Made by a program: the position numbers and the translations under genes | DNA from: Candidatus Hodarchaeaceae archaeon | GTDB lineage: Archaea > Hadarchaeota > Hadarchaeia > Hadarchaeales > Hadarchaeaceae | Direction: 5' to 3' | Assembly: GCA_030018135.1 (NCBI GenBank) | Contig: JASEGJ010000004.1 | Coordinates: 31-64,030, forward strand | Length of the DNA: 64,000 nt | The notes under the pieces: generated by a model | Told to the model about the DNA's origin: nothing | The model's database searches: none | Seen by the model: the letters and a program-made list of their open reading frames with translations, nothing else | Shown: positions 1 through 64,000 of the stretch, in pieces | Numbering within the stretch: the stretch's first letter is position 1 | How the letters are laid out: each line of letters starts with the position of its first letter

Positions 1-20
1 GCGTGACTTGTGGGAAATGA

Positions 21-199
21 CTTAATTACGATATCTATGCGGACATCGCGGAAATTGGAAGAAGACTGGGTCGCACTTCGGATGGGGAGATAACCATTTT
101 CGGTTCCACGGGCCTCGCGATTCAGGACATAGCGACCGCTTGGATGGTTTATCAAAAGCTAGGGAAGCGGGTAAGGGTGTCGAGGCGGAGCCGCTGTGA
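21..199 (+). CDS. Ornithine cyclodeaminase/mu-crystallin (OCD/AlaDH) family protein, 3' terminal fragment at the window edge; apparent frameshift at A-run 154-157
   Basis: Translation ...[24 protein letters not shown] matches the conserved OCD-family C-terminus (TvFKSvGlAleDlaaA..vy). A one-base shift at caaaag restores a [14 protein letters not shown] tail. An in-frame TGA at 18-20 leaves the upstream extent unclear. Confidence 0.4.
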
Positions 200-222
200 A
201 GCTATCTCTTGGATGCCATGCC

Positions 223-1188
223 TTAACTTACGATCGGAGAAACCTCCCTCTTGAACGTGTCCAAGAACGTGTCGAGGAGTTCAATTGGGACGGTCGCGCC
301 CGCCGCCCCCTCGTGGCCGCCCCCGGAGCCCCCGATGCGTGCCGTGATGTGCCTCAGCAACGCGTTCAGGTCGATCTTCACCCCAACGCGCCGCCGCAAG
401 CTCATATCAACTTCATTTTCGTTTTTACGCGTACAGATGCCTATGTCCGCGCCCGCGACGCCCAATGCATAAAGGGCCGCCTTACCGAGGCTGCCGGAGG
501 GCAGGTCGTAAACTATGGCGATGTTGTCCTCGCGCCGGATGTGCTCCTTGACGTACCGCCAGACCTCCCACTCGCGTTTCGTCGCCCTTATCGCGCGTTC
601 CACGACTTCGGAGATCTCCGAGGGGGGGACGCCGCGCGCCAGCTTAAGCACGACCTCACGCTTGTAGTGGTAGTCGCCGGCCGCTTCGCCGAGCGCTTGG
701 CTCAAAAGGCCAGCTTCCATATATATCGTCCTTCGGTCGTACTTGCTCAATCCGTCGCGCACGAAATCTGTCTCCTCGGCGTAGTCGGCGATGGCGCCCC
801 AGAGCGCGATGCGGTCCAGGTCGGGATCGAGGTCCGACTGAAACAACCTAAAGGTGAGTTCAGAGGTGCTCGCGCCCACGGCGTGCACCAACTGCGTTGC
901 CGGCACGTCCCTCTTAAGGGTTTCCGGTGGTAGGGGGTGGTGGTCGATGTACACCACCTCATCCTTTCTGGCAAGCTCTCGCATCCGCTCGAATATCTGC
1001 TCCCTCTGGGTCTCGCTTATGGCGACGTCGAGCACGAGCACCGCGGTTCCGACCTGAATCTCCCCAAGGTCCCGGAGCAGGGTTATGGGCCGAGTGAACC
1101 AGACCTCCGCCTCCGGGAACCGCGCCTTTGCCAACGCTGCCGCGCAAATGCCGTCGGTATCGCCGTGCGCCAAAATCTTGACCGCCAT
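223..1188 (-). CDS. DHH-family phosphoesterase (NrnA/RecJ-like, DHH+DHHA1)
   Basis: 321 aa ORF with a DHH motif ([10 protein letters not shown]) and a C-terminal GGGH DHHA1 motif. It ends convergently with the OCD-like fragment. Confidence 0.8.
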
Positions 1189-1290
1189 CCCGCCACCAGG
1201 CGCTACTTTTACCCTATTGCTTTTTAACTTTCGTGCAAGGCGGAGGACAATGTTTTAATCGAATCGCATCAGATTAAAAGACGGGCCCGA

Positions 1291-1409
1291 GGGCCCGTAA
1301 GCGGGAGCAGATCTCGCCGGGAGGCTCAGCTAGGTTAGAGCGCCCGACGGCCAAGGGCTGGGCGAAGCTCATAACCGGGCGGTCGAGGGTTCGAATCCCT
1401 CCGGGCCCA
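1291..1409 (+). tRNA. tRNA-Met (anticodon CAT), intron-containing, probably two introns
   Basis: Acceptor GGGCCCG/CGGGCCC+A. T-arm GAGGG-TTCGAAT-CCCTC. D-arm GCTCAGCTAGGTTAGAGC. Classic Met anticodon loop CTCATAA at 1368-1374. About 24 extra nt lie between the acceptor 5' strand and the D-arm, and about 20 extra nt lie before the anticodon loop. A second GGGCCCG copy at 1283-1289 makes the exact 5' end ambiguous. Confidence 0.6.
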
Positions 1410-1466
1410 CCTGACTTCAAAGACTTTAGCAACATTTTATTTGCGCCTCCGCGAAGTTACACTCGT

Positions 1467-1574
1467 GCCCCGGTGGTGTAGACCGGACAATCATGTCGGC
1501 CTTATCGGTCGCGGAGTTCCGGGCCGAGGCCAATCGAGCCGGCGACGCGGGTTCGAATCCCGCCCGGGGCACCA
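1467..1574 (+). tRNA. tRNA with an intron of about 30 nt in the anticodon loop; anticodon not resolved (TTC and TAC are candidates)
   Basis: Acceptor GCCCCGG/CCGGGGC. Discriminator A and CCA are encoded. T-arm GCGGG-TTCGAAT-CCCGC. D-arm GTGTAGACCGGACAATCAT. Anticodon stem TCGGC/GCCGG encloses 37 nt. Confidence 0.55.
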
Positions 1575-1661
1575 ACTTCGTCATCGATTCAGTCACCTCC
1601 TTTTGTCTGGGCTGGCATGTTTTAAACTGCACCCCTCGAGAAGCAAACTTAAAATGGGGCA

Positions 1662-1904
1662 ATGACACTAGCTCTTGGGGTAAACCTCGTGGTCGAATGT
1701 CCCGCCTGCGGCAAGCAACTTTCGCCGCCGACCGTTAAATGTTCGGGCTGCGGCGTCGAACTCCACCGCGCGTGCGCGAGGAGGACGACGGGCAAGTGGT
1801 ACTGTAAGGACTGCTACAAGAAGGGCAAGCGTGAGGCGAGGTTTGAGCACATGGCGCAGCGTGCATCGATCTTCGGGGCAAAGAAACCCGGCAAGGTCTG
1901 GTAG
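1662..1904 (+). CDS. Small zinc-ribbon protein (2x CxxC), hypothetical
   Basis: 80 aa ORF between tRNA genes. Contains CPACG...CSGCG...CKDC motifs. Basic C-terminus. Confidence 0.4.
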   Translation: MTLALGVNLVVECPACGKQLSPPTVKCSGCGVELHRACARRTTGKWYCKDCYKKGKREARFEHMAQRASIFGAKKPGKVW

Positions 1905-1941
1905 CAACCTCTTTTAGTTTTGTAATCCATACAGATCCCTT

Positions 1942-2029
1942 GCGGGGGTGCCCGAGCTTGGTCTAAGGGGCAGGGCTTAGAACCCTGTGGCGAAGGCCTT
2001 CGAGAGTTCAAATCTCTCCCCCCGCACCA
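1942..2029 (+). tRNA. tRNA-Leu (anticodon TAG), no intron, CCA encoded
   Basis: Acceptor GCGGGGG/CCCCCGC. Anticodon arm CAGGG-CTTAGAA-CCCTG. Long variable arm. T-arm GAGAG-TTCAAAT-CTCTC. Confidence 0.9.
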
Positions 2030-2167
2030 TCAAAATCATGCCAAATGAGCAAAATTTAGGCAGTTTTTTGCTAAAAAGTTAAAGTTATTTAAATTCCTGC
2101 TTATTATTTGCCAAGTATTCCGAGCAAAATATATCGATTGACCAGATAATCTAGTTGAGGTGGATAG

Positions 2168-2437
2168 ATGGGCGACTCAACTGAAGTTGCTGTGAAAACA
2201 TACACAACGCCAACGTGCCCGTACTGCGCCATGGCGAAGGATTTTCTGAGACAGCGCAAAATAGCGTTCGAGGAGATAAATGTGGCGGGCGACCGAGAGA
2301 GGGCAATTGAAATGATAAACAAGTCCGGGCAAATGGGCGTCCCAGTTCTGGACATCGGTGGAACGGTGATAGTTGGATTCAATAAGGAGGCGATCAAAAA
2401 AAGCGCTGAAGATAGAGGGGTAGGATGTACGACCTAA
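2168..2437 (+). CDS. Glutaredoxin-like thiol-disulfide oxidoreductase (CPYC active site)
   Basis: 89 aa thioredoxin-fold protein with TCPYC and a GVPVL motif. Overlaps the trxB start by 13 nt. Confidence 0.75.
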   Translation: MGDSTEVAVKTYTTPTCPYCAMAKDFLRQRKIAFEEINVAGDRERAIEMINKSGQMGVPVLDIGGTVIVGFNKEAIKKSAEDRGVGCTT

Positions 2438-3333
2438 TAATCGTCGGCGCTGGACCCCGCGGGGATAACTGCGGCGATATACGCGGCAAGAAAAAGGCTG
2501 AATCTCTTGGTCGTCACAAAAGACATAGGAGGGCAAGCGGCGCTCAGCGCCGATGTTGAGAATCACACGGGCTACCAGTACATCACTGGACTTGAGTTGG
2601 CGAAGAAGTTCGAGGAGCACATGAAAGAATTTGGAATGGAGGTGAAGGAGGGCGAAGAAGTCATCGAGGTGGAAAAAGCAGGTGACGCGGTCAAGGTCAA
2701 GACAGACAAGGGCACTTACGAATCCAAGACATTGATAATTGCATCAGGCGCCAGGCCGCGGACGTTAAACGTGCCCGGCGAAGGGAAGTTCAAAAATAGG
2801 GGCGTTACTTACTGTGCGACGTGCGATGCGCCCTTGTTCGCGGACGTGGATGTGGCGGTCATCGAGGGCGGAAATTCAGCCCTAGACGCGACCTTGCAGC
2901 TGATGAGGATCGCGAACAAAATTTACCTGATCAACATAAACCGAGGCTCGGCGGCGATGAGGTGATGAGGGAGAAGGTGGAACGCAGCGACAAGGTGACG
3001 GTGCTGAACAACACCAAGACGCTTGAGATAGTTGGAGATAAGATGGTATCCGGGCTTAGGGTTGAGAAGGATAAGGAGCAGAAAATTTTGAAGGTGCGCG
3101 GCGTTTTCATTGAAATTGGCTACATGCCGAATTCAGATTTCGCAGCGGAGGTGCTGAAGTTGAACGAGCGGGGCGAAATCGTGGTGGACGACCGCAACAG
3201 GACGAACGTGCTGGGCATTTTTGCGGCCGGCGACGTCACCGACGTGCCACAAAAGCAGATCATCATAGCTGCCGGTGAGGGCGCGAAAGCAGCACTGAGT
3301 GCCTATGAATATTTGGCGAAATCAAAGCAATAA
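2425..3333 (+). pseudogene. trxB: Thioredoxin reductase (trxB) interrupted by two frameshifts (extra C in C-run 2455-2458; missing base near 2961)
   Basis: MYDLIIVGAGP in frame 1 joins AGITAAIYAARK...CATCDAPLF...IANKIYLI in frame 2. This then continues as ...VMREKVERSDKVTVL...FAAGDVTD...AYEYL in frame 1. The FAD GxGxxG motif is split by the first shift. Confidence 0.8.
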
Positions 3334-3420
3334 AATGGCCCCGCGAACTAGGTCGCGTTTAAAATTTTACAATCAATTATAAACTGAAAGGCAAGCTTCA
3401 TAGGCGGCCACGGCATCATT

Positions 3421-4317
3421 TTGAGCGGTGGACACATGCTGGGGGAAAACTTCGTGCCCATTAGGCCGGGCTTCGGCGGCTTTGACGAGCCATACGAACG
3501 AGCTCGGGTAGTATTCATGGGCGTGCCGCTCGACGTGACCTCTTCGTACCGCTCGGGAACGCGCTTCGGGCCAGCTAGGATCCGCGAGGCGTCCATGAAC
3601 CTCGAGACGTACCTGATGTCGGCTGACCTCGACATCTTCGAGCGGCTCGGCGTTGCTGACGTCGGCGACCTCGTAATCTCATCAACAGATCTGGCGGCGA
3701 CCGGCGAGTGCATCGAGCGGGCCGTGCAAAAGTTCCGAGACGACGGCAAGGTGCCGGCTTTGCTCGGGGGCGAGCACACCTTGACGTATTTTGCCTCTAG
3801 GGCATTAAAGGGCGTATTCATCGTTCAGCTCGACGCCCACCGCGACCTGCGCGATGAGTACATGGGCGATAAGCTCTGCCATGCCACGGTCATGCGCAGG
3901 GTGCTGGACGACCTGCCTCCGAAGCGACTTTTACAGGTCGGTGTTAGGTCTTGCTCAAAGGAGGAGGCGGAGTTTGCGCGCTCGGCCGGACTTCGGGCTT
4001 ATGGGGTTGAGCAGGTGCTGGGCAACTCAGGCAAGGTGGTCGCTGACATCCGTAGAAGGGTAGGAAAGGCGCCCGTTTACCTGACCATCGACTTGGATGT
4101 GCTGGACCCAGCCTTCGCCCCCGGCGTCGCGACGCCCGAGCCAGGAGGCCTGTCGACTCTGAACCTGTTTAATCTCGTGCGGGAGCTTGGCAGGTTAAAC
4201 ATCTGCGCATTTGATGTGGTCGAGCTCGCCGCGCCGTACGATAGCGGCATAACGGCATTTGCGGCGGCCGGAATAGTTTATGAGCTGCTGGCGACGATGG
4301 CGAGTTCACCGAAGTAA
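3421..4317 (+). CDS. speB: Agmatinase (ureohydrolase/arginase family)
   Basis: Contains GGEHTLT, DAHRD and [12 protein letters not shown] signature motifs. Confidence 0.8.
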
Positions 4318-4824
4318 TTCCTGTCCCTTCTCCACAACAAGGCGGCACGGCATTGGGAACTTCCCCGTCGCGCGGTTGAGTGCTTCCTTGGTAACTGCCG
4401 CAAATTCCTTTTTCACGCGAACCGTCATGAGCCTTTGACCCGCGCTGACCCGCGCAGCCGTGCCAATCGGCCTGCCGAAGGCTAGGCGCATGCCATCCGA
4501 GATCCGGTCCGCCCCAGCGCCCACGGCCATCGGGTTCTCGCGCAGCACCTGGTGGGGGTAAACCCGAAGCTTGAGGTGGTAGTTATCCTTGCCGGCTTTT
4601 GTCTCGAGCAGGCGGTTGGCGGCAACGCGTGCTGCCTCAAGTGCGTTGTGCCTTATCTGTCCCGCCTCTCTGGCGATCAAAGACATCTCCACAGGAAAAT
4701 AGCCGCGCGGGTTTCCCATATCGAAAAAGGTAACACGTATCCCCGGCACCCCCTTAACGTACTCCCTGCGCGTGTATGCGGGGCCGCTGAAGTACCTGTA
4801 TGTGCGAGCGGGTCGGATAGGCAT
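4306..4824 (-). CDS. rpl10e: 50S ribosomal protein L10e (uL16)
   Basis: N-terminus [11 protein letters not shown]... is typical of archaeal L10e. 172 aa. Confidence 0.9.
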
Positions 4825-4890
4825 TTAAATCCCATAACATAGATTTAGCAACATACATATAAACACTATAAAATCTCGTCGGGCGAGTGG

Positions 4891-5547
4891 ATGTACGTTG
4901 TAATAGTGGGTGGAGGGCAGACGGGCTCAAGGCTCGCCAAGAGGATGGCCGACAGGGGCAATAACATCGTGGTGATCGAAAAGGACGAGAAGCGGGCCCA
5001 CGAGCTGGCTGCGGAGCTGGACGTGCTCGTGATCCACGGCAGTGGCGCGGACATCGATGTATTGAGAGACGCTGGCGTCGATAAGGCCGATGTTTTGGTG
5101 GCGCTCACCCAAGCAGACGAGGTAAATCTAATGGCATGCGAGCTTGCCAAGAAAATGGGCGTGCCGAGGGTGATCGCAAGGGTCAACGATGAAAAGCACG
5201 CAAGGATGTTCGAGGAACTCGGCGTCGACATCGCGGTCAGCCTCATCAGCGCGGCCGTGATGTTATTTGAGAAGGCGGTGAGCGGTCCGGGCGTTTATGG
5301 CTTGCTCGGCATCGGCGGGGGGAAGGGCGAGGTCGTCGAGGTCACGGTCGGGGCAGATTCAAAGGCGGTCGGGCGCAGGATCAAGGACATAAACGTCCCG
5401 AAGGGCTGCACGCTGGCGATGATAACGCGGGGCGACGACCTGATCCCGCCTAGGGGCGAGACGGAGATTTGGGCCGGGGATTTGGTCACCGTGGTTGGAA
5501 AGCCCGATGCGGTTTTGAAGGTCACCAAACACCTGCGCGGCGAGTGA
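4891..5547 (+). CDS. trkA: TrkA-type K+ transport regulatory protein (TrkA-N NAD-binding + TrkA-C)
   Basis: Contains VVIVGGGQTGSRLA Rossmann motif. 218 aa. Confidence 0.8.
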   Translation: MYVVIVGGGQTGSRLAKRMADRGNNIVVIEKDEKRAHELAAELDVLVIHGSGADIDVLRDAGVDKADVLVALTQADEVNLMACELAKKMGVPRVIARVNDEKHARMFEELGVDIAVSLISAAVMLFEKAVSGPGVYGLLGIGGGKGEVVEVTVGADSKAVGRRIKDINVPKGCTLAMITRGDDLIPPRGETEIWAGDLVTVVGKPDAVLKVTKHLRGE

Positions 5548-6286
5548 AATGCTTTTTGATGGCTTGCCAAGTTTCGGCGAGTTCGCCTTTAGACGCTATG
5601 CCAACGGCCACCGCGTCGACGCGGGCCCGCAGAAAATCGAACGCCTCGGCTGGCTTCAGCTCGCCCGCGGCGAGCGGCTTGATCGCGACGACCGGCAGTT
5701 TGATCGATGATAAAAGCCGCAAAGTTTCCTCTGGCCTCGGCCCCATCATGTAGCCAAGCTTGTTAACCGGGGCCATGACGAAATCCACATCGACCTCGCA
5801 CAGTTTTGGGAGGGTTTTCCAGGGTTGATGTGTGGCGACCCCGACTGCGGCACCAGCATCGCGTATTGCTGTAGCACATCGTTCTACCTCGCGCAAGTCG
5901 TGGTCGATGACTCCGGCGTGTAGTGCTATGCCCGCGGCGTTGAGGGCCACCATGTTTTTGAACTCGTCCATCAGCTCGCCCAAGCCGATGGTGCCGATGA
6001 CGCAGAGCTCGATGCCACACGCCTTCGCGGCGGCCTCCACCGCTTGGCAGATCCGAGGATATGCGACGACATGGACGGCCGGCACGCCCAGCTCGGCCGA
6101 GTCGGAGATGAGGCGCACCATGTTTTGAGGTCGCTCATAAAATGTCTGATAATAAACCATCGCCCTCGCGCCAAATTGGCCGGCGCCGCAAAATGGGCTC
6201 GTTCCGAGCATCGCTACGGGTACCTCGCGTTCGCCGAGCCTGAAAAGCCCGACATCACAAAAGTCGAGATACGATCGCAAGACCAA
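5522..6286 (-). CDS. Conserved hypothetical protein
   Basis: 254 aa ORF with protein-like composition. No family recognised from sequence. Confidence 0.4.
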   Translation of the reverse strand: MVLRSYLDFCDVGLFRLGEREVPVAMLGTSPFCGAGQFGARAMVYYQTFYERPQNMVRLISDSAELGVPAVHVVAYPRICQAVEAAAKACGIELCVIGTIGLGELMDEFKNMVALNAAGIALHAGVIDHDLREVERCATAIRDAGAAVGVATHQPWKTLPKLCEVDVDFVMAPVNKLGYMMGPRPEETLRLLSSIKLPVVAIKPLAAGELKPAEAFDFLRARVDAVAVGIASKGELAETWQAIKKHFTRRAGVW

Positions 6287-6289
6287 ACC

Positions 6290-7447
6290 TCATATGTGGA
6301 TCTCTACAATGTCCTTGTCCCGCAGCACGTAGTCCCTAGGGACCTGCTGGCCAGCGAAGCGCGTCGAGCCCCACACGCGGGCGAACTTTAGGTCGCGCGC
6401 GAATTCCTTGTGTATTGCCTCAGCTGCGTCGAGGACGGTGGAACTCTTCGGCAGCACCAGCGGGCGTCTCGCTGGCTCTTCATCTGGGCGCTTGGTGTAG
6501 ACCCGCACCACGTTCAAACTCTCGAAGATCAACTCCTTGAGTTTAGCCAAATTATCGCCGTTTGCGGCCGATACCAATATGGTGGGAAACCTACCGCCGT
6601 AGGCCTGCTGCAATTTCTCGAACCCATCCCCCTCCCCCGCCATGTCTCCCTTGTTTGCGATGGTGATGGCGCGGCGGTAGACAGATGATTCATCGAGCAC
6701 GTCCTCTAGCTCCTCGGCAGTTATCGGCTCCTCTATGATCACGACGGCGTTGTGGATGCGTTGCTCCTGCAGAATGCGCTTGAGTTCAGATCGTTCGCCC
6801 TTGAACATGCGAATGCCCCGAACCTCTATTCCTCCCGTGGCCTGGCGTTGAATGCTCAGCTTAGGCGGCCTCTGATTGAGTTTGATGCCCGCCTTTTCGA
6901 GTTCGGCAAGCAAAATTTCCATTTGTTCAAGCGGATCGGAGGAGGCGTCGACGATCAAGGCTATGGCGTCCGCGTTGCGGGCCACGCTCAGCGGCTGGGC
7001 TCCTAGGCCGCGACCCCTGTTTGAGCCTTCGATGAGCGCTGGCACCTCCACGAGCTGAATCTGCACGTCCTCGAATTCCATCATGCCGGGCACTGGTTCG
7101 CGCGTGGTGAAGGGGTACTCCGCGACCTCTGGTTGGGCGCTCGTCAATCGACGGAGCAACATCGATTTGCCCGAGTTTGGCATACCGACGAGGGCAACTT
7201 GGGCCGCGCCCTCCTTCTTGACATGAAAGCTCGGGCCGCCGCCAACTCGCCGCGTTTGCTGTTTGCGCAACTCGAGGCGCAGCTTCGCCAAGCGTCGCTT
7301 CAGCACCTTCAATAGCTTTTCCGTCCCCTTGTGCTTTGGGGCTATACGGATGAGTTCCTGCGTGGCGAGAATCTTCTCCTCCACAGTCTTTGCCTGCAGG
7401 TATCGCTCTTCGGCCTTGAAGTATTCGGGAGGAAGGTTGGCCGGCAT
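6290..7447 (-). CDS. Developmentally regulated GTP-binding protein (DRG/Obg-type GTPase with TGS domain)
   Basis: Contains GMPNSGKS P-loop. C-terminal TGS-like region. 385 aa. Confidence 0.85.
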   Translation of the reverse strand: MPANLPPEYFKAEERYLQAKTVEEKILATQELIRIAPKHKGTEKLLKVLKRRLAKLRLELRKQQTRRVGGGPSFHVKKEGAAQVALVGMPNSGKSMLLRRLTSAQPEVAEYPFTTREPVPGMMEFEDVQIQLVEVPALIEGSNRGRGLGAQPLSVARNADAIALIVDASSDPLEQMEILLAELEKAGIKLNQRPPKLSIQRQATGGIEVRGIRMFKGERSELKRILQEQRIHNAVVIIEEPITAEELEDVLDESSVYRRAITIANKGDMAGEGDGFEKLQQAYGGRFPTILVSAANGDNLAKLKELIFESLNVVRVYTKRPDEEPARRPLVLPKSSTVLDAAEAIHKEFARDLKFARVWGSTRFAGQQVPRDYVLRDKDIVEIHI

Positions 7448-7659
7448 TTGATCCCGAACGAAAATATGTTATTTCATCGGTTAAAATTCACGTCAGCGAT
7501 GATCTCGCCAAATTAAATGTCTTGAGCTATGCACGGCGGTGAAGTCCTCGCCGATTAGCCCAGCGTGCCAGTGCGGGCGGCAGCTGGTATTTTTTCTAAT
7601 TATCAACGTTAATTCTGGCAAAACGTTAGCTATTTAAGAGGGGCAAACAGATTGTTTTT

Positions 7660-7876
7660 GGCGGGGGTGAAGCCCGCGGCTACGGCCAAACCGGCGCCTA
7701 AGGGCGACGGGGAGCCTTGCAGGAACCAAGTGGACTTGGGAAGGGCGTGGCTAATGTGCCCGGTGGTGGGCGCGGAGGCAGGAACCGCGGGAAAAAGGCC
7801 CTAAGATGAAAAGGCAGCGGGGGGATGGTAACAGAACCTCGTTGAGGAGTAGTCGAGGGGTCGAATCCCCGCCCCT
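7660..7876 (+). ncRNA. rnpB: Candidate minimal (Pyrobaculum-like type T) RNase P RNA; alternatively another structured ncRNA
   Basis: Non-coding GC-rich block preceded by a TATA-like tatttaag element at 7632 and ending at a T-tract near 7877. CR-I-like GGUGAAGCCCGCGGCU at 7666 can pair with CR-V-like AGGAACCGCGGG at 7780 to form P4. The block contains AGAUGAA and ACAGAACC motifs resembling the bacterial 3' region. The 5' GGCGGGG can pair with 3' CCCCGCC to form P1. Confidence 0.4.
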
Positions 7877-7893
7877 GCTTTTACTGGGGAATG

Positions 7894-9093
7894 CTACAAC
7901 TTTCGTACATACCCCATGAGCTTGTGCAGGCCAATCAAACGAAGCAGGCCGGGCCCCTTCTTCGCGAGGGCTTTGATGAGTTCCCCGTGATGATCGAAAT
8001 CGACATGCTCAAGTACGAGGGCCCCAACATCTGGCCTCCCGAGGAGTTCGAACGCCGAGTTTAAATCGTCATCGGACATTTTTTGAAGCACTTCCCTTGC
8101 GTACATGCCAAGCTTAAACTCCGCGCCAAACCTCTTGGCGACCGCGCGCTCGTACCCACGTAGGGCTTTCGCCGTTACTTCGCCCTCCAGAGCCTTCGAT
8201 GCGACATCTGCCGCCAGTTTTGCACACGATAATCCAATGTAAATGCCGCCGCCCGTCAGGGGCTTTACCTGCCCCGCCGCGTCGCCGACCAGCATGACGC
8301 TGTCCGCATAAATCTTTCGCGTGAAGGGGTGCGGGATCAGCCCCGCGGTGAAGTGTAGGACCTTGTCGGCATCGATTTTCTCCGACGCAACCGGATGTTT
8401 CTTCATGAAGTCGGCCAGCTTTCGCAGGGGCGAGCCCTCCGATGTACCGAGGCCCACCCTACAAACATCGCCGGCCGGCACGATCCAGGCGAAGAACCCC
8501 GGCGCGAAAGCACGACCGAAGTACAACTCCGCGGTACTCGCTTCGACATCGGCGATTGTCTCGACTTGTGCACAGCTGATACAGCGGGGGGACTTTAACA
8601 AGCCGGTTTTTCGCGCGATTAAAGAGGCTGGGCCGTCGGCGCCCATCACCAAGCGTGCCTTGATCTCGTCCCTCCCGCTTGTCCGCTTAACTTTCACGAT
8701 TACTCCCCGCCCGCGCGAAATATCGAGGCACTTGGTTTTCATCAGCAAGGTCGTGCCTGCGTTGACGGCGCCGACCGCGAGTTCTCGGTCAAAAGATGCG
8801 CGGTCGATCACCAGCGCTTCAACTTTTCCCCTGCCCAAGGGCACAGCGTCGCCCGAGGGCGGGTAAAAAACCGCACCCTTGAGATCGCCCAATACCCACT
8901 CGCCCGGCTTGATGCCGAGTTCCCCGAGCCCGCTTGTCCCCAAGATGCCAGCGCAGCATACCGGATGGCCGATCTCGGCGTGCTCCTCTATTATCGCAAC
9001 ATCGAACCCTCGTTCTGCCAACAACTTGCCTATGAAGCAACCCGCCGGGCCAGCGCCGACTATGGCAACGTCGTACAACATGCCGCCCGGCAA
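7894..9093 (-). CDS. Geranylgeranyl reductase family FAD-dependent oxidoreductase (digeranylgeranylglycerophospholipid reductase-like)
   Basis: Contains YDVAIVGAGPAG FAD motif. 399 aa. The start may be at M6 (9078). Confidence 0.8.
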   Translation of the reverse strand: MPGGMLYDVAIVGAGPAGCFIGKLLAERGFDVAIIEEHAEIGHPVCCAGILGTSGLGELGIKPGEWVLGDLKGAVFYPPSGDAVPLGRGKVEALVIDRASFDRELAVGAVNAGTTLLMKTKCLDISRGRGVIVKVKRTSGRDEIKARLVMGADGPASLIARKTGLLKSPRCISCAQVETIADVEASTAELYFGRAFAPGFFAWIVPAGDVCRVGLGTSEGSPLRKLADFMKKHPVASEKIDADKVLHFTAGLIPHPFTRKIYADSVMLVGDAAGQVKPLTGGGIYIGLSCAKLAADVASKALEGEVTAKALRGYERAVAKRFGAEFKLGMYAREVLQKMSDDDLNSAFELLGRPDVGALVLEHVDFDHHGELIKALAKKGPGLLRLIGLHKLMGYVRKL

Positions 9094-9132
9094 TGATTTT
9101 AAAGCGTGAATAGATAATCCTACCGATGTGAT

Positions 9133-9600
9133 TTGATGATTGAAAAAATTGGCTACGTCCTGCTCGGGTGTTTCCTGCTCCTCCTGCCCGGGTTCATGCT
9201 CACGCTTGTGCTATTCCCAAAACAGGGGTTCGATTTTTGGTCGCGCATAGCCTTGAGCGTGGGCTTCGGTGCGATGGCGCTGATCTACATCGGCGTGATA
9301 CTGGGCAGGCCCGAGCTCAAGATGCTTCGCTTTGCGCTGTTTGTGGGAGCAGTCCTGCTCTTCTCCGCGGCCTGCGGGGCCATCGCGTATTTCCGCGGGG
9401 GGCTAAAAATTCCCGCGGCTTACGCGCGCGCTGCGATGCGAGTTCTCCGCAAGCTCAAGCCACCCCAGCCCTCCCCTCCGCCCCAAGCACAACCACCCGC
9501 GGAGCAGAAGCAGCTTGAGGAGCCCAAACCCGGAGAGACCCCTCGGCCAGTCTCCCAACAAGCACCGGGGGAGAAGTCAACAGGCGGTCGGGATGTTTAG
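9133..9600 (+). CDS. Membrane protein with proline-rich C-terminus, hypothetical
   Basis: Three predicted TM segments followed by a PQPSPPPQAQPP tail. Confidence 0.5.
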   Translation: MMIEKIGYVLLGCFLLLLPGFMLTLVLFPKQGFDFWSRIALSVGFGAMALIYIGVILGRPELKMLRFALFVGAVLLFSAACGAIAYFRGGLKIPAAYARAAMRVLRKLKPPQPSPPPQAQPPAEQKQLEEPKPGETPRPVSQQAPGEKSTGGRDV

Positions 9601-9949
9601 GTATAAGCAGGTCGTGGTTGTTCGAGCGGACCTGAACATGAGCCCGGGGAAGCTCGCTGTCCAGGTCGCGCATGGCGCAATCGCGTCGGCCGAGCGGGCG
9701 CGAAGGGAGAGGCGCGAATGGCTGGATTCTTGGCTCGCCGAGGGTCAAAAGAAAGTTGTGGCCAAGGTGCAAAGCGGGAAGGAGCTCTTGGACCTTCACC
9801 GGAAGGCCAGCAGGTTGGACATACCCTGCGACTTAATTCAAGACGCGGGGCTGACCGAGTTACCGCCCGGCGTGATAACCGTCCTCGCGATTGGGCCGGC
9901 GCCGAGTGAAATGGTGGACGAGGTCACGGGCGACCTGCCGCTGTTCTGA
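9593..9949 (+). CDS. pth2: Peptidyl-tRNA hydrolase, archaeal type (Pth2)
   Basis: Start MFRYKQVVVVRADLNMSPGKLAVQVAHGA is the canonical Pth2 N-terminus. Confidence 0.85.
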   Translation: MFRYKQVVVVRADLNMSPGKLAVQVAHGAIASAERARRERREWLDSWLAEGQKKVVAKVQSGKELLDLHRKASRLDIPCDLIQDAGLTELPPGVITVLAIGPAPSEMVDEVTGDLPLF

Positions 9950-9958
9950 GGGCTTGAC

Positions 9959-10942
9959 ATGAAGCTCAGCGATATCGGCGAGCGATCGCTGGTGGAGCTC
10001 GCGCGGAGGATTTGCAAGCTCGGCCCCCGCGTCGAGGTCGGCATAGGCGACGACGCTGCCGCGATAAATATCGGCGACCGCTACCTCGTGGTCACGACCG
10101 ACATGCTCGTCGCCAGCACGCACTTCCCGCCGGGCACCAAGGCCGAGCAGATGGGTCGCAAGGCGGTCGCCGTGAACTTGAGCGACTTGGCGGCGATGGG
10201 GGCGGAACCGCTCGGCTTGGTCTTTTCCGTCGGCCTTCCCCGCGACCTCGAGGTAGGCTTCGTGAGGAGGATGATCCGCAGCATGGACGCGGCGACGCGG
10301 GGTTACGGGGCTTACGTGGTGGGGGGTGACTTGGACGAGAGCGAGGAGATAATCGTAACTGGCGCGGCGTTTGGCTTAGCGAACAAGGGCCGGCTCCTGA
10401 CGCGCTCAGGCGCCAAGCCGGGGGACATCATCGCGGTCACCGGCAACCTTGGCGCAGCTGCGGCGGGGTTGAAGATACTGCTCGAGCGATTGCCCGCGAG
10501 GGGATACGGGGAACTCGTCAGGGCCCAGCTCGAGCCGATCGCGCGCGTGAGGGAGGGCATGTCGCTCGCCAAATGCGGCTACGCCACGGCAGCGACGGAC
10601 GTGACGGACAGCCTGGCGGCGAACCTATGGCAAGTATCGAAGATGAGCGGGGTCAAATCGATCATCGATCGCGCGAGGGTGCCGGTGCACCCCCTCGCTC
10701 TGAAATTCGCTGAGCGCCATGGTTTTGAAGTCGAGGAGTTCGCGCTCTTCGGGGGCGAGGACTTCGAGCTGCTCTTCACGGTGAGGCCGGAGGGCTGGCG
10801 AAGGGTGCAACTCGCGCTCAAGCGCATCGGCACCCCCGTCGCGGCGATCGGGCATGTGGAGAGGGGCCGCGGGGTTTACATCGGAAGGGAGGGTAAATTG
10901 GAGAGGCTGCCTGACCGCGGCTATGAGCACTTCAAAGTCTAG
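9959..10942 (+). CDS. thiL: Thiamine-monophosphate kinase / AIR-synthase-related (PurM-like) protein
   Basis: Contains a GDDAA motif. PurM-like N and C domains. 327 aa. Confidence 0.7.
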   Translation: MKLSDIGERSLVELARRICKLGPRVEVGIGDDAAAINIGDRYLVVTTDMLVASTHFPPGTKAEQMGRKAVAVNLSDLAAMGAEPLGLVFSVGLPRDLEVGFVRRMIRSMDAATRGYGAYVVGGDLDESEEIIVTGAAFGLANKGRLLTRSGAKPGDIIAVTGNLGAAAAGLKILLERLPARGYGELVRAQLEPIARVREGMSLAKCGYATAATDVTDSLAANLWQVSKMSGVKSIIDRARVPVHPLALKFAERHGFEVEEFALFGGEDFELLFTVRPEGWRRVQLALKRIGTPVAAIGHVERGRGVYIGREGKLERLPDRGYEHFKV

Positions 10943-11334
10943 GTCACTGTTAGCGTGAAGTTGTCCGAGGCCGCGATCGGAGGACTGGGCACGTATGTCG
11001 CCACCGTTAGGATCACAGTATATGTGCCCAGTGGGGCATTATCGACAACACCGAATGTGTAGCTGAACGAGTTCGGGCCGATGGGACTCACGCTGGCGTC
11101 CTCCGTGAGGATCCTAACCCCCTGTGGAGCGCCCGCGACGGTCATTCCGGTGGATATGCTGCTGCCGTATTCCGGAGGGGAAACCGTGACCGTCAAGGTG
11201 CCGGAACCGCCCCTCGCGACGGAGAGCGACTTGGGGCTGACCGAGATGGTGAGGCTCGGCGCGCCCTCTTCGCCCGGTTCTCGCGAAGCTAGATAAGCCG
11301 TCGCTGCCACCGCGGCCGCGCACATGATGGCCAC
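10939..11334 (-). CDS. Secreted hypothetical protein (signal peptide plus beta-rich domain)
   Basis: Hydrophobic N-terminus AIMCAAAVAATAYLA. Ser/Thr/Val-rich body typical of an Ig-like surface domain. Confidence 0.45.
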   Translation of the reverse strand: MAIMCAAAVAATAYLASREPGEEGAPSLTISVSPKSLSVARGGSGTLTVTVSPPEYGSSISTGMTVAGAPQGVRILTEDASVSPIGPNSFSYTFGVVDNAPLGTYTVILTVATYVPSPPIAASDNFTLTVT

Positions 11335-11487
11335 TGCGAGAATGGTTATTTTGATGATACCGCCTCCAAATCATCGCTTCGCTCTGGCTTAAAAATTGTG
11401 GTGCCAACCGGGTTTGATGGCATGTTAAGTTTCTCGCTTTAGGCAGTTCCGCCCCCATAAACCATCGATAAAAGGAGGCGGTAAAAC

Positions 11488-11670
11488 GTGACCAAGTACG
11501 TGGGGTTAGACGTCCACGTGCAAACTTGCCACGCGACGGTGATGGACGAAAGTGGGAGGATCGAGAAGCGGGAGAAGTTTCGAAACGAACTCGGAGAACT
11601 CGAGAGGTCAACAATCCCCAAGTCATCGAATTACCGGTGCCGATGGTACCAATGGGTACAATTTTTATAA
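11488..11670 (+). pseudogene. IS110-family transposase, N-terminal remnant (about 45 aa) only
   Basis: Strong RBS AAAGGAGG followed by a GTG start. MTKYVGLDVHVQTCHATVMDESGRIEKREKFRNELGEL matches the IS110 DEDD-transposase N-terminus (YVGIDVHK..C.A...). The ORF then degenerates and stops, and no catalytic body follows. Confidence 0.55.
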
Positions 11671-11703
11671 CATAGGTCGGCTCTGAGTTGTGCGGGGCGG
11701 AAG

Positions 11704-13266
11704 TTGGATTTAAGGTCGCTTATCGATGGCTTGGGTATCAATGAGAGGAAGGTCCTGCTCGCGCTTCAGCAGCTCAGCGGGGAAGCGGACATCGCGGACA
11801 TCGAGGGGCAAACTGGCCTCGAGCACGTGGCGGTGATGCGCGCGGCGCTAAACTTGGAGCAACGGGGGCTTGTCCGGATCAAGGAGCGGAGGCGGTCGAT
11901 GGCTGCGATAACCGAGGAGGGCCGGATGTACGCTAAGGACGGGCTGCCAGAGCGGCGCATGCTCCGGGCGCTGGTCGAACTCGCCCCCTGCACCGCGGAG
12001 GATGCTGCCGACCGCGCGGGGCTTCCCGAAGAGCAACTGCAGATCTCACTCGGCTGGCTGAGTCGCAAGGGCTGGGCGGTGTTCATCAAGCAGGCGGGGC
12101 GGGCGATGCTCGCACCGACGAGGGCCGGCGAGGAGGCGCTAAAGGAAAAGCGGTCGGACGAGCGGCTTTTGGAGGTGCTCGCCTCGGGCAACGTCGCGGA
12201 GGACGAGCTGCCGGAAGATTTGAGGCTCGAGCTAGATATCCTCAAAAAGCGTGAGTTGGCCTTCGTCAAGGAGGAAGTCTGGAGGAGGCTCGTGCTAACG
12301 GAGCTTGGCGAGCGGGCGCTGGCGCTGGGCATCGAACTCGTTGAGGAGGTCAGCGAGCTCACCCATGAGCTGCTGGCGAGCGGCAGGTGGCGGGAGGTTA
12401 GGTTCAGGCGCTACGATGTCACCGCCCCTGGGCCGCCGGTCTATCCGGGCAGGGTTCACCCCCAGCAGCGGGTCATCGACGAGCTTCGCGAGATCCTGCT
12501 GGAGATGGGGTTCGTCGAGGTCAAGAGCAACTTGGTCGAGTCGGAGTTCTGGAACTTCGACGCCCTCTTCCAAGCTCAAGATCACCCGGCGCGCGAGATC
12601 CACGATAGCCTCTCGCTCTCGAGGCCCGAGCGGACGAAACTTCCTTCATCGGCGTTGGTCAAACGGGTGGCCGCGGCCCACGAGCGCGGCGTCGCCGGGT
12701 CGACCGGCTGGGGATACAAGTTCGACATAGGTATAAGCAGAAGACCCGTGCTGTGCTCACAGACAACCGCCGCCACCGTGCGGTACCTTGCTTCACACCC
12801 AAAGCCGCCCGTCAAGGTATTATGCATTGATCGCGTCTACCGTCACGAGAGGATAGACTACAAGCACCTCGCCGAGTTCTACCAATGCGAAGGTATAGTG
12901 ATGGACCGCGGGCTCACGCTGCGTGACATGCTTGGGTACCTTAAGCAAATAATGGTCAAGCTTGGCTTCAAAAAAATAAGGTTCATGCCTTCGTATTTCC
13001 CCTATACGGAGCCCTCGGTACAAGCTCAGGTATATCACGAGGAGAAGCGGGAGTGGTTAGAAATCTTAGGAGCTGGGATCTTTAGACCAGAGTTGCTTCA
13101 TCCGCTTGGCATCCGTTATCCTGTGCTGGCTTGGGGCATTGGGTTGAGCAGGCTGATCATGGCTAGGCTAGGATTAGAAGATATCAGGGACCTTTTCCGC
13201 AATGACCTCCAGTGGATTTCGAGCTTTGTTTATACCAGGGGAACCAGAAAAGAATCCTCATCGTAG
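11704..13266 (+). CDS. pheS: Phenylalanine--tRNA ligase alpha subunit (archaeal)
   Basis: Class II aaRS motifs (FRRYDVTAPGPPVYPG...HPAREIHDS...FRPE). 520 aa. Confidence 0.9.
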   Translation: MDLRSLIDGLGINERKVLLALQQLSGEADIADIEGQTGLEHVAVMRAALNLEQRGLVRIKERRRSMAAITEEGRMYAKDGLPERRMLRALVELAPCTAEDAADRAGLPEEQLQISLGWLSRKGWAVFIKQAGRAMLAPTRAGEEALKEKRSDERLLEVLASGNVAEDELPEDLRLELDILKKRELAFVKEEVWRRLVLTELGERALALGIELVEEVSELTHELLASGRWREVRFRRYDVTAPGPPVYPGRVHPQQRVIDELREILLEMGFVEVKSNLVESEFWNFDALFQAQDHPAREIHDSLSLSRPERTKLPSSALVKRVAAAHERGVAGSTGWGYKFDIGISRRPVLCSQTTAATVRYLASHPKPPVKVLCIDRVYRHERIDYKHLAEFYQCEGIVMDRGLTLRDMLGYLKQIMVKLGFKKIRFMPSYFPYTEPSVQAQVYHEEKREWLEILGAGIFRPELLHPLGIRYPVLAWGIGLSRLIMARLGLEDIRDLFRNDLQWISSFVYTRGTRKESSS

Positions 13267-13489
13267 CGGGGGCGATGTTTCTGAAAAGAGAAATACTTTG
13301 GATGAACTGCGAAAAAGAAGAAAGAGGTGCCCAAAACTTAAATGGGCCTCATGTAGCGGGGCACTTCAAACCCCTTTATCGGCTTCGAAAGTACAGTAGG
13401 CGGGTTCCGGAATTCATTAAGGTAATCAAACCCCGCATCAAAGCTCAGCCCAGCACTGGTAGTCTAGCGTTTGGAGTGGAGGTTAGTTA

Positions 13490-15133
13490 GTGCCAGCAAT
13501 TACAGTTAGCTATCGCGACCTCTGCGGGCTCCTCGGCAAACGCATCAAGCTGGAGCCCCTAAAGCGAAGCTTGTTGATGATGGGGATCGAGGCGGAGGCG
13601 ACGGGCGACGACCTCAGGCTCGAGGTGGCCCACAACCGCCCGGACCTGCTGAGCGCGGAGGGCGTGGCGAGGGCACTAAAGGGTTTTTTGGGTATCGAGG
13701 TGGGCCTGCCGTTCTACGGGCTTAGAAGCTCGGGCATAGTCATGCGGGTCGATCCGAGCACGAGGGCGGTTAGGCCCTATGCCGTCGGGGGGGTCGTCGA
13801 GGGCGTTAGGCTGACGGATGCGGCAGTCGCCCAGCTGATGCAGGTTCAGGACAAGCTGCACGAAACCCTCGGGCGAAATCGGAGGAGGGTGGCGATAGGA
13901 ATTCACGACTTGGATAAGGTCCGACCACCATTCCGCTACACCGCCGTCGCGCCAGACGGGATCAAATTTGTGCCGCTGGACATGAGCCGCGAACTCACAC
14001 CGGCCCAAATTCTGCAGGAGCACCCGAAGGGCATAGAGTATGCCCACATCCTTCGCGAGTTCGACCGCTATCCCCTGATCGTCGACTCGAACGGCGACGT
14101 GCTCTCGATGCCGCCGATAATCAACGGGGAGCTCACCCGCGTGACGGAAGGGACCAACCGACTTTTCATCGACGTCACGGGCACCGACGAGCTGGCGGTG
14201 AATCAAGCACTGACGATCCTGATGACCGGGTTCGCGGAGCGGGGATTCAAGTTGCGCTCGATCGTCGTCAGGTACCCTAACCGCCGCATCCGGGTGCCGA
14301 ACCTCAGGGCCACCCGCACCCGCCTGAACGTTCGGGGTGCCAACGAGACCATAGGCCTCGACTTGAAGCCCCGCGAGGCGGCTGAGATAATGAAACGGAT
14401 GCGCTTCGGCATCGTTGGCAAGAAGGGCGACAACCTCACTTTACTGGTTCCCCCATACCGAACAGATGTGATGCACGAGGTCGACCTCATCGAGGATCTC
14501 GCGGTGGGCTACGGCTATGACAAGCTCAAACCCGCATCGCCGAGGGTGGTGACGGTCGGCGAGCGGCATCCGCTCGAGGCATTGAGCGACATGGTCAGGC
14601 GCGCGCTGACTGGCCTGGGCTTCATGGAGGTGATGACCTTCACGCTTACGAACCCTCGCACGAACTTTGAGCTCATGAGGGCCGGGGGCACGGCCGCGAC
14701 CATCGCGAACCCAGTATCGGAGGAGTACACCATCCTCCGGACTTGGCTCCTTCCAAGCCTGATGTCCGTGCTCAAGGCAAACAGGCCCCACCCGCTGCCC
14801 CAGCGCGTTTTCGAGGTGGGCGACCTAGTGCTGCTTGACGAGGATGCCGAGACGGGCGCTAGGAACGTGCGGAGGGTCGCGGCCGCGGTCATCGGCGACC
14901 TGGGCAACTTTACGTACATCAAGGCGGTGACCGAGGCGGTCCTCCGGGATCTCGGTATCGCTCACGAAATCAGGCCCTTGGACCATCCGAGCTTCCTTGA
15001 GGGAAGGGCGGCGGAAGTTGCCGCGGACGGCAGGTGCCTCGGCATGATCGGCGAGCTTCACCCGGAGGTCATCCTAAACTTCGAGCTCGGGCATCCGGTT
15101 GCGGCTTTTGAACTCGACCTGCCAATGGGCTGA
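13490..15133 (+). CDS. pheT: Phenylalanine--tRNA ligase beta subunit (archaeal)
   Basis: GTG start. B3/B4 and B5 domains. 547 aa. Lies 220 nt downstream of pheS. Confidence 0.9.
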   Translation: MPAITVSYRDLCGLLGKRIKLEPLKRSLLMMGIEAEATGDDLRLEVAHNRPDLLSAEGVARALKGFLGIEVGLPFYGLRSSGIVMRVDPSTRAVRPYAVGGVVEGVRLTDAAVAQLMQVQDKLHETLGRNRRRVAIGIHDLDKVRPPFRYTAVAPDGIKFVPLDMSRELTPAQILQEHPKGIEYAHILREFDRYPLIVDSNGDVLSMPPIINGELTRVTEGTNRLFIDVTGTDELAVNQALTILMTGFAERGFKLRSIVVRYPNRRIRVPNLRATRTRLNVRGANETIGLDLKPREAAEIMKRMRFGIVGKKGDNLTLLVPPYRTDVMHEVDLIEDLAVGYGYDKLKPASPRVVTVGERHPLEALSDMVRRALTGLGFMEVMTFTLTNPRTNFELMRAGGTAATIANPVSEEYTILRTWLLPSLMSVLKANRPHPLPQRVFEVGDLVLLDEDAETGARNVRRVAAAVIGDLGNFTYIKAVTEAVLRDLGIAHEIRPLDHPSFLEGRAAEVAADGRCLGMIGELHPEVILNFELGHPVAAFELDLPMG

Positions 15134-15563
15134 TCTTTTGCGCGAGTCCCGAGCGATCGCAGAGTACATCGCCGAAAATTACCCCTCGGCAAGGAGGATC
15201 GTAGAGGTGGGCGTCGGCAGGCTTCCTGTGGCGGCGGTCGAGCTGAGCAAGCTATTGCCCGCCTGCGAAATCGTCGTCACCGACATCGCCGAACCGCCGA
15301 GTCTGCCGGGCGGCATAAGGTTCGTGCGCGACGACGTGACCGATCCTGACCTAAGCGTCTACGAGGGTGCGGCCTTGATATACTCGATGCGGCCTCCGCC
15401 GGAACTGCAGCCCTACCTGCTGAGGCTCGCGCGGACGGCGGGCGCGGACCTGCTCTTAAAGCCACTGACCGGAGAAAGCGTGCAGGTGGGCGGGAAGCTG
15501 GTGAACTACCGCGGGGCGGCCTTTTACGTCTTTAAGCAGTCACGATCTAGGATGAGCCTTTAA
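15099..15563 (+). CDS. UPF0146-like archaeal protein (methyltransferase-fold)
   Basis: 154 aa with a VEVGVGRLP Rossmann-like motif. The start is uncertain (overlaps the pheT end). Confidence 0.45.
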   Translation: MRLLNSTCQWADLLRESRAIAEYIAENYPSARRIVEVGVGRLPVAAVELSKLLPACEIVVTDIAEPPSLPGGIRFVRDDVTDPDLSVYEGAALIYSMRPPPELQPYLLRLARTAGADLLLKPLTGESVQVGGKLVNYRGAAFYVFKQSRSRMSL

Positions 15564-15791
15564 CTCCTGCGAAGTCTCACGTATAAGGCCGATAGGCGAG
15601 TTCCCGTGAACCACATCCAAGGACCAACCGGGAGATCCTGCCCGCTCTTCAACCCCAAAAACAGGGCAATTGGGGCAAGCAGAGAGAAGTTTAAAAGTAA
15701 AAGGGAGAAATAAAGACAGAAATCAAAAATCGAGATAGGAAACAGAGGAATGATTAGAAAAAGGAAGGCGTAGATTGCTCAGATGGCATAA

Positions 15792-16142
15792 AAAGATGGC
15801 GGTTATTTGCACTCGATCCAGTTCGCCAAGCCCTCATTGGTTTGCGACATTCAAGAGATCTTCAGGGGCATGATAGACAAATTTCTAATCGGATATGCTC
15901 AGAAACTAAATCAGGATAGTTTTGAAAGAAAAGGCGAAAGGATGTTTTTGAAGCGAAAGGAGAGCTACAAGCTGATAAAGGCGATCAACAAACTACTCGA
16001 CAGGCGGATTGAACATCAAAGAATCAAGAAGTATGGAGAACACTCGAAGATAAGGACGGCAATTGGGGAGGAACCGATGAAGCTAGCGCAATATCTTAGG
16101 GATGAAAAGGAAAATTATGAACCTATTGGAGCTTTTCTATGA
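15792..16142 (+). pseudogene. cas1: CRISPR-associated Cas1, C-terminal fragment only (N-terminal two-thirds missing)
   Basis: ...GGYLHSIQFAKPSLVCDIQEIFRGMIDKFLIGYA...IRTAIGEEPMKLAQYLRDEKENYEPIG aligns to the Cas1 C-terminus (GFlH...sLvlDlmEefRp.vD...sYr.aielQa.kLa..l.ge.~Y.Pf). The reading frame opens at a stop with no ATG (TTG only). Upstream sequence is non-coding and AT-rich. Confidence 0.65.
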
Positions 16143-17284
16143 AGCACATTTTTGTGATCGGCGAAAAGGAAAAGCACGAAATCGAAGTAGACCACGGGTG
16201 GCTGGGTAAGGTAACTGTAAGGGTTGATGGAAAAATCAGGTCAAGTAAGCGCCTTCGGAGCTTACAAAGAGGCTCCTTCTGTAGATTAAAAGTCGGCGAA
16301 GAAGAGAAACATGAAGCTGAACTTAAGTTTGAAGGGCTTTTTCCAAAAATCAGATGTTATGTCGATGGATATCCCCAACTACGGGAGGCAATTATTCCTT
16401 CCAGATGGAAGAAGCCAATCTCTTTAACTACAATCTTAGTTGTGTGCATCATTGTGGGTTCCATCAGCTTTTACGGCGGAGCAACATGGATAATTAGAGA
16501 ATATGATAAAGCACTTGAAAATCTAACTAAAGAATTTACAATTCTTCCTCCATACGTTCAGATTGAAAATAGAAATGTAAATATAGTTTTCAAAGCGTCT
16601 AATGGAACGTTGCACCACTGGACTATTGGGGTAGATGTCCTAGAGGCACAAATTGAGCTGGGGTATTTAAGAAGAGAATTAATACCAGATTTATTTCTGC
16701 CAATGATAGAAGGTATCTACGAGGCGTATTTGCCGTTAGCTGTTTTAGCCGGCATCAGCTATACTGAGATACAAGAGGTATATGCATCAATAGAAAATCT
16801 GAGGTCTTTAGGTATTCAATACATCAACTTAACTGATAACGAAACAGGCGAAAATCATCTTGTAATTGATTTCAGACCTTTTGTTATAAACAATTTCGCT
16901 GAGGTTATATCCAATCTTTATCATGACTTAGGAAGTAGTGACAAAGCTCTTGTTTACGAAATTTGGTATATAGTCACCCAACTGACAACTTATCACTCAG
17001 AAATAAAGGAAACTCCCAGATTCCCATTAGAAACATTGATCGGTGGCGGTGGGGATTGCGAAGATTTAGCAATATTGATAGCGAGCATGCTAAAGGGAGT
17101 CCCAGCAAATTACACCATTAAATTGGTTTATATGGACGCCGATAATCCAACAGACCCAAAGGATGTTAATCATGTCATCGTTTGGGTCGAAACTCCCAGC
17201 GGGTACAAAACTTTTGTCGATGGGACTTCTCATACGGATATGTGTCCATTCACAGAAGTTATTGGGTGGTATTTTGACGTTTAA
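16139..17284 (+). CDS. Transglutaminase-like (Cys-His-Asp) putative cysteine protease, membrane-anchored
   Basis: One TM segment near residue 105. TGc core motifs GGGGDCEDLAILIASML (Cys), NHVIVWVE (His) and FVDGTS (Asp). Low GC. Confidence 0.65.
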   Translation: MKHIFVIGEKEKHEIEVDHGWLGKVTVRVDGKIRSSKRLRSLQRGSFCRLKVGEEEKHEAELKFEGLFPKIRCYVDGYPQLREAIIPSRWKKPISLTTILVVCIIVGSISFYGGATWIIREYDKALENLTKEFTILPPYVQIENRNVNIVFKASNGTLHHWTIGVDVLEAQIELGYLRRELIPDLFLPMIEGIYEAYLPLAVLAGISYTEIQEVYASIENLRSLGIQYINLTDNETGENHLVIDFRPFVINNFAEVISNLYHDLGSSDKALVYEIWYIVTQLTTYHSEIKETPRFPLETLIGGGGDCEDLAILIASMLKGVPANYTIKLVYMDADNPTDPKDVNHVIVWVETPSGYKTFVDGTSHTDMCPFTEVIGWYFDV

Positions 17285-17816
17285 AATTTGAAATTAAGGA
17301 GGAAAAATTTGGACATAACTTTGGACATAACTGGAATCATCGTAACTGTTTGCTGCACTGTTGCGGGTTCAGTAGCAATCGCATTTGTAAATGCATCACA
17401 AATTTGTCAATACATAACTAGAGAGGAAGTTTTTGTTTCAACATAAGAAGATTTTTAGGTGGAGTAAGTTCTAAACGGAGGCCCAGAGCCCCCATTCCGT
17501 TTCCTTTGAAAGATGGTTATTTGCTTGAGAAAGCAAATGAAAAGCCAGATAAGGAAGAGCGGTTATTTGGTTGAAAAAGCAGGTGAAAGTTTAAAGATCG
17601 GCTTGGCTTTTCTTTAACTTCTCCGGTCATTTTCGGTCATTATGGGTAATCCCATCGTTTAAATAAAGCAATAAAAGTATGTGGTTTTTCAGACCGAGTT
17701 ACAGGCAAAAGGATGTTTTAATTAGCCTTTTGTGGCTTTTCTTTGACCTCTTCGGTCATAACGAGAACAGCAAATCATTTAAAGCGCTTAAGACCACTAT
17801 CTTCAGAGGAGGTAAA

Positions 17817-18563
17817 AAAATGAGGAAAATAATAACATTGCTCATGGGCCTAGCGATCGTTTTGAGCACAACTGTATCTGCCAGCGCACAAAAATCCCAT
17901 GATGTCGCCAACGCGTCCCAAGATATCATCATCGAGAAGTACGTACACTACGTCACCCCTCCGTGGGCGGGCTGGCGAGTCTCGACGGACGAAAACGACC
18001 CATCTTACAAGCTTTTCAGGGGCGGGGTCAAGTGGTCGTCTGCAAGCTTGCCTGTGACCTATCACGTAGATCCGGATAACGCTCCAGTGGGAGCCGTCTC
18101 AGAAGTTCAAACGGCGTTTGAAACTTGGGACAATGTTGTAACAACCGAGCTATACAATTATGCCATTGTGAATTCGGACGCGCAACCAAGTTTGGACACT
18201 GGAGTAGTCGATTACGTAAACACGGTCACCTGGCGCCCGATACCTGACACCACGATAATAGCTGTGACCTACCTCGCTTGGAATCGCGTGACCAAGGAAC
18301 TTGTCGAATTTGACATAATCTTTAACAGCAATTTGGCTTGGGACATCGACAGAGACGGCGAGGGTGGAGTCGAATTAACTGGCGATAATTTCGATGTCAG
18401 AAACATAGCCACTCATGAAGCTGGCCACACGCTAGTGCTTGACGATCTATACAAGCCAAAAGCCAGGGAGCTGACAATGTACGGCTATTCGGAGCCAAGG
18501 GAAACGAAGAAAAGATCGCTAGGGCTCGGAGACAGGCTGGGAATAGAGAAGCTCTACGCCTGA
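17817..18563 (+). CDS. Secreted zinc metalloprotease, metzincin-like (HExxHxxGxxD with a Met-turn)
   Basis: RBS GGAGGT. Signal peptide MRKIITLLMGLAIVLSTTVSASA. HEAGHTLVLDD zinc motif. Downstream TMYGY Met-turn. Low GC. Confidence 0.7.
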   Translation, partial: KMRKIITLLMGLAIVLSTTVSASAQKSHDVANASQDIIIEKYVHYVTPPWAGWRVSTDENDPSYKLFRGGVKWSSASLPVTYHVDPDNAPVGAVSEVQTAFETWDNVVTTELYNYAIVNSDAQPSLDTGVVDYVNTVTWRPIPDTTIIAVTYLAWNRVTKELVEFDIIFNSNLAWDIDRDGEGGVELTGDNFDVRNIATHEAGHTLVLDDLYKPKARELTMYGYSEPRETKKRSLGLGDRLGIEKLYA

Positions 18564-18591
18564 TTGGTAAAAGTCTCTGAGGCGTTGGTAT

Positions 18592-18630
18592 GGGGGCGCC
18601 GCGAGCGCCTCGATTTTTTATTTTTCTAAA
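18592..18630 (+). terminator. Hairpin plus T-tract terminator after the metalloprotease gene
   Basis: GGGGGCGCCGCGAGCGCCTC stem-loop followed by GATTTTTTATTTTTC. Confidence 0.4.
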
Positions 18631-19256
18631 AGGTTCACCCTGACCCCTCAAACCACCCATTTCCCAGCCCCCTCAACAACCCTTTCAAAAAGCGTTGACG
18701 GCAAATCTTGACCCAAATTCGCTGACCCTAATTCGATTTTGGCGATTTCTGGCGAAGGCAAACGGGGCGAGAATCTGCGGCATAAATTCGAAAGGAGCGA
18801 TTTAAAGGCTTTTCTTCCTGTTCCCAAGCTGTATAGGGCTGATTTTGACAAGTTCTATACCAGAGAAGTTTCAGATGGCATATTTTTGAGGCTGAAAATG
18901 GGAAAATAGTAAAAAAAGTTAAGATTTAACTTTTATAATCTTGGCAACTCCGACCTTAAAATCATACTGCTATCTCGGCTTTCAAACGTTTGAACGCCGC
19001 CATAATGGGGGTCTGCTATATGAGGAAACGTTTCCTCATGGGTCTTCTCGGTGTGGTCTGAACGCCACCGTGGTGGAAGCCCAACTTTTTTCAGGGGGCA
19101 GAGCCTGCCCTTTGAAATTTTAGGGGAACTCCACCATGGTGGAAGCCCGCCCCCGCGTTTCAGAACCTAGATTTTGAAACCTTTGAGGCCAACGGGTGGG
19201 ATAGCGCCTTGGAGTCAAAAAAAATAAAGGTAGGGAAAACAAAGATAACTCTAAAG

Positions 19257-21008
19257 TTATCGTGCCGTAATTTCTGGCTGTTCTTTAATCAGTAGAATAC
19301 TGATTATGCGGGCATAAGCCGGCCGCGTTATGATCACGGCCGAAAGCACGCCTATGATGGTGATTAGCGCAAAGCCCCTCATTGCCCCGAAGCCGAGCGA
19401 TGCGAGCGAGACCATCGCCGCGATGGTCGTTGCAGCAGCGGCGAAAATTATAGAAAAAGCCCTCTCGATCCGCCCACTTAGGCTCACCCTCCTTGCTTGC
19501 GGCAACCCGCCTCGAAGCACCTCATCTGTTATTATAATTTGGTGGTCCACCCCCGTGCCGATGACTGTGAGGAGGCCACCAATTTCAGGCAATCCTATGG
19601 TCCAACGAATGGCAGATGCCAAGCCGAGCGTGATGATCAGCTCACATAACATGGTTCCCACAATCGCACCTGCAATTTTCAAACGTCGATAACGCAGGTA
19701 AAGTAGTGCCCAAATCCCGATAAGTGCGCCAAGCCCAGCCCTGAGGGCCTCGCTTTTGATTTCCGCACCTAGTCGTGGTTCGATCTCGGTTTCGCCCTCA
19801 AATGATATCCTAACGGGCAACCTTTGAGATAGCAATATCTCCAAATCTTTAGCGTCTGCCTCGGCATCTCTCTTAGATGTCCTAACGCCGGTAATCTCCA
19901 CATCTTTAGCCACTGTTCCAGCGACTTCTGCAGCAATCTCAGGCGCGGATTTCACGCCACAAGCTCGTTGTATCCACTCGTCAATCGATTCGCCAGTTAT
20001 CTTGGGGATGCTCTCAATTGCCGGATAAAGCGTTATGACATTATCGATAACGCTTTCAGCGAAATCTCTTTCGTCTCCAAGGAGAACCACACGAGTTTTG
20101 ATCCCTTCCTGTTCCTGTAAAAATTGAAAAGTTTCGGGCGGTATAAAATCAAATAGTACCCCAACTGCAGGGACCTGCAGGTAAAAACTATACGCGCCCG
20201 CAGTAACATAAAACATCCTTGCATTTTCATCATAAGTCATATCGGTGGGTTGCTCGACCAAAAGCTGTTTGTTGAATACAAGTATCGCATCGTCCGGACG
20301 GTCGAGATACATTACTAGTCTATGTCCACCCTTGCCAGTTGATGCCTCCGCAAACCGTTGGGCACCATTCTCGGAGATTCTAAATGGTACATGATACTTG
20401 TAATTACCATCTGGAAGAGATTCAAGCCTTACCAAACCAACACGCTCAATGTCGCCGCCGCGCAGAACCAAGGTATTTTCGATGAATGCCTCCAGTCTGC
20501 CTTGTCTTCCAAGCCTTTCCTTTGCACGCTCTGGTTCGAGGCCAGAAATCTCAAAAAGTATGAAGTTAAGCCCAACGGGTTTAAATTGAGTACCGATAGT
20601 TCCAAATGGATCAACTCGCGCTTGGAGAATGTGCATAACTTCGTTACGCGTTGCATCGCTTACTTTTTCTTGCATGTCCACAACCTTGCCTAAATTGTCG
20701 ATTATTGTCGCGACTAAATTTTCGGTAACGGCTCTACCGATCTCAACTGTGACCTCTTTGGCAATCTCATTGTAGGATATCGCCCTGACTGTCAAGAGCA
20801 GGTTATCCTTCAGCGTGACAACAAGGTCGTCAAGCACATTCTCATTATCAACTTTGATCGTAACGTGCGATGCCTCTAACCTTAACATTATCCTCGAGCC
20901 ACCGGCGATGTCCACCCCATATTGAATACTTGGCCTTATGAGAAGTGCCGCCGACAAAAGCGCAAGGATCACGAGTAGCGAGATGCGCCATTCCTTAAAT
21001 GCTGACAT
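19257..21008 (-). CDS. secD: Protein-export membrane protein SecD
   Basis: 583 aa. N-terminal TM segment, large periplasmic domain, C-terminal six-TM bundle. Confidence 0.9.
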   Translation of the reverse strand: MSAFKEWRISLLVILALLSAALLIRPSIQYGVDIAGGSRIMLRLEASHVTIKVDNENVLDDLVVTLKDNLLLTVRAISYNEIAKEVTVEIGRAVTENLVATIIDNLGKVVDMQEKVSDATRNEVMHILQARVDPFGTIGTQFKPVGLNFILFEISGLEPERAKERLGRQGRLEAFIENTLVLRGGDIERVGLVRLESLPDGNYKYHVPFRISENGAQRFAEASTGKGGHRLVMYLDRPDDAILVFNKQLLVEQPTDMTYDENARMFYVTAGAYSFYLQVPAVGVLFDFIPPETFQFLQEQEGIKTRVVLLGDERDFAESVIDNVITLYPAIESIPKITGESIDEWIQRACGVKSAPEIAAEVAGTVAKDVEITGVRTSKRDAEADAKDLEILLSQRLPVRISFEGETEIEPRLGAEIKSEALRAGLGALIGIWALLYLRYRRLKIAGAIVGTMLCELIITLGLASAIRWTIGLPEIGGLLTVIGTGVDHQIIITDEVLRGGLPQARRVSLSGRIERAFSIIFAAAATTIAAMVSLASLGFGAMRGFALITIIGVLSAVIITRPAYARIISILLIKEQPEITAR

Positions 21009-21888
21009 AGTACTCCCTCCCCTTCAGGCGCTCAGCATACCACAACACCATGCCCGCGTTTAGGAACCAAGTATTGATGGTGCCAACAAGGATGCCAAAT
21101 ATCAAAACAGCCGTCAACTGGTAAAGCGCCGGAGTTATCGTAATAACATTTATAGTAACAACCGCCAGCAGAGTCGTACCGCTCATCATCAGACCAGTCT
21201 TCATGGCATCGGCCATGCGCTCACGTACTTCGCCGCCCAAGCGCTTTAACACGCGAACTGACAACAGGATATGCGTGTCGACCAAGTAGCCAACCAGCAT
21301 GAGTATGCCGGCAACTGATGCCAAACTAAGGGGTACTCCAAATGCTGCCATGAATCCAACTACGCCCAACATGTCGAGGCCGATGCAGAGTAGAATGACG
21401 CCAACGGTTAGGCTGTGCCTAAAAGTGATGAAGATGATGATCGCCATCGCAATTACGGCGACGGTTATCGCCCACTGCGCCTGCTCCTTATAGATGCTGG
21501 TGATTATTGGCCCCGCTGATTCCGCGCTGTAGCTTCCAACTACGCTAAATTCTTCCGAAAGAATTTCCCTAAGCTGAGCCTTCTCGTCGTCGCTCAAAAC
21601 TTTATCCGTCTCGACATCTAGACCAAACCTGCCTGTTAGGCGGGTACGGTCTTCGGTGGCCTTCACATCGACCCCAGCGCCGAGAAACTCTTTGACCCTA
21701 GGCTCAATAGCACCAATGTCGGGACTATTGTCAAGCTCCCGCACGCGTATGAGCGTGCCGCCCTTGAATTCCATGCTCATGGGAACGCCGCGGATGAATA
21801 TAGCCGCCGCTAGGATTGCCGTTAGAACCAAGGAGACCGCAATCATCTGACGGGAATTCATATGCTTAACTGGCCAGGTGATGTCCAT
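20995..21888 (-). CDS. secF: Protein-export membrane protein SecF
   Basis: SecF family. Start chosen at MDITWPV to avoid overlapping the divergent trmI promoter. Overlaps secD by 14 nt. Confidence 0.85.
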   Translation of the reverse strand: MDITWPVKHMNSRQMIAVSLVLTAILAAAIFIRGVPMSMEFKGGTLIRVRELDNSPDIGAIEPRVKEFLGAGVDVKATEDRTRLTGRFGLDVETDKVLSDDEKAQLREILSEEFSVVGSYSAESAGPIITSIYKEQAQWAITVAVIAMAIIIFITFRHSLTVGVILLCIGLDMLGVVGFMAAFGVPLSLASVAGILMLVGYLVDTHILLSVRVLKRLGGEVRERMADAMKTGLMMSGTTLLAVVTINVITITPALYQLTAVLIFGILVGTINTWFLNAGMVLWYAERLKGREYYVSI

Positions 21889-21954
21889 ATCGCTCCTCTT
21901 TTTTACGTCGTGTGCCGCGTATATAAGTTCGGCGAGGCAAAAACTGGTGATTAG

Positions 21955-22710
21955 ATGATCGAGGAAGGCGAAAGGGTAGTCCTCATAGACGAAAGGGGCC
22001 GGAAGTATTTGGTCGCGGCTGAACCTATGCAGCTTCATACAGATCTTGGTGTAGTCGACCTAAGCACCGTGATCGGACAAGAACCCGGCGCGAGGCTGAA
22101 ATCGCACACCGACAAGGAGTTCATCGTGCTAAGGCCGCGCATAACCGACTATCTGCAAAAGATGAGGCGCGTGCCGCAGATAATGTTGCCGAAGGATGCG
22201 GCGCAGATAGTTGCATACACAGGCGTTGGTCCCGGCGATTTGGTCGTGGATGCGGGCACCGGCTCGGGCGCATTGGCGATATTTTTGGGCAACCTCGTGA
22301 GGCCAAATGGGCACGTGACCAGCTACGAGGTTAGGGAGGACTTTGCCCGTTTAGCTGAGCAAAACATTCGCGAGGCCGGCCTCAGCGACATCGTGAGGGT
22401 AAAGCTCAAGGATATCTACGAAGGTATCGATGAACGAGACATTGACTTAGTGACGCTCGACCTGGCACAACCTGAGCTGGCGCTACCTCACGTCGAGCTG
22501 GCGCTCAAACCCGGTGGACATTTAGCGGTGTTTTCGCCCTGCATCGAACATATCCAAAGGCTCTATCAGGAGTTGCCAAAATACCGATTTACGAATTGCC
22601 GCACTATCGAGTGCCTCGTTCGTGAATTTGAGGTTAGGCCTGGCGCTACCCGCCCCAGAACGCGCATGGTCGCGCACACGGGCTACCTTACCTTCGCACG
22701 CAGGGTGTAG
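21955..22710 (+). CDS. trmI: tRNA (adenine57/58-N1)-methyltransferase TrmI (Gcd14 family)
   Basis: SAM motif VVDAGTGSGALAIFL. 251 aa. Confidence 0.8.
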   Translation: MIEEGERVVLIDERGRKYLVAAEPMQLHTDLGVVDLSTVIGQEPGARLKSHTDKEFIVLRPRITDYLQKMRRVPQIMLPKDAAQIVAYTGVGPGDLVVDAGTGSGALAIFLGNLVRPNGHVTSYEVREDFARLAEQNIREAGLSDIVRVKLKDIYEGIDERDIDLVTLDLAQPELALPHVELALKPGGHLAVFSPCIEHIQRLYQELPKYRFTNCRTIECLVREFEVRPGATRPRTRMVAHTGYLTFARRV

Positions 22711-22722
22711 ATCGGTAGGACA

Positions 22723-23115
22723 TTAAACTAGCCGCGCTTTGTACCCGTAATAAATGACCCCATCTTCGCCCTCTTGCCCCACCCGTCTGAATACCATCTC
22801 TACATCATCGCCGATCTTGACTTGGTTTGGATCGCAGTCCGTAATTTGCGCGGTTAGGCGCGGACCTTCCTCGAGTTCCACTATCGCCAGTGCGTAAGGC
22901 GCCTGACCTTCAAAGCCGTTTGGCGGCACATGGACAACGGTAAACGAAACTATCTTGCCGCGATCCTTCAGCTTATGTGGCTCGAGCTTTCCCACGCGCC
23001 TGCAACCGGGACAGATAAAGCGGGGGGGGAATAACACCCTGTTACAGTTCTTGCATTTCACGCCAATCAGATTGTATCGGTTTGGTATCTCGCGCCAAAA
23101 TCTTGGGACACCCAT
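22723..23115 (-). CDS. DUF35 OB-fold/zinc-ribbon protein (scaffold of the archaeal thiolase/HMG-CoA synthase complex)
   Basis: 130 aa with CKNC...CPGC zinc ribbon. Lies immediately downstream of thiolase and HMGCS on the same strand. Confidence 0.8.
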   Translation of the reverse strand: MGVPRFWREIPNRYNLIGVKCKNCNRVLFPPRFICPGCRRVGKLEPHKLKDRGKIVSFTVVHVPPNGFEGQAPYALAIVELEEGPRLTAQITDCDPNQVKIGDDVEMVFRRVGQEGEDGVIYYGYKARLV

Positions 23116-24279
23116 TTAATCACCCCTCTTAAATATGTGTACGACAGCTGTCCCCCCAGACCCTCCAACGTTGTGCGTTAGCCCGATTTGTGCGCCCTCG
23201 ACCTGCCTTTTGCCCGCCTCACCTGATAATTGCTGTGCAATCTCTACGGCTTGAGCAATCCCAGTTGCACCAACCGGATGTCCTTTGCCCTTGAGTCCGC
23301 CGCTTGTGTTGATCGGTATCCTGCCGCCCAGCGCCGTCTCCCCCTGCTCAGTTATTTTTCCGCCCTCCCCCTTCTTGCAGAAGCCGAGATCTTCGATCGC
23401 CATTATCTCAGCTATGGTGAAGCAATCGTGGACTTCGGCCAAGTCTACATCCCGCGCCTCAACGCCTGCCATTTTGTATGCCGCCCTCACCGCTTCAACT
23501 GTCGCGCGCAAGCCAGTTAATGTCTGACGATCGTGGAGGGATATGGCATCGCTGGCTTGTCCGGTCCCAGCAATTAAGATTGGGGTGTCCGTGTAACGCC
23601 TTGCCTTCTCAGCTGGGACCAAGATCGCACAGGCGGCGCCATCGGTGATAGGTGAACAATCCAATAGCTTTAGGGGGGACGCGACCAGCGCGGATTTCAG
23701 CACGTCCTCTATGGTTACCTCCATGTGATATTGCGCGCATGGGTTAAAACAGGCATTATGGTGATTTTTGACAGCCACCATGGCCATTTGTTCCTCCGTC
23801 GTGCCATATTCGTGCATGTGGCGCCTAGCCATGAGCGCATAGATGCCCGGAAAGGTCGATCCGACGAAGGCCTCCCACTCCTGATCCGCGGCGGTCGCAA
23901 GCGCTTCGGTGGTCTGTTCGGCCAAAATATCCGTCATCTTCTCTATACCTGCTGCGACAACGATGTCGTGTATGCCGGAGGCCACCGCTATGAATGCTTG
24001 GCGCAGCGCTAGCCCACCGGAAGCGCAAGCGGCCTCAACCCTAGTGCAGGGTATTGGCAATAGTCCAGCGTGATCCACGATGAGCGAGGCTATATGCTCT
24101 TGGTGGATGAATTGTCCAGCTGACATGTTTCCAACGTACATTGCATCGATTTGCTTACCGTCAATGCCAGCATCCTCGATGGCTCGCGCACCAGCTTCGA
24201 CAATCATCTGCCTAAACGAGACATCCCAGAGTTCACCGAACTTTGTCAATCCCACGCCTATTATCGCTACCTTTCGCAT
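23116..24279 (-). CDS. Acetyl-CoA C-acetyltransferase (archaeal thiolase)
   Basis: Thiolase-fold protein. Active-site Cys in VEAACASGG. 387 aa. Confidence 0.85.
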
Positions 24280-25338
24280 CTATCTCACCAGCAATCGCCT
24301 AAGCCTAGCATAAGTGCTGTAGTCGATGTTTATCCCGCGGTTTACATAGTCCAGCACCTTGGGTGCCATATCCCGTTTTGTCTCGATGGCGTCCTGTACC
24401 ATCACGCTAAAAGCATCGCTGCCCGCGCCAGAACCGTAAGAGACCATGAGGATCCGCTCGCCCGGTTTTGCTTGATCTAACACGGCAGCCAAACCTATCA
24501 TCGTCGACCCAGAGTAGGTATTGCCGATCTTGACCACGAGCAATCCAGGCAACACCTGTTCGCTCGAGAACCCTAGCTCCTTTGCAACTTGCAGCGGGAA
24601 CTTGCCATTCGGTTGATGGAAGACCGCATATGCAAAATCTCGCGACGTAAGCTGCAGCTGCCGAAGTAGGGCACTTGCCGCAGAGGTGACATGCTTGAAA
24701 TAAGCTGGCTTACCGGTAAAGCGGCCGCCATGTCTAGGGTATGGCTGCATTTCCCTGCGCCAGAAGTCAGGGGTATCCGTAGTATAAGAACATGTGCCCT
24801 CGATGGTGGCTAAAGCCCCAGCGCCATTCTTACCTATTATGAGGGCACCCCCGCCTGCGGCAGCGGTGTACTCCAACGGGTCACCGGGCGCGCCTTGGGC
24901 AGTATCAGCGCCTATTGCCATGCCGTATTTCATCATGCGCGCCTCAACCATGCCCATACATGTTTGGATGCCCGCGGTGCCAGCCTTGCAGGCGAACTCA
25001 TAGTCGGCAGCCGTGAGGTTTGGCGTGGCCTCGATGGCCTCAGCTACTATGGTGGCGGTCGGCTTGACGGCATAGGGATGCGATTCAGAGCCAACGTAGA
25101 TGGCACCGATTTCTTTTGGATCGACTCCACCCCTCTTTACCGCATTGCACGCCGCCTCGACAGCTATGGTCGCCGTGTCCTCATCAGGCCCGGGGACGGA
25201 TTTCTCCTCGAGCAACAAACCGCGCTTGACCCTCTCGGCATCGTCGCCCCAAACCCTAGCCACTTCTTCGACCTTAAGCCGATATCTTGGGATGTAAACT
25301 CCATAACCGATAATCCCAACGTCCATAAATGTTGTCAC
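24280..25338 (-). CDS. hmgS: Hydroxymethylglutaryl-CoA synthase (archaeal)
   Basis: 352 aa with [13 protein letters not shown] motifs. The stop abuts the thiolase start. Confidence 0.85.
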
Positions 25339-25427
25339 CCAAGAGTCAAATTTTATGCTAATCGTCTAAGATGGGCGATAAATATCTTTCGATTGTCTAC
25401 AAAAACTTCGACAGTTGCCGTGGAAAA

Positions 25428-26147
25428 TTAGGCTGCGCACTTGCGTAAACTTTCGAGTAGGTCGCTCACGGAGGGCAATCGGGAGATAACCAACGGCACG
25501 CGCAAAATCTCGGCGATTTTTATGCCCAAGGGATCTACCTGTTTAAGCTCGCCGTGGAAAATTACCATGCCGGGTGTAATTCCCATAACCTTTACTGCGA
25601 CCATGGGCGAGCGCCCAGTTGTAACACCAGTGAATACGAGTGCCCGCTCGGTGGTCAGGCCGTAAAGCCTAGTAAAATCGTCCGCCGAGAGCCCAATTAC
25701 GGCTTTATAGCTATCAACGATGGTGTAGCCGAAGAGCTTTTGATCGAGCAATTCCTTGTTTATGATGACCTCGCCTTCGACTGCCTTGCAAAGCGTCTTT
25801 CCGTCTATTGGCTCCCTGAATTCGCGTATGTCAAGCACGATGTCGGGCGGTAGCTGGGTGCCAAACATGTGCATAAAAGCCCGCGCGACCTGCCCCCCCT
25901 GTTTCTCATCTACCTTGATGAACATCTCAACAATGCGCCTTACAGTGGCCACTCCCGGCGATTTGCGCCGCCCCGCCTCGTAGTCGCTTATTACAGAGGA
26001 GGAGATGTGAAGGGCTTCCGCGAGCGTGGTTTGACTCATGCCGAATATTTCTCTCCACCTCTTGAGGGCGGAGCCGGGGTCCTCTGATAATGCGATGTCC
26101 CCAGCTATCCATCGCGCAACCCTGTCCTTTATTGGGTCCGGAAACAT
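25428..26147 (-). CDS. HTH (XRE-type) transcriptional regulator with uncharacterised C-terminal domain
   Basis: N-terminal MSQTTLAEALHISSSVISDYEAG helix-turn-helix. Confidence 0.5.
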   Translation of the reverse strand: MFPDPIKDRVARWIAGDIALSEDPGSALKRWREIFGMSQTTLAEALHISSSVISDYEAGRRKSPGVATVRRIVEMFIKVDEKQGGQVARAFMHMFGTQLPPDIVLDIREFREPIDGKTLCKAVEGEVIINKELLDQKLFGYTIVDSYKAVIGLSADDFTRLYGLTTERALVFTGVTTGRSPMVAVKVMGITPGMVIFHGELKQVDPLGIKIAEILRVPLVISRLPSVSDLLESLRKCAA

Positions 26148-26221
26148 CGGCGCACCATCTACCTATCAGTCTCAAGGCATAAATTTATTCAGAATTAGCC
26201 CGTTGATGAACGCCGAAAGAT

Positions 26222-26800
26222 CTACTTGATTTTTCCGAGTTCTTTCACCAACTTGAGCACATCGGCTTTTGTCACGATGCCTGCCGCTCGGCCGCGGTCT
26301 ATAACCAGAACGGCCGGATTATGCTCGAGCAAATGATAGACAGTATCGATATCTGTGTCTTTGCTAATACTTGGAAATGGATTATCCATCGTCTCTTCGA
26401 CATTTCGTCGCACGAGCTTAAACATATCCTCGCCATCGGCGATTTTACGCATAATTGTCGTTTCAGATATAGCACCCACCTGTGTTGCACCATCTAATAT
26501 GGGAAGTTGGGATATGTTATAGGACTCCATTAACCGAATGGCTTTCTCAATTTTATCGTTTGGTCTGACGGAGATAATTGGCGTAGCCATTATTTGTCCA
26601 GCCGTAACACGTTTTTCGACCCTCGCCCTTTTAAGTGCCGTTAGGATTTTTTCAAGTGTCGAAACTCGAGGGTCCGCCGTGCCAGCCTCGATTTTGGCAA
26701 TATAGGCTTGGGTTACCCCCGCAAGCTCCGCTAATTGCGCCTGCGTCAGGCCAAGCTTTGCACGCAGGGTCCGTATCTCCGTGGGCTTCAGGATTCGCAT
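26222..26800 (-). CDS. HTH (XRE-type) plus CBS-pair transcriptional regulator
   Basis: LGLTQAQLAELAGVTQAYIAKIE HTH followed by two CBS motifs. Confidence 0.7.
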   Translation of the reverse strand: MRILKPTEIRTLRAKLGLTQAQLAELAGVTQAYIAKIEAGTADPRVSTLEKILTALKRARVEKRVTAGQIMATPIISVRPNDKIEKAIRLMESYNISQLPILDGATQVGAISETTIMRKIADGEDMFKLVRRNVEETMDNPFPSISKDTDIDTVYHLLEHNPAVLVIDRGRAAGIVTKADVLKLVKELGKIK

Positions 26801-26888
26801 CTGATCGCCGAATAATCCTACTAGTTATTTTTCCGGGAAAAACCTATAAATAGCTCACCTAAATAATCCAAATCCGCGAGGTGCGAAA

Positions 26889-28100
26889 TTGAAGCGAAAT
26901 ACGATGGTGGAAGAGTTCAAACAAATTCCTCTCCAAAAACAAAAATTGGAAATAGTGGAAAGGAAGGGCCTTGGTCACCCGGACTCGATATGTGATGCAA
27001 TTTTAGATCAAGTTTCGATAAAGTTGAACCAAGAGTATTTGAAAAAGTTTGGAGCGATAATGCACTACAATGCCGATAAATCGTTGCTTGTCGCCGGCGA
27101 AGTTGAGACAAAATTTGGTGGTGGGGCGGTGAAACTGCCGATGCTTCTAATTTTTGGTGATAGGGCAACTTCAGAGGTCGAAGGAGTGAGCGTACCAGTC
27201 GAGGAGATAGCCATTCGGGCCGCCAAGGATTGGTTTAGGGAAAATCTCAGATTTGTGGATCCTGAAAAGCATGTGAAGTATCAGGTTGAACTCAAGCCGG
27301 GTTCAGCAGCGCTCATGGATATTTTCAAGAGAAAGGGAAAGGTTTTAAGTGCCAATGATACATCTGCCGCGGTTGGCTACGCGCCGATGACTAAAACCGA
27401 AGAACTTGTGCTTAATGTGGAGAAACACATAAACTCGAAGGGATTCAAAAAGGAGTTCCCCGAAACGGGCGAAGATGTAAAGGTGATGGGGTTTAGGAAA
27501 AATGATGAACTGAATTTGACTATTTCCATAGCTTTTGTGGACATGTTTGTCGAGGACGAAAATGATTACTTCAGAAAAAAAGCTGAGGTCAGCGAGAGGA
27601 TATTACCATTTGTCAGGGAAAACTCAGATTTCGAAAAAATTACAGTTAACGTTAACACGCTGGACATGCCAGGGCGAGGGATAGGCGGAGTTTATTTAAC
27701 AGTGCTTGGCACAAGTGCGGATGGCGCGGACTCTGGTCAAGTCGGGAGGGGGAATAGGGTCAACGGCGTGATCCCCCTTAATAGGCATGTGAGTTCAGAA
27801 GCGGCGGCTGGCAAGAATCCCATGAGTCATGTTGGCAAGATTTATAATATCCTCTCGCACCGCACCGCAAGTCGGATATACGATCAAGTGCCGGGCATAG
27901 AGGAAGTTTATGTTTGGTTGGTTAGCCAGATAGGACAACCTATCGATCAACCCGCCATCGCCGCGGCGCGGGTTATAACTAAGCCTGGGACCTCCATTGA
28001 GGACATTCAAGCGGAGATAGAAGAGGTAATGAACTCCGAGCTTGAAAACATAGATAAGTTTTGTATGGAATTGGCACATGGAAAAATCTCTGTCTGTTAA
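26889..28100 (+). CDS. metK: S-adenosylmethionine synthetase, archaeal type
   Basis: Contains IVERKGLGHPDSICD, which is diagnostic of archaeal MAT. 403 aa. Confidence 0.9.
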   Translation: MKRNTMVEEFKQIPLQKQKLEIVERKGLGHPDSICDAILDQVSIKLNQEYLKKFGAIMHYNADKSLLVAGEVETKFGGGAVKLPMLLIFGDRATSEVEGVSVPVEEIAIRAAKDWFRENLRFVDPEKHVKYQVELKPGSAALMDIFKRKGKVLSANDTSAAVGYAPMTKTEELVLNVEKHINSKGFKKEFPETGEDVKVMGFRKNDELNLTISIAFVDMFVEDENDYFRKKAEVSERILPFVRENSDFEKITVNVNTLDMPGRGIGGVYLTVLGTSADGADSGQVGRGNRVNGVIPLNRHVSSEAAAGKNPMSHVGKIYNILSHRTASRIYDQVPGIEEVYVWLVSQIGQPIDQPAIAAARVITKPGTSIEDIQAEIEEVMNSELENIDKFCMELAHGKISVC

Positions 28101-29652
28101 TCACGCTCGAGCTGGCGGTGGTACAATTTTTGAAATTCTTCACCGCGATGGCATGGGCAGGGTTGGGAAGCTCAGCACCAGCCATGGCGATGTGACCACG
28201 CCGACTTTGATGCCGGTCATAGACCCCTCGGACATGGTCTTGCCACCGCAGGAGTTGCGCACCGACTTCGGCGTTGAACTTGTAATAACAAATGCTTACC
28301 TGGCGCTACGCCGCTTCGGGCAGGAAGCGATCGAGCGCGGAATTCATGGCACACTTGATTACGATGGTCCGATAATGACCGACTCGGGAGGATATCAAAT
28401 TCTCCGCTACGGTGCTATAGAAGTTGGGCCGGAGGAAATCGTGCGCTACCAAGATGCGATCGCCCCAGATATCGCAACCATACTCGACATTCCAACCGGT
28501 ATTGGGGCGAGCAGGGAACGCGCCCTCGAGACGGTCAGGACAACACTTGAACGAGCAAAACAGGCGATTGGGTTCAGGTCGAATCCAAAGGTAGCGTGGT
28601 GCGGTCCAGTACAAGGGGGCATATTTTCAGACCTCGTGGCTGAGTACGCTCGGGAAATAGGAAGGCTAGATTATCAGCTGCATGCCATCGGCAGTCCAGT
28701 TGAGCTACTTGAGAACTACCGCTATGCCGAGATCGTGGATCTAGTTATGACAGCAAAACAGCACTTGCCGCTCGAACGCCTCGTGCACCTGTTCGGCGCC
28801 GGACATCCGATGATTTTGGCGCTCGCGGTGGCAATGGGATGCGACCTATTTGACTCGGCAGCATATGTGTTGTACGCACGGGGCGGTAGATACATGACCT
28901 CTAGCAAGACGCTGCGCTTGGACGAGCTAGCTTGTCTTCCGTGCGAGTGTAAAATTTGCACCGAACACTCGCTCGATGAAATAAAGAAGGCACGACCAGA
29001 CGAGCGCGTCAAGTTGCTGGCCAAACATAACCTGCATGTCACGTTTGGCGAGCTCAGGCGAATAAGGCAGGCCATCGTCGAGGGAAGGCTTTGGGAATAC
29101 GTCGAGATGAAATGTCGCGCCCATCCGCGGTTGTTAAATGCGTTGCGGCGGCTGGCAAGGTATCGGGATTACATTGAGCGCTTCGACCCGGTGAGCAAGC
29201 CATCAGCCTTTTGTTATCTTGGGCCAGAGTCCGCGGATCGGCCGGAGGTCGTACGTTACGCCAAGAGGCTGGCAGAGCGCTACAGGCCACCCCACCTGCC
29301 GACTTTGGCACTGGTGCCAACATTTGAGCGGGAACGACCAAAGCTGGAAAAACCTGGGCAGACCCACATAGTAAGGCTAATACCACCATTCGGAGTAGTG
29401 CCGGAAGAACTTGAGGATGTCTACCCGCTGGGACAATTTCAGGTGCCACAGGAACTCGACGAGCGACAAATCCAATCCACGGTTGCCGCGCTTTCGAACT
29501 ACTTACAAAAGTTCGCGGGTTATTATGAACGTATTTTATTGTTCGATGATCCCGTCCATTGGGGAACTACGCTGGTCGAGGCATGTGGACAGGTTGGCGA
29601 AAAGCTAGAGGTGATTCCTCTTAGCTCGTTAGCGAGTGGCGAAGTCGTTTAA
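28078..29652 (+). CDS. tgtA: Archaeosine tRNA-guanine transglycosylase (arcTGT)
   Basis: FEILHRDGMGRVGKL...PTLMPV TGT N-terminus. Zn-binding CxCxxC...H at CLPCECKICTEH. 524 aa. Confidence 0.85.
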   Translation: MEKSLSVNHARAGGGTIFEILHRDGMGRVGKLSTSHGDVTTPTLMPVIDPSDMVLPPQELRTDFGVELVITNAYLALRRFGQEAIERGIHGTLDYDGPIMTDSGGYQILRYGAIEVGPEEIVRYQDAIAPDIATILDIPTGIGASRERALETVRTTLERAKQAIGFRSNPKVAWCGPVQGGIFSDLVAEYAREIGRLDYQLHAIGSPVELLENYRYAEIVDLVMTAKQHLPLERLVHLFGAGHPMILALAVAMGCDLFDSAAYVLYARGGRYMTSSKTLRLDELACLPCECKICTEHSLDEIKKARPDERVKLLAKHNLHVTFGELRRIRQAIVEGRLWEYVEMKCRAHPRLLNALRRLARYRDYIERFDPVSKPSAFCYLGPESADRPEVVRYAKRLAERYRPPHLPTLALVPTFERERPKLEKPGQTHIVRLIPPFGVVPEELEDVYPLGQFQVPQELDERQIQSTVAALSNYLQKFAGYYERILLFDDPVHWGTTLVEACGQVGEKLEVIPLSSLASGEVV

Positions 29653-30403
29653 GGGACGCTTTAAATGCCATCGCTGCATCTTGTGCATCGATCGCTTTCG
29701 GGGCAACAAACACCACCCTAACGCGGCTTTTCTTGCCCTTACCCGAAGGGTAGGAACGGATGTCCACATGCGGAAATTTTTGCGCTAATTCCTCGAGAAA
29801 TGGCGCGAGTGTCATCTCATCAATTTTTTCAACATTTACCGTTTCGCCATGTGGAGCTCGACCACCCAACTTGAGTAGGTCACCATAAACATACTTTGTA
29901 AAGATAGCTCGCATCTCGGCGGGTACGCCGGGTAAACAGATGGCCAACGTTTTTCCATGTTTTAATTTAGTACCGGGTGCTAACCCAACCGGGTTGGGTA
30001 ACGCAGTTGCACCCTCCGGGATGCATGCCATTTTCTTTTGTATCGTGGGTAAGGCCTTGTGATCGATTAGGTGGGTGCGCAAGCGCACATAACTCATTTT
30101 GACCAGCTCAAGGGCAGCGGTATCTAAGACCAACTTACGCCCGGTGGCACGCGCAAGCGCTTCGCATGTTTTATCGTCAGGTGTTGGCCCCAGTCCTCCA
30201 GTGATAATAAGTACATCGGGCGCGCGGCGGAGTGCGTCTTGAATCGCTGCCACAATTTCGCTCGTGATATCGCCAGTTGAGGTAATCGATTTTACTAAGA
30301 TGCCGGCGCTTGTTAACTTTTTCGCGAGCCATGTTGCGTTTGTATTCACCCGCAGACCCTCGATGAGCTCGCTACCTATCGTTAGGATTTCAGCGGTTGG
30401 CAT
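29621..30403 (-). CDS. CinA-like / MoCF-biosynthesis (MoaB/MogA-fold) domain protein
   Basis: ILTIGSELIEG...GGLGPTPDD molybdopterin-binding motif. Start chosen at MPTAE. Confidence 0.7.
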   Translation of the reverse strand: MPTAEILTIGSELIEGLRVNTNATWLAKKLTSAGILVKSITSTGDITSEIVAAIQDALRRAPDVLIITGGLGPTPDDKTCEALARATGRKLVLDTAALELVKMSYVRLRTHLIDHKALPTIQKKMACIPEGATALPNPVGLAPGTKLKHGKTLAICLPGVPAEMRAIFTKYVYGDLLKLGGRAPHGETVNVEKIDEMTLAPFLEELAQKFPHVDIRSYPSGKGKKSRVRVVFVAPKAIDAQDAAMAFKASLKRLRHSLTS

Positions 30404-30541
30404 GTTGAAAACTTGCATCATATCCAAAATAAACTGATAGCGTAGCCAATTGAATGCGCAAAAATGAGCACATAAAAAATAAATACTGAAAAGTTGAAAC
30501 TGCATCGGTTGTCGGAGGCAGTAATTTTGGACAGCGTTGAC

Positions 30542-30967
30542 ATGAAACTTTTGAAGATGTTAAATAGGAATGCACGCGTGTCACTCAGCGCGATGGGCCG
30601 CGAGGTGGGATTGAGCACATCTGGCGTTAGAAGACGTATCAAGCAACTTGAGCGCACAGGTTTGATCAAGGGATATGCGGCCATCGTCGATTCACAAAAA
30701 CTTGGCCAAGGGCTAACGGCATTCCTAAGCGTTGATGTCGATGCGCAAGGTATGCGTGAATTAACCTCCTCTCTATCTCGCTCCCATGAGGTTTACGAAC
30801 TTCATCGTACAACTGGCGGTCACAATTTGATGATAAAAGTCCGTGCTCGCGACCTTGAAGGCCTCAACAAATTTATCGAGGATCGCCTTCATTCCTTTGA
30901 TTCGGTTAAAAGTGTTCAAACAACGGTGGTAATGGAAACGATCAAAGAAGCATTAATGAATCTTTAG
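30542..30967 (+). CDS. Lrp/AsnC-family transcriptional regulator
   Basis: MKLLKMLNRNARVSLSAMGREVGLSTSGVRRRIKQLE HTH plus RAM domain. Confidence 0.85.
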   Translation: MKLLKMLNRNARVSLSAMGREVGLSTSGVRRRIKQLERTGLIKGYAAIVDSQKLGQGLTAFLSVDVDAQGMRELTSSLSRSHEVYELHRTTGGHNLMIKVRARDLEGLNKFIEDRLHSFDSVKSVQTTVVMETIKEALMNL

Positions 30968-31204
30968 GTGCTGCAGATGCAAGAGGTCGAAATAAAATTA
31001 GTCTATGACTCGTTTTCCCACGTCATGGCATATTTGGTCTATCCTCAAGAACTTCGCGAGAAAATTGACCGGGTGCTAGGCGAGAGTGAGAATATTAAGG
31101 TATTTACAGAAAAGCTTAAGCAGGTTATCTCGGTCGAGGCGGACTCCACCCATAAAACGGATGGCCAGATTTTTTTAAATGAGCTGCGAAAACACCTTAC
31201 CTAG
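30968..31204 (+). CDS. Small hypothetical protein (78 aa), possibly translationally coupled to lrp
   Basis: GTG abuts the lrp stop. No recognisable motif. Confidence 0.3.
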   Translation: MLQMQEVEIKLVYDSFSHVMAYLVYPQELREKIDRVLGESENIKVFTEKLKQVISVEADSTHKTDGQIFLNELRKHLT

Positions 31205-31306
31205 TCTGATTTTGCCGAGATTGGTTATCACCCTCATATTTTTCTTCGGCCAAGTCCTCAGCAATTATTGATTTAAGCCTAAACAGATAATTAAAAAGAT
31301 GAGCAC

Positions 31307-32245
31307 ATGACGAACGCCCAAATCAAGCAGATAGCTGAGGATATCCGAACGATGAGAACAAGGGGGGCAGGCAAAATCGGCCGAGCCGCCGCTAGGGCAT
31401 TGAAGATTGTCGCGAGGACAACCAAGGCTAGGAATTCAGCCGAATTCATAAAGGAGCTCGACCGCGTTTCGAAGCTCCTGTTAGGCACGCGTCCAACTGC
31501 GGTATCGCTGTCAAATGCTATTCGATTCGTCACACTCAAGGCAAAGCTGATTAAAGACGCGGACCTGCAGACGTTGCGAAACATCGTGATGTCAAGAGCC
31601 GATGAATTCATCCGCGTATCAAACGAAGCAGTTAAGCGAATTGGCGAAATTGGCGCGCGCAGGATATCAGACGGCGATATGATAATGACGCATTGCAATA
31701 GCGATTGTGCGCTCGCCGTAATCAAGACCGCCTTTAAGCAGGGCAAACACCTCGAGGTCTTCGTGACGGAGTCGAGACCCATGAAGCAGGGTTTGATAAG
31801 CGTGCGCGACCTCAGCAGAGCTGGCATATCAACAACGCTTATCGTCGACTCGGCCGTGCGTCACTTCATACGTGACATCGACAAGGTAATAGTGGGCGCG
31901 GACAGCATCGCTGCGAATGGCGCGGTGATAAACAAGATCGGCACGTCTCAATTGGCATTGACGGCACATGAAGCTCGCGTACTATTTTTCGTAGCGGCGG
32001 AGAGCTATAAGTTCCATCCCGGTACTCTGGTCGGCAGGCTAGTAGAAATTGAGGAACGCCCATCCAAGGAGATAGTTAATCCGAAGCGATTTCCCGGCGT
32101 TAGGATCCGTAACCCAGTTTTCGATGTCACGCCGCCGGACTATATCGATCTGATCATAACTGAGCGAGGCATCATCCCGCCGTCCGCAGCCTATGTGGTG
32201 CTGCAGGAGCAGTTTGAGTGGAAGCCTGGCGAGGAGCTGATCTGA
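31307..32245 (+). CDS. eIF-2B alpha/beta/delta-like protein (ribose-1,5-bisphosphate or MTR-1-P isomerase family)
   Basis: e2b2 family. 312 aa. Confidence 0.8.
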   Translation: MTNAQIKQIAEDIRTMRTRGAGKIGRAAARALKIVARTTKARNSAEFIKELDRVSKLLLGTRPTAVSLSNAIRFVTLKAKLIKDADLQTLRNIVMSRADEFIRVSNEAVKRIGEIGARRISDGDMIMTHCNSDCALAVIKTAFKQGKHLEVFVTESRPMKQGLISVRDLSRAGISTTLIVDSAVRHFIRDIDKVIVGADSIAANGAVINKIGTSQLALTAHEARVLFFVAAESYKFHPGTLVGRLVEIEERPSKEIVNPKRFPGVRIRNPVFDVTPPDYIDLIITERGIIPPSAAYVVLQEQFEWKPGEELI

Positions 32246-32251
32246 GGTGAT

Positions 32252-32491
32252 TTGATGGACAAAGTGGAACAGATAAGAGAGAAACTCCGGAACGTAATCG
32301 ACCCCGAAACCGGCATAAATGTGGTAGATATGGGGATGGTGGAGGAGATAACTGTTAAAGGGGATCGAGCGAAGATAGCCTTCAGGCCGACTATACCGGG
32401 TTGTCCGCTTATAACTTACCTAATGCAGCAGGTAAAATCTGCAGCGGAATTGGTCGTTAAGGAAGCTGAAGTTCAGGTGCGCGGCATTTAA
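32252..32491 (+). CDS. DUF59 (MIP18/SufT-like) Fe-S cluster assembly protein
   Basis: Contains VIDPETGINVVDMGMV, the hallmark of DUF59. 79 aa. Confidence 0.75.
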   Translation: MMDKVEQIREKLRNVIDPETGINVVDMGMVEEITVKGDRAKIAFRPTIPGCPLITYLMQQVKSAAELVVKEAEVQVRGI

Positions 32492-32554
32492 TCTCGACAC
32501 AAATGCATCCAAGCTAGGATCGGGAGCACATCCCCAAATGAAGGGTGATGCAAG

Positions 32555-33046
32555 TTGGAAGAAAAGGTAGCTCAGCAGAGGGTGTTAATTTTTGACCCTG
32601 AGAGGTGCACCGGTTGCCGGTATTGTGAAATAGCGTGCGCATTCCAGCACTACGGAGTAATCAACCCTGAGAAATCTCATATTCATGTATTCGTCGATGA
32701 GCGGCTAATGGAAATGGAGGCGACCAACTGCCAACACTGCGAGGAGCCGATTTGTGCCTCTGTCTGTCCAGAGGATGCCGTCAGCAAGGACGAGGAAAAG
32801 GGCTGGGTGATCATAAATTCGATGAAGTGCATCGGCTGCAAATCCTGCACCCTGTCTTGCCCGCTCTCCTGTCCATGGTTTAACAAGGAACAGAAAATTG
32901 CCGCAAAATGCGACTTCTGCGACGGTGAGCCGGTGTGTGTGAAATATTGTTCATCCAACGCGATAAGGGTAGGTACCCGGGCTGAGGCTTTAAAGTTCAA
33001 CGAGTGGCGCTACGGCGAGGAGGCAAAAGATGTTTCAAGAAGCTGA
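32555..33046 (+). CDS. Polyferredoxin, HycB/HdrC-like (four Cys4 cluster motifs)
   Basis: Four Cys motifs: CTGCRYCEIAC, CQHCEEPICASVCP, CIGCKSCTLSCP, CDFCDGEPVCVKYC. Annotated with a TTG start. An ATG at 32538 would be in frame if one A were added to the A-run at 32561-64. Confidence 0.8.
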   Translation: MEEKVAQQRVLIFDPERCTGCRYCEIACAFQHYGVINPEKSHIHVFVDERLMEMEATNCQHCEEPICASVCPEDAVSKDEEKGWVIINSMKCIGCKSCTLSCPLSCPWFNKEQKIAAKCDFCDGEPVCVKYCSSNAIRVGTRAEALKFNEWRYGEEAKDVSRS

Positions 33047-33695
33047 GTTGCTTGAATATCTCAAGATTGAAATAGGCGTTGGCTTGATCAGCTCCTCCGT
33101 GCCGCGCGAGGGGAAGATCTGCGTGACCGTCAAGCCAACTGTACTTCGAACGACCGCCGAGGCCCTGCTCAAGCGCGGGTCGAGATTTGTGACCATAACG
33201 GCGATCGACGGGGGCTTGGACCTTGAGCTAATTTACCATTTTGACCTCAGCGGCACACTCATCACTCTGAAAACGATCGTTGAGAAGGAAGTTCCGAAAG
33301 TAGACACCATCGCCGATCTAACGCCCGCGGCCGAGTGGGCCGAGAAGGAGGTGGCCGAACTCTTTGGCATTAGCTTCCGTGCCCACCCGAGGCCCGGACA
33401 CTTCCTTCTGCCCGATGAATGGCCCGCCGGCAAGCACCCGCTCGCGAAGCCGTTCAAGTCGGAGCTCCCGGAGCAACTTTGTCAGGTGGCGGAATCTTTG
33501 ATTACCTCGGGTGCAACCGCGCCGATATCTCCGCTGATCAAGCGAAAAAGGGAGGAAATTGGATTGCCGGCGCAACCACCTGCAAGCTACGCGAGCGAGC
33601 CATGGCTGCGCGAGGTCCACGAACTAGTGCAACGAACCGATTTCAGCAAGAAGGTCGGCTACGATTGGAAAAAGAGGAAACTTAGGGGCAAGTGA
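33030..33695 (+). CDS. NuoC/EchD/HycE-N-like hydrogenase 30 kDa subunit
   Basis: AEWAEKEVAELFGISFRAHPRPGHFLLPDEWPAGKHPL is the NuoC signature. It is followed by a basic C-terminal extension of about 70 aa. Confidence 0.75.
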   Translation: MFQEAELLEYLKIEIGVGLISSSVPREGKICVTVKPTVLRTTAEALLKRGSRFVTITAIDGGLDLELIYHFDLSGTLITLKTIVEKEVPKVDTIADLTPAAEWAEKEVAELFGISFRAHPRPGHFLLPDEWPAGKHPLAKPFKSELPEQLCQVAESLITSGATAPISPLIKRKREEIGLPAQPPASYASEPWLREVHELVQRTDFSKKVGYDWKKRKLRGK

Positions 33696-33699
33696 AGCC

Positions 33700-34578
33700 A
33701 TGAAAAGATACGCGCTATTCTTGGGATGTTTAATCCCCCAGCGAATTCCCAGCGTTGAACTGGCGGCAAGGAGGGTGTTCGAGAGGCTGAACATCGAGGC
33801 GGTCGATCTCGAGGGTTACACCTGTTGCCCAGACCCCATAGTGGCGCGCTTGATGGACAGGAAAATGTGGCTGGCTTATTCCGCTAGAAATTTAAGCTTG
33901 GCTGAGCAGCATGGGCTCGACCTTATGACGCTTTGCAATGGCTGCTTTGAGACACTTTTCGAGGCGAATGAAATCATGAAGCGAGAGCCACAAACTAAGC
34001 GGGAGATCAATGAACTGCTCGCTCAGGCAGGGAAAAAATATGAAGGTAGGGTAAACGTCAAGCACGTAGTTGAGGTGCTCCACGAGGAGGTCGGAGTGGG
34101 GCAGATAAAAAAGCTCGTGGAGAGGCCGATGAAGTTGAAGCTCGCGGTTCATCCGGGTTGCCATTTGTTTAGGGAGGTCGAGGGCGGCGACATCTGGAGG
34201 AAGCCGAGGGAACTTGATGAGTTGGTACTAGCCACCGGTGCGAAGGTTGTCCATTGTAAGCTTGACCGCCTGTGTTGCGGTTTCCCAATGATGCAGGCCA
34301 ACGAGGAGCTTGCGTTAAAGCAAAACCTGTCGCTGAAGTTGGCCTGCTATCGTCATTTAGCCGTCGATGGAATCGTTGTGCCATGCCCGACCTGTGGCAT
34401 CCAGTTTGAAACGGGTCAGGTGTTGCTCCGAAAGTACGGCGCGCGATACGACATCCCATGCCTGCATGTAGTTGAGCTTTTAGCGCTCGCCCTCGGAGTT
34501 CCGGCTGACGAACTCGCGCTGGACCTCCACCGCAGCCCGGTTCCGCTGCTTGTGCAGAAGGTGTTGACGGATGTCTAA
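33700..34578 (+). CDS. Heterodisulfide reductase subunit B-like protein with two CCG-type cysteine motifs
   Basis: Two motifs: LGCLIPQR...YTCCPDP and PGCHLF...CCGFPMMQAN...CPTCG. The second carries the CCG signature. Confidence 0.75.
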   Translation: MKRYALFLGCLIPQRIPSVELAARRVFERLNIEAVDLEGYTCCPDPIVARLMDRKMWLAYSARNLSLAEQHGLDLMTLCNGCFETLFEANEIMKREPQTKREINELLAQAGKKYEGRVNVKHVVEVLHEEVGVGQIKKLVERPMKLKLAVHPGCHLFREVEGGDIWRKPRELDELVLATGAKVVHCKLDRLCCGFPMMQANEELALKQNLSLKLACYRHLAVDGIVVPCPTCGIQFETGQVLLRKYGARYDIPCLHVVELLALALGVPADELALDLHRSPVPLLVQKVLTDV

Positions 34579-35695
34579 AGTGATCGTCGGCCCTTATCAC
34601 CCCGCGCTCCTCGAGCCTGAACTCTACGAAGTCACGGTGCGGGAAAACAAAATTGTGGATGTCAGCATCAGGCAGGGCTACACGCACCGAGGCATAGAAA
34701 AGCTGATGGAAACAAAAAGTTTTCATCAAAATGTCTTCGTATGTGAGCGCATCTGCGGCTTCTGCTCGCACGCCCATACGTGCTGTTACTGCCAAGCGGT
34801 CGAGGAGCTCTTTGGCATCGAGATCCCAGAAAGGGCAAGTTACATTCGCACGCTGATCTTCGAGCTTGAGCGCTTGCACAGTCACTACCTTTGGTTGGCG
34901 TTGTTCTTTCACACGCTCCACGACAAAGAGCAATTCATAAGGATCGTCGATGCGCGCGAGCGGCTCATGGACCTTTTCGAGCCCATATGCGGCAATCGAG
35001 TTCATTACGCGATAAATGCGATAGGTGGTGTTAGAAGAGACGTAACTCAGGCGGCAGTGGGCCAAGTTGAAAAAGTCTTGAACGAATTGGAGGCCCTTTC
35101 CGAAAACACCTTGCTTGCCTTAGAAAAAAATGCGCCGAAGCTCTCCGGCTTGGGTCCGCTGTCCAGAGAAAAAGCCTTGAATTTTGGCGCCGTCGGGCCT
35201 GTTCTGCGTGCATCTGGTGTGAAGTCCGACATAAGAAGGGACGATCCGTATGCGGCTTACGATGAGGTCGACTTTGAGGTGATAACGGAGAATGGTTGCG
35301 ATGTCTTGGCAAGGGCGCTCGTTAGGGCGATGGAGACCTATGAGAGCATGAAAATCATTCGACAACTGCTCAGCGGCCTACCCCTGGGGGAGATCAAAAA
35401 AGAGGTGGGCAAGCCGCCGGTGAGGGAGGAGACGAGCAGGGTGGAAGCGCCCAGGGGCGAACTGATTTATTATGTTCGGTCGGATGGAACGAATATTCCC
35501 CGACGGGTTAAACTAAGGCCCCCAACCTATGCGAACGATCGCGCGGTAATCGAGATGCTTCAGGGACAAAAACTTGGCGACCTTCCAATAATACTAGAGA
35601 GCCTCGATCGCTGCATCTCCTGCACTAACCGTTTAACTATCATCGACGAAAGGACCGGAAGTAAAAAACAGGTAAAGCTGACCGACCTTGGGTGA
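34571..35695 (+). CDS. [NiFe] hydrogenase large subunit, group-4 (Ech/NuoD-like)
   Basis: N-terminal Ni-ligand motif RICGFCSHAH. C-terminal motif DRCISCTNR followed by a 20-aa tail. NuoD-like core. 374 aa. Confidence 0.8.
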   Translation: MSKVIVGPYHPALLEPELYEVTVRENKIVDVSIRQGYTHRGIEKLMETKSFHQNVFVCERICGFCSHAHTCCYCQAVEELFGIEIPERASYIRTLIFELERLHSHYLWLALFFHTLHDKEQFIRIVDARERLMDLFEPICGNRVHYAINAIGGVRRDVTQAAVGQVEKVLNELEALSENTLLALEKNAPKLSGLGPLSREKALNFGAVGPVLRASGVKSDIRRDDPYAAYDEVDFEVITENGCDVLARALVRAMETYESMKIIRQLLSGLPLGEIKKEVGKPPVREETSRVEAPRGELIYYVRSDGTNIPRRVKLRPPTYANDRAVIEMLQGQKLGDLPIILESLDRCISCTNRLTIIDERTGSKKQVKLTDLG

Positions 35696-36572
35696 AAAAT
35701 TGGGGGAAGTCAACATTTATCGGCTGGATGTCGGTTCGTGCAATGGCTGCGATATTGAGGTGTTCAGTGCCTTGGCCACGAGATTTGGGCTGGAGAAGTT
35801 GGGGGTAAAGCTCGTCGATGACCCAAGCGAGGCCAACGTGCTCATAATTACGGGAGTGCCGACGATCAAGATGCACGAGGTTCTCAAGGAGGTGCGCGGG
35901 AAGCTGAAGTCACCGAAGCTCGCCATCTCCGTGGGTGCATGCGCCCTTTCAGGTGAGGCGTTTGAGGGATCTTACAGCGTCGATGGGATGGTGGACGATA
36001 TAATTCACGTGGATGCATACGTACCTGGTTGCCCACCGAGCCCGCAGGCCATCGTCGAAGCGCTCGCCAACGTGCTCGAGCTCGGGCCGAGGGCTTCGGA
36101 GGCGCCCAGCGGCTTTAGGGGGATGCCCCAGCTCGACGCTGAAAAATGTACGGCTTGTGGCGCATGCGCGCAGGTATGCCCAACGGGAGCAATAGAGCTT
36201 GCCGACGAAGATAGCGAACGGGTAGTGAAGTTCAAATATGAAAAATGCATCTCCTGTGCTTTCTGTGAGGAGGTCTGCCCAGAGGAGGCCATAAGCATAT
36301 CCGCCGAACGCCCGTCATTAACCAAGAATAGGAAGGCGATCGGGATAAGCGGTAGAATGGGACTCCAGCGATGTTCAGTTTGCGGAAAACCCTTCGCGCC
36401 GACCAGCCAGCTTCAGAGGGCTGCGGATAGGATAGTGGAGGATGTCAAGGAATTTCAGGCATATCGCGACCTGATTGCTCAAGCCATGGGCTTGTGTCAA
36501 AACTGCAGGATGCTTCCCGAAAACATAAGGAAGGCGAAAATCCTGTTGTTTAAGCTTGACCGGGCTGTCTAA
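35688..36572 (+). CDS. [NiFe] hydrogenase small subunit (NuoB-like) fused to a 2x[4Fe-4S] ferredoxin domain and a C-terminal CxxC...CxxC segment
   Basis: Proximal-cluster ligands CNGCD...GACAL...GCPP. Ferredoxin motifs CTACGACAQVCP and CISCAFCEEVCP. Tail CSVCG...CQNC. Confidence 0.8.
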   Translation: MGEKLGEVNIYRLDVGSCNGCDIEVFSALATRFGLEKLGVKLVDDPSEANVLIITGVPTIKMHEVLKEVRGKLKSPKLAISVGACALSGEAFEGSYSVDGMVDDIIHVDAYVPGCPPSPQAIVEALANVLELGPRASEAPSGFRGMPQLDAEKCTACGACAQVCPTGAIELADEDSERVVKFKYEKCISCAFCEEVCPEEAISISAERPSLTKNRKAIGISGRMGLQRCSVCGKPFAPTSQLQRAADRIVEDVKEFQAYRDLIAQAMGLCQNCRMLPENIRKAKILLFKLDRAV

Positions 36573-36835
36573 AGGATTTTATAGACGAGGTCCCCCTCGC
36601 GCGCGCGTTGGTCGACCTTCAAACCGATCGACTGTCCAGCTTTGGCGACCTCCACATCCTCATGCTCGATCTGCATCGAGTTCACTACTTGCTGGAAATT
36701 TGTGGTCGTACCCTCTATGGATACTCTATCACCTACCCTCAGCTCATCGCTCAGCTCCACGACCGCCACGCCAATCTTCGTAAAGTAGTGGGTGACCTTC
36801 CCAACAGGTTTCTTCTCAATGGGTATTTCTTCCAT
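36569..36835 (-). CDS. EF-Tu domain-2-like beta-barrel protein (88 aa)
   Basis: VGDRVSIEG...EVAKAGQSIGLKV...REGDLV resembles translation-factor domain 2. Confidence 0.4.
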   Translation of the reverse strand: MEEIPIEKKPVGKVTHYFTKIGVAVVELSDELRVGDRVSIEGTTTNFQQVVNSMQIEHEDVEVAKAGQSIGLKVDQRAREGDLVYKIL

Positions 36836-37030
36836 TCACCTCACCAGATTAGGGTGGGTTTCTCCCAATTTATGCCTTTTTCTTTTGGCGGACCAGCGCA
36901 ATTTCATGCGTCTAAAGACGAATTTTCCATGCGCGCGATGCAGACTTCGGCGATGAATGTAGGCGAAAAGGTCTTGGCCACCGAGAAAGTAATACATGCC
37001 CTTCCCGTGAACCCTGACGAGGTTCCTCAA
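36836..37030 (-). CDS. Small basic hypothetical protein (64 aa)
   Basis: Stop codon immediately followed in frame by the ATG of the downstream ORF. Arg/Lys-rich. Confidence 0.25.
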   Translation of the reverse strand: MRNLVRVHGKGMYYFLGGQDLFAYIHRRSLHRAHGKFVFRRMKLRWSAKRKRHKLGETHPNLVR

Positions 37031-37194
37031 CGTGTTTGTGATTCTAAAAAGTTTGAGCTGGCGTGGGAACGATTTAATTCTAGCCGGGAGCCCTTTCGCG
37101 AGGGAGGGTCAGGGGCGTATAACCTTCGGCCACCTCCCTCCCCACGCCATTTGCTGCCGCTGTCGTGATTACCCGGCTCTAACCTCGGCAAGGA

Positions 37195-37515
37195 TCAGCG
37201 CTTTTCGCTTGTGCCCACGATTCCTAGGCGGCACCCCATGCGACGGCCCAACTCCGGGTACGCTTTGGCTATACCGAGAGTTATCCCCCAGCCACTGAAG
37301 ATAGCAGCGGTAATCGTTGCCCCCAGAAGCAAGTCCATGAGCGGCGCCTCCCCGATTAGGAAGAGTTCTCCATGCCAAAGGTGGTCCACTACCCCGAACA
37401 GTGCGCCCCCGTAGAGTAGTAGGTTGAGCCACCAGCCTGCGGGCCCACTTCGCCGGGCCCCCCAAACGATGGACGTAATTATAGCTGCCGCCAAGGGTAC
37501 GGTGTAACAAACCAT
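37195..37515 (-). CDS. Small membrane protein (3 TM, HLWHGE motif), divergent from nikR
   Basis: RBS GGAGG 7 nt upstream of the ATG. Hydrophobic. Could be a metal-transport accessory protein. Confidence 0.45.
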   Translation of the reverse strand: MVCYTVPLAAAIITSIVWGARRSGPAGWWLNLLLYGGALFGVVDHLWHGELFLIGEAPLMDLLLGATITAAIFSGWGITLGIAKAYPELGRRMGCRLGIVGTSEKR

Positions 37516-37534
37516 TTTTTTAACCTCCGCAATA

Positions 37535-37555
37535 GTAATATTTTTTGATATATAA
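37535..37555. promoter_or_regulatory. Perfect 6-9-6 inverted repeat TTGATA-N9-TATCAA in the nikR/membrane-protein divergent promoter (candidate NikR operator)
   Basis: TTGATATATAAATATTATCAA overlaps the TATA-like sequence and lies 120 nt upstream of nikR. Confidence 0.4.
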
Positions 37556-37677
37556 ATATTATCAAATTGCAGGGCCCGAGAAAATTAAGAAGTTATCGCA
37601 CCGTTTTAAAGGCGGTTTTTTACCTCGACAAAGCATAAATGCCCGAATTTTCAAGTCCACTCGGAGCTGGTGCTGTC

Positions 37678-38082
37678 ATGTCTTCAAAGATAACGCGCGT
37701 GAGTTTGACCTTGCCGCAGGGGTTGCTCGATGAACTCGATCGCATGCTCGAGGCCCAACGATATGCAAGCCGCTCGGAGGCGTTTAGGGATGCCATCCGT
37801 GATTTCTTGGCGAACTATCGGTGGCGGAGCGAACTCAAGGGCGAACAACTGGGGGCCATCCTCGTGCTTTACGAGCATGATGTGCGAGGATTGATGGACG
37901 AGCTCATGGACATCCAACACGAGCACTCGAGCGTAATAAGCGCCGTCCAGCACTTACACATCGACGCCAAAAATTGCTTGGAGGTCCTCATCGTGAAAGG
38001 GGCGGCGGGGAAAATTCGCAGTCTGATCGATCGTATCGGCGCCACGCGGGGGGTCAAGCAGGCCAAGTTGGTGGTGGTGTAG
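37678..38082 (+). CDS. nikR: Nickel-responsive transcriptional regulator NikR
   Basis: RHH N-terminus (KITRVSLTLPQGLLDELD...SRSEAFRDAIR). C-terminal ACT-like domain with the H-x13-H-x-H-x5-C Ni-site pattern (YEHD...IQHEH...QHLHID..NC). Confidence 0.8.
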   Translation: MSSKITRVSLTLPQGLLDELDRMLEAQRYASRSEAFRDAIRDFLANYRWRSELKGEQLGAILVLYEHDVRGLMDELMDIQHEHSSVISAVQHLHIDAKNCLEVLIVKGAAGKIRSLIDRIGATRGVKQAKLVVV

Positions 38083-38083
38083 G

Positions 38084-38674
38084 ATGGAGCTGAGCGAACT
38101 CTTGGAGAGGCTCAACAACCTCAAGCGCATGCCACGGACGGGTTGGCTGTTATGCAACGTGCCACTAAACGAGGCCGAAGATGTTGCACAGCACACATTC
38201 GAGGTAGCGGCGCTTACGTTTTTGCTCTCGGAGGAGCTAAGGCGTCGGGGCCAGAAGTTCAATGCCGAGCGAGCGCTAGGCATGGCGATCGTACACGACT
38301 GGGCGGAAGCCACGGTCGCGGATTTCCCCTACACCGCTTTGAAGTATTTGGGGCCCAAAGGCGCGAAGGAGCGCATGGAGGGCCAGGCGATGGAGGACCT
38401 CCTCGCTGGCCTGCCGGGCGAGGGGAAATGCATGGAGCTATGGCAGGAGTACGCGGAGAAGCGCAGCCTTGAGGCGAAAATCGTGCACGCCGCCGACTAT
38501 TTGTCCATGCTGATTCAAGCGATCAAGTATCGGGAGCGAGGAAATCGCTCGAAAGAGTTGGACGAGCTCTGGCGCGCTGTCCATGCTGACATCGAGCCCT
38601 ACGCGGCTGAAATCGAGGTGGTCAAGGAGCTGGTGGAAGAGCTGGACGGGCGCTACTCTGAGTTCTCACCTTAA
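38084..38674 (+). CDS. HD-domain phosphohydrolase (YfbR-like 5'-nucleotidase family)
   Basis: Contains HTFEVA...IVHDWAE HD motifs. 196 aa. Confidence 0.75.
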   Translation: MELSELLERLNNLKRMPRTGWLLCNVPLNEAEDVAQHTFEVAALTFLLSEELRRRGQKFNAERALGMAIVHDWAEATVADFPYTALKYLGPKGAKERMEGQAMEDLLAGLPGEGKCMELWQEYAEKRSLEAKIVHAADYLSMLIQAIKYRERGNRSKELDELWRAVHADIEPYAAEIEVVKELVEELDGRYSEFSP

Positions 38675-38720
38675 ACGTCTGAGATAACCATCTAGCTCGG
38701 GAAAATTGTAGAAACTAGAT

Positions 38721-40730
38721 TTAGGTTAAGCCAGCTTCTACGTAGCCGACCTTCGCCTTGAGTTCCTCCACGATTTCTGGGTTCATGAGCGTCGTTACAT
38801 CGCCTATTGGCTCGCCCTTCATCAAACTTTTTAAAATCCGCCGCATGATCTTCCCGCTCCTCGTCTTCGGGAGGTCCGGCACAAAGAAGAGATTTTCGGG
38901 CTTGGCGGTGGGCCCTATGGCCTTGGTCACCCTAGCGATTATCTCCTTCGCGAGTTCCTCGGACGGCTGCCGGCCCTTTCGGAGTATCACGAACGCGACG
39001 GGGACCTCGCCCTTTATCTCATGGGGAGCAGGAACTACTGCCACCTCAGCCACTGCCTCGTGCTCGGTCAGCGCCGTTTCGACCTCAGCCGTCGCGAGCC
39101 TGTGCCCCGCGACCTTCATCACGTCGTCCTCCCTGCCACCCAGCCTGATGTTGTGCATCTCATCCCATACCCTGGCCCCATCGTGGGTGTAGTAAATTTC
39201 TTCGCCGTACCTGCTGAAGTAGAGCTCCTTGTACCTCTCAGGGTCCTTGTAGATACCTCTCAGCATGCCCGGCGCAAATGGGCTCAGCTGGACCAAACTT
39301 CCCGACCCACCGACACCCACCTTGTTGCCATTCTCATCTAGGACTGCGTGTCTCATACCCGGGAAGCTCCTTCCCGCGACGGTCGGGATGAATGGGCCTA
39401 TACCCGGCAGGGAGTTGATCAGGGTGCCGCCGGTCTCCGTCTGCCACCAGGTGTCGATGATCGGGCACCTCCCTCCTCCGATGTTGTGGAAGTACCAGAG
39501 CCAAGCCTCTCGATCGATGGGCTCGCCGACCGTGCCTAATATCCGGAGGCTGCTCAGGTCGTGCTTTCTCGGCCATTCCTCGCCACACTTCACAAACATC
39601 CTTATCGCAGTGGGCGCGGTGTAAAATATCGTCACGCCGTATTTTTCGACTATATCCCACCACCTGTCCGGCTCCGGGTAATCCGGGGCGCCCTCGTAGA
39701 TGAGCATGGTCGCGCCCAACAGGAGGGGGCCGTAGCAGGAGTAGGTATGCCCGGTGATCCAGCCGATGTCCGCGGTGCACCAAAAGAGGTCGTCGTCGTG
39801 AATGTCGAAGTCCCACTTCGATGTCCAATAGGCTTGCGTCAGGTACCCCCCGGTGGTGTGGACCACGCCCTTCGGCTTGCCAGTGGTGCCGCTGGTATAA
39901 AGGATGAACAGGATATCCTCGCTATCCATAGCCTCCGGCTCGCAATGGGCATCGGCGTCCTCCATCAACTCGTGCCACCAATGGTCCCTGCCCTCGACTA
40001 TGTCGACATCGAGGCCCGCCCTCCTGACGACCACGACATCCTTTACGGGGGTCCCCTCGACCCCCTTGTCGGCCTCGGCCTTGAGGTTGAGTACCTTGCC
40101 CCGCCGGTAGTAGCCGTCGGCCGTGATGAGCACCTTGGCTTCGGCATCCTTCAACCTGGACCTCAAGGAATCGGCACTGAACGCGGAAAATACCACGCTG
40201 TGTGCAGCCCCTATGCGGGCGCATGCGAGCATTGCGATTTGAACCTCAGGCATCATGGGCAGGTAGATGCCGACCCTGTCCCCCCTTTTTACGCCTAGGG
40301 ACTTCAAGACGTTGGCGAACTTATCGACCTCCCGATAAAGATCATAATAGGTCAACACCCTAGCTGGCTCATCGATCGGCTCGGGCTCCCATATAATCGC
40401 CGCCTTGTACCTCCTCCCGGTTTTTATGTGCCGATCGACGGCGTTGTAGGAGGCGTTTATCCTGCCCCCGACGAACCACTTGAAGTAAGGCGGGTTTCGC
40501 TCGTAGGTCCTATCCCATTCCTTGAACCAATGTAGCCCCTCTCGAGCGCGGTTGGCCCAAAATGCGGTTGGATCCTTATCGGCTTGCTCGTATATCGATT
40601 CATCGCTCACCCAGGCCATCTTTTTGAGCTCCTCGGATGGCCACCATACCTCCTTTTGCTTTGGGTCCTCCAGGACCCATTTGACCGACGCTGTGACCTT
40701 TTCGGATTTTTGTTCCACGATGATCCCCAA
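38721..40730 (-). CDS. acs: Acetyl-CoA synthetase (AMP-forming)
   Basis: Contains [15 protein letters not shown]-binding motif. 669 aa. Confidence 0.9.
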
Positions 40731-40929
40731 ATGTCAACTCATTAGCCTCACTTATTAAGCTTAAAAAACCCTTTCGCTTTTTTGTTTTTTGACCGTAACA
40801 GAAAGTATGCCGGCTCAATAGCGTGGTAAGTATACTTATCAAGGATTGACCGTCAATGACCGGTCAGTTAAGTTAAAATAGGGATCGGCGGGGAAATTAA
40901 ATGGGTGTCGGCTTAATAGGTGGGTCTGG

Positions 40930-41537
40930 ATGAAGGTTGGTGAGAGGTTCGCGCCTCACCCGAACTTGAAAAAAGTCTATTTTACTTATCTCGGGCTCGC
41001 AGCGATCGCCCCGTTGATCGCGACCCTGTTACCGATTTGGGCGGTGCCCACCTTTCGCCCTGAGGCGTGGCAGGCGGCTGGAGCCTACCTCTTCATCCCG
41101 TTGGCCATCGTGCTCGCGGTCCTTTGTTTCGTGGCCTATTGGATCGGGAGGTACTACCGCTCGATCTCCTTCACGCTCCGGAAAGATGAGGTGGTGGTTG
41201 AACGAGGGGTTTGGTGGAGGATGAGGCACACCCTCCCATACGCGCGCGTGATGTCCGTTGACATCATCCAAGGGCCGGTTTCAAGGCATTTTGGTGTTGG
41301 CTCCGTGCACGTGTATACGGCGGGGTACACGGGTCCGAAGGGCGGGACCGCGGGTCCCGGCGGCAGAGGTGCGGAGGCTGTATCTGGGGCGTGCCGAACT
41401 TCGTGAAGATGAGAGACGCGATCCTCGGGTTCGCGAAGGGGAGACCCCTTTTTGGGGCGCCCGGGGTTGCGGCACCCGACATCGGCCAGGAGATCCTGAA
41501 AGAGCTGAGAAAGATACGGAAGGTGGTGGAGAAGTAA
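40930..41537 (+). CDS. bPH_2/DUF304 (YdbT-like) membrane protein; frameshifted in this assembly at G-run 41386-41389
   Basis: Two TM segments plus PH-like domain (...GVGSVHVYTAG) in frame 1. The conserved C-terminus GVPNFVKMRDAILGFAKGRPLF...ILKELRKIRKVVEK* is in frame 3. One added G merges the two frames. Confidence 0.6.
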
Positions 41538-41605
41538 CATTCATCGCTTTAACATCCTTTTGCCAATCACTGCGCCTATCCCGCTTTGTTCTTGCAAAAA
41601 TCCTT

Positions 41606-41968
41606 TCAAGGCTTGTCCTCCTTATTCCTTAATCCATCGAGGCCCCGCTTGTTTAAGATTTGTTTAATTTCCTCGTCGCCGATAGGTGGGGGCATCGGGG
41701 GTGGGGCAGGTTTGATCAACCTCATCTTGCAGCGGCTGACAACCCAACTTAAGGGGAGCATATACGCAAGCACCGATGCACACATGTAAAGGGGTTGCAA
41801 GTTAAACGAGATCGCGGTAAGGATCGATAGGCACGCGATCGCCAGCCCGAGGGACGATGCTAGCTTGAACGTGCGTCGAGGGTCGCTGCGATAGAGCAAG
41901 AAAAGCCGGCCCCCGAGCCCAAGCAATAGGGTCTGGAAACCGAAGATCACGGAGCCGGAGAGGAGCAT
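41606..41968 (-). CDS. Hypothetical membrane protein with proline-rich tail
   Basis: Three hydrophobic segments followed by a KPAPPPMPPPIGDEE tail. The upstream part of the longer ORF overlaps nth and was trimmed. Confidence 0.3.
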   Translation of the reverse strand: MLLSGSVIFGFQTLLLGLGGRLFLLYRSDPRRTFKLASSLGLAIACLSILTAISFNLQPLYMCASVLAYMLPLSWVVSRCKMRLIKPAPPPMPPPIGDEEIKQILNKRGLDGLRNKEDKP

Positions 41969-42053
41969 GAAATAGATGACATATGTGGCATCCAAGTTCA
42001 CCGACACCCCAACAGCATGAATATATCGGCCCAAATTTAAGGATGGGGATGCC

Positions 42054-42731
42054 TTGGACGACCGCGAGCGAATGGTTAAAATCCTCGAACGCTTGAGCGC
42101 CGAGTTCGAGCCATGGAAGCAACGAGGCAAGGACCCGTTCGAGATACTCGTGCAAACTGTATTATCCCAGAACACCAACTGGCGTAACACCAAATTAGCG
42201 TTCGATCGCCTGACGAAAAAATTTAGGACGCCGAAGCAGCTCGCTGAGGCTGACGCGCGCGAGATACAAAAGTTGATAGAGCCTGCCGGCCTTCACCAGA
42301 TGAAATCCGGGCGGCTGAAACGGATAGCCCAAATCATATGCGATAAAGTCAACGGTGACCTCGGAAGGGTCATCCGCAAACCCATCGAAGAGGCGCGCGG
42401 CGAACTGTTGGCGTTGCCAGGCGTCGGCCATAAAACTGCGGATTGCGTTCTTCTGTTCGCCGCCGGGCGCGATGTGCTGCCCATCGACACCCACATCTTT
42501 AGGGTGGCCGAAAGGCTCGGCTTCACCAGCGCCGGGGATGATTACGAAGCCGTTAAGACGAGGCTCGAGGGTCTCGTCCCAAGCGGTCGGAGGGGCGAAG
42601 CACATATACTGCTGATCCAGCACGGTCGGCGCTATTGCAACGCGCGTGCGCCCCTGTGCAAAGATTGCCCGATTGGTGATTTGTGCCCGTATAAAAGCTC
42701 AAAAGCAAAAATTAGCCGAATAAAGTCGTAA
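42054..42731 (+). CDS. nth: Endonuclease III (HhH-GPD glycosylase with a 4Fe-4S loop)
   Basis: LPGVGHKTADCVLLFA HhH motif. C-terminal C-x6-C-x2-C-x5-C. Confidence 0.85.
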   Translation: MDDRERMVKILERLSAEFEPWKQRGKDPFEILVQTVLSQNTNWRNTKLAFDRLTKKFRTPKQLAEADAREIQKLIEPAGLHQMKSGRLKRIAQIICDKVNGDLGRVIRKPIEEARGELLALPGVGHKTADCVLLFAAGRDVLPIDTHIFRVAERLGFTSAGDDYEAVKTRLEGLVPSGRRGEAHILLIQHGRRYCNARAPLCKDCPIGDLCPYKSSKAKISRIKS

Positions 42732-42867
42732 ATCCTTTTTTCTGGTCTATTGATAACTTTTTTTGACTTTAAACGCCTAAATCTCCTGAATTAACTAACT
42801 CGTGTGGTCGACGACGTAAACTATTTGTTTTCCAAAGTGCAAAAAAATTTATTAAGGAGGCAGTGCG

Positions 42868-43158
42868 ATGCTCGTCGAGCTGGGGGCCGGATTGCTTTCC
42901 ATAGCCGCTGCGAGCTACGTACTCTGGAGGATGCACACTAGGGCAATAGCACGAAACCAGATGCGGCGATACAAAATGACGGAAGGGGGATCTGGTGAGC
43001 TACCAGCGGGGGTACCGATCCAAAAGTGTTGCGGAAGGCCAATGGAGCCAATCGAACGTCGGGGAACTTGGATCATCTTGAGTTGCGCTCGATGTGGACA
43101 ACAGTCGGAAAAACGCATGCCGAACTCAAGAGGATCGTACCTTGGGCGCGGACCCTAG
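42868..43158 (+). CDS. Small TM plus zinc-ribbon hypothetical protein
   Basis: Strong RBS AAGGAGG. One TM segment. CCGRP...CARCG. Confidence 0.4.
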   Translation: MLVELGAGLLSIAAASYVLWRMHTRAIARNQMRRYKMTEGGSGELPAGVPIQKCCGRPMEPIERRGTWIILSCARCGQQSEKRMPNSRGSYLGRGP

Positions 43159-43170
43159 CAGACCATTTGA

Positions 43171-44586
43171 TTATCGGCTTGCGCCCAGCCCGAACTCAGC
43201 GTGCAGGGCGCGCACGGCCCTCACGGCATCCCTTTCGTCGACCGCAAACGAGATGTTGAGTTCGGAGGATCCCTGAGCTATCATCAGGATGTTTATGCCC
43301 TCTCGGCCCATCGTCCCGAACACGCGCGCGGCTACGCCAGGAGTGCCTTTCATACCCGCGCCGACCGTGGCGATCACGCTCGCGCTTCGATCGTAGTCTA
43401 TGCGCCAGTCGATGTGGCGCGCGGCGAACTCCGTGTGCAGCGCTCGAAGTGCGGTTTCCAAGTCCCCGCGCCCGACGATGAAGCTTATGTTCGCCTGTGA
43501 CGAGCTTTGCGATATCATCAACACCTTAACATTGGCATTGGCCAGGATTTCGAAAACGGTTGCTGCCACTCCCAGCGTGCCTATCATACCTGGCCCTCCG
43601 ACGGTTATTATCGCAACTTCCTTGCTCGCGGTTATCGCCTTTACTATACCCTCGATCTCCCTCGGCTCCTTGACTATCAGCGTGCCAGCGTGCGACGGGT
43701 TAAAAGCGTTGCGCACCCGCACCGGAATGCCCAGCTCCATGGCCGGTTCGATTGTCTTGGGGTGGAGCACCTTCGCACCGAAGTATGCGAGCTCTGTGGC
43801 CTCTAGATACGAAATCGTCTCGATTACCTTAGCGCTTGGCTCAGCCTTTGGGTCGGCGGTCATGATGCCATCCACATCGGTCATTATCCATATCTCATCA
43901 ACTTTCAGGGCAGCGCCGATGATAGATGCGGAGTAATCCGAACCGCCTCGACCGAGCGTCGTCACGGTTCCGTTCTCGGTGCCCGCTACAAAGCCGGTCA
44001 CCACGGGCAACTTTCCCTGCGCGAGAAGCCTGCTCAATCGCTGCCGCACAAGCTTGCGCGTTCGTTCGAGCTTCGGTCGAGCCTCGGTGTAGCGCTCGTC
44101 GGTGATGATACCGGCTTCAAAACCGGTCAGGTGGCAAGATGGCACCCCCAGCGCCTTTATCGCCCCCGCGAGTATCGGCGCGGACAGGCGCTCTCCAAAC
44201 GACATTATCAAATCCTGTGACCGCAGGGAAAGCTCGCCGAGGTGCGCGATGCCGGTAAGTGCGCGCTCCAATCCATCGAGTGCATCCTTGACCGCGCGGG
44301 TCGTTTGGTGGAGCACATCCTTGTCGTCGATTGCAACTCGACAGGCTTGAAAATGTTTGTTTGAAATGTGATCCATGAACTCGGAAATCAGCTGCTTCGG
44401 ATTTGCGCGAGGTTCGATTAATTTGTGAGAGATCTCTATTAACTCATCCGTGATGCCGGCCATTGCGGAAGTCACGACGACCACCTTGTCGCCCCTCCGA
44501 TGGCGATCCACCGCCAGCCGCGCGGCGTTGAGTATGCTTTTCCCGTCTTTAACCGGGACCCCGCCGAATTTAATGACGAGTCGCAT
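43171..44586 (-). CDS. lysC: Aspartate kinase (with ACT domains)
   Basis: MRLVIKFGG...VVVVTSAMAGITD kinase motif. Two ACT repeats. 471 aa. Confidence 0.9.
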   Translation of the reverse strand: MRLVIKFGGVPVKDGKSILNAARLAVDRHRRGDKVVVVTSAMAGITDELIEISHKLIEPRANPKQLISEFMDHISNKHFQACRVAIDDKDVLHQTTRAVKDALDGLERALTGIAHLGELSLRSQDLIMSFGERLSAPILAGAIKALGVPSCHLTGFEAGIITDERYTEARPKLERTRKLVRQRLSRLLAQGKLPVVTGFVAGTENGTVTTLGRGGSDYSASIIGAALKVDEIWIMTDVDGIMTADPKAEPSAKVIETISYLEATELAYFGAKVLHPKTIEPAMELGIPVRVRNAFNPSHAGTLIVKEPREIEGIVKAITASKEVAIITVGGPGMIGTLGVAATVFEILANANVKVLMISQSSSQANISFIVGRGDLETALRALHTEFAARHIDWRIDYDRSASVIATVGAGMKGTPGVAARVFGTMGREGINILMIAQGSSELNISFAVDERDAVRAVRALHAEFGLGASR

Positions 44587-44926
44587 GTTCCTCCCTCGAG
44601 TAGTACGCGTCCAATTGCTCGCATATTACCTTTGCTAGGATATGGTAACACATATCCGCATCGACCTTTTCGGTGACGACATTTAGGACATAATCGCGGC
44701 AGGTGCAGTACGTGCGGACCACCTCGTATTCATCGCCCTTGCCGCGCACGAACCAGCGATCGTTTTGCTTTACGACACCGCCCCTTTGTATGGCCTCGAG
44801 GGCTTTACTCCCCCTCGACCCGTAGACGCTTACGATCGCCTGTTTCATGTCGTCCGTCAGCTCGCCAACTTCGCGCAGCCGGTTAAACAGCTCCCTCTTT
44901 TTGTGCAGAAAGGCGTCGGAAACCAT
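44570..44926 (-). CDS. SWIM zinc-finger protein
   Basis: CTCRDY...C.H SWIM signature. Start chosen at MVSDAF; the longer ORF overlaps the ksgA start. The 3' end overlaps the lysC start by 17 nt. Confidence 0.5.
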   Translation of the reverse strand: MVSDAFLHKKRELFNRLREVGELTDDMKQAIVSVYGSRGSKALEAIQRGGVVKQNDRWFVRGKGDEYEVVRTYCTCRDYVLNVVTEKVDADMCYHILAKVICEQLDAYYSREEHATRH

Positions 44927-44975
44927 GACAACCCCAATCACATAACCATATTTCCAAGGATAAAACCATAAAAAC

Positions 44976-45830
44976 ATGGATCGAATGAACAGAGTGCCTG
45001 CCCTTCTGCGCAAATATGGCATACGGCTGAGCAAACGTACAGGGCAGCCCCATGTGGTACATTCCGATATATTGAGTAGGATGGTAGACCACGCCCAGGT
45101 TTCGGGCCGGGACCATGTGCTTGAAATCGGTGCTGGCATCGGCAACCTAACGCAATTGCTCGCGGAGCGGGCCGGCAAGGTTATTGCGGTGGAGCAGGAC
45201 AAAAAGCTTTTTCAAGCATTGAAGGAGCAACTAAAGGGCTGCACAAACGTCGACCTTATACACGCGAATGTCCTGCGCATCGAGCTGCCACGGTTCAACA
45301 AGGTCGTCGCAAACCTGCCCTACAGCATTTCCTCCGACATCACCTTCAAACTCCTCGAGCGCAGTTTTGAGCTAGCGGTTTTAATGTACCAAAGGGAATT
45401 TGCTCGGCGGCTCGTGGCCCCGCCGGGCTCCCACGATTACGGCCGCCTGACGGTGAACGTATACTATCGCGCACGGGTTGAGCTGTTGGAGGAAATACCG
45501 CCAACAGCTTTTATCCCCCGGCCGAAGGTCTCGTCGACAATCGTGAGGCTGAGGCCACGTGACCCGCCGTTTACGGTTACGGATGAGGAACTGTTCTTTG
45601 ACGTCGTTCGGGCACTATTTCAACACAGGCGCCAAAGGGTGCGCAACGCACTGTATCATTCCTTCAACGAAGTCTTTCCGAAGGCGAGGTCCAAGCCGGA
45701 AAGGCGCAAGATGATAGATGAAACGATCCCGAAAGAGTTGGCCAACAGCAGGGTTATGGATCTTCCGCCGGAAAGGCTGGGCACGATCGCCAATTGCATC
45801 GCATCTAGTCCAAGAAATCTTCCGGTTTAG
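44976..45830 (+). CDS. rsmA: 16S rRNA (adenine1518/1519-N6)-dimethyltransferase KsgA/Dim1
   Basis: VLEIGAGIGNLT SAM motif. NLPYSISS motif. 284 aa. Confidence 0.85.
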   Translation: MDRMNRVPALLRKYGIRLSKRTGQPHVVHSDILSRMVDHAQVSGRDHVLEIGAGIGNLTQLLAERAGKVIAVEQDKKLFQALKEQLKGCTNVDLIHANVLRIELPRFNKVVANLPYSISSDITFKLLERSFELAVLMYQREFARRLVAPPGSHDYGRLTVNVYYRARVELLEEIPPTAFIPRPKVSSTIVRLRPRDPPFTVTDEELFFDVVRALFQHRRQRVRNALYHSFNEVFPKARSKPERRKMIDETIPKELANSRVMDLPPERLGTIANCIASSPRNLPV

Positions 45831-47991
45831 GCGGTTCGGGCTTTAAGCCCTTGCGCTTACGGGTCTCCCGGATTGTTTGCTCCTGCAGTTCGCGTGGCAT
45901 TGGCTCAAATCTGTCGAACTCCGTGCCCCAGATCGCCCGCCCTTCGGTTTCAGACCGCATCTCGGCCGCAAGCCCGAAGGAGTTGGCGACTGGCAGGGAA
46001 GCCCTGATGACGGCGATATCCTCCTCGGATTCCATGGAGATTATGCGCCCGCGGCGCCCCTGCACCACCTTCGTGCTGCCGCCCAGAAACTCTTGGGGCA
46101 CGCGCACCTCGAGTTTTAGGATCGGTTCGAGGACGATTGGGTTCGCCATAAGCATCGCTGCCTGAATCGCCCGCCTGACCGCGGGTACTATCTGCGCCGG
46201 ACCGCGGTGGACGGAATCCTCGTGCAGCGACGCATCCGTGATGAGCACCTTCAGTCCCCGCGTCGGCTCGCGCATGAGCGGGCCCTCGTTTACGACTTCG
46301 GTAAAAGCTTCGATGACGTAGTCCTCGACCTCCCGCATGTATTGTACGCCCTTTGTAACGTCAGTCAGGACGTTGGGGCCGACGATCGTCACAATGCCCC
46401 GCGCTGCATCCGTATCCCAGCCGAGTTCGCGCAATACATTAGCGCGCTCCTTGCGCTCCTGCTTAACGTAGACCTTCCCCTCCTCGATGGCCTTGATCAC
46501 CTCGGGCTCAATCGGTTCGACTGAAATCATGAAACGATTGTGCTTGTTCGGCGACTTGCCCTCGACTGGCCCAGCTTCGCTTGTGACCGTCTCACGGTAG
46601 ACGACAATCGGCTCTGATGCTTTGACCTCCAAGCCAGCTTCCTTAAGTCTGTATTCAACTATCTCGAGGTGCAGCTCGCCCATGCCCGACACGAGATACT
46701 CGCCGGTCTCCTCATTTATCTTTACGCGGACGTTCGGGTCCTCGCGCGAGATCTTCTTGAGTTCGGTTACCAACCGCGGCAGATCTTGGAAGTTCTTGGG
46801 CTCAACCGCCACGGTTACGACCGGTTCGCTCACATACCGAAGCTCCTCAAAGCCCCTTCCCTCGACCCCCAGCTCGACCAGCGTCTCCCCAACGTACGCC
46901 TCCTTCATGCCTATGATAGCTGCGATGTTCCCTGCCGGCACCCTATCCACCATAACGCGGTCCGGCCCCATGTAGACGCCGACCTGCTGGACCCGCGCCT
47001 CTTGGTTTGTGCCCACGAGCCTGACGGCCTTCCCCTTCTCAAGCGTTCCCGAAAAAACTCGCCCGGTCGATATGACGCCCGCGTGTTCGTCGACGATGAT
47101 ATCGGTTACAACCATGCAGATTTTACCGTCCGGATTGCACATGGTCATGTCTTCGCCGAGTTCGCTGTTTGGGTCGCCCTTCCATATTACCGGTATACGG
47201 TCGGCCTGCGCCTGCTTCGGGTTCGGCAGGTGGCGGATTACCGTATCGAGAATAACTTCGTACAGGGGGCTCTTCCTCGCGAGCTCCGCCTGAGTACCGC
47301 TTTTGTAGGCGTCAATGATATCCTTGAAGGTGATGTTCTTCTTCTTCATCTGTATCATGGATACCGCCCACTTTTCCTTGGCCGAGCCGAATGCGACCGA
47401 ACCGCCCTCGACGCTAACTTGCCACCGCTCAGCGACATCTGGTGGAGCGTACCTGCGGATGAGCTGGTTGAACTTGGTTATGATTTTAACGAAGCGCTCC
47501 TGCATGCCCTCGGGCGTTAACCTAAGCTCGTCGATTAAGCGGTCGACCTTATTGATAAAAAGCACTGGACGGGCGCGCTCGCGCAACGCTTGGCGCAACA
47601 CGGTTTCGGTCTGCACCATGACGCCCTCGACCGCATCGACGACGACGACGACACCATCTATGGCGCGCAGCGCCCTGGTCACATCTCCGCTGAAATCGAC
47701 ATGTCCAGGCGTGTCGAGCAAGTTAATCATATATTCCTTCCCCTCGTGTGTATGTGCGAGGCTAACCGCCGCGGTCTGGATGGTGATGCCTCGTTGCTGT
47801 TCGACCTCAAGGAAGTCCGTGAAGAGCTGTTCGCCCGCGAGTTCGAAGCTTATGATGCCCGAGGCAGCGACGAGACTATCGGTAAGCGTGGTCTTGCCGT
47901 GGTCCACGTGGGCGACGATGCCTATGTTGCGTATGCGCTCGGGCTGCCACATGAGTTTTTGGATATCCGCCAGGTGCTTGTAGCGCCGCAT
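45805..47991 (-). CDS. fusA: Elongation factor 2 (aEF-2)
   Basis: Contains AHVDHGKTT G1 motif. Diphthamide-site HRG in DSVHRGPAQI. 728 aa. Confidence 0.95.
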   Translation of the reverse strand: MRRYKHLADIQKLMWQPERIRNIGIVAHVDHGKTTLTDSLVAASGIISFELAGEQLFTDFLEVEQQRGITIQTAAVSLAHTHEGKEYMINLLDTPGHVDFSGDVTRALRAIDGVVVVVDAVEGVMVQTETVLRQALRERARPVLFINKVDRLIDELRLTPEGMQERFVKIITKFNQLIRRYAPPDVAERWQVSVEGGSVAFGSAKEKWAVSMIQMKKKNITFKDIIDAYKSGTQAELARKSPLYEVILDTVIRHLPNPKQAQADRIPVIWKGDPNSELGEDMTMCNPDGKICMVVTDIIVDEHAGVISTGRVFSGTLEKGKAVRLVGTNQEARVQQVGVYMGPDRVMVDRVPAGNIAAIIGMKEAYVGETLVELGVEGRGFEELRYVSEPVVTVAVEPKNFQDLPRLVTELKKISREDPNVRVKINEETGEYLVSGMGELHLEIVEYRLKEAGLEVKASEPIVVYRETVTSEAGPVEGKSPNKHNRFMISVEPIEPEVIKAIEEGKVYVKQERKERANVLRELGWDTDAARGIVTIVGPNVLTDVTKGVQYMREVEDYVIEAFTEVVNEGPLMREPTRGLKVLITDASLHEDSVHRGPAQIVPAVRRAIQAAMLMANPIVLEPILKLEVRVPQEFLGGSTKVVQGRRGRIISMESEEDIAVIRASLPVANSFGLAAEMRSETEGRAIWGTEFDRFEPMPRELQEQTIRETRKRKGLKPEPPKPEDFLD

Positions 47992-48063
47992 GCATATCCC
48001 CGAATTTAACTTATGATGTATACTTGGTTTTATCGGTAAAAAACAACCGCGGGGTATTAAAAG

Positions 48064-49275
48064 CTATCGGAATAGCAGCTTGTCCGACTCGATCCCCTTC
48101 TCCTCCGTTGGTTCTGGGAACTCCCTCGGCAGCTGGTCCGGCCCCTGACCTATGCCGATCGTGTTTCCGATGCCAGCCACGACCACCACATCGCCTCGCT
48201 TGGTGCGCTCTCGCATCGCTTGCTTTACCCTCTCCGTCGTGAAATCCACGGCCCTTGCAAGGCGTTTGTTGAGCGGGGTGATCGCCTCCTTGAAGGATTC
48301 CTTTATGATTATTGCATCGACCGGTATGCCGTGCTTGACCGCGACCTCCTCGATCTTGTACTTTTCCGTGGGCGGCCCTCCGATCGCGGCTCCTACGCCC
48401 TCTATAACGTGCCCGCTCGCTTCGCCCTCGAGCTTCAGCCCAGCGTCGATCATGATGATGCGGTCGACCTTTCGTCGCTTTATCAGGCGCGCGATGAGTT
48501 CGCCCGGTTTCCCGACCCTGCCCCCCGGACCTTTGGCCTTGACCACGATCAGCTTGCGCCCGTCAAACTTGGTCTCAGCGTAAACGGTATCCTCGGCTAA
48601 CTCCTTGCAAGACGCATTGTCCATCAGCTTGGCGGCCACCATGGCGCCGACGCCGTCGCCGATCGGCTTGCCGTCCGCAAATGTCTTGGTGGCGTCGAGG
48701 TATGCCTTTGCATATTCCTTCAAGATTGGCATCTGCATCTGGAGGATCATGATCAGCTGATAGCTCTTGGTCTTCTCGGCGAGCAACATGAAGTGGCGCA
48801 CCACGCGGAAGATCCAGTAGCTCGCCATCGCCCCCTCTATGGTCATCTCCAAGTTCGCGGCGGTCTCCTCGTCGGCGTTTGGGGCGAAGCGTGCGACCGC
48901 GCCCTCGAAGCGCTTCTTCCGTACATCGAGCACGTGCTCAAGCCTTTGGATCACGCCCGCGGGGTCGTCGCTCACGGGCTCGATCGTGAAGAACTCGAGA
49001 AAATTGTCGAAGTCCTTCTCGATATCTCGCTTTGGTCGGCCATACTTTGTTATCGTGCTGAGAGCTATCCTTCGGCCCTCCTTGGCCCACTTCTCAAGCT
49101 CGTTGACAGATTTGCGCACCTGCCCAATCACTAGGCGCGATTGGAAGGTCAGCAGGTAGGGTGTGAAGTAGCTCCACACAAAGCCGAGTAGTAGGAGGAC
49201 CACTATCCATACTAGAATGCTCTCTAGGCTGATGTCGAACAATGGCATGTTTACCCAATCCCTTATCGACTTCAC
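48064..49275 (-). CDS. Conserved archaeal membrane-anchored protein (DUF1512-like)
   Basis: N-terminal TM segment. 403 aa. Conserved-looking composition. The family assignment is from memory and tentative. Confidence 0.45.
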   Translation of the reverse strand: MKSIRDWVNMPLFDISLESILVWIVVLLLLGFVWSYFTPYLLTFQSRLVIGQVRKSVNELEKWAKEGRRIALSTITKYGRPKRDIEKDFDNFLEFFTIEPVSDDPAGVIQRLEHVLDVRKKRFEGAVARFAPNADEETAANLEMTIEGAMASYWIFRVVRHFMLLAEKTKSYQLIMILQMQMPILKEYAKAYLDATKTFADGKPIGDGVGAMVAAKLMDNASCKELAEDTVYAETKFDGRKLIVVKAKGPGGRVGKPGELIARLIKRRKVDRIIMIDAGLKLEGEASGHVIEGVGAAIGGPPTEKYKIEEVAVKHGIPVDAIIIKESFKEAITPLNKRLARAVDFTTERVKQAMRERTKRGDVVVVAGIGNTIGIGQGPDQLPREFPEPTEEKGIESDKLLFR

Positions 49276-49460
49276 TTCATAAAGTTTTAGCTATCGAATC
49301 ATCGACCGAATATAAAGAATTTTTCGCGTACATTTTAACCGAGTATGGATGAGTTCGAGAAGCGGCGGTGTTAGCATCCACCATGAACTGTACACGCAGA
49401 GGAAAATGCTTGAACGTTTAAGGGAGTTAAATAAAGTATTGGAAGGAAAAATAAGACTGT

Positions 49461-49567
49461 GCGGGGGTAGCCAAGCCTGGTCAAAGAGGCGTTTAGTACG
49501 CCTTGGAAGCGCAGGCTTCAGGAGCCTGTCCCGTAGGGGTTCCGGGGTTCAAATCCCCGCCCCCGCA
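49461..49567 (+). tRNA. tRNA-Leu (anticodon CAG) with an insertion (intron) of about 20 nt in the D-arm region; CCA not encoded
   Basis: Acceptor GCGGGGG/CCCCCGC+A. Anticodon arm CAGGC-TTCAGGA-GCCTG. Long variable arm TCCCGTAGGGGTTC. T-arm CGGGG-TTCAAAT-CCCCG. The D region is 41 nt and contains an AGGCGTTTAGTACGCCT hairpin. Confidence 0.8.
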
Positions 49568-49604
49568 TAATTCTTAGGTGCTTTTGTAAGATTTACCGGT
49601 AAAA

Positions 49605-49632
49605 AGGGGCTTAAATCCCCTCCCCCGCACCA
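49605..49632 (+). repeat. Partial duplicate of the tRNA-Leu 3' end (T-arm, acceptor 3' strand and CCA) 38 nt downstream of the gene
   Basis: AGGGGCTTAAATCCCCTCCCCCGCACCA compared with the tRNA 3' end CGGGGTTCAAATCCCCGCCCCCGCA. Confidence 0.5.
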
Positions 49633-49698
49633 TACGCTTGCTGAAGCAGATCAGCTGGTTTTAGAGGAGATTTTCCAGAAATTTTTCTGGAGAGCCGT

Positions 49699-50724
49699 TC
49701 ACCTCTGCGGCTCGACGATCACCTTGATGGATTCCCTGGCGTCGGCGACGAGCTTGAAGCCCAAGCCCGCTTCGCCCAAGCTCAATCGGTGGGTGATCAT
49801 CTCCCGTACGTTCACCTTGCGGTCGCCGATCAGTTTCAAGGCCTCCTCGAGGTCCCCGGGCCCCGCGCCGTAGGAGGTCATCATCGTTATCTCGTCGCGC
49901 CAGAAGTCGGCGATGGGGACGGAAACGTCGACGCCCGGCCCAAGCACGGCGAAGAATAAAACGGTGCCCCCGCGATCCACGCATCGCAACGCCTGCTCGC
50001 TCGCGGATGCAGCCCCCGTGCAAACGATCACTTTGTCCGCGAGCCTGCCCTCGTTGAGTTGACGCAACTTTTCAGGCACATCCTCCTCGGCTTGTACCGC
50101 CTCATCAGCGCCAAATTTTTTCGCGGCATTCAAGCGGTACTCGTTTACGTCTGTCGCGATTACCCGCTCCGCCCCCCGCGCGCGGGCGAGTTGCACGTGA
50201 AGCAGCCCGGAGACGCCGCTGCCCAAGATGAGCACGGCATCGCCCCCTTTCACGCGGGCCAACCTTTGTCCGCGCACCGCGCATCCGAGCGGCTCGATGA
50301 AGGTCCCCTCCTCAAAGGACATGTTCTTGGGCAGGAGGTAGACGCCGCGCTCCACGTTTATCCTCGGCACGCGTATGTACTCCGCAAAGCCCCCGGGATC
50401 GTAATTCGTCTTATGAAGGGTTTCGCAGGCCGTATGATGGCCGCCCATGCAATAACGACATTTGCCGCACGGGACGTGATGGGAGACGAAGACCCCGTCG
50501 CCCACTTTGTAACGCTCCACGCCCTCCCCCACTTCAACTATCTCGCCGGTGGCCTCGTGGCCGAGCACCCGCGGCGCTTTCGGGACGCGGTACCACTCGA
50601 GCACATCCGAGCCGCAAATCCCGCACGCCATCACCTTCATCAAAAATTCACCAGCGCCTATCCTCGGCTTGGGCAGCTCCTCAAGTCTCACATCTCGGTT
50701 GTTGTAGTACATGGCGACGCGCAT
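49699..50724 (-). CDS. Zinc-dependent alcohol/threonine dehydrogenase (MDR family)
   Basis: GHE zinc motif (VLGHEATGEIVEVG). Structural-Zn CxxCxxC...C motif. GSGVSG NAD motif. Start chosen at MRVAMYY. Confidence 0.8.
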   Translation of the reverse strand: MRVAMYYNNRDVRLEELPKPRIGAGEFLMKVMACGICGSDVLEWYRVPKAPRVLGHEATGEIVEVGEGVERYKVGDGVFVSHHVPCGKCRYCMGGHHTACETLHKTNYDPGGFAEYIRVPRINVERGVYLLPKNMSFEEGTFIEPLGCAVRGQRLARVKGGDAVLILGSGVSGLLHVQLARARGAERVIATDVNEYRLNAAKKFGADEAVQAEEDVPEKLRQLNEGRLADKVIVCTGAASASEQALRCVDRGGTVLFFAVLGPGVDVSVPIADFWRDEITMMTSYGAGPGDLEEALKLIGDRKVNVREMITHRLSLGEAGLGFKLVADARESIKVIVEPQR

Positions 50725-50800
50725 TCTAGCCCCCGATTGATTCGGTTCGACATGTGAAATCTTTTCGATTTCTATATTTTGGCAAGGCCCGCACCACCCT

Positions 50801-51724
50801 TTAAAGCAGGGGGCACAAAAAGCTGCCGAAAGGGGTGAATGCACTTTTTCGCCCCTCCCTCCGAGCCTTATAGCCGTAGGCGAGGCCGACGACGAGCCCG
50901 GAGAGGTGGGCCGTGTGAGCGATGGAGCCGAGTGGACCGGAGAACGCTAGGATGGCCGATATGGCCCCGAAACCCAACGTAACCATCCAGAGTTGCATTG
51001 GGATGAGGAAAAAGAGGAGGACCGGCAGGCGAGGCGCGAGCACGGTCAGGGTGCCAAGCGCTCCGAGGATGGCGCCGCTCGCCCCCAGCACCACGATGTC
51101 GGAAGGGATAACTAGGAGTTGAGCGGCGCTGGCCAAAACTCCGGCCCCCAAAAAGATGTGGAGGAATCTTTTTCTGCCTATCCTCATCTCGAGCATCGGA
51201 CCGAAGAAGAAAAGGGCAATCCCGTTCACCAACAGGTGCGTGAACCCCGCGTGGAGAAAGATGGATGTCAGGAGGGTCCAAGGTCTGGCGATGGCCGTGG
51301 CTCGAGACGGGGCGAGGTAATAAAGGAAGGTGCTGTAATCCCCGGGGATGTAATACGACTGGTCCAGCACCGCTTGGGCCATCAGCTGCCCCAGGTATGC
51401 GCAGAAAATCACCAGCAGGATGACCGTGCTCGGCCGGCGAAGGATGAAATGCCTAAAAAAGCTCGGCCACCCGCTTGGGAACCCCGAGGTCCTGATTTCA
51501 TATCGTATCACCGTCGAGGGCACGGTCTCCCCAAGTTCGAATTTTGAGATCACATGCCGATAAGTTCGCCCCCGCCCGCTAGGTTTGACCTCCACCGATC
51601 GCGTGCAAGGATGATTTTCCGGTAGCCTGTGCTCCGGGCAAAAAGTGCCCCCACAGTACCTACACTTAAACGGTAGCGCAATCCCCTTGCCGCAGATGTC
51701 ACAGGTCGCCATCTTCGCCGCCAC
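50801..51724 (-). CDS. Rhomboid-family intramembrane serine protease with an N-terminal AN1-type zinc finger
   Basis: N-terminus CDICG...CRYCGGTFCPEH...HPC. Rhomboid GASGAILG and conserved His in the last TM segments. Confidence 0.7.
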   Translation of the reverse strand: MAAKMATCDICGKGIALPFKCRYCGGTFCPEHRLPENHPCTRSVEVKPSGRGRTYRHVISKFELGETVPSTVIRYEIRTSGFPSGWPSFFRHFILRRPSTVILLVIFCAYLGQLMAQAVLDQSYYIPGDYSTFLYYLAPSRATAIARPWTLLTSIFLHAGFTHLLVNGIALFFFGPMLEMRIGRKRFLHIFLGAGVLASAAQLLVIPSDIVVLGASGAILGALGTLTVLAPRLPVLLFFLIPMQLWMVTLGFGAISAILAFSGPLGSIAHTAHLSGLVVGLAYGYKARREGRKSAFTPFGSFLCPLL

Positions 51725-51812
51725 GGGAGGACCGGAAGTTTGGTCATCTTCCCATTTGCCCGGTCCAGCCAGTAACCTCCGGTCATGGGTACATGCATAT
51801 TTCGATTTCAGC

Positions 51813-52616
51813 CTACTTTTCCCCGGCGCTTTTTACCTCGTTGAATAAATCGTGCGCTTCCCTCGGGGTGGCATTTTCGTGGATGATCGCGCGGATTGCC
51901 CTGATCATCGCCACCGGGTAATCGTGCTGCCAGATGTTCCTCCCCAGGTTCACGCCTATGGCGCCCTTCTGAATGCCATCGTAAACGAATTCAAAAACCT
52001 CGAGCTCGGACTCCACCTTAGGCCCGCCCGCAATGACCACCGGCACCGGACAGCCCCTCACGACCCTTTCGAAGCCCTCTTCGCAGTAGTACGTTTTCAC
52101 CACCCGCGCGCCCAGCTCCGCGGCGACCCTGCAGCACAAGGCGAGATATCGAGCCTCGCGCTTCTCCAACTCCGCGCCGACAGCTGTGACCGCCATTACG
52201 GGGATGCCGTACTCCTCGCACTCGTTGACGAGGTTGGAGAGGTTCAACAACGTCTGGTGTTCGTTCGGCGCTCCGATGAAGATCGACACCGAAACAGCAC
52301 TGGCGTTGAGGCGGATTGCCTCCTTCACCGAAGTCGTTACGCCCTCGCGGTCGAGCTCATCCTTCCTAGCCATGCTCGTGCCGCCGGAAACCCTGAGGAT
52401 GACCGGTTTGGTGTTGGCGGGGTCTATACACGAGCGGAGCACCCCCCTCGTGAGCATGATCGCGTCCGCGTACGGGAGGAGGGGCCTGACGGTCTTGCCC
52501 GGCTCTTCCAATTTATGCGTGGGGCCCTGGAAATACCCGTGATCTATGGGCAAGAATAGAGCCCTGCCATCCGGTTGGATCAGCTGCGCAAGCCTGTTTT
52601 TCATCCCCCAATCCAT
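51813..52616 (-). CDS. Class I fructose-bisphosphate aldolase (DhnA family) / ADH synthase-like
   Basis: DhnA-type TIM barrel. 267 aa. Confidence 0.7.
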   Translation of the reverse strand: MDWGMKNRLAQLIQPDGRALFLPIDHGYFQGPTHKLEEPGKTVRPLLPYADAIMLTRGVLRSCIDPANTKPVILRVSGGTSMARKDELDREGVTTSVKEAIRLNASAVSVSIFIGAPNEHQTLLNLSNLVNECEEYGIPVMAVTAVGAELEKREARYLALCCRVAAELGARVVKTYYCEEGFERVVRGCPVPVVIAGGPKVESELEVFEFVYDGIQKGAIGVNLGRNIWQHDYPVAMIRAIRAIIHENATPREAHDLFNEVKSAGEK

Positions 52617-52629
52617 AGAACGCGCCCCC

Positions 52630-52920
52630 TTATTTTTCAGGTCTGACGATTAAATAGCCTTTCTCCATCAGCCAATGATGAAATTCCCATGTGGTATGTC
52701 TACAATCGATTTTGCAGGTTTGTCTCGTTCTTTCGTATTCCTCAGAACCCTCCCTTTGCGAGTTCAGGGCTAGCTGTACCGGGCATCTCACGTCGTTGCA
52801 GAATTCCCTCTTCTTGTACTCCACATATCCCTCGATCGACATGGCCTCGCCCTTTAACTTCAGCAGTCCTCGGTTTTGCAAAATGTACTGCGTCCACGTT
52901 GAATATATCCCTAATCGCAT
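52630..52920 (-). CDS. Small Cys-containing hypothetical protein
   Basis: 96 aa with four Cys (C..C, C..C). The start is possibly at M27. Confidence 0.3.
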   Translation of the reverse strand: MRLGIYSTWTQYILQNRGLLKLKGEAMSIEGYVEYKKREFCNDVRCPVQLALNSQREGSEEYERTRQTCKIDCRHTTWEFHHWLMEKGYLIVRPEK

Positions 52921-52997
52921 GCACGATATCGCGCGCGGTCAGTGGGGCCAATGCTTAGATAGAGGTTTTAATCCATGCAAAATCTAAACGTTAGCAT

Positions 52998-53088
52998 GCG
53001 GCCGTGGTCCAGCCTGGTTAAGGAGTTTTCCGCCAATAGACTCAGGCCCTCCAAGCCTGAAGCGCGGGTTCGAATCCCGCCGGCCGCA
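52998..53088 (+). tRNA. tRNA, probably Gly (anticodon TCC), with an insertion of about 16 nt between the D-arm and the anticodon stem
   Basis: Acceptor GCGGCCG/CGGCCGC+A. T-arm GCGGG-TTCGAAT-CCCGC. Anticodon arm CAGGC-CCTCCAA-GCCTG. TTTTCCGCCAATAGACT lies between the D-arm and that arm. Confidence 0.55.
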
Positions 53089-53090
53089 CC

Positions 53091-53738
53091 TCACCTCCGT
53101 CCCGACTTCCTCAGCGGATAGATCAACGCCGCCCCCGCTATGAAGCCGCCGATGTGCGCCCAGTACGCAACGCTGGTGGGCGTGCCGGCGATCCAGGAGA
53201 TGGATGCGCTTAAAATCTGGAGGACGAACCAAAAGCCGAGAAATACGATGGCGGGGATTCTGACGAGGTGAAAGACATAAAAGGCCATCAGTAGCGTATA
53301 AACTTTTGTTTTTGGATATAGCACCAAATATGCGCCGAGGACCCCTGAGATCGCCCCCGAGGCACCTATTGTCGGGATGCCTGAACTCGGGTCATGAAAT
53401 GCGTGCGCGAGGCTCGCGGCCAACCCGCTGGTGAAATACAACAGCAAAAATCTCAACCTACCGCAGGCGTCCTCTATGTTGTCCCCGAAGATCCACAGGT
53501 ACCACATGTTCCCGATGATGTGGAGGAATCCGCCGTGCAAGAACATCGAGGTGAACAGGGTGTACAGCCGTTCGACTTTAAACACATCCCTTGGCACCAT
53601 ACCGTATTCCTCAATAATTTGTGCGAAGGACCCCGACAGGAGGGAGGCGGCAAAGATCGCGACGTTTACTGATATCAAAAACACGGTAAGAACCGGCTTA
53701 ATCTCGGTCGGGTTCTCGTCCTTTAGGGGAAAGGCCAT
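53091..53738 (-). CDS. Rhomboid-family intramembrane serine protease
   Basis: GASGAISGVLG catalytic Ser motif. Catalytic His in WAHIGGFIAG. 215 aa. The stop abuts the tRNA 3' end. Confidence 0.75.
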   Translation of the reverse strand: MAFPLKDENPTEIKPVLTVFLISVNVAIFAASLLSGSFAQIIEEYGMVPRDVFKVERLYTLFTSMFLHGGFLHIIGNMWYLWIFGDNIEDACGRLRFLLLYFTSGLAASLAHAFHDPSSGIPTIGASGAISGVLGAYLVLYPKTKVYTLLMAFYVFHLVRIPAIVFLGFWFVLQILSASISWIAGTPTSVAYWAHIGGFIAGAALIYPLRKSGRR

Positions 53739-54365
53739 TTGAAGTCCTCGTTTTTATGGTCAAGCCGCGGTGGGAATAACCAACTGATGATAAGACCACC
53801 GTCTTTTGCCCACAAATCCTTCACCGATCCGGGACTCTTTTCATTCTCCACGTCCATGTCATAAAAGGACATCGTACTATTTTGGATGTCCAGCAACCTT
53901 GATCGCCACGATGTCCTCCCTGAATTTTTTGTTCGGAACTATCATCAGGCGCCCATCCGAGGTTTTTAGCTTTGTCACCGTTAGGGTTATTTCAATAACC
54001 TTGCCGCGTTTGCCGCCGATCTCCACCTCGCTTCCGACATTGATCAACCTGTCGCCGATGAGTGAAATGCCCGCGAAGACGTTTGATATCCAGATGTCCT
54101 TGAGGGTAAACACGAGTGCAGCCCCGATCACCCCGAGCGCGGCCAAAATGCTCAATAGCGTTGAGATCAAATCCCAGATATGTAGCACGAGCAGCATCAA
54201 GCCGATCGCAAAAATGCCGGAAATGAAATTTGTGAGATTTTGATGCCCAGTTAACCCGCCGAGCTTTCGGTTGACAACCACGCCGAAGAGCAGCCTAAAT
54301 GCGAACGCAACCGCAACGATCGCCAGCGTGGCCGAAGCTCTGATGTCCAACATACTTGGGCCCAA
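53723..54365 (-). CDS. MscS-family small-conductance mechanosensitive channel; frameshifted in this assembly at the T/A-run 53880-53883
   Basis: TM3 and beta-domain (GDRLINVGSEVEIGGKRGKVIEITLTVTKLKTSDGRLMIVPN) in one frame. The C-terminal domain (STMSFYDMDVE..., ending ...FKWPFP*, compare MscS IGVAYDSDID and IPFPQ) is in the +1 frame. Confidence 0.55.
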
Positions 54366-54417
54366 CTTGACTCCTGCGGCGAGTTAATAATAGTTTTCTC
54401 GCACAAGTACATCTGGT

Positions 54418-55116
54418 GTGCGCATGCTTCACATGATACTGGCGGATGCCGAGCTCGAAACCGTGCCTCCGGAGATCGCGTCCGACAGGTCCATCGCATG
54501 GCAGGCACGCCGCCGCGGGAGACGCCCCACCGAAGTGCTGCTCGACTCCAACTATCATCACTTGGCCATGCGGGGGTTGCGTGAGGCCGACCGCCGCGGA
54601 AGGCCGGACATCGTGCACGTCTGTACTTTGCTAGCGCTCGATAGCCCGCTGAATCGCGAGGGATTGTTGAGGCTTTACATCCACACCCGCCACAACAGGC
54701 TTATTACCATCGACCGAGGGACGCGCATGCCGCGTGCCTACAATCGCTTCGTCGGGTTGATCGAGCAACTTTTCCTCGTGGGCGCCGCACCCCCCGACGA
54801 ACCGTTGTTGTGCCTGGAGGAAGCGTCGCTGGCAGACATCGTTCATCGCATCGGGCCCACCAAAGTTATCACATTTAGTGAGGGTGGACAGAGAAAATCC
54901 TACGCCGAAATCTTTCGGGGCATTTCAATTGACGATGAGGTATGCACCATCATCGGCGGTTTCCCGCATGGCGATTTCATCTCCAACATCGTCGAGTTGT
55001 CCGATGAACTCGTGTGCGTGGACCCGGAACGGCTCGAAGCCTCAACCGTCGTAAATAGGGTAATTTGCGCATGCGAAGATGCCCTCGGCATCCAAAAAAT
55101 TAGATTGAGCAGGTAA
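54418..55116 (+). CDS. nep1: Ribosome biogenesis protein Nep1/Emg1 (SPOUT pseudouridine-N1 methyltransferase)
   Basis: Nep1 family. 232 aa. Confidence 0.8.
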   Translation: MRMLHMILADAELETVPPEIASDRSIAWQARRRGRRPTEVLLDSNYHHLAMRGLREADRRGRPDIVHVCTLLALDSPLNREGLLRLYIHTRHNRLITIDRGTRMPRAYNRFVGLIEQLFLVGAAPPDEPLLCLEEASLADIVHRIGPTKVITFSEGGQRKSYAEIFRGISIDDEVCTIIGGFPHGDFISNIVELSDELVCVDPERLEASTVVNRVICACEDALGIQKIRLSR

Positions 55117-55120
55117 TCGC

Positions 55121-55465
55121 ATGCCCCGTCAAATATCTCGCGAATCGAGGGCCGAAAATAAGGCGATCGCCGCCGAGCGCATCGAGCGCCTTTTTGAGCT
55201 CGCCGAGCGAGCATTCGGCGAGCGCCCCGAGCTGGCCGACAGATACGTTCGACTTGCTTGGCGCTTGGCGACGCGATACAACATAAGGATGCCCCCGCAC
55301 TTCAAAAGAAAGTTCTGCAGGAAATGCTTGGCTTTTCTGAAGCCCGGCGCCAGCTGCCGCGTGCGAATCCGCCCCAGTTACGTGGTCGTCACCTGCCTTA
55401 GATGCAACCACCATATACGCCTCCCTGTGGATCCCAAGGGAAAAAAATGGAGAAATGTTAATTAA
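55121..55465 (+). CDS. rnp4: RNase P protein component Rpp21/Rpr2
   Basis: CRKC...VVTCLRCNH zinc ribbon. Basic N-terminal helix. Confidence 0.8.
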   Translation: MPRQISRESRAENKAIAAERIERLFELAERAFGERPELADRYVRLAWRLATRYNIRMPPHFKRKFCRKCLAFLKPGASCRVRIRPSYVVVTCLRCNHHIRLPVDPKGKKWRNVN

Positions 55466-55523
55466 ACATCGGGTTTAAAGGTTAGATAATCACCACAGCT
55501 AACGGTCGATGGTCGTGAGATAA

Positions 55524-55964
55524 ATGTCGGTTCGGGAAGTTCCGCCGAATATGCTGATCAAGAGGCTCGGCGAGGAGCTCAGGAATTTAAAGGAGCTGCA
55601 GCCTCCCGAGTGGAGCCGCTATGTTAAGACTGGGGCACATAGGGAGCGCCCGCCGGAACAACCAACTTGGTGGCATGTGCGCGCTGCTTCGGTTCTACGG
55701 CGCATTTATCTGGATGGCCCCATCGGCGTCTCAAGACTGCGTACCCACTACGGTGGTCGACGGAAGCGCGGTTCAGCGCCTGGGCACTCCCGGAAGGCCG
55801 GGGGCAAGATTCTGCGCGCGATCTTACAGCAACTTGAACAAGCTGAGCTTGTGACGAAAACGGAGCGTGGTGGTCGGAGGATTACGGCCAAGGGGGCATC
55901 CCTGCTCGATCGTTTGGCTGATCGAATAAAGGCTGAATTGGCTAAGGTGCCGAAAGCGGCGTGA
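55524..55964 (+). CDS. rps19e: 30S ribosomal protein S19e
   Basis: S19e family. 146 aa. Confidence 0.9.
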
Positions 55965-56302
55965 TAGGAATGGAAGATGAGAGGGATATCGAGGAGATCC
56001 GGAGGCGGAGATTGCTGGAACTCCAAGCGAGGCTGGAGGAACAAAGGCGCCAGGAGGAGCTCAGAAGGCAGTATGAGATCCAAAAAAGGCTGGCGTTACA
56101 ACAGATATTAGCGCCTGAAGCACGGAGCAGATTGGCCAATATACGGACGGCAAGGCCCGAGTTTGCCGAGCAGATCGAGCTCCAACTCATTCAGCTCGCT
56201 CAATCCGGCAGGCTCACATCTCAGATCACGGATGCTCAACTACGCGAAATCCTGCGTAGACTTCAGGAGCGCAAGCGCAACATCAGGATAAGGAGGGCGT
56301 GA
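55961..56302 (+). CDS. PDCD5/TFAR19-like dsDNA-binding protein
   Basis: Charged coiled N-terminus. Conserved [25 protein letters not shown]. Confidence 0.75.
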
Positions 56303-56303
56303 T

Positions 56304-56459
56304 ATGGCGAGACATAAGCCAGCACCGCTCAAGCGCAGGCTGGCGAGGGCAGGGAGACGCACCCGCCGCACACCAGTTTGGGTCATGGCAAAGACGGCTG
56401 GCAGGGTGCGCACGAGTGTGAAAAGACGGAGTTGGCGCCGTCAAAGGATAAAGCCGTAG
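56304..56459 (+). CDS. rpl39e: 50S ribosomal protein L39e
   Basis: MARHKPAPLKRRLARAGRRTRRTPVWVMAKTAGRVRTSVKRRSWRRQRIKP, 51 aa. Not in the supplied ORF track (below 60 aa). Confidence 0.8.
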   Translation: MARHKPAPLKRRLARAGRRTRRTPVWVMAKTAGRVRTSVKRRSWRRQRIKP

Positions 56460-56473
56460 GGCCGGGGTGACAT

Positions 56474-56725
56474 ATGCCGGAAGAGCGTATCTATGTTGTC
56501 CCGCTCAGGGCCGCCAGGAAGGCGCCCAGACATAGACGCACGCCTCGTGCGGTCAAAGTCGTGCGTGAATTCCTGAAGCGGCACATGAAGTCCGAGAACA
56601 TCAAGCTCAACGAAGGGTTGAACAGAAAGCTTTGGGAGCGCGGGATCGAACGGACCCTGCCACGGATTCGTTTGCGCGTCGTCAAACAGGACGATGGCTC
56701 AGTAGAAGCCTTTTTGGCCGAGTGA
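56474..56725 (+). CDS. rpl31e: 50S ribosomal protein L31e
   Basis: L31e family. 83 aa. Confidence 0.85.
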   Translation: MPEERIYVVPLRAARKAPRHRRTPRAVKVVREFLKRHMKSENIKLNEGLNRKLWERGIERTLPRIRLRVVKQDDGSVEAFLAE

Positions 56726-56730
56726 TCCAA

Positions 56731-57393
56731 ATGCCCATTTTGCGCGTTAATTTCGACCATCTCCCGTATCTTGGGGTCTTCGCCATAGCGACGGACAGGG
56801 TAGCGATAGTGCCCAAGCGCTTTACCATCCGCGAGAAGCTCGTGATGGAAGCATTGGGCATGCAACCCATGCGGGCAAGCATAAGCAGGAGCCCCCTGAT
56901 CGGCCTGTTCACGGCTGGTAACTCAAATGGGTTGGTTGTGTCGAACTTGCTGGAGGCCGACGAGGAAAACTTTCTATCCCAGTTTAAGTTAAAGGTCGCG
57001 CGCATGCCGGGTAAGTACACCGCAGTCGGAAACATGGTACTAGCAAACGATAAAGGTGCAGTCCTCAATCCGGACTTGCCCGATGGGGCAATCGAACTGA
57101 TAAGCAAGACGCTCGGCGTGCCCGTCAAGCGGGGCACGATCGCCGGTCTCAAAAATGTTGGGGCCGCCGGGGTCGCCACCAATAAAGGGGCCCTCTTGCA
57201 TCCCGACGCGCTCAGCGAGGAGATCGAGACAATAGAAAGAGTCCTCGGCGTGCCAGCGGATATCGGCACGGCCTGCAGCGGCGTAAAATATGTTGGCATA
57301 TGCATGATAGCGAACTCACACGGCGCCCTCGTCGGAGAGACGACAACCGGGCCCGAGATCGGCAGGATAGAAAGCGCCCTCGGCTTCATCTGA
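56731..57393 (+). CDS. eif6: Translation initiation factor 6 (aIF6)
   Basis: MPILRVNFDHLPYLGVFAIATD... with a pentameric repeat fold. Confidence 0.9.
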   Translation: MPILRVNFDHLPYLGVFAIATDRVAIVPKRFTIREKLVMEALGMQPMRASISRSPLIGLFTAGNSNGLVVSNLLEADEENFLSQFKLKVARMPGKYTAVGNMVLANDKGAVLNPDLPDGAIELISKTLGVPVKRGTIAGLKNVGAAGVATNKGALLHPDALSEEIETIERVLGVPADIGTACSGVKYVGICMIANSHGALVGETTTGPEIGRIESALGFI

Positions 57394-57405
57394 GGCATCC
57401 ATATA

Positions 57406-57604
57406 ATAAGGATATTCCGCGTAAGGGGCTGGTTCAAACAAGGTGACCGACGCCAAAAGTTCACGCGTGAGCTCCCCGCGCTATCCGAAAAACAAGTCCT
57501 CGAGCGAGTTTACTCCGAGTTGGGGGAGCAAGCACAGGGTCAAGCGAAACTTAATTCATATTGAGGGGATAACAGAAATTAAAGCCGAAGGGACGGTCGC
57601 ATAA
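57406..57604 (+). CDS. rplX: 50S ribosomal protein LX (L18Ae); frameshifted in this assembly at G-run 57522-57526; apparent ATA start
   Basis: (I)RIFRVRGWFKQGDRRQKFTRELPALSEKQVLERVYSELG in one frame. SKHRVKRNLIHIEGITEIKAEGTVA* in the +1 frame. Together these match LX (MKVFRVKGTF..GDRMQKFTKEV...YSEFGSRHKVKRSHIKIEEIEEI). Sits in the conserved aIF6-LX-pfdA-ftsY position. Confidence 0.6.
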
Positions 57605-57620
57605 CGCTATAGGTGGTTAA

Positions 57621-58061
57621 ATGGAGAACCTATCACTGGAGAACAGACAAAGGCTCCAGCGTATTCTCAACGAGATTGGCAACTATCAAGCTACAGCTGA
57701 TCTGCTTCGTCAGCAAATTTCCTTCTTGGCCGCTTCTTTGTCCGAGCTCTCCATGACGGCCGAGACGATTAGAACCATCAAGGAGCTTAAGCCGGAAACC
57801 GAGATACTCGTGCCGATAGGCTCCGACTCATTTGTAACGGCGAAGCTAGCTCTCACGGATAAGGTGACGGTAGGGTTGGGTGCGGATGTGGCAGCGGAGC
57901 AGGGCATAGATGACGCTATGCGGATGCTTGAAACGCGGACTGTAGAGATCGAACAAGCCATGGAACGGGCTAGGCAGGAGCTGGAAAAGCTCAACGAGCG
58001 TATTGAGGCACTAAGGCCAGAAGCAGAGCGAATTTTGGAAAAGACGAAAGAAAAAAAATAG
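57621..58061 (+). CDS. pfdA: Prefoldin alpha subunit
   Basis: Coiled-coil/beta-hairpin/coiled-coil architecture. 146 aa. Confidence 0.85.
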   Translation: MENLSLENRQRLQRILNEIGNYQATADLLRQQISFLAASLSELSMTAETIRTIKELKPETEILVPIGSDSFVTAKLALTDKVTVGLGADVAAEQGIDDAMRMLETRTVEIEQAMERARQELEKLNERIEALRPEAERILEKTKEKK

Positions 58062-58081
58062 TTACGGCAGACGGCGATTGC

Positions 58082-58990
58082 ATGCTCGAGAAGTTGCGGC
58101 AAAAGTTCAGGCGAGTGGTCAAGCGCGTAACGCGTCGCGAGCTAAGCCCCGCCGATGTTGAGGATATCATCTGGGAGCTTCAAGTTGGCCTGCTTGAGAG
58201 CGATGTCGCCGTGCCCGTTGCGGATAAGATCATCGAGCGGGTCAGGGAGCAGCTCTCCGGACGAAAGCTGGGCCTAAAGGAAGATCCGCGAAAGCTCGCC
58301 GACGAGGTATTGCGCCAAGCAATTCATGAGGTGCTGGGCACCGACGGGAAAGTTGACCTGCTCAAGCTCATCGATGCCAAACGCGCGCGGGGCGAGCCGG
58401 CCGTGCTCGTTTTCGTTGGGATAAATGGTCATGGGAAAACAACCACAATAGCAAAGCTTGCAAAGTATCTATTGGACCGCGGTTACAAGCCGGTGCTTGC
58501 AGCCGCGGATACCTTTCGCGCCGCGGGTATAGAGCAGCTTGAAATTCACGCAGAGCGCTTGGACTTGGGTGTTGTTAAACAACGACGGGGCGCGGATGCC
58601 GCCGCCGTCGCCTACGATGCGGTCGCCCATGCTAAAGCTAGGGGGCTCGATGTCGTGCTCGTCGACACCGCCGGGCGGATGCAGACCGACATCAACCTAA
58701 TGGACGAAATGCGCAAAATCGTGAGGGTAGTTAAGCCGGACCTGACCATTTTCGTCGGCGATGCATTGACCGGCAACGACGCGGTCGAGCAGGCATCGAC
58801 ATTTGATCGGTCGGTCGGGATAGATGGCTCCATACTCTGCAAGATGGACGCCGACTCCCGCGGGGGAGCGGCCCTGTCGATAACCCATGTGACAGGCAAG
58901 CCGATTTTATTCTTGGGCACGGGACAGGGCTATGGCGATCTAGTGGAGTTCGATCCGAACATCATTTTGAATGCTTTATTCACCGACTGA
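58082..58990 (+). CDS. ftsY: Signal recognition particle receptor FtsY
   Basis: NG domain motifs: GINGHGKTTTIAKLA and DTAGR. Confidence 0.9.
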   Translation: MLEKLRQKFRRVVKRVTRRELSPADVEDIIWELQVGLLESDVAVPVADKIIERVREQLSGRKLGLKEDPRKLADEVLRQAIHEVLGTDGKVDLLKLIDAKRARGEPAVLVFVGINGHGKTTTIAKLAKYLLDRGYKPVLAAADTFRAAGIEQLEIHAERLDLGVVKQRRGADAAAVAYDAVAHAKARGLDVVLVDTAGRMQTDINLMDEMRKIVRVVKPDLTIFVGDALTGNDAVEQASTFDRSVGIDGSILCKMDADSRGGAALSITHVTGKPILFLGTGQGYGDLVEFDPNIILNALFTD

Positions 58991-59656
58991 TTTTTCACGA
59001 AGTTTTGCTTCGAGTTGCAGAATTCGCGCCCCATACTTTTCTCTAAGTTGTGTATACTCCTCACGGCTGAGTTCTCCACGTTCTCGACGCGCCCCTAGCT
59101 CAGCGAGCATCCTTCTCATTCGTTCCAGCGTCGCCCTCAGCCTCGCCTCTTCCGTGGGCACGCGAAGCGCTGCACCACTCTTCACGAGTAGCTCCCGAAC
59201 GTCGGAACCGCGGAGGTATGCTGCGGCTTCCGAGGCTCGGGCGTTGTCGATCACGACGGTGCTGGCAACGATATCGAACAACCTTTGCCTGCGGGGCGTT
59301 GCAAGAACTGCCGCCGCGTCAAATATCCCCAAGACGGTTACCAAGCCCACTCGCCGTAGCAAGGCCCTTGCAAATCCCACGCGCGCGCCGCCCTCTCCAT
59401 ATACCTTTATGTTTAACGCGTGTTTCCCAATGGTTTGTCCAAACGCCCCCTCTAGAGCTGTAAAGTAAATGAGGCTAATCAACAACAAGACTTGTACTGT
59501 CTTCTCATATGGATATGCCTCCTTTAGCAGGAAAAAAGCGGGCAGCGCCACTATCGCGGATAAAATGGCTTGGTCCATCACCCATGCCAGCAATCGCTTC
59601 CATGGCTTTGCCATTACTAGTTCGATGAGCATTCGCTCGTGGACATCGATCATCAC
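58976..59656 (-). CDS. RDD-family membrane protein with a C-terminal SHOCT-like coiled segment
   Basis: N-terminal RDD domain (WKRLLAWVMDQAI...). C-terminal GELSREEYTQLREKY. Confidence 0.55.
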   Translation of the reverse strand: MMIDVHERMLIELVMAKPWKRLLAWVMDQAILSAIVALPAFFLLKEAYPYEKTVQVLLLISLIYFTALEGAFGQTIGKHALNIKVYGEGGARVGFARALLRRVGLVTVLGIFDAAAVLATPRRQRLFDIVASTVVIDNARASEAAAYLRGSDVRELLVKSGAALRVPTEEARLRATLERMRRMLAELGARRERGELSREEYTQLREKYGARILQLEAKLREKSVGE

Positions 59657-59697
59657 ATTAACCTCATGAAAATGGAATAAATTGGATTACGGGCGAC

Positions 59698-61071
59698 CTA
59701 GCCCTCCCTCCCAAGTTCGGCACGCAGCAGCTTGATTATTTCACGTGGGTCGGCTCGCATATTCGTAAGTTGCATTACCTTCCCCACGAGAAAGTGTAGC
59801 GCTTCCTGCTTGCCCGCCAAATAATCCTTCACCACCTCAGGATTCGTCCTGATCGCCTCGGCTACGGCCGCCTGAAGTTCGGTTCGCCCCACCCTCACGA
59901 GCCCGAGCTGCAGCAACAACTCATGTGGGTCGCCGGGGCGCTTGACCAGCTCCCGCAATACAAGCTCGCCCTGCTCGGGAGTTATCTCATCGCTTTTGAT
60001 CATCTTTAACAAGTCGATCAACTGCTCGGGCACAAACTTGACATCCTCGGCGCGGAGCTTCATGTAGTTGAGGATTTTCTTGAGCTTGGTCCTGAACCAA
60101 GTTGCCACAAATTTGGGGTCGACCTCTCTAGCGACGACCTCAAACAAGTTCGCTAGCTCGCGTTCGCTGGCGATGACATTCGCGACGGATGGTCCGATGC
60201 CGTACTGCTTCACCAAACGCTGCTCGCGCAGGTGCGGCGCCTCCACCATACTCGCCTTAATCCTCCGTATGCGCGCCTGGTCGATGACGAGCGGAAATAT
60301 ATCTGGGTCAGGTATGTAGCGGTAATCCTCCTCGAGTTCCTTCAAGCGCATGGGCATGGTGATCTTTTGACTTTCTAGGTAGGCGCGGGTTTCGCGCGTC
60401 ACGGCCTCACCCCGCTCAAGTTTGGCCCTTTGCCTCATTATCTCGAACTTTATCGCGCGGTAGGCGCCCTTCACCGAGTTGATATTCTTTACCTCGACGC
60501 GCCCGCCCCCCTCGAGCGAGATGTTGGTGTCGGTGCGCATTGCCCCACCTGCCTCCGGCCGCACCTTGCCGGAGTATTCGAGCAAGCGGACGAGTTGCCT
60601 GAGGAACTTTCGAGCCTCCTCCGGCGAGTGCATGTCCGGCTCGGTGACTATCTCCACAAGTGGGACTCCGGAGCGGTTGAAGTCGACGGTGCCGAGCGTG
60701 GGGTCATACTGCCCGGGGTCCTCCTCCAGATGAACCTCACGAATTCGCACGCCCTGTAGTTCGCCATTCAGGCCGATCGGCAAGCTGGTGCGCTGGTAGC
60801 CGCTAGGCAGGTCGGGGTAATCATAATGCTTCCGCTGGATGTAGATGATCCGGTCGGCGATGATCTCGCACCCAAGCATGAGCGCTATCTCGATCGCTGC
60901 GTCGACCGCCCGCTCGTTCGGGGGGAGCGGCTTCGACCCCGGCATCCCCGTGCAAATTGGGCAGATGTTGGTATTTGGTGGGACCTCTTGGTAATTCGTC
61001 GGACAGTCGCAGTACATCTTCCGCCCCGTGGAGAGCTGTTGGTGGACCTCAAATCCAATGAGCATCTTCAT
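59698..61071 (-). CDS. gatB: Asp-tRNA(Asn)/Glu-tRNA(Gln) amidotransferase subunit B
   Basis: MKMLIGFEVHQQL... GatB/YqeY. Start at M41 gives a 4-nt overlap with the gatA stop. Confidence 0.9.
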   Translation of the reverse strand: MKMLIGFEVHQQLSTGRKMYCDCPTNYQEVPPNTNICPICTGMPGSKPLPPNERAVDAAIEIALMLGCEIIADRIIYIQRKHYDYPDLPSGYQRTSLPIGLNGELQGVRIREVHLEEDPGQYDPTLGTVDFNRSGVPLVEIVTEPDMHSPEEARKFLRQLVRLLEYSGKVRPEAGGAMRTDTNISLEGGGRVEVKNINSVKGAYRAIKFEIMRQRAKLERGEAVTRETRAYLESQKITMPMRLKELEEDYRYIPDPDIFPLVIDQARIRRIKASMVEAPHLREQRLVKQYGIGPSVANVIASERELANLFEVVAREVDPKFVATWFRTKLKKILNYMKLRAEDVKFVPEQLIDLLKMIKSDEITPEQGELVLRELVKRPGDPHELLLQLGLVRVGRTELQAAVAEAIRTNPEVVKDYLAGKQEALHFLVGKVMQLTNMRADPREIIKLLRAELGREG

Positions 61072-62438
61072 GCCACCGCCTCGTAGGAGCGGAGGACTCG
61101 GAATACCTCCTCTTCGCCGAGGACTTTCCCTTGAACCTGAAGACCCACTGGAATGCCATCCACCTCCCCAGCCTTGACGACGCCCCCACAAATGCCGGCT
61201 AGGTTTGCTGGGATGGTTAGATAATCATAGGCATACATAGCACTTACGGAAATTTTCTCACCCATTTTATGGGGAAGCTTGGGCACTGTCGGTCCAACGA
61301 TTACGTCGACTTTCTCGAGTGCCGTCATTAGTTCTTCGCGGATGATAGTCCGAACTTGAAGCGCGCGCTGGTAGTACTTGCCCCTGTACTCCTTCCTGCT
61401 TATGTGACGCCCCCTCAAGATCCGCCTCAGCACCTCGTCGCCGCATACATCCTCGATGCGCTTGCCATACTTGCGGCCGTCGAACTTCCTCGTTGCAGAG
61501 AAGAACTCAACCGACATTATCAGGTAATACGCCGGCAGGCCCTTCTCGAGGTGAGGTAGCTCGACCTCGACTATTTCAGCCCCTAAATCTTGAAGTTTCT
61601 TGATCGCGCTATCGATGACCTCCATGATCTTTGGATCGGTGAGTTCCCTGAACTTTGGGCTGATACCCACTCGCATACCCTTGAGGTCTGTTTGCAGCTC
61701 GTCGGCGTAGCTGACCCCCTTGGCGTCGAGCATCACGCATTCGTTAGGGTTGAAGCCCGCGATGACTTCAAGCAAGAGCGCAGCCCCGTAGACATCCGGC
61801 GCAAAGGGCCCGATTTGGTCGAGGCTCATCGCTAAGTCGATCAACCCCTGCCTCGGCACAAGCCCGTAGGTCGGCTTCACTCCGACGACCCCACAGTGGC
61901 TCGCCGGGTTTCGGATCGAGCCCCCCGTGTCGCTGCCCAAGCAAAGGTCGCACATGCCCGCCGCTATGGCGGCCGCGCTCCCGCTGCTCGATCCGCCCGG
62001 GATATGCCCCGGTGCAGCTGGATTGTCAGTCGCCCCGAAGGCACTCGTCTCGCCGGAGGAACCGCACGCGAACTCATCCATGTTGGTCATGCCGATGATT
62101 ATTCCACCGGCGGCTCGAACCCGCTTGATTACCTCCGCATCATAGGTGGCGATGTAATCCTCGAGCGTCTTGGAGGCGCAGGTAGCCCGCAGGCCCAAGA
62201 CGTTAATGTTGGACTTCACGCCGACCGTCAGCCCCGCCAGCTTGCCCACCTTCTCCCCCCGCCTGAGCCTCCTCTCGACCGCCTCGGCTTGGGCGAGGGC
62301 ATCCGGGTTTAGCTCGATGAAGGCGTTGATCTTCGGGTTGAGCTTGGCTATTCGCTCAAGCATTCGCTGAACGTTTTCAACAACCGAGAGTTCCCCCTGC
62401 CGAATGGCCTCGAGCTTTCCCCGCGTCACCTCGTCCAT
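61068..62438 (-). CDS. gatA: Glutamyl-tRNA(Gln) amidotransferase subunit A (amidase signature)
   Basis: GGSSSGSAAAIAAG amidase signature. 456 aa. Confidence 0.9.
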   Translation of the reverse strand: MDEVTRGKLEAIRQGELSVVENVQRMLERIAKLNPKINAFIELNPDALAQAEAVERRLRRGEKVGKLAGLTVGVKSNINVLGLRATCASKTLEDYIATYDAEVIKRVRAAGGIIIGMTNMDEFACGSSGETSAFGATDNPAAPGHIPGGSSSGSAAAIAAGMCDLCLGSDTGGSIRNPASHCGVVGVKPTYGLVPRQGLIDLAMSLDQIGPFAPDVYGAALLLEVIAGFNPNECVMLDAKGVSYADELQTDLKGMRVGISPKFRELTDPKIMEVIDSAIKKLQDLGAEIVEVELPHLEKGLPAYYLIMSVEFFSATRKFDGRKYGKRIEDVCGDEVLRRILRGRHISRKEYRGKYYQRALQVRTIIREELMTALEKVDVIVGPTVPKLPHKMGEKISVSAMYAYDYLTIPANLAGICGGVVKAGEVDGIPVGLQVQGKVLGEEEVFRVLRSYEAVA

Positions 62439-62680
62439 CTTGCCACCTCCACGCGCAAATTGCCATGTTCGTCGACACCCGGCGTTATTGCGAGGAACTG
62501 CTTGCGGAAGTCCGCACGCTCCTCATCCGGCGACGGTTGGCCGTCGGGGCGCATGATGTTACATGCCTCGTGGCCGTAGTAGGTCTCCCTCTCGCTCGGG
62601 AGGCCCTCGGCCGCCTTCACGAACGACTCGACGATTTCCTCCGCGCTCAGCTCGATTTCCTTTTGTCTTTGCTCGGACAT
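62426..62680 (-). CDS. gatC: Glutamyl-tRNA(Gln) amidotransferase subunit C
   Basis: Small acidic protein overlapping the gatA start. Start chosen at MSEQRQKEIE. Confidence 0.7.
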   Translation of the reverse strand: MSEQRQKEIELSAEEIVESFVKAAEGLPSERETYYGHEACNIMRPDGQPSPDEERADFRKQFLAITPGVDEHGNLRVEVARWTR

Positions 62681-62755
62681 CCTCTCAGCTCCAGCGTTTT
62701 GTATGTAGCCCAAACTTTAAACACGTAGGGCTTCAAATTTTTACCGGGACCAGCA

Positions 62756-62905
62756 TTGCGCCCCGATATTGTTAACTGTCCGAGCTGCGGCTTCGAGTTC
62801 AGCAAGTCCTACGCTCGAGTCACGGCGTGCAAGGGTTGCCCGATGTCGGTTTCGTCATGCGCAAGCATAAAGTGCCCAAAATGTGGCCATGAATTTCCGG
62901 TGTGA
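62756..62905 (+). CDS. Putative small zinc-ribbon protein (49 aa, TTG start)
   Basis: CPSCG...CKGC...CPKCG. Immediately upstream of, and overlapping, the radical-SAM gene start. Confidence 0.25.
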   Translation: MRPDIVNCPSCGFEFSKSYARVTACKGCPMSVSSCASIKCPKCGHEFPV

Positions 62906-63954
62906 ACATGAAGAAACCAGCTAAATTTTGGGAGAAGTTGCCCGAAAACAGAGTTCGATGCGCCCTCTGCCCTTGGAGGTGCATAATAGCTCCGGGAAAG
63001 GTTGGGGTCTGCCGTGGAAGGAAAAACGAGGATGGCGAACTTTACAGCCTGGTCTACGGCTCGATAGTCTCGATGGCGGTCGACCCAATAGAGAAGAAAC
63101 CCCTCTACCACTTCTGGCCCGGAAGCGGCGTTTTCTCCATCGCTGCCCCGGGTTGCACCTTTAAGTGCTCTCACTGTCAGAACTGGACCATCTCGCAAGC
63201 GAGCGTGCAGGACGTTTCCACTGATGATTTAACACCCGAAAAAGCGATCGACCTTACCAAGCGCTACGGTTGCAGGGGCATAGCCCATACTTACACCGAA
63301 CCCGTGATTTGGACGGAATATGCCATCGACGTTGGAGAGTTAACCAGACGCGAGGGCCTCTACAACGTCTACGTAACTAACGGGTACATCAATGCGGAGG
63401 CCCTCCGGGAGCTCCGCCCTTTCTTGGACGCGGCGAATGTCGATGTCAAGGCCTTCAGCGACGACTTTTATAGGAAAATATGCGGGGTTCCGAGCATCCG
63501 CCCGGTGCTCGAGACCTGCGAGTGGATGGTTGAGCATGGGATACACCTTGAAACCACCTACCTCATCATCCCGCGCGAGAACGACGGCCCCGACGAGATC
63601 AGGAAGTTCTGCAGGTGGGAGGTGGAGAAGCTTGGGCCGGAGGTGCCCACCCACTTCAGCCGCTTCTACCCGCATTACAAGATGACTGACTGCCCCCCCA
63701 CGCCTGTTGAAACGCTCGAGCGGGCGGTGAAAATTGCCAAGGAAGAGGGGCTGCAGCACATCTACATAGGCAACGTGCCGGGGCATGAGGCCGACAATAC
63801 ACATTGCCCGAAGTGCGGTGAGCTGCTGATCGAGCGCTACGGATTTGAGGTGACCCGCTATTCGCTCAAGAACAAGCATTGCCCCAAATGTGGTGCAAAA
63901 ATAAATATCGTCGGCGAGTATGTGCAGGGCAAGCGTGGATGGCTTAGCCTGTGA
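62902..63954 (+). CDS. Radical SAM enzyme of the AmmeMemoRadiSam (AmrS) / PflA-like family
   Basis: CTFKCSHCQNW CxxxCxxC motif. C-terminal Cys pairs CPKCG...CPKCG. 350 aa. Confidence 0.75.
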   Translation: MNMKKPAKFWEKLPENRVRCALCPWRCIIAPGKVGVCRGRKNEDGELYSLVYGSIVSMAVDPIEKKPLYHFWPGSGVFSIAAPGCTFKCSHCQNWTISQASVQDVSTDDLTPEKAIDLTKRYGCRGIAHTYTEPVIWTEYAIDVGELTRREGLYNVYVTNGYINAEALRELRPFLDAANVDVKAFSDDFYRKICGVPSIRPVLETCEWMVEHGIHLETTYLIIPRENDGPDEIRKFCRWEVEKLGPEVPTHFSRFYPHYKMTDCPPTPVETLERAVKIAKEEGLQHIYIGNVPGHEADNTHCPKCGELLIERYGFEVTRYSLKNKHCPKCGAKINIVGEYVQGKRGWLSL

Positions 63955-63957
63955 ACT

Positions 63958-63977
63958 ACCCCGCACTGAAGTGCGGG
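63958..63977 (+). terminator. Stem-loop just downstream of the radical-SAM gene
   Basis: CCCCGCACTGAAGTGCGGGG forms a perfect 8-bp hairpin. Confidence 0.3.
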
Positions 63978-64000
63978 GCTTCCGGGGTCGGAAATTGAAC

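Follow-up and report, generated by a model that had tools for sequence, protein, structure and literature searches.

Casposons are transposons that replicate themselves and whose integrase is Cas1-like. Family 1 casposons of Thaumarchaeota, exemplified by NitAR1-C1 of Ca. Nitrosopumilus koreensis (Krupovic et al. 2014, PMC4046053; PMC6563490; PMC8464041), combine a Cas1 integrase of ~330-347 aa that lacks a C-terminal HTH with a PF03175 PolB, TIRs and a TSD of ~13 bp. [quoted passage not shown] In all of these respects they resemble the elements considered here. Casposons of families 2 and 4 (AciBoo-C1 of Aciduliprofundum boonei; Methanosarcina mazei; PMC4779613, PMC6977970, PMC10359463) share the same casposase, PolB, TIR and TSD logic, re-use one target so that arrays arise, and are also known as decayed copies, but their casposases (~405 aa) bear a C-terminal HTH, their PolB is of a type unlike the protein-primed enzyme of family 1, their targets are usually tRNA genes and their accessory genes are of HNH and HTH type. 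The CRISPR Cas1-Cas2 module is linked to all of these through a homologous Cas1 fold and active-site residues.

An intact element of the kind that the original prediction had proposed to look for, with Cas1, PolB and TIRs, exists in the loci L086, L087 and L088/L089. These elements, ~10 kb long, encode a full-length Cas1 that is 74-87% identical to the truncated copies described below and a protein-primed PolB (pPolB; PF03175, E 1e-18), and they end in TIRs of ~150 nt, the paired copies being 94-96% identical. From the left TIR, a small (~150-aa) CopG/NikA-like gene, pPolB and a 210-aa HTH protein gene lie on one strand, and in the sense of that strand the HTH gene (210-222 aa) precedes pPolB and the CopG/NikA-like gene comes after it; on the other strand lie genes for a wHTH protein (255-295 aa) and the casposase (~330 aa), followed by variable cargo and the right TIR. 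In L086, L087 and L088 a 12-nt core, TTAAA[A/T]TTTAAC, stands identical and in direct orientation at both ends, its asymmetric centre co-varying. Members of this Cas1 family measure 317-354 aa, with the Cas_Cas1 domain at residues 4-278 of 334, and a domain search of the casposase reported no HTH family. Wherever a Cas1 on metagenome contigs is at least 40% identical and sufficiently flanked, pPolB and the 210-aa gene are found with it. L088 has casposon copies next to each other, and L086 carries additional TIR copies at its flanks.

With family 1 these elements share the protein-primed PolB and the HTH-less casposase, but in sequence the two are very distant: compared with the Nitrosopumilus element (L093), Cas1 is 34% identical (E 2e-23) and pPolB 23% (E 6e-17), Nitrosopumilus being also the best named Cas1 match at 34-35%, in pairwise comparison only. 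Unlike in family 1, pPolB and cas1 are divergently transcribed, with the wHTH gene directly upstream of cas1, and a single 210-aa HTH protein is found where family 1 has 3-4 small conserved genes before pPolB (genes for 59, 111 and 105 aa in L093). The hosts of family 1 are Thaumarchaeota, whereas the named relatives here are Hadarchaeota, the NCBI label of the MAG being Hodarchaeaceae. The target here is the near-palindrome TTAAA[A/T]TTTAAC, and the copy that is the subject of this report is a fragment.

That copy lies in a contig segment of 64,000 nucleotides (the window), in an island between the UPF0146 gene on the pheST side and secD (Table 1). The island is very probably the right arm of a casposon of the lineage with protein-primed PolB, 5'-deleted, immobile and situated at a rearrangement junction; what survives would be the right half, the polymerase, two thirds of the integrase gene and one end having been lost. 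A horizontally acquired and partly decayed element, such as a casposon, had been proposed, and the existence of an intact family together with the retention of a right TIR in the window upholds that proposal; the features on which it was based, a Cas1 stub, a transglutaminase-like protein, a metzincin and repeats, are all present where they had been placed. GC content falls from 0.62-0.63 at 15000-15599 to 0.37-0.43 at 15600-17799, the rest of the window ranging from 0.46 to 0.65 per kb. The predicted sharp drop relative to ~60% flanks therefore holds at the left edge but not on the right side, where the matrixin gene has 50% GC (GC3 0.58) and secD, though outside the island, 48.5%. The TGase-like gene, with a GC3 of 0.36, falls below the 0.48-0.84 of all other long ORFs.

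Table 1. Features of the island and its flanks (window coordinates)
Feature	Position	Strand	Remarks
UPF0146	15099-15563		left flank; Pfam E 9e-39
Island	15564-19256		between UPF0146 (pheST side) and secD; compositionally foreign
Junction DNA	15564-15653		UPF0146 stop codon to first casposon-derived sequence
Second casposon right-end copy (sub-terminal/TIR), partial	15654-15791	+	oriented as right TIR
Casposase (cas1) 3' remnant	15798-16142	+	ORF 15807-16142, TTG start
Cargo gene 1, TGase-like	16139-17284	+	predicted membrane-anchored, papain-fold Cys-His protein
Small hydrophobic ORF	17288-17446	+	52 aa, or 45 aa from SD-spaced TTG at 17309
Non-coding spacer	17447-17819		two repeat pairs; TTTAAATA box at ~17661
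Cargo gene 2, matrixin	17820-18563	+	predicted secreted matrixin-like zinc metalloprotease, signal peptide
Right TIR of casposon	18790-18917	+	nhmmer E 7.7e-20; alignment A2
Target-site motif GTTAAGATTTAAC	18918-18930		near-palindromic, abuts TIR tip
Palindrome-rich DNA	18931-19256		326 nt, casposon end to secD stop codon
secD/secF	19257-22038	minus	right flank

The stub corresponds to residues ~215-326 of the 334-aa enzyme and ends at the same point as the casposase family. By tblastn it shares 74% identity with the L086 Cas1 (residues 215-326) and 77% with another stub, in L002; Pfam Cas_Cas1 matches it at E 8e-8 and TIGR00287 at E 4e-13 (model positions 223-326 of 327). Of the residues E153, H218 and D230, invariant in the Cas1 alignment (A4), the His and Asp are kept, the Glu and the whole N-terminal domain are gone, and in-frame stops are found upstream. 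Because the catalytic Glu and the N-terminal domain are missing, the stub reads as a pseudogene; its dN/dS of 0.08 relative to the L002 stub, over 113 codons free of frameshifts and stops, does not by itself exclude that it is still under selection.

Downstream, an nhmmer profile derived from 10 ends of other elements has the right TIR as its only match in the window (E 4.8e-13 with an earlier profile), and the adjoining target motif is a single copy of what forms the direct repeat (TSD) around intact relatives; the window itself has only one genuine terminus. The cas1 stub, the TGase-like gene, the right TIR and the target motif have the order and orientation expected for one arm. The second right-end copy, fused directly to cas1 at codon ~215, is without its last ~45 nt, that is, without tip and target motif, and stops at the conserved CTCAGATGGCATA box. 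This copy escapes the general TIR profile and is identified solely by its resemblance to the right end of L002 (3280-3417; local alignment score 78 against 20 +/- 3, maximum 32, in 300 shuffles; blastn E 1e-10; alignment A3). The remnant cannot transpose, because its two ends are in direct rather than inverted orientation and one has no tip. A weak inverted TIR trace (reverse match, E 0.012, 4-kb search) lies at 18914-18952.

Searches of the 64 kb with tblastn and the TIR profile found no pPolB, 210-aa gene, 275-aa gene or left TIR. The window holds a Cas1-family integrase, with neither cas2 nor CRISPR, as its 3' third only, and since PolB is absent from the 64 kb and TIRs do not stand at both ends, the window copy is a fragment and not a complete casposon. 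Such a fragment could have arisen in two steps. First, the casposase would have inserted one copy, or several adjoining copies, into the palindromic target close to the 3' end of secD, of UPF0146 or of both. Subsequently the segment between a breakpoint in an adjacent TIR and a second one within cas1 would have been lost by deletion or rearrangement, and with it the left TIR, pPolB, the HTH genes and the first two thirds of cas1. Comparable fossils that combine a 5'-truncated cas1 with cargo and a right TIR occur independently in L002 and in L144, where the cargo is an RM-like enzyme; in L174 a 5'-truncated cas1 is fused to a pPolB fragment.

Both edges of the island coincide with synteny breaks relative to close strains, which lack it, as the original prediction had suggested checking. 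The homology of one of them (L091, 89% identical in nucleotides) ends at 15527, at the 3' end of UPF0146, which in L091/L092 is followed by RNase HII; the other (L094) can be aligned over 6641 nt at 94.9% identity, ending with the base that follows the secD stop (19256), beyond which it continues with DUF61, and it is without the segment 18931-19256. The limits first drawn for the island, 15564 and 19256, agree with these end points. The junction DNA at 15564-15653 matches nothing in any fetched locus.

Both cargo genes are intact ORFs. The start codon of the TGase-like gene and the cas1 stop overlap within ATGA, a 4-nt arrangement that intact copies have too, and the gene also stands directly after Cas1 in L006, a Hadarchaeota contig with full-length Cas1, in L099/L100 (likewise full-length) and in L002; it is a recurrent casposon cargo. 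In its product a cytoplasmic beta domain at the N-terminus is joined by a single TM helix to a catalytic domain on the outside. Pfam Transglut_core matches at E 0.011 and 16.5 bits, below the curated cut-off of 23. The AF2 model (pLDDT 82) retrieves 3isr, a putative cysteine protease, and transglutaminase 3 in Foldseek (E between 2e-3 and 2e-2; whole-model TM-scores reach only 0.2-0.3), and its residues 1-88 match FAIM-NTD. GGDCED...NH is invariant in 23 homologues, as are C307 and H345, with D/E at 361. The protein shares with the PF01841 transglutaminase-like cysteine proteases (3ISR; LapG-type) the invariant Cys (GGDCED) and His (NH) of what may be a papain-like core, a downstream acidic residue and an extracytoplasmic location; it differs in its score below the Pfam gathering threshold, in belonging to a widespread unnamed family of its own (167 homologues; Chloroflexota, DPANN, Nitrosopumilus, Hadarchaeota), and in the extra FAIM-NTD-like beta domain at the N-terminus of the casposase-adjacent subfamily.

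The second cargo product scores 29.5 bits with PF00413 (cut-off 24), with the zinc site HEAGHTLVLDD and the Met-turn TMY. In the zinc motif predicted earlier, HExxHxxGxxD, the third ligand Asp at metzincin spacing stands (HExxHxxxxxD) but the Gly does not: in 18 family members H199, E200, H203, D209 and M220 are invariant and the Gly is not conserved. The small secreted metzincins (matrixin, M10; snapalysin, M7) have in common with it HExxH, a third ligand at +6 from the second His, the Met-turn, a single domain of ~25 kDa and a signal peptide; the third ligand of snapalysin is Asp, as here, and the family to which the protein belongs (2581 cluster representatives at E<=1e-3, the nearest 74% identical) reads HExGHxxxLxD. 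The gene lies between cas1 and the right TIR, and it is this position only that assigns it to the casposon, because the GC step at ~17.8 kb coincides with a gap between independently assembled contigs (below). No homologue was found in any other locus with a TGase-like gene or a casposase, which makes the matrixin gene unique to the window copy among the casposon loci compared and leaves a conserved protease-transglutaminase pair or module unsupported. One of the two genes probably still encodes an enzyme of cysteine protease/transglutaminase-like type anchored in the membrane, the other a zinc protease that is secreted, and their targets are probably cell-envelope or extracellular protein.

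Between the two cargo genes, an SD-spaced in-frame TTG does exist for the small hydrophobic ORF, at position 17309 and not at 17311 as first placed. As a gene the ORF is unsupported: no family matches it, tblastn found no homologue beyond the sample or among the fetched loci, and a 12-nt tandem duplication (17308-17332) makes up its 5' part. The spacer that follows contains the repeat pairs 17515-17542/17561-17588 and 17604-17630/17733-17759, and is possibly a regulatory region of the matrixin gene. These repeats, and those at 18988, 19060 and 19126, are real, as had been claimed; each is unique in the 64 kb, with a shuffling expectation of 0 matches.

The persistence of such arms could reflect domestication, the host benefiting from the TGase-like surface enzyme, and perhaps from the protease, with the cas1 stub kept for its promoter or for translational coupling. 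Three independent fossils (the window, L002 and L144) keep a 3' piece of cas1 with cargo and a right TIR, the ATGA overlap is conserved, the stub has stayed open, and a dN/dS of 0.18-0.23 indicates purifying selection on the TGase-like gene. The retention is, however, partly an ascertainment effect, because the fossils were found by searching with cargo or Cas1; the low dN/dS comes mostly from divergence while the genes sat in active elements; cargo varies between fossils; and the island is not a fixed host trait, because close strains are without it. Domestication is therefore rather unlikely.

An assembly chimera is improbable. It would have joined UPF0146, cas1 stub and TGase-like gene to matrixin, TIR and secD through casposon-related repeats of which the community holds several copies, making the juxtaposition of pheST/UPF0146 and secDF artificial. 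The synteny breaks at both flanks speak for it, the neighbours seen in relatives (RNase HII; DUF61/V-ATPase D-like) being nowhere in the 64-kb window, as do a GC step from ~38% to ~50% at about 17.8 kb and the breaks, at 15872, 16034, 17740 and 18887, in independent Logan contigs of the same sample. Among the contigs retrieved, 15873-16033 and 17741-18886 (the matrixin gene and the inner TIR) are present only in the MAG contig. On the other side, one Logan contig (L090) covers 12855-15872 at 100% identity, the truncated cas1 junction included, another (L095) covers the secD side down to 18887, and the independent assembly thus reproduces at 100% identity both outer junctions as well as the block 16034-17740; the contig break at 17740 coincides with a local repeat of 27 nt; and cas1 stub, cargo and right TIR are ordered and oriented as one casposon arm. 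Even a chimera would consist of two halves that each come from a casposon, since L090 contains the junction at which cas1 is truncated.

A CRISPR-Cas remnant had been offered as an alternative and is very improbable; the stub would then derive from an adaptation module, and the repeats at 18988-19148 would be a degenerate array. The stub matches all generic Cas1 profiles, the best PDB match of an intact relative is, by sequence alone, the CRISPR Cas1 4n06 (E 5e-23, compared with 1e-18 for the M. mazei casposase 6opm), and the three ~23-nt repeats have a CRISPR-like spacing of 66-68 nt. Against this, the stub is 74-77% identical to Cas1 in TIR-bounded pPolB elements without cas2 or arrays; the intact homologues are transposon integrases; the gene after cas1 is TGase-like and not cas2; no cas2, cas4 or leader is found in the window or in close relatives, and no CRISPR-like array in the window or in 84 scanned Cas1-bearing loci (80 from a metagenome scan, L086-L088 and L093); and the repeats, themselves palindromic and no more than 76-91% similar, are found beyond the casposon TIR, in DNA that folds with a z of -5.35 on the + strand and -1.9 on the - strand. 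A CRISPR-Cas locus is thereby largely refuted. An ancestral, vertically inherited low-GC region, to which heterogeneous genome GC and the below-average GC of secDF would lend some color, is refuted by the closest available strains, L091 and L094, which lack the island on both sides where the same order and composition in all relatives had been named as the refuting observation; the transposon end and transposase fragment, and a TGase-like GC3 outside the range of the other long ORFs, also speak against it.

A broader reading of the casposon fossil can be offered as a whole, and tentatively. A casposon lineage with pPolB and HTH-less casposase, in a gene order unlike that of family 1, may exist undescribed in Hadarchaeota and other uncultivated archaea. 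It may integrate at the near-palindromic 12-13-bp TTAAA[A/T]TTTAAC, a palindromic site at which its copies could accumulate in either orientation, alongside at least one unrelated element whose termini are CCCAAACC, and it may decay repeatedly to fossils consisting of the cas1 3' end, cargo and the right TIR. The TGase-like enzyme, recurrent after the casposase gene, may be one that hosts keep after transposon death. Taken simply as a casposon remnant, the island is an ordinary genomic fossil in which both cargo enzyme genes are left stranded between housekeeping genes; if the broader reading is true, this fossil would be a marker of an undescribed casposon lineage.

The AT-rich island at 15564-19256 is a degraded new example of a casposon, an already-known type of element. 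It lies between two convergent genes, UPF0146 and secD/secF (table), and it holds every gene that the original prediction had named: a Cas1 stub, a transglutaminase-like (TGase-like) gene, a small ORF and a secreted matrixin. The repeats described there are also real, each being unique in the window; the two pairs and a TTTAAATA box, all within 17447-17819 on the 5' side of the matrixin gene, may serve as operators or promoters. The sharp fall in GC relative to ~60% flanks holds for one edge and fails for the other: GC drops from 0.62-0.63 to 0.37-0.43 across 15600-17800 and is back at ~0.50 over the matrixin gene, and only the left edge is sharp because the right-hand neighbor, secD, which lies outside the island, is itself just 48.5% GC. 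The TGase-like gene, with a GC3 of 0.36, falls below all other long ORFs of the window (0.48-0.84), a range that includes the matrixin gene (0.58). The island has no similarity to known plasmids or phages (blastn, distant mode). PHROGs and PADLOC searches of its proteins yield generic Cas1 matches for the stub only, and therefore no defense-system assignment for the cargo. Integration linked to a tRNA is ruled out, there being no tRNA or Rfam family near the island.

The stub corresponds to positions 223-326 of the 327 in TIGR00287 (E 4e-13) and is 74% identical to residues 215-326 of the Cas1 of L086, a locus with an intact casposon. Of the conserved residues it retains His and Asp but not Glu; the entire N-terminal domain is gone, in-frame stops lie immediately upstream, and by its sequence it is to be regarded as a pseudogene fragment. 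Its low dN/dS cannot be read as a sign of function, because the window stub (truncated at codon 215) and that of L002, another locus with a TGase-like gene (truncated at ~163-170), lost their 5' parts independently and most of their divergence is older than the truncation. Similarity to PDB sequences does not place the casposase (the casposon Cas1 integrase), CRISPR Cas1 and casposase scores being alike.

The TGase-like gene and the stub lead to intact relatives. L002 encodes a protein 60% identical to the window's TGase-like protein, with a 150-aa Cas1 fragment directly 5' and the same ATGA overlap; in L006, a Hadarchaeota contig, a full-length 342-aa Cas1 lies upstream of the TGase-like gene and is preceded by wHTH and 210-aa proteins. 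As a query, the L006 Cas1 recovers a compact family (~70 members, about 330 aa each), whose nearest named relative is a Nitrosopumilus Cas1. The intact version with Cas1, PolB and terminal inverted repeats (TIRs) does exist, as ~10-kb elements in three long contigs: on one strand are a ~150-aa CopG/NikA-like gene, a 650-aa protein-primed family B polymerase (pPolB; PF03175) and a 210-222-aa HTH protein, and on the other a 275-295-aa wHTH protein and Cas1, followed by variable cargo (an unknown 370-aa protein; a HATPase_c protein with radical-SAM/DUF5131 genes; others). Each unit lies between inverted repeats of 150 nt, 94-96% complementary, and lacks cas2; neither the window nor any of 84 scanned Cas1-bearing loci holds a CRISPR-like array. 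TIR-bounded units of pPolB and Cas1 with neither cas2 nor arrays are therefore assigned as casposons, and their Cas1 as a casposase. In scanned metagenomes, pPolB and the 210-aa gene accompany every Cas1 that has sufficient flank and is 40% or more identical to the L086 enzyme, and in two further contigs (L099 and L100) the TGase-like gene comes right after the casposase gene. The proposal of a horizontally acquired, partly decayed casposon is thus upheld by the agreement of stub, right TIR, intact relatives and absence from close strains; the CRISPR-Cas remnant offered beside it is rejected, since the window and the 84 scanned loci contain no array.

A TIR profile built from the other elements has a single match in the 64 kb (E 7.7e-20), which is the right TIR, oriented as expected for a cas1 on the + strand; GTTAAGATTTAAC follows directly. 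In three intact elements a 12-nt core, TTAAA[A/T]TTTAAC, is found at both ends in direct orientation, and its asymmetric center (AAAATTT or AAATTTT) is identical at the two ends of each. For both these reasons the core appears to behave as the target-site duplication (TSD) of a near-palindromic target of 12-13 bp and not to belong to the inverted repeat. Experiments on a family 1 casposase gave a TSD of 13 bp, which agrees with this (PMC8464041). Several intact elements have a further TIR copy outside, tip to tip across the target motif (table), and L088 has a second casposon tail-to-tail, with an inverted cas1 fragment at the end of the locus. Since this neighbor retains a cas1 fragment, copies evidently pile up side by side in either orientation, which indicates repeated integration at a duplicated palindromic target; tandem integration is known for casposons (PMC6563490, PMC4779613). 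The TTAAATTTTAAC site also receives a second type of insertion. The L002 example is 2.5 kb long, contains an 808-aa ORF and ends in inverted CCAAACCCAAAG / CTTTGGGTTTGG termini, with a copy of the 12-nt motif on either side; in L087 and L004, the motif is adjoined by similar flanks of the GGGGTTTTGGGG type.

Features of the island and of the casposon-related loci, with their coordinates
Locus	Feature	Coordinates	Strand	Remark
Window	tRNA 3'-end-like sequences	1384-1411; 1546-1573		162 nt apart
Window	tRNA-Leu	1942-2029		downstream of the preceding pair
Window	UPF0146	15099-15563	+	Pfam E 9e-39; downstream of pheS/pheT
Window	left-edge homology to L002	15654-15791		oriented like right TIR
Window	28-nt repeat pair	17515/17561		internal hairpins; upstream of matrixin gene
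Window	27-nt repeat pair	17604/17733		upstream of matrixin gene
Window	TTTAAATA box	~17661		
Window	right TIR	18790-18917	+	
Window	GTTAAGATTTAAC	18918-18930		
Window	palindrome ATGAGGAAACGTTTCCTCAT	19020-19039		
Window	secD/secF	19257-22038	-	right neighbor of island
L088	flanking TIR copies; second casposon	15628-15792; 19270-19563		
L086	flanking TIR copy	13664-13824		
L101	flanking TIR copy	8978-9122		
L002	second insertion type	3465-6017		
L087	GGGGTTTTGGGG-type flanks	2730-2749; 3830-3847		
L004	GGGGTTTTGGGG-type flank	7557-7575		
L004	right TIR	7454-7557		
L004	Cas1 tail-like fragments	1665-1751; 5276-5362		3.6 kb from first to second

The left edge of the remnant shows homology to the L002 element, in the right sub-terminal region of the latter (alignment score 78, against 20 +/- 3 for shuffled sequences), and runs only as far as the conserved CTCAGATGGCATA box, ~45 nt before the tip; cas1 codon ~215 joins it within a few bases. 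The whole 64-kb window contains no pPolB, 210-aa gene, wHTH gene or left TIR, and the left TIR or casposon core genes that a local inversion would have left elsewhere in it are absent. The simplest reading would have two adjacent casposon copies at the start, followed by a deletion or rearrangement running from the TIR of the neighbor into cas1. With its two ends direct and one tip missing, the remnant cannot be mobilized.

The 326 nt from the casposon end to the secD stop (18931-19256) are full of short palindromes, among them ATGAGGAAACGTTTCCTCAT, two CCACCRTGGTGG repeats 66 nt apart and GTTTCAGAACCTAGATTTTGAAAC. Against shuffled sequences the + strand shows a marked excess of folding stability (z -5.35), which the - strand lacks (z -1.9). 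The 95%-identical L094 lacks this segment, and neither Rfam nor the fetched loci contain a homologue.

The original prediction had asked whether the island is missing from related strains, its presence in all relatives with the same gene order and composition being the mark of an ancestral region; examined on both flanks, the relatives do not carry it. L091, 88.7% identical in nucleotide sequence over pheT-UPF0146, departs from the window at 15527 and runs into RNase HII. The more distant L092, a 323-kb contig, reads pheS-pheT-UPF0146-(PKD)-RNase HII; this order, being shared, is therefore ancestral. On the other side, L094 matches window 25895-19256 collinearly, at 94.9% identity across 6641 nt; its homology ends exactly at the base after the secD stop codon, and DUF61 and a V-ATPase-D-like gene follow. 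None of these neighbors (RNase HII, DUF61, the V-ATPase-D-like gene) is in the window, and the island is thus absent from the relatives and sits where two loci meet that are not neighbors in those strains; the pheST/UPF0146-secDF adjacency is a strain-specific rearrangement junction. A chimeric contig could generate such a junction. The Logan assembly of the same sample reproduces 12855-15872, 16034-17740 and 18887-31008 at 100% identity, so that both outer junctions and the cas1-TGase block are independently assembled; 15873-16033 and 17741-18886 are found in the MAG contig only, one Logan contig ending inside the second copy of the 27-nt repeat. Because these two stretches are unconfirmed by Logan, a chimera is retained as an improbable explanation.

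The TGase-like protein (381 aa, weak Transglut_core match) belongs to a large unnamed family spread over Chloroflexota, DPANN, Nitrosopumilus, Hadarchaeota and others, with invariant GGDCED and NH motifs, and its gene is under purifying selection (dN/dS about 0.2). The AlphaFold model (pLDDT 82) has a FAIM-NTD-like N-terminal beta domain, one long transmembrane helix and an external domain, whose best solved matches, at modest scores, are a putative cysteine protease (3isr) and transglutaminases. The matrixin meets PF00413 above the gathering score and has a signal peptide; the secreted metzincin of the original prediction thus stands, and the Gly of the HExxHxxGxxD motif ascribed to it does not (HEAGHTLVLDD), the family signature being an invariant HExGHxxxLxD...TMY. 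Its relatives number about 2600 at cluster level, with the nearest at 74% identity. Viral contigs gave no matrixin match, and no homologue was found in any other casposon locus or beside any other TGase-like gene. The supposed protease-transglutaminase module is therefore not conserved: the pairing recurs in none of L002, L004, L006, L099/L100 or 80 metagenome loci. Assignment of the matrixin to the casposon rests on its position between cas1 and TIR. The small hydrophobic ORF (52 aa), predicted with an SD-spaced TTG, is present, with that TTG at 17309 and not 17311; no homologues were found, and its status as a gene is without support.

The same shape recurs in independent fossils: in L002, cas1 begins at codon ~163 and is accompanied by the TGase-like gene, two ORFs and the right TIR; in L144, cas1 begins at codon ~169, and an 898-aa RM-like methyltransferase and the right TIR go with it; and in L174 a cas1 truncated at codon ~148 is fused to a pPolB fragment. 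The shared shape is compatible with retention of useful cargo, and its recurrence also reflects the search strategy that found the fossils. L004, a casposon remnant with the right TIR preserved, contains two 29-aa fragments resembling the Cas1 C-terminal tail, each just 5' of another ORF, the first downstream of the TGase-like gene; they hint at cargo exchange by recombination at the 3' end of cas1.

The CRISPR adaptation machinery is thought to derive from casposons, of which, to our knowledge, only four families have been described. The elements found here resemble family 1 in their pPolB, HTH-less casposase, short TSD, insertion at gene 3' ends and tandem copies; they differ from the Nitrosopumilus example (L093) in gene order and accessory genes, with only 34% identity in Cas1 and 23% in pPolB. 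Family 1 (protein-primed-PolB) casposons have been reported only from Thaumarchaeota (PMC6563490, PMC9939771), and we found no report of casposons in Hadarchaeota or Asgard archaea, in a literature coverage that is incomplete for both statements and in which absence is not proof of novelty. That these elements constitute an undescribed lineage, whose target is palindromic and whose cargo recurrently includes the TGase-like gene, is a tentative proposal, short of probable.

As to the host, the MAG carries the NCBI label Candidatus Hodarchaeaceae (Asgard); UPF0146 of the window finds its best named homologues in Hadesarchaea/Hadarchaeales (68-72% identity), and the closest named casposon-bearing contig is from Hadarchaeota. 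A mix-up of the labels Hodarchaeaceae and Hadarchaeaceae is plausible. Far from the island, two tRNA 3'-end-like sequences (GGGTTCGAATCCC...CACC), at neither of which ARAGORN or Rfam calls a tRNA, could belong to tRNAs that are split or contain introns, or could duplicate a tRNA 3' end in the manner of att sites. A sister Cas1 clade (L119-L173), 33-38% identical to the casposase, has neither this family's pPolB nor a CRISPR-like array within 10 kb; three copies (L124, L130, L131) share one 2.46-Mb contig of chromosome size, and the clade could represent a further group of solo Cas1 proteins or of mobile elements.

For annotation of this genome, the Cas1 fragment is no evidence of CRISPR immunity, and both surface or secreted hydrolases are transposon cargo, not core genes. 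The window copy is dead. Its intact relatives, ~10 kb long, have clearly delimited TIRs and a target that is short and palindromic; they would suit integration biochemistry as substrates, and they extend the host range and diversity of Cas1-based transposition.

Follow-up and report, generated by a model that had tools for sequence, protein, structure and literature searches.

What is a truncated cas1 gene doing in an archaeal contig that shows no CRISPR system around it? In the window, the whole 64-kb stretch of DNA that was analysed, the first-pass annotation had reported a C-terminal remnant of Cas1 and had offered two readings of it, a decayed adaptation module or a casposon relic.

The truncated cas1 gene and its surroundings

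The fragment lies at 15792–16142 on the plus strand. Its frame opens directly after a stop codon (TAA at 15789–15791), as had been described, and ends with TGA at 16140–16142; the program-called ORF within it (15807–16142) starts at a TTG and encodes 111 aa. The fragment matched the Pfam model PF01867 (Cas_Cas1) at 38.5 bits, above the cut-off of 22.3 (E = 9.5e-10), and its residues 4–66 aligned to model positions 217–282 of 283. The NCBIfam model TIGR00287 (cas1) agreed (E = 3.8e-15), with residues 4–109 aligned to model positions 221–326 of 327, and the proposed homology was thus confirmed. Because these alignments cover the ends of both models, the sequence indicates a genuine Cas1 C-terminus that comprises the last ~112 residues, with approximately the first 214 absent. 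The fragment corresponds to residues 215–326 of the 334-aa Cas1 at a related locus, L006, to which it was 74% identical, and it was 81% identical to the Cas1 of another related locus, L017. A casposase-type C-terminal HTH was considered for the ~50 residues past the Pfam match and was rejected, as TIGR00287 covers the fragment to its end.

The first-pass annotation had stated that the N-terminal catalytic part was deleted, which was correct in part. The lost codons 1–214 comprise the N-terminal domain and the catalytic Glu153, whereas His218, Asp230 and Glu233 (L006 numbering), three of the four Cas1 catalytic residues, are retained. Searches by tblastn with longer relatives as queries revealed no further Cas1 piece upstream of the fragment or elsewhere in the window, in any frame. 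The gene is therefore truly 5'-truncated and not frameshifted, and the truncation is a true deletion junction; an upstream exon, which had been envisaged earlier, does not exist in the window. The same searches led us to reject a split integrase of the SSV type, in which the element would carry the N-terminal half at its opposite end.

We found no CRISPR array in the 64 kb with TRF, with a search for direct repeats within 120 nt or with the Rfam CRISPR-DR families. When ~50 large ORFs from all parts of the window were scanned against Pfam, the scans yielded housekeeping families only (PheRS, SecDF, EF-2, SAM synthetase and hydrogenase subunits among them) and no other cas genes. On both points the earlier description of the surroundings stood. 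The genomic neighbours of the fragment were UPF0146, a 381-aa gene and an M10 peptidase gene, and neither cas2 nor cas4 adjoined cas1 among these neighbours or in the gene lists of its relatives. An E-value scan with Rfam and a promoter and terminator scan of 15.5–19.3 kb yielded nothing relevant.

Complete relatives in Hadesarchaea and Hadarchaeota

A scan of the GTDB species genomes (trimmed alignment) returned 12 loci, all in MAGs of Hadesarchaea/Hadarchaeota, and several genomes carried two copies. A full-length Cas1 was present at two of the 12, L006 and L005; the L006 protein (334 aa) aligned to PF01867 positions 2–283 of 283 (E = 7e-59). A protein search with the 116-aa fragment gave 58 matches of 63–201 aa and no full-length protein, while the 334-aa relative as query retrieved more than 20 full-length proteins at 77–91% identity and ~100 more down to 35%. 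The full-length relatives measured 326–338 aa. A conserved family of miniature Cas1 proteins, suggested by the finding that all homologues were short, was rejected on the result with the full-length query; the picture was an artefact of word-index candidate selection combined with a C-terminal query.

Full-length relatives that are 74–81% identical over the fragment were located in elements of 9.5–10.6 kb, in Hadesarchaea/Hadarchaeota MAGs and metagenome contigs. The intact layout comprises, in order, a left terminal inverted repeat (TIR-L), cargo, polB on the minus strand, a ~220-aa gene with a weak HTH-type match, a ~285-aa gene, cas1, further cargo and the right terminal inverted repeat (TIR-R). 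The L006 element spans 9.95 kb, with TIRs at 3336–3486 and 13137–13287 (151 nt, 94% complementary), and the L005 element spans 9.57 kb, with TIRs at 3419–3628 and 12777–12986 (210 nt, 99% complementary). Their polymerases (651–653 aa) belong to family B and are of the organellar/viral type (PF03175 DNA_pol_B_2, E = 1.1e-18 for L006). Cas1 was likewise accompanied by DNA_pol_B_2 at L017, L018/L019, L020/L021 and L022, and TIRs of 118–150 nt were identified at L017, L018 and L022. Altogether, polB linkage was seen in six of the eight full-length relatives examined, five of which also had TIRs; two relatives at 36–38% identity were solo Cas1 genes. Direct repeats of 13 bp flanked complete elements (GTTAAATTTTAAC on both sides of L017; GTTAAAATTTAAC at L006 and L018), and the target repeat of L005, AGTTAAGGTTTATAT, measured 13–15 bp with ambiguous edges. 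The 13-bp target GTTAAATTTTAAC is near-palindromic and AT-rich. Cas1, PolB, TIRs and TSDs together define a casposon (PMC9939771), and we assign the closest full-length relatives of the fragment, from their sequences and gene contexts, as casposases.

Genes of defence type were observed as cargo or neighbours of casposons and relics at L006 (3583–4449 and 4619–4996), L004 (207–5140), L018 (11070–13460) and L053 (2881–4943). They encode a TIR-domain (ThsB-like) protein, a GIY-YIG protein, a Shedu SduA_C protein with an OLD-TOPRIM ATPase, an HATPase_c_3 protein, and a methyltransferase with a SacI-like endonuclease.

The relatives also bear on the first of the two earlier readings, in which the fragment would be the pseudogene of a CRISPR-Cas adaptation module that has lost the 5' part of cas1, cas2 and the array. 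The Hadarchaeota proteins share the fold family and the catalytic motif E...H...D..E with CRISPR-associated Cas1 (A. fulgidus 4N06, types I-B and I-D), which also gave their highest PDB and NCBIfam scores. Among NCBIfam models, the generic CRISPR model for cas1 (TIGR00287) scored best with the fragment and those for types I-B and I-D came next, and a full-length relative matched the CRISPR-associated Cas1 of A. fulgidus (4n06) at E = 6.8e-26, ahead of the M. mazei casposase (6opm) at E = 3.2e-19, although these values are similarity scores and not a tree. Against such likeness stands the genomic context. The window holds no array, cas2, cas4 or effector genes; cas2, cas4 and an array were absent beside all eight full-length relatives examined, the majority of which showed the polB and TIR associations given above; and downstream of the fragment the window carries the right TIR of a casposon together with a target copy. 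Unlike a CRISPR adaptation module, neither the window nor the relatives presented a Cas2 partner, a leader or an array, and the context is that of a transposon. We consider a decayed adaptation module scarcely credible. The second reading, a casposon relic, was upheld, since the full-length relatives sit in elements with polB, TIRs and TSDs and the window has a right TIR and a target.

The host deserves a remark. NCBI labels the source MAG 'Candidatus Hodarchaeaceae archaeon', and Hodarchaeaceae is an Asgard family. Positions 53–60.5 kb of the window (~8 kb of host genes) were collinear with the Hadarchaeota MAG L012 at 58–89% amino-acid identity, and all related loci with a taxon name came from Hadesarchaea or Hadarchaeota. 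In view of this collinearity and the origin of the related loci, the NCBI taxon label is probably wrong (a mix-up of Had- and Hod-) or the bin is misassigned.

The probable casposon right arm in the window

What remains between ~15654 and 18930 is very probably one end of a casposon, a self-synthesising transposon that uses a Cas1 homologue as its integrase: the right arm, now unable to move. The sequence homology, the layout of the related elements, the right repeat, the target copy and the base composition were observed directly. The window contains no match to PolB (tblastn, L006 PolB as query), no left TIR and no second copy of the target, so the stretch is classed as a casposon through its homology with complete elements found elsewhere, and the missing polB makes the window copy a relic and not an intact casposon. 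Having lost its left two thirds, the element retains cas1 from codon 215, the 381-aa gene, the metallopeptidase gene, TIR-R and one target copy; the two conserved ORFs of the intact element (~220 and ~285 aa) are absent from the relic. The G+C content of the relic was 42.3%, compared to 61% in the left and 53% in the right host flank, and four of five complete casposons had 40–42% (L022, 33%).

Directly behind the Cas1 fragment follows a program-called ORF of 381 aa (16139–17284, plus strand), a casposon cargo gene with a possible transglutaminase-like cysteine-protease core; the Pfam match to Transglut_core was weak and below the cut-off (E = 0.011). Its start overlaps the cas1 stop by 4 nt (ATGA), and a GGAG motif lies 8 nt upstream of the start. 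The product was 60% identical to that of the gene after the Cas1 fragment (from residue 163) in L001, and 50% identical to that of the gene after full-length cas1 in L031 and L032, where the ATGA overlap was also present; both of these contigs have polB upstream of cas1 and end inside the homologue of the 381-aa gene. The sequences point to a 381-aa gene that is translationally coupled to cas1, with the overlap inherited from the intact arrangement. A small program-called ORF of uncertain status follows (17288–17446, plus strand, 52 aa). Between the 381-aa gene and the right TIR sits the second cargo gene, at 17679–18563 on the plus strand, which encodes an M10 (matrixin)-type metallopeptidase (PF00413, E = 1.4e-6, 28.7 bits, cut-off 24); its true start is likely the ATG at 17821, ahead of a signal-peptide-like N-terminus. 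Two short direct-repeat pairs (17515/17561 and 17604/17733) were noticed between the 52-aa ORF and the M10 gene (17500–17760).

The right TIR occupies 18690–18917 (plus strand) and was identified by blastn matches and alignments to relatives. Window positions 18688–18774 and 18870–18928 matched L005 12751–12838 and 12935–12992, the inner and outer parts of its 210-nt right TIR, and matches to the right ends of L006, L010 and L014 were also obtained. The outer end reads ...GGGAAAATAGTAAAAAAA; the repeat finishes with ...AATAGTAAAAAAA at 18917 and is followed at 18918–18930 (plus strand) by the single copy of the 13-bp integration target, GTTAAGATTTAAC, recognised by its position and by the near-identical sequences that flank complete elements. 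The motif of TIR end plus target occurred once in the window, with 0.09 occurrences expected by chance, 2.8 kb downstream of the Cas1 fragment and in like orientation. The suggestion that casposon TIRs might flank the island was therefore realised on one side, at 18690–18917, and no inverted partner of this repeat was found. Just outside the casposon end, ahead of secD, three units of ~21–27 nt (GAACGCCACCGTGGTGGAAGCCC and variants), spaced 66–68 nt, were noticed at 18988–19148. The region around them (18960–19200) forms stable hairpins (z = -4.3 vs shuffles) and gave no Rfam match and no homology in the related loci compared; candidates are a structured element between genes, a set of terminators or perhaps a portion of an integration 'leader'.

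Upstream of the fragment, the ~230 nt had been described as AT-rich non-coding DNA, which did not hold. Of these 228 nt, 15564–15653 has 58% G+C, and 15654–15792 (38% G+C) is homologous to casposon right ends. On the plus strand, the latter segment is a partial right-end (TIR/subterminal) sequence in direct orientation, recognised by blastn and right-end alignments. Its best match was L001 3280–3368 (77% over 91 nt, blastn), which lies 97–185 nt inside the right terminus of L001, and it aligned to the right ends of L001, L005, L006, L010 and L017 up to the motif TCAGATGGCAT. Some 30–45 nt at the outer end of this repeat are lacking, and cas1 sequence begins, at codon 215, no more than about 8 nt further on. 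We interpret 15654–15792, from these alignments, as the putative solo remnant of another casposon copy that abuts the truncated cas1. A non-autonomous, MITE-like casposon with two TIRs was rejected, as the upstream repeat is direct and has no inverted partner.

The junction between the upstream repeat and cas1 falls at 15793–15800, and no single clean event can be resolved in it. Since the contig comes from a metagenome assembly, and since related genomes contain casposons and remnants of their TIRs in multiple copies, the truncated structure might have arisen by the misjoining, at repeats, of reads from several casposon copies. However, the junction joins TIR-like sequence to the middle of cas1 and offers no common repeat for an assembler to collapse, and comparable right-arm relics were present in independent assemblies (L001/L002 from two sources, L007 and L011). 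An assembly artefact is thus highly unlikely. With a genuine right-arm relic, the lack of an N-terminal domain, of Glu153 and of a polymerase, together with the single TIR, means that the relic encodes no active casposase and can no longer move in one piece. Expression of the cargo genes, which are intact, is possible.

Stacking, decay and the status of the fragment

Complete and partial casposon ends were found side by side in related genomes. At L006 13250–13430, TIR-R and the target are followed by the TIR-L of a second, remnant copy at the right end; the L018 element lies between a solo TIR-R and a solo TIR-L (4937–5075 and 15600–15761); and in L001 two ends face each other 2.5 kb apart (3441–3482 / 5998–6039). 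Such stacks of ends are attributed to the near-palindromic target, which is regenerated and reused at each insertion; in M. mazei, too, casposons are reported to stack in tandem where the target is regenerated (PMC9939771).

The Cas1 fragments of other genomes start at residues 98, 163, 166, 215, 218, 220, 234, 271, 281, 296 and 302. Some relics are frameshifted, inverted or tandem, or consist of just 20–30 codons, and inverted pieces occur in L008. In L009, three Cas1 3' ends lie in tandem (6922–7095, 7652–7723 and 8328–8393), spaced 646 and 667 nt, which looks like a small graveyard of successive relics; the last of them was observed to abut the final 26 codons of a gene of the 381-aa family. 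In L001, L007 and L011, too, the right-end motif follows the Cas1 fragment downstream, at a distance of ~2.6–3.5 kb. These varied breakpoints and pieces form a graded decay series across genomes, although the apparent constant retention of the 3' end and right arm is partly an ascertainment effect of C-terminal queries. Four loci break near residues 215–220, with upstream sequences that are unrelated and lack a TIR end, and the idea that insertions favour the GYLH codons, where GGTTATTTGCAC is similar to the target, was not supported. Two further observations concern the surroundings of relics. L001 1–260 and L003 5706–5850 (GCA_054773095.1) have a GC-rich upstream flank in common with different breakpoints (residues 163 vs 234), which suggests segmental duplication followed by further deletion. 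In L012, a 30-codon Cas1 remnant (1207–1305) lies between the ftsY-like and gatB orthologues of the window, where the window has an RDD-family gene instead (~58990–59850); related genomes therefore differ in the sites at which casposon remnants lie. We found no empty site; L008 has the pheT end in common with the window but not the neighbourhood.

For the window, we propose that each insertion would regenerate the target, so that elements stack beside or into one another and leave solo repeats. Illegitimate deletion, in one or a few events, would then have taken away TIR-L together with polB, both conserved ORFs and codons 1–214 of cas1, and its breakpoint would have been joined to the leftover right-end repeat of another casposon copy. 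In one possible history, a casposon inserted beside an older solo right end, and a single deletion of ~6.5–7 kb ran from the tip of the old right end across the target, TIR-L and polB into cas1, whose first 214 codons it removed. In another, a copy was already resident, its cas1 was hit by an incoming casposon, and a deletion came afterwards. Both histories would fit the window equally well, as the junction sequence does not discriminate between them.

Whether the 111-aa ORF has been kept for a purpose must be weighed against this background. It could be a maintained small protein, acting on casposon integration as a dominant-negative or DNA-end-binding repressor, or its translation could be needed for expression of the overlapping 381-aa gene. 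The ORF is intact, NCBI annotates it as a CDS ('CRISPR-associated endonuclease Cas1'), and many short homologues exist in other genomes. Compared with full-length casposases, only one of 67 conserved positions deviates (Arg to Gly in TAIREE), a count that falls within the range of related full-length genes (77–91% identical) and is uninformative as to function versus recency of truncation. The deviation count and the unameliorated composition fit a recent truncation, which would explain the intact frame, and retained function is equally compatible with an intact ORF. The ATGA overlap with the 381-aa gene, and the GGAG ahead of its start, could speak for coupling, but the overlap is inherited from the intact arrangement. 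Moreover, the N-terminal domain is missing, and the breakpoints, which vary from residue 98 to 302, and the frameshifted, inverted and 20–30-codon copies represent decay and not a conserved architecture. The only start codon of the ORF is a TTG within the motif GYLH, and the scan revealed no promoter-like site ahead of it, a result that says little for an archaeon because the scan models bacterial sigma-70 only. We consider a maintained functional protein unlikely, and the 111-aa ORF is most likely a young pseudogene that has not yet degraded, an ORF that we infer to be without function.

A specific form of the functional reading merits mention. Inhibitors derived from truncated transposases provide an analogue for a repressor fragment, and by this analogy the fragment could be kept as a small protein with affinity for casposon ends or for the full-length casposase, and could in this way repress or redirect the insertion of incoming casposons at the common 13-bp target. 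We regard this as improbable; if true, it would account for the recurrence in Hadarchaeota genomes of right arms whose Cas1 C-terminus is intact. With the ORF read as a pseudogene and transposon remnant, the NCBI label would falsely imply a capacity for CRISPR adaptation in the genome.

Likeness to known casposon families and meaning

The Hadarchaeota lineage resembles the family 1 casposons of Nitrosopumilus/Thaumarchaeota (casposase of Ca. N. koreensis AR1), by features rather than by a tree; the family 1 features were taken from PMC8464041 and PMC9939771. Common to both are a casposase of ~330–350 aa without a C-terminal HTH, a protein-primed-type polymerase (Pfam DNA_pol_B_2 in the Hadarchaeota elements), a compact gene set of cas1, polB and a few genes of unknown function, and site-specific integration with a 13-bp TSD (13 bp in L017 and L006, 13–15 bp in L005). 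The absence of the HTH was evident from the length of the relatives (326–338 aa), which align as far as TIGR00287 position 326 of 327, and from the alignment of a relative to 6OPM, which covers residues 72–348 of the 431-residue chain and nothing beyond. The elements differ from family 1 in their hosts, which here are Hadesarchaea/Hadarchaeota, in their long TIRs (118–210 nt) and in their target, the near-palindromic GTTAAATTTTAAC as opposed to ATTGATAAAGAGT; the window copy also differs in being a right-arm relic only.

Family 2 casposons (Aciduliprofundum boonei, Methanosarcina mazei; 6OPM) likewise have a Cas1-family integrase, polB, TIRs and TSDs, and the M. mazei casposase was the second-best PDB match of the relative. 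Family 2 casposases measure ~405 aa and have an essential C-terminal HTH, whereas the Hadarchaeota proteins have no counterpart to the region of 6OPM past residue 348. The TSDs of family 2 are ~14–15 bp long, with targets at the ends of tRNA or EF-2 genes, in contrast to the AT-rich 13-mer found here. More generally, the relic resembles deletion derivatives and solo ends of DNA transposons in its one terminal repeat, its truncated transposase gene, its retained passenger genes and its non-autonomous state, but here the role of the 'transposase' belongs to a Cas1 homologue, and a DNA polymerase is encoded by the parent element itself.

The feature in the window is by itself an ordinary mobile-element relic, another example of a decayed casposon. 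It led, however, to a set of complete casposons in Hadesarchaea/Hadarchaeota, elements of ~10 kb with long TIRs, a PolB of the protein-primed type and a casposase without HTH, which are further marked by a 13-bp near-palindromic target, many stacked or truncated copies and defence-like cargo. Among the papers searched, we found none linking casposons with Hadesarchaea/Hadarchaeota. Because the CRISPR adaptation module is proposed to descend from casposons, an additional family-1-like lineage with a clear target and clear TIRs would be useful for integration biochemistry and for the phylogeny of Cas1. The lineage is of moderate specialist interest.

Follow-up and report, generated by a model that had tools for sequence, protein, structure and literature searches.

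A conserved, predicted group-4-type [NiFe] hydrogenase cassette carrying an HdrB-type subunit and no membrane subunits in a probable hadarchaeote

Group-4 hydrogenases associated with HdrB have been proposed from the genomes of several archaea, namely Drh ("Ech-Hdr-like") of Methanocella, Ehd of Methanomethylicia, Ehe of Culexarchaeia, Ehg of Nezhaarchaeia, and subgroups 4l and 4q of Asgard archaea. In the literature, HdrB-linked group-4 hydrogenases are always presented as bound to the membrane or associated with it, and the Drh genes were found to be upregulated in Methanocella growing in syntrophic coculture. Here, we analyzed a 64-kb stretch of DNA (the window) in which a cassette of this kind was recognized. 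The source MAG is labelled "Hodarchaeaceae", an Asgard name that is probably an error for Hadarchaeaceae, and the organism is probably a Hadarchaeote.

Five co-directional genes are tightly packed at positions 32555–36572 of the forward strand, and each was found where the preliminary description of this DNA had placed it (Table 1). From gene 1 to gene 5, the junctions consist of a 17-nt overlap, a 4-nt gap, and two 8-nt overlaps, and the five genes are translationally coupled. Gene 1 may instead start at 32582, and its public gene call is 154 aa long. The distances of 63 nt from the end of the DUF59 gene to gene 1 and of 1066 nt from the end of gene 5 to nikR agree with the earlier placement directly upstream and about 1.1 kb downstream, respectively. 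The DUF59 gene is possibly accessory to the cassette; nikR, which is kept downstream of it in this lineage, lies outside the operon.

Table 1. Positions of the cassette genes, their motifs and domains, and the flanking genes in the window.
Feature	Position	Strand	Remarks
DUF59 / FeS_assembly_P gene	32252..32491	+	Pfam PF01883, 2e-19; context
Gene 1, HycB-type polyferredoxin	32555..33046	+	163 aa; Pfam Fer4_11
Gene 2, NuoC-like + HdrC C-terminal arm	33030..33695	+	221 aa; Pfam Complex1_30kDa
HdrC-arm segment of gene 2	33450..33692	+	residues 141-221
Gene 3, HdrB-like catalytic subunit	33700..34578	+	292 aa; Pfam CCG x2
Gene 4, group-4 large subunit	34571..35695	+	374 aa; Pfam Complex1_49kDa + NiFeSe_Hases (N-terminus)
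L1 Ni-ligand motif RICGFCSHAH	34748..34777	+	residues 60-69; Cys62, Cys65
L2 Ni-ligand motif DRCISCTNR	35606..35632	+	residues 346-354; Cys348, Cys351
Large-subunit C-terminal extension, 20 aa	35633..35692	+	aligns with HycE C-terminal tail
Gene 5, NuoB-NuoI fusion	35688..36572	+	294 aa; Oxidored_q6 + 2x[4Fe-4S]
Gene 5 N-terminal NuoB/HycG/MbhJ-like domain	35688..36092	+	Pfam Oxidored_q6
Gene 5 C-terminal NuoI/HycF-like 2 x [4Fe-4S] domain	36099..36572	+	motifs CTACGACAQVCP, CISCAFCEEVCP
nikR, Ni-responsive regulator	37639..38082	+	Pfam RHH_1 + NikR_C; NCBIfam NF002169, 155.6 bits (above cutoff)

The L1 and L2 motifs of the large subunit align with the Ni-ligand motifs of Escherichia coli HycE and Pyrococcus furiosus MbhL, and both occur in all 120 nearest homologues, as does a C-terminal extension of 16–26 aa, which is presumed to be the target of a HycI-type maturation protease. 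The motifs and the extension noted earlier are thus intact, and the Ni-site cysteines, whose absence on realignment would have spoken against a hydrogenase, are present. The "Ech-type" label given to the enzyme at that stage could not be verified; the best solved relatives are HycE of the formate hydrogenlyase FHL (7z0s_E, 7e-69) and MbhL (6cfw_L, 7e-65). The large-subunit clade corresponds to one representative at 50% identity, and the score drops from 442 to 347 bits at its edge.

The reported fusion of a NuoB-like small subunit to a 2x[4Fe-4S] ferredoxin with an additional tail is borne out by Pfam and NCBIfam matches, the latter (residues 138–278) to hydrogenase-4 subunit H / FHL Fe-S subunit. 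The N-terminal part of the gene 5 protein matches HycG (7z0s_G, 2e-28) and MbhJ (6cfw_J, 3e-28), and the C-terminal part matches HycF (7z0s_F, 3e-15). The ligands of the proximal [4Fe-4S] cluster (Cys18, 21, 85, and 115) and the CSVC...CQNC tail (Cys229, 232, 270, and 273) are invariant in six aligned loci. The tail cysteines, possibly one more metal site, are also present in the NuoI of L083, a membrane-bound homologue in which NuoI is a separate protein. Gene 1 encodes four Cys groups with 16 ligand cysteines, again all invariant in six loci, and is expected to hold 4 x [4Fe-4S]. Its best solved relatives are the Fe-S subunits of AOR (8c0z_C, 4e-30) and WOR5 (6x6u_B), HycB3/4 of HDCR, and HycB of FHL, which identify the predicted polyferredoxin as a wire of the HycB/AorA/WOR5 type.

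The embedded protein with two CCG-type motifs, previously likened to HdrB, indeed carries two Pfam CCG domains and matches HdrB of methanogens in the PDB (8rvu_b, 5e-74; 5odc_B, 3e-67), with all ten cluster cysteines kept. Its score against TIGR03288 is 272.6 bits, under the cutoff of 345. Of six residues that contact CoM/CoB, one is kept (Arg14), and the same holds for every cassette HdrB. Judged from these residues, the substrate pocket differs from that of CoM-S-S-CoB reductases, a point that is new relative to the preliminary description. Against a family of SdhE-type fumarate-reductase anchors, the gene 3 protein also reaches 117 bits, and its scores for the LdhH and GlcF families are lower. 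CCG-domain proteins act on non-disulfide substrates too, which counts against a disulfide as the substrate.

A further detail overlooked earlier is an HdrC arm in the NuoC-like protein. Residues 32–144 of gene 2 correspond to Pfam Complex1_30kDa, while residues 146–208 match TIGR03290 (HdrC). The arm is without Fe-S ligands and is the best-conserved portion of the protein. A profile of the arm only (A1) matched HdrC chains exclusively in the PDB, namely 5odc_C (residues 109–183 of 184, E = 1.2e-8), 8rvu_c (2e-8), 8rvv_C, and 9sfi_E. The fusion is retained in 23 homologues of 191–232 aa and in the six loci.

The cassette gene order, earlier suggested as something to look for in related genomes, recurs in 17 independent loci with large subunits of 50–100% identity, and the named carriers are Hadarchaeota or Bathyarchaeia. 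Since, in addition, every Fe-S ligand cysteine is invariant in six aligned loci spanning 43–100% identity, the arrangement is not a product of chance. Maturation genes adjoin the cassette in several relatives (hycI in L004, L060/L061, and L063; hypA in L004; hypF/C/D in L006, L060/L061, and L063), and a gene for a Ni transporter, CbiQ/CbiO or Zip, lies beside it in several. The nikR gene is found downstream in L002, L008, and L012. The position of the DUF59 gene is kept in L002 and L012, while no such gene was detected upstream of the cassette in L008 and it is absent from the Bathyarchaeia loci. Minimal cassettes without HdrB occur separately (L057 and L115), which suggests that HdrB adds a distinct function.

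No transmembrane helices were predicted in the five cassette proteins. NuoH, NuoL, or Mrp genes were not found in the window, where the multi-TM reading frames of ≥150 aa encode SecD/SecF and a rhomboid. NuoH/NuoL were also not found in the cassette operon at any of the 17 loci, and, of the eight loci that extend ~10 kb to both sides of the cassette, seven had no membrane subunits anywhere in these flanks. The claim that no membrane subunits lie nearby therefore extends to the operon, the whole window, and the cassette operons of relatives, and the adjacent antiporter or anchor subunits that would have contradicted it were looked for and not found. Relatives of ≤49% identity lie mostly within NuoH/NuoL operons, and NuoH/NuoL, where present in the operon, adjoin the large subunit; both observations apply to loci with readable context. 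The clade-specific NuoB-NuoI and NuoC-HdrC arm fusions accompany the loss of membrane genes. A shortened NuoB N-terminus is expected because the contact to NuoH would be lost; the shortening in the cassette is small and overlaps the range of membrane-bound forms.

On balance, we consider it probable from these comparisons that the cassette encodes a cytoplasmic group-4-type [NiFe] hydrogenase wired to HdrB, acting as an H2:disulfide oxidoreductase with a substrate other than CoM-S-S-CoB. The five proteins would form one cytoplasmic complex without a membrane arm, in which a hydrogenase module of large subunit and NuoB-like domain would be connected to the HdrB-type subunit by an Fe-S wire. This wire would run, presumably in this order, through the proximal cluster, two NuoI/HycF-like clusters, and four HycB-type polyferredoxin clusters, while the HdrC-derived arm on NuoC would anchor HdrB to the complex. 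In the likeliest reaction, H2 would reduce a disulfide or a sulfur compound of a related type, without ion translocation. With E0′ at about −414 mV for H2 and between about −140 and −300 mV for disulfides, electron flow from H2 to a disulfide is exergonic, whereas the reverse is not. The earlier proposal of a soluble H2- or ferredoxin-linked disulfide reductase is still the best reading, with the conserved core, HdrB, and the lack of membrane subunits in its favor. If an H2:disulfide reductase conserved no energy, a large drop in free energy would go unused, which is a hint that a partner or coupling is missing. Waste on this scale would be unusual for energy-limited subsurface archaea.

Physiology would be better served by energy conservation, and it is conceivable, if unlikely, that the cassette supplies only the peripheral arm of an Ehd/Drh-type complex that is bound to the membrane and translocates ions, and whose NuoH/NuoL are encoded elsewhere or shared with another group-4 or Nuo-like complex. 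The membrane location of the published enzymes, the combination of the same subunits with NuoL and NuoH in L083, and a view of the source genome that spans 64 kb are all compatible with this. The eighth full-flank locus, L004 (Hadarchaeales), carries a complete Mbh-type operon 0.7–6.5 kb directly upstream of the cassette. However, this operon is self-complete, with its own NuoB/C/D/H/I/L, and stands two opposite-strand genes away. The lack of NuoH/NuoL in the 17 operons and in most full flanks, the fusions that track membrane-gene loss, and the position of NuoH/NuoL beside the large subunit in relatives argue against an arm of this type.

FHL and Mbh, the best solved relatives, are characterized group-4 enzymes that evolve H2. 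A cytoplasmic, ferredoxin-dependent, H2-evolving redox valve, into which electrons from reduced ferredoxin or a docked oxidoreductase would enter via the polyferredoxin and leave either by H2 formation at the NiFe site or by transfer to a disulfide at HdrB, is quite unlikely. Subunits of the HycB/AorA/WOR5 type are known to connect catalytic modules with hydrogenases or ferredoxin, and a fermentative way of life has been proposed for Hadarchaeota and Bathyarchaeia. Yet H2 evolution as the main role would leave the strictly conserved HdrB and the scaffold-fused HdrC arm unexplained, the HdrB-free cassettes point to a separate HdrB function, and no ferredoxin-generating enzyme is conserved beside the cassette in the window and the relatives' loci. 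Very doubtful is a role as the hydrogenase/HdrB half of a flavin-based electron-bifurcating assembly, a functional analogue of MvhAGD-HdrABC on a group-4 hydrogenase base with HdrA (and MvhD/FlpD) encoded elsewhere, which would recover the energy otherwise lost and agrees with HdrA/FlpD genes 3–9 kb downstream in L006 and a second, canonical hdrC-hdrB pair directly 3′ of the cassette in Bathyarchaeial loci, but not with the lack of HdrA or another flavoprotein in or beside the cassette (window, L002, L004, L008, L012, and L062) or with the loss from gene 2 of the HdrC ferredoxin domain, the bridge between HdrA and HdrB in solved complexes, the C-terminal arm alone being kept.

L083 combines the cassette gene set with NuoL and NuoH, its large subunit is ~44% identical, and its HdrC arm is a free-standing 97-aa ORF, whereas the arm in the cassette is fused to NuoC. 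The cassette has the architecture of the soluble arm of FHL (HycB-HycF-HycG-HycE), with HdrB replacing formate dehydrogenase. The insertion of HdrB, first described as unusual, is real and conserved but has precedent in Drh, Ehd, Ehe, Ehg, subgroups 4l/4q, and L083. The large subunit fits only in part into a well-described clade with HdrB as a regular component, since the clades known so far are related yet distinct, at ~44–45% identity. In terms of ancestry, the cassette is most plausibly a relative, devoid of a membrane arm, of the Ehd-like HdrB-linked hydrogenases. Taken together, the putative enzyme is a conserved variant of an enzyme type that had already been predicted from the genomes of other archaea.

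Five packed, co-directional ORFs occupy the interval delimited in the preliminary description, whose placement was correct according to the ORFs themselves and their Pfam and NCBIfam domains. Neighbouring ORFs of this cassette are joined, in order, by a 17-nt overlap, a 4-nt gap and two 8-nt overlaps. The convergent 88-aa ORF at its end overlaps the stop codon of the small-subunit gene and is kept near the cassette in L002, L008 and L012, three further contigs carrying relatives of the cassette, at 73-76% identity. Two small ORFs lie between the cassette and nikR; on the public contig, the forward one contains a shorter gene of 98 aa, and the reverse one is also called as a gene. Elsewhere in the window, a stretch with a GC content of 0.40, compared with about 0.55 in the remainder, may be a foreign island.

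Features of the window and of contigs carrying related genes (L numbers denote these contigs or loci)
Sequence	Feature	Coordinates	Strand	Assignment or content	Basis
Window	Cassette	32555-36572	+	Five ORFs, genes 1 to 5	ORFs, Pfam/NCBIfam
Window	Gene 1		+	Fer4_11 polyferredoxin, 163 aa	Pfam/NCBIfam
Window	Gene 2		+	Complex1_30kDa / NuoC-like, 221 aa	Pfam/NCBIfam
Window	Gene 3		+	Two CCG domains; best family HdrB (TIGR03288), 272.6 bits, below the 345-bit cutoff	Pfam/NCBIfam
Window	Gene 4		+	Complex1_49kDa (PF00346) and NiFeSe_Hases (PF00374), large subunit, 374 aa	Pfam
Window	Gene 5		+	Oxidored_q6 (NuoB) fused to NuoI/HycF-like 2x[4Fe-4S] (Fer4), 294 aa	Pfam/NCBIfam
Window	DUF59 gene	ends 63 nt upstream of cassette		DUF59	Pfam
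Window	nikR	starts 1066 nt downstream of cassette			
Window	88-aa ORF	36569-36835	-	Weak Peptidase_U32_C / EF-Tu-domain-2-like barrel	
Window	ORF	36608-37168	+	No NCBIfam match	
Window	ORF	37195-37515	-	Two predicted TM segments; no family match	
Window	AIRS-family gene	9959-10942		ThiL	
Window	Low-GC stretch	16001-18600		Contains the next two ORFs	
Window	381-aa ORF	16139-17284		No Pfam/NCBIfam match	
Window	ORF	17679-18563		Matrixin-like peptidase	
L004	Mbh-type operon	1-5352		NuoK, NuoL, NuoB, NuoC, large subunit, NuoH, NuoI; 0.7-6.5 kb upstream of cassette	
L006	Upstream of cassette	4611-6941		TusA, YeeE-like sulfur transporter, two DsrE, DsrH	
L006	Downstream of cassette	14349-21128		GcvH-like protein, HdrA/FlpD genes	
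L057	Minimal cassette	7263-10025		158-aa protein without assigned family, 87-aa NuoC remnant, large subunit, NuoB-ferredoxin fusion, HypA-like gene	
L060	Second hdrC and hdrB	12128-13542		Directly downstream of cassette	
L063	Second hdrC and hdrB	12118-13544		Directly downstream of cassette	
L065	Divergent cassette	6373-9972		Five genes with HdrB	
L080	hdrC-hdrB pairs	5373-6800 and 15271-16800	-	On both sides of a membrane-bound group-4 operon	

The source MAG (proteins MDI6819691-MDI6819729) carries the NCBI label 'Candidatus Hodarchaeaceae', an Asgard name. Within one protein cluster at 90% identity from the same submission series, the labels 'Hadesarchaea' and 'Hodarchaeaceae' are mixed, and the named close relatives of the cassette are nearly all Hadarchaeota or Hadarchaeales. 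Thirteen flanking housekeeping genes of the window are syntenic with L008, a 'Hadesarchaea archaeon' contig, at 56-83% amino acid identity, and ten are also syntenic with the independently produced L012 ('Candidatus Hadarchaeota archaeon'). On this synteny and label evidence the Asgard framing was set aside: the organism most likely belongs to the Hadarchaeaceae, the label is probably a mix-up of the names Hadarchaeaceae and Hodarchaeaceae, and nothing about Asgard biology or eukaryogenesis should be read into the locus.

The large subunit is a NuoD homologue with both group-4 signatures, L1 (RxCGxCxxxH) and L2 (DxCxxCxxR). Its closest solved relatives are E. coli HycE (7z0s_E, 7e-69) and P. 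furiosus MbhL (6cfw_L, 7e-65), with which both Ni-ligand CxxC pairs (RICGFCSHAH and DRCISCTNR) align. The C-terminal extension of 20 residues aligns with the C-terminal tail of HycE, which HycI removes in E. coli, and both Ni motifs together with an extension of 16-26 residues were found in 120 of the 120 nearest large-subunit homologues. The cassette further encodes the NuoC-like and NuoI-like subunits of a group-4 enzyme and a NuoB-like small subunit with one proximal [4Fe-4S] cluster; this last domain matches HycG and MbhJ (2e-28 to 3e-28) with its four proximal-cluster cysteines aligned, and the domain fused to its C-terminus matches HycF/NuoI. The polyferredoxin matches subunits that serve as four-cluster 'wires' in tungsten aldehyde oxidoreductases (8c0z_C, 6x6u_B), HDCR (HycB3/4) and FHL (HycB). 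The label 'Ech-type' used in the preliminary description found no support. Ech has six subunits, EchA-F, and a large subunit of the 4e clade (HydDB); equivalents of EchA and EchB are absent here, and the best solved relatives are HycE and MbhL.

All ligand cysteines are invariant in an alignment of six independent loci (43-100% identity). The polyferredoxin contributes 16 of them, HdrB 10, the large subunit 4 and the fused small subunit 4 + 8 + 4. Genes for maturation adjoin the cassette in several relatives, namely hycI in L004, L060/61 and L063, hypA in L004, and hypF/C/D in L006, L060/61 and L063. A transporter also lies beside it in L060 and L063 (CbiQ/CbiO-type) and in L002 (Zip), and the lineage of the window has nikR there. 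In the window, the ORFs scanned included no hycI or hyp gene, and nikR was the sole Ni-related gene; an AIRS-family candidate for hypE proved to be ThiL (310 bits, against 72 bits for HypE). The cassette probably encodes a real, maturing hydrogenase.

The CCG protein between the hydrogenase genes matches HdrB chains of methanogens at 5e-74 to 3e-54, although its score stays below the equivalog-level cutoff of the family, and all of its ten cysteine columns are conserved relative to 5odc_B, 8rvu_b and 7bkb_B. The product-binding residues of HdrB from M. wolfeii (PDB 5ODR) have been listed in a 2026 study (PMC13261682): Arg14 and Arg240 bind the CoB phosphate and Arg201 its carboxylate, Gly46 and Gly198 bind the sulfonate of CoM through their backbone NH groups, and Phe233 lines the hydrophobic tunnel. 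We mapped these contacts by alignment to 5odc_B and then across 16 cassette HdrBs. In all 16, Arg14 is the only one of the six contacts that is kept, while Gly46, Gly198, Arg201, Phe233 and Arg240 are replaced by I/V, M/T/V/S/A, A/V, T/A and T/L/S/I/M, respectively. The glycine-rich loop CCGAGGGVR is likewise changed to CCG(F/Y)Pxxxxx(E/R)(E/K), whereas three methanogen HdrBs and a canonical HdrB encoded on contig L080 retain the loop together with five or more of the six contacts. That the cluster chemistry is conserved but the pocket is not argues that CoM-S-S-CoB is an unlikely substrate of the cassette. This fits the description of Hadarchaeota and Bathyarchaeia in the literature as mostly non-methanogenic.

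Hints to the substrate from the gene neighbourhood are inconsistent between loci, and the cassette neighbourhood in the window's lineage contains nothing suggestive. In L006, which is probably bathyarchaeial, the genes on either side of the cassette resemble sulfur-relay or sHdr-type systems, a possible hint. Two bathyarchaeial loci, L060 and L063, have a second, canonical hdrC and hdrB pair directly downstream of the cassette, and this second HdrB has yet another pocket loop, CCGSTIAA(L/I)DDK.

Gene 2 had been described as NuoC/EchD-like. Its identity as a NuoC homologue holds, but a tail derived from HdrC had been overlooked. This C-terminal tail of 80 residues is the most conserved part of the protein in the six-locus alignment and matches the end of HdrC in NCBIfam. 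When a profile of the tail only (A1) was compared with the whole PDB, HdrC chains were the sole matches, aligned along the whole of their final ~75 residues: 5odc_C at residues 109-183 of 184 (E = 1.2e-8), followed by 8rvu_c, 8rvv_C and 9sfi_E. The ferredoxin domain of HdrC is absent from the cassette, so HdrC has been divided, and its C-terminal arm is joined to the scaffold subunit of the hydrogenase. In solved Hdr complexes this arm presumably rests on HdrB (5ODC structure), which makes it, by analogy, a likely device for docking HdrB onto the hydrogenase.

The preliminary description had also reported that no membrane subunits lie near the cassette, and this was borne out. Energy-converting, membrane-bound group-4 enzymes such as Ech, Mbh, FHL, Coo and Eha/Ehb have genes for a NuoH-like anchor and for NuoL/Mrp-like antiporter subunits alongside those of the core. 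No TM helix is predicted in any of the five cassette proteins, and no homologue of NuoH, NuoL or Mrp was detected among the ORFs scanned in the 64-kb window. The ORFs that have several TM segments and a length of 150 aa or more, checked as hidden membrane subunits, are SecD, SecF and a rhomboid protease, and smaller multi-TM ORFs have weak or no family matches. L001 (the public copy of the window's contig), L002/3, L004, L006/7, L008, L012, L060/61, L062 and L063 share this order of five genes with no NuoH/NuoL in the operon, and so do the eight loci L066-L073, some of them partial, so that an anchor or antiporter gene of NuoH/NuoL type is absent from the cassette operon in 17 of 17 loci. In L001, L002, L004, L006, L008, L060, L062 and L067 the sequence extends about 10 kb beyond the cassette in either direction; in seven of these eight loci NuoH/NuoL is nowhere in these flanks. 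The exception is L004, a Hadarchaeales MAG, where two opposite-strand genes part a separate, complete Mbh-type operon from the cassette. The large subunit of that operon is 45% identical to that of the window.

Every locus with a large subunit at least 50% identical to the window's has a membrane-free HdrB cassette, whereas at 49% identity or less the loci with readable context are mostly classical operons with NuoH and NuoL. In an exhaustive search of 1.8 billion representatives at 50% identity, the clade amounted to one representative (442 bits), and the next scored 347 bits. As a possible marker of lost contact with NuoH, the NuoB N-terminus was compared; it appears shortened in the fused forms, which have 13-17 residues before the NuoB CxxC compared with a median of 25 in unfused forms, with overlapping ranges.

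A metagenome scan added L082 and L083, whose large subunits are 47% and 44% identical to the window's. L083 encodes, in order, a polyferredoxin (170 aa), a free-standing HdrC-arm protein (97 aa), HdrB, NuoC, the large subunit (412 aa), a NuoL-type antiporter (620 aa), NuoH (321 aa) and a NuoI with the same CxxC...CxxC tail as in the cassette, after which the contig ends. Close relatives of L083 carry the labels Hermodarchaeota, Odinarchaeota, Promethearchaeota, 'Hodarchaeota' and Methanomethylicia, which fits the published descriptions of the Ehd and 4l/4q hydrogenases, and the Methanomethylicia-labelled large subunit P0357 is 45% identical to that of the window. A divergent, membrane-free five-gene cassette with HdrB was found in L065 (45% identity to the window's), with a large subunit that has no C-terminal extension, shorter subunits and a shorter HdrC-like tail. 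The contig has a GC content of 40%, and its host may be bacterial, as neighbours of the cassette carry Por_Secre_tail domains. A rough NJ tree, built without L083, P0357 or Drh, Ehe and Ehg references, placed L065 and its neighbours beside the window's clade; its deep branches are short and unsupported, and it serves as a guide only.

Minimal, apparently membrane-free group-4 cassettes without HdrB occur in L057, where hycI lies 3 kb upstream, in L115 and perhaps in L096. The frequency of soluble group-4 hydrogenases may thus have been underestimated. In L080, a membrane-bound group-4 operon whose large subunit is 49% identical to the window's is flanked on both sides by hdrC-hdrB pairs on the opposite strand, and one of these HdrBs has a fully canonical CoM/CoB-type pocket.

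For each module of the cassette, the soluble arm of FHL (HycB-HycF-HycG-HycE) offers the best or a clear solved match. By analogy with this arm, electrons would pass from the NiFe site to the proximal cluster of the NuoB domain, on through the two clusters of the NuoI domain and the four of the polyferredoxin to the non-cubane clusters of HdrB, and from there to the substrate. NuoC would act as a scaffold, with its HdrC-derived arm clamping HdrB. Given the redox potentials, electron transfer from H2 to a disulfide is the thermodynamically favourable direction. We infer the assembly of the complex, the order of the path, its direction and the kind of substrate.

The chief weakness of this proposal is that an H2:disulfide enzyme of this design would catalyse a strongly exergonic reaction with no energy conserved, and this keeps three alternatives alive. 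A membrane partner for the cassette may be encoded elsewhere in the genome, outside the window and flanks considered here. The cassette may instead be a ferredoxin-linked redox valve, or it may recruit HdrA for bifurcation; in the window, no HdrA, MvhD, HdrC ferredoxin domain or any flavoprotein was found in or near the cassette. The reading as a pseudo-hydrogenase, a NuoD-like protein without Ni, was rejected, since the whole clade keeps every ligand and hycI and hyp genes stand beside the cassette in relatives.

Taken together, our results indicate that the cassette is real and well conserved, and not categorically new. The embedding of HdrB between hydrogenase genes is as first described, but it is not without precedent, since HdrB-linked group-4 hydrogenases have already been predicted from genomes. 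On present sequence evidence the cassette is best described as a variant of this predicted family that has lost or never had a membrane arm and in which subunits are fused, and as a compact candidate for a cytoplasmic H2:disulfide oxidoreductase of Hadarchaeota and Bathyarchaeia. We consider it possible, if rather doubtful, that it represents a widespread, truly soluble enzyme of the group-4/complex-I lineage that uses H2 to reduce a sulfur compound other than CoM/CoB directly. The carriers of such an enzyme may be Hadarchaeota, Bathyarchaeia and, in a divergent form, organisms elsewhere, and its substrate may be, for example, a protein persulfide of a TusA/DsrE relay, a carrier of the lipoyl-GcvH type or a novel thiol cofactor.

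In textbooks, group-4 [NiFe] hydrogenases are relatives of respiratory complex I that are bound to the membrane and pump ions. If the soluble reading were true, a complex-I-like peripheral arm could work as a stand-alone cytoplasmic redox enzyme, and the cassette would offer a minimal model of that arm free of the membrane arm, either a derived loss or a pre-membrane relic, as well as a compact target of five proteins for expression and structural studies. It would also point to a new substrate, a disulfide or another sulfur compound, in two archaeal groups that are among the most abundant of the subsurface and that, though not methanogenic, have kept several Hdr-like systems whose substrate is a long-standing question. 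The cassette genes are currently annotated as NuoB/C/D or as 'reduced fpo operons', labels by which metabolic reconstructions would be credited with respiratory complexes in error. The value of the finding is limited because the idea of an HdrB-linked group-4 hydrogenase has already been published from genome inference and the cassette itself is known as sequence alone.

Among known systems, the MvhAGD-HdrABC and Vhu-Hdr complexes (5ODC, 8RVU) also couple a cytoplasmic [NiFe] hydrogenase to HdrB. The cassette HdrB matches their chains at 5e-74 to 3e-67 with the ten ligand cysteines kept, and the HdrC arm is recognisable. However, the hydrogenase of MvhAGD-HdrABC belongs to group 3c and not to group 4, electrons travel there by way of HdrA, a bifurcating flavoprotein, and the HdrC ferredoxin domain, and five of the six CoM/CoB contact residues are replaced in the cassette HdrB. 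FHL-1 (PDB 7Z0S) resembles the cassette in its large subunit, HycE being the best solved match with the C-terminal tail included (7e-69), in its small subunit (HycG, 2e-28) and, less closely, in HycF compared with the NuoI domain (3e-15) and HycB compared with the polyferredoxin (6e-14). The order of modules is also alike: catalytic partner, four-cluster wire, two-cluster subunit, proximal cluster and NiFe site. FHL has the membrane subunits HycC and HycD, and its partner is the formate dehydrogenase FdhF; the cassette, in contrast, has no membrane subunits, its partner is HdrB, and its NuoC is separate, whereas NuoC is fused to the large subunit in HycE.

The published HdrB-interacting group-4 hydrogenases are genome-inferred, biochemistry exists for none of them, and all are described as membrane-bound or membrane-associated. 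They comprise Ehd of Methanomethylicia, with nine genes and the core order hdrC, hdrB, [NiFe] (Kohtz et al., 2022; PMC9723716), Ehe of Culexarchaeia, Ehg of Nezhaarchaeia, Drh, and the Asgard subgroups 4l and 4q, described as 'MBH-like with a peripheral heterodisulfide reductase domain' (Appler et al., 2024, preprint, 10.1101/2024.07.04.601786). Ehd, Ehe and Ehg are described with an antiporter subunit, and Drh presumably has an anchor. An 'Ehd-like' cluster in the literature takes in Bathyarchaeia sequences, and one Bathyarchaeia study reported hdrB2 inside an operon that it read as a reduced fpo. The cassette shares the hallmark of these systems, an hdrB gene inside a group-4 hydrogenase cluster, but with no membrane subunit it departs from their membrane-bound character; a membrane-free HdrB-linked form was not described in the literature searched, which covers the field incompletely.

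As summarised in later articles (PMC6046458, PMC9723716), Drh of Methanocella (Lyu and Lu, 2015), termed a 'disulfide-reducing hydrogenase' or 'Ech-Hdr-like', is encoded by eight genes (drhG, F, D, E, C, hdrB, drhH, drhB), is called 'putative membrane-associated' and is upregulated in syntrophic coculture. According to these summaries it resembles the cassette in that HdrB is encoded within an Ech-like hydrogenase cluster, in the lack of an antiporter subunit and in the direct H2-driven disulfide reduction proposed without an ion gradient, and it has no biochemical characterisation either. It differs, compared by description only, in its eight genes and their order and in its methanogen host, where CoM-S-S-CoB would be the substrate to expect; judging from its Ech-based name, drhB presumably encodes an anchor like EchB/NuoH.

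Close to the cassette, too, are Ehd and the related Asgard 4l/4q hydrogenases, which we take to be represented by L083/L082 and P0357 on the basis of organism labels and gene content and not of published accessions. Shared with the cassette are a group-4 large subunit that keeps its Ni ligands and carries a C-terminal extension, an hdrB gene within the hydrogenase cluster and upstream of the large subunit, a HycB-type polyferredoxin, an HdrC-arm sequence, a NuoI with a CxxC...CxxC tail, and an HdrB pocket unlike the CoM/CoB type. The large subunits of L083 and P0357 are 44-45% identical to the window's and fall into separate clusters at 50% identity with a gap in score. L083 and the published Ehd possess a NuoL-type antiporter and NuoH, whereas the cassette has neither. 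In L083 the arm has an ORF of its own (97 aa), as do NuoC and NuoI, and NuoB would lie past the contig end, whereas in the window's cassette the arm is fused to NuoC and NuoI to NuoB.
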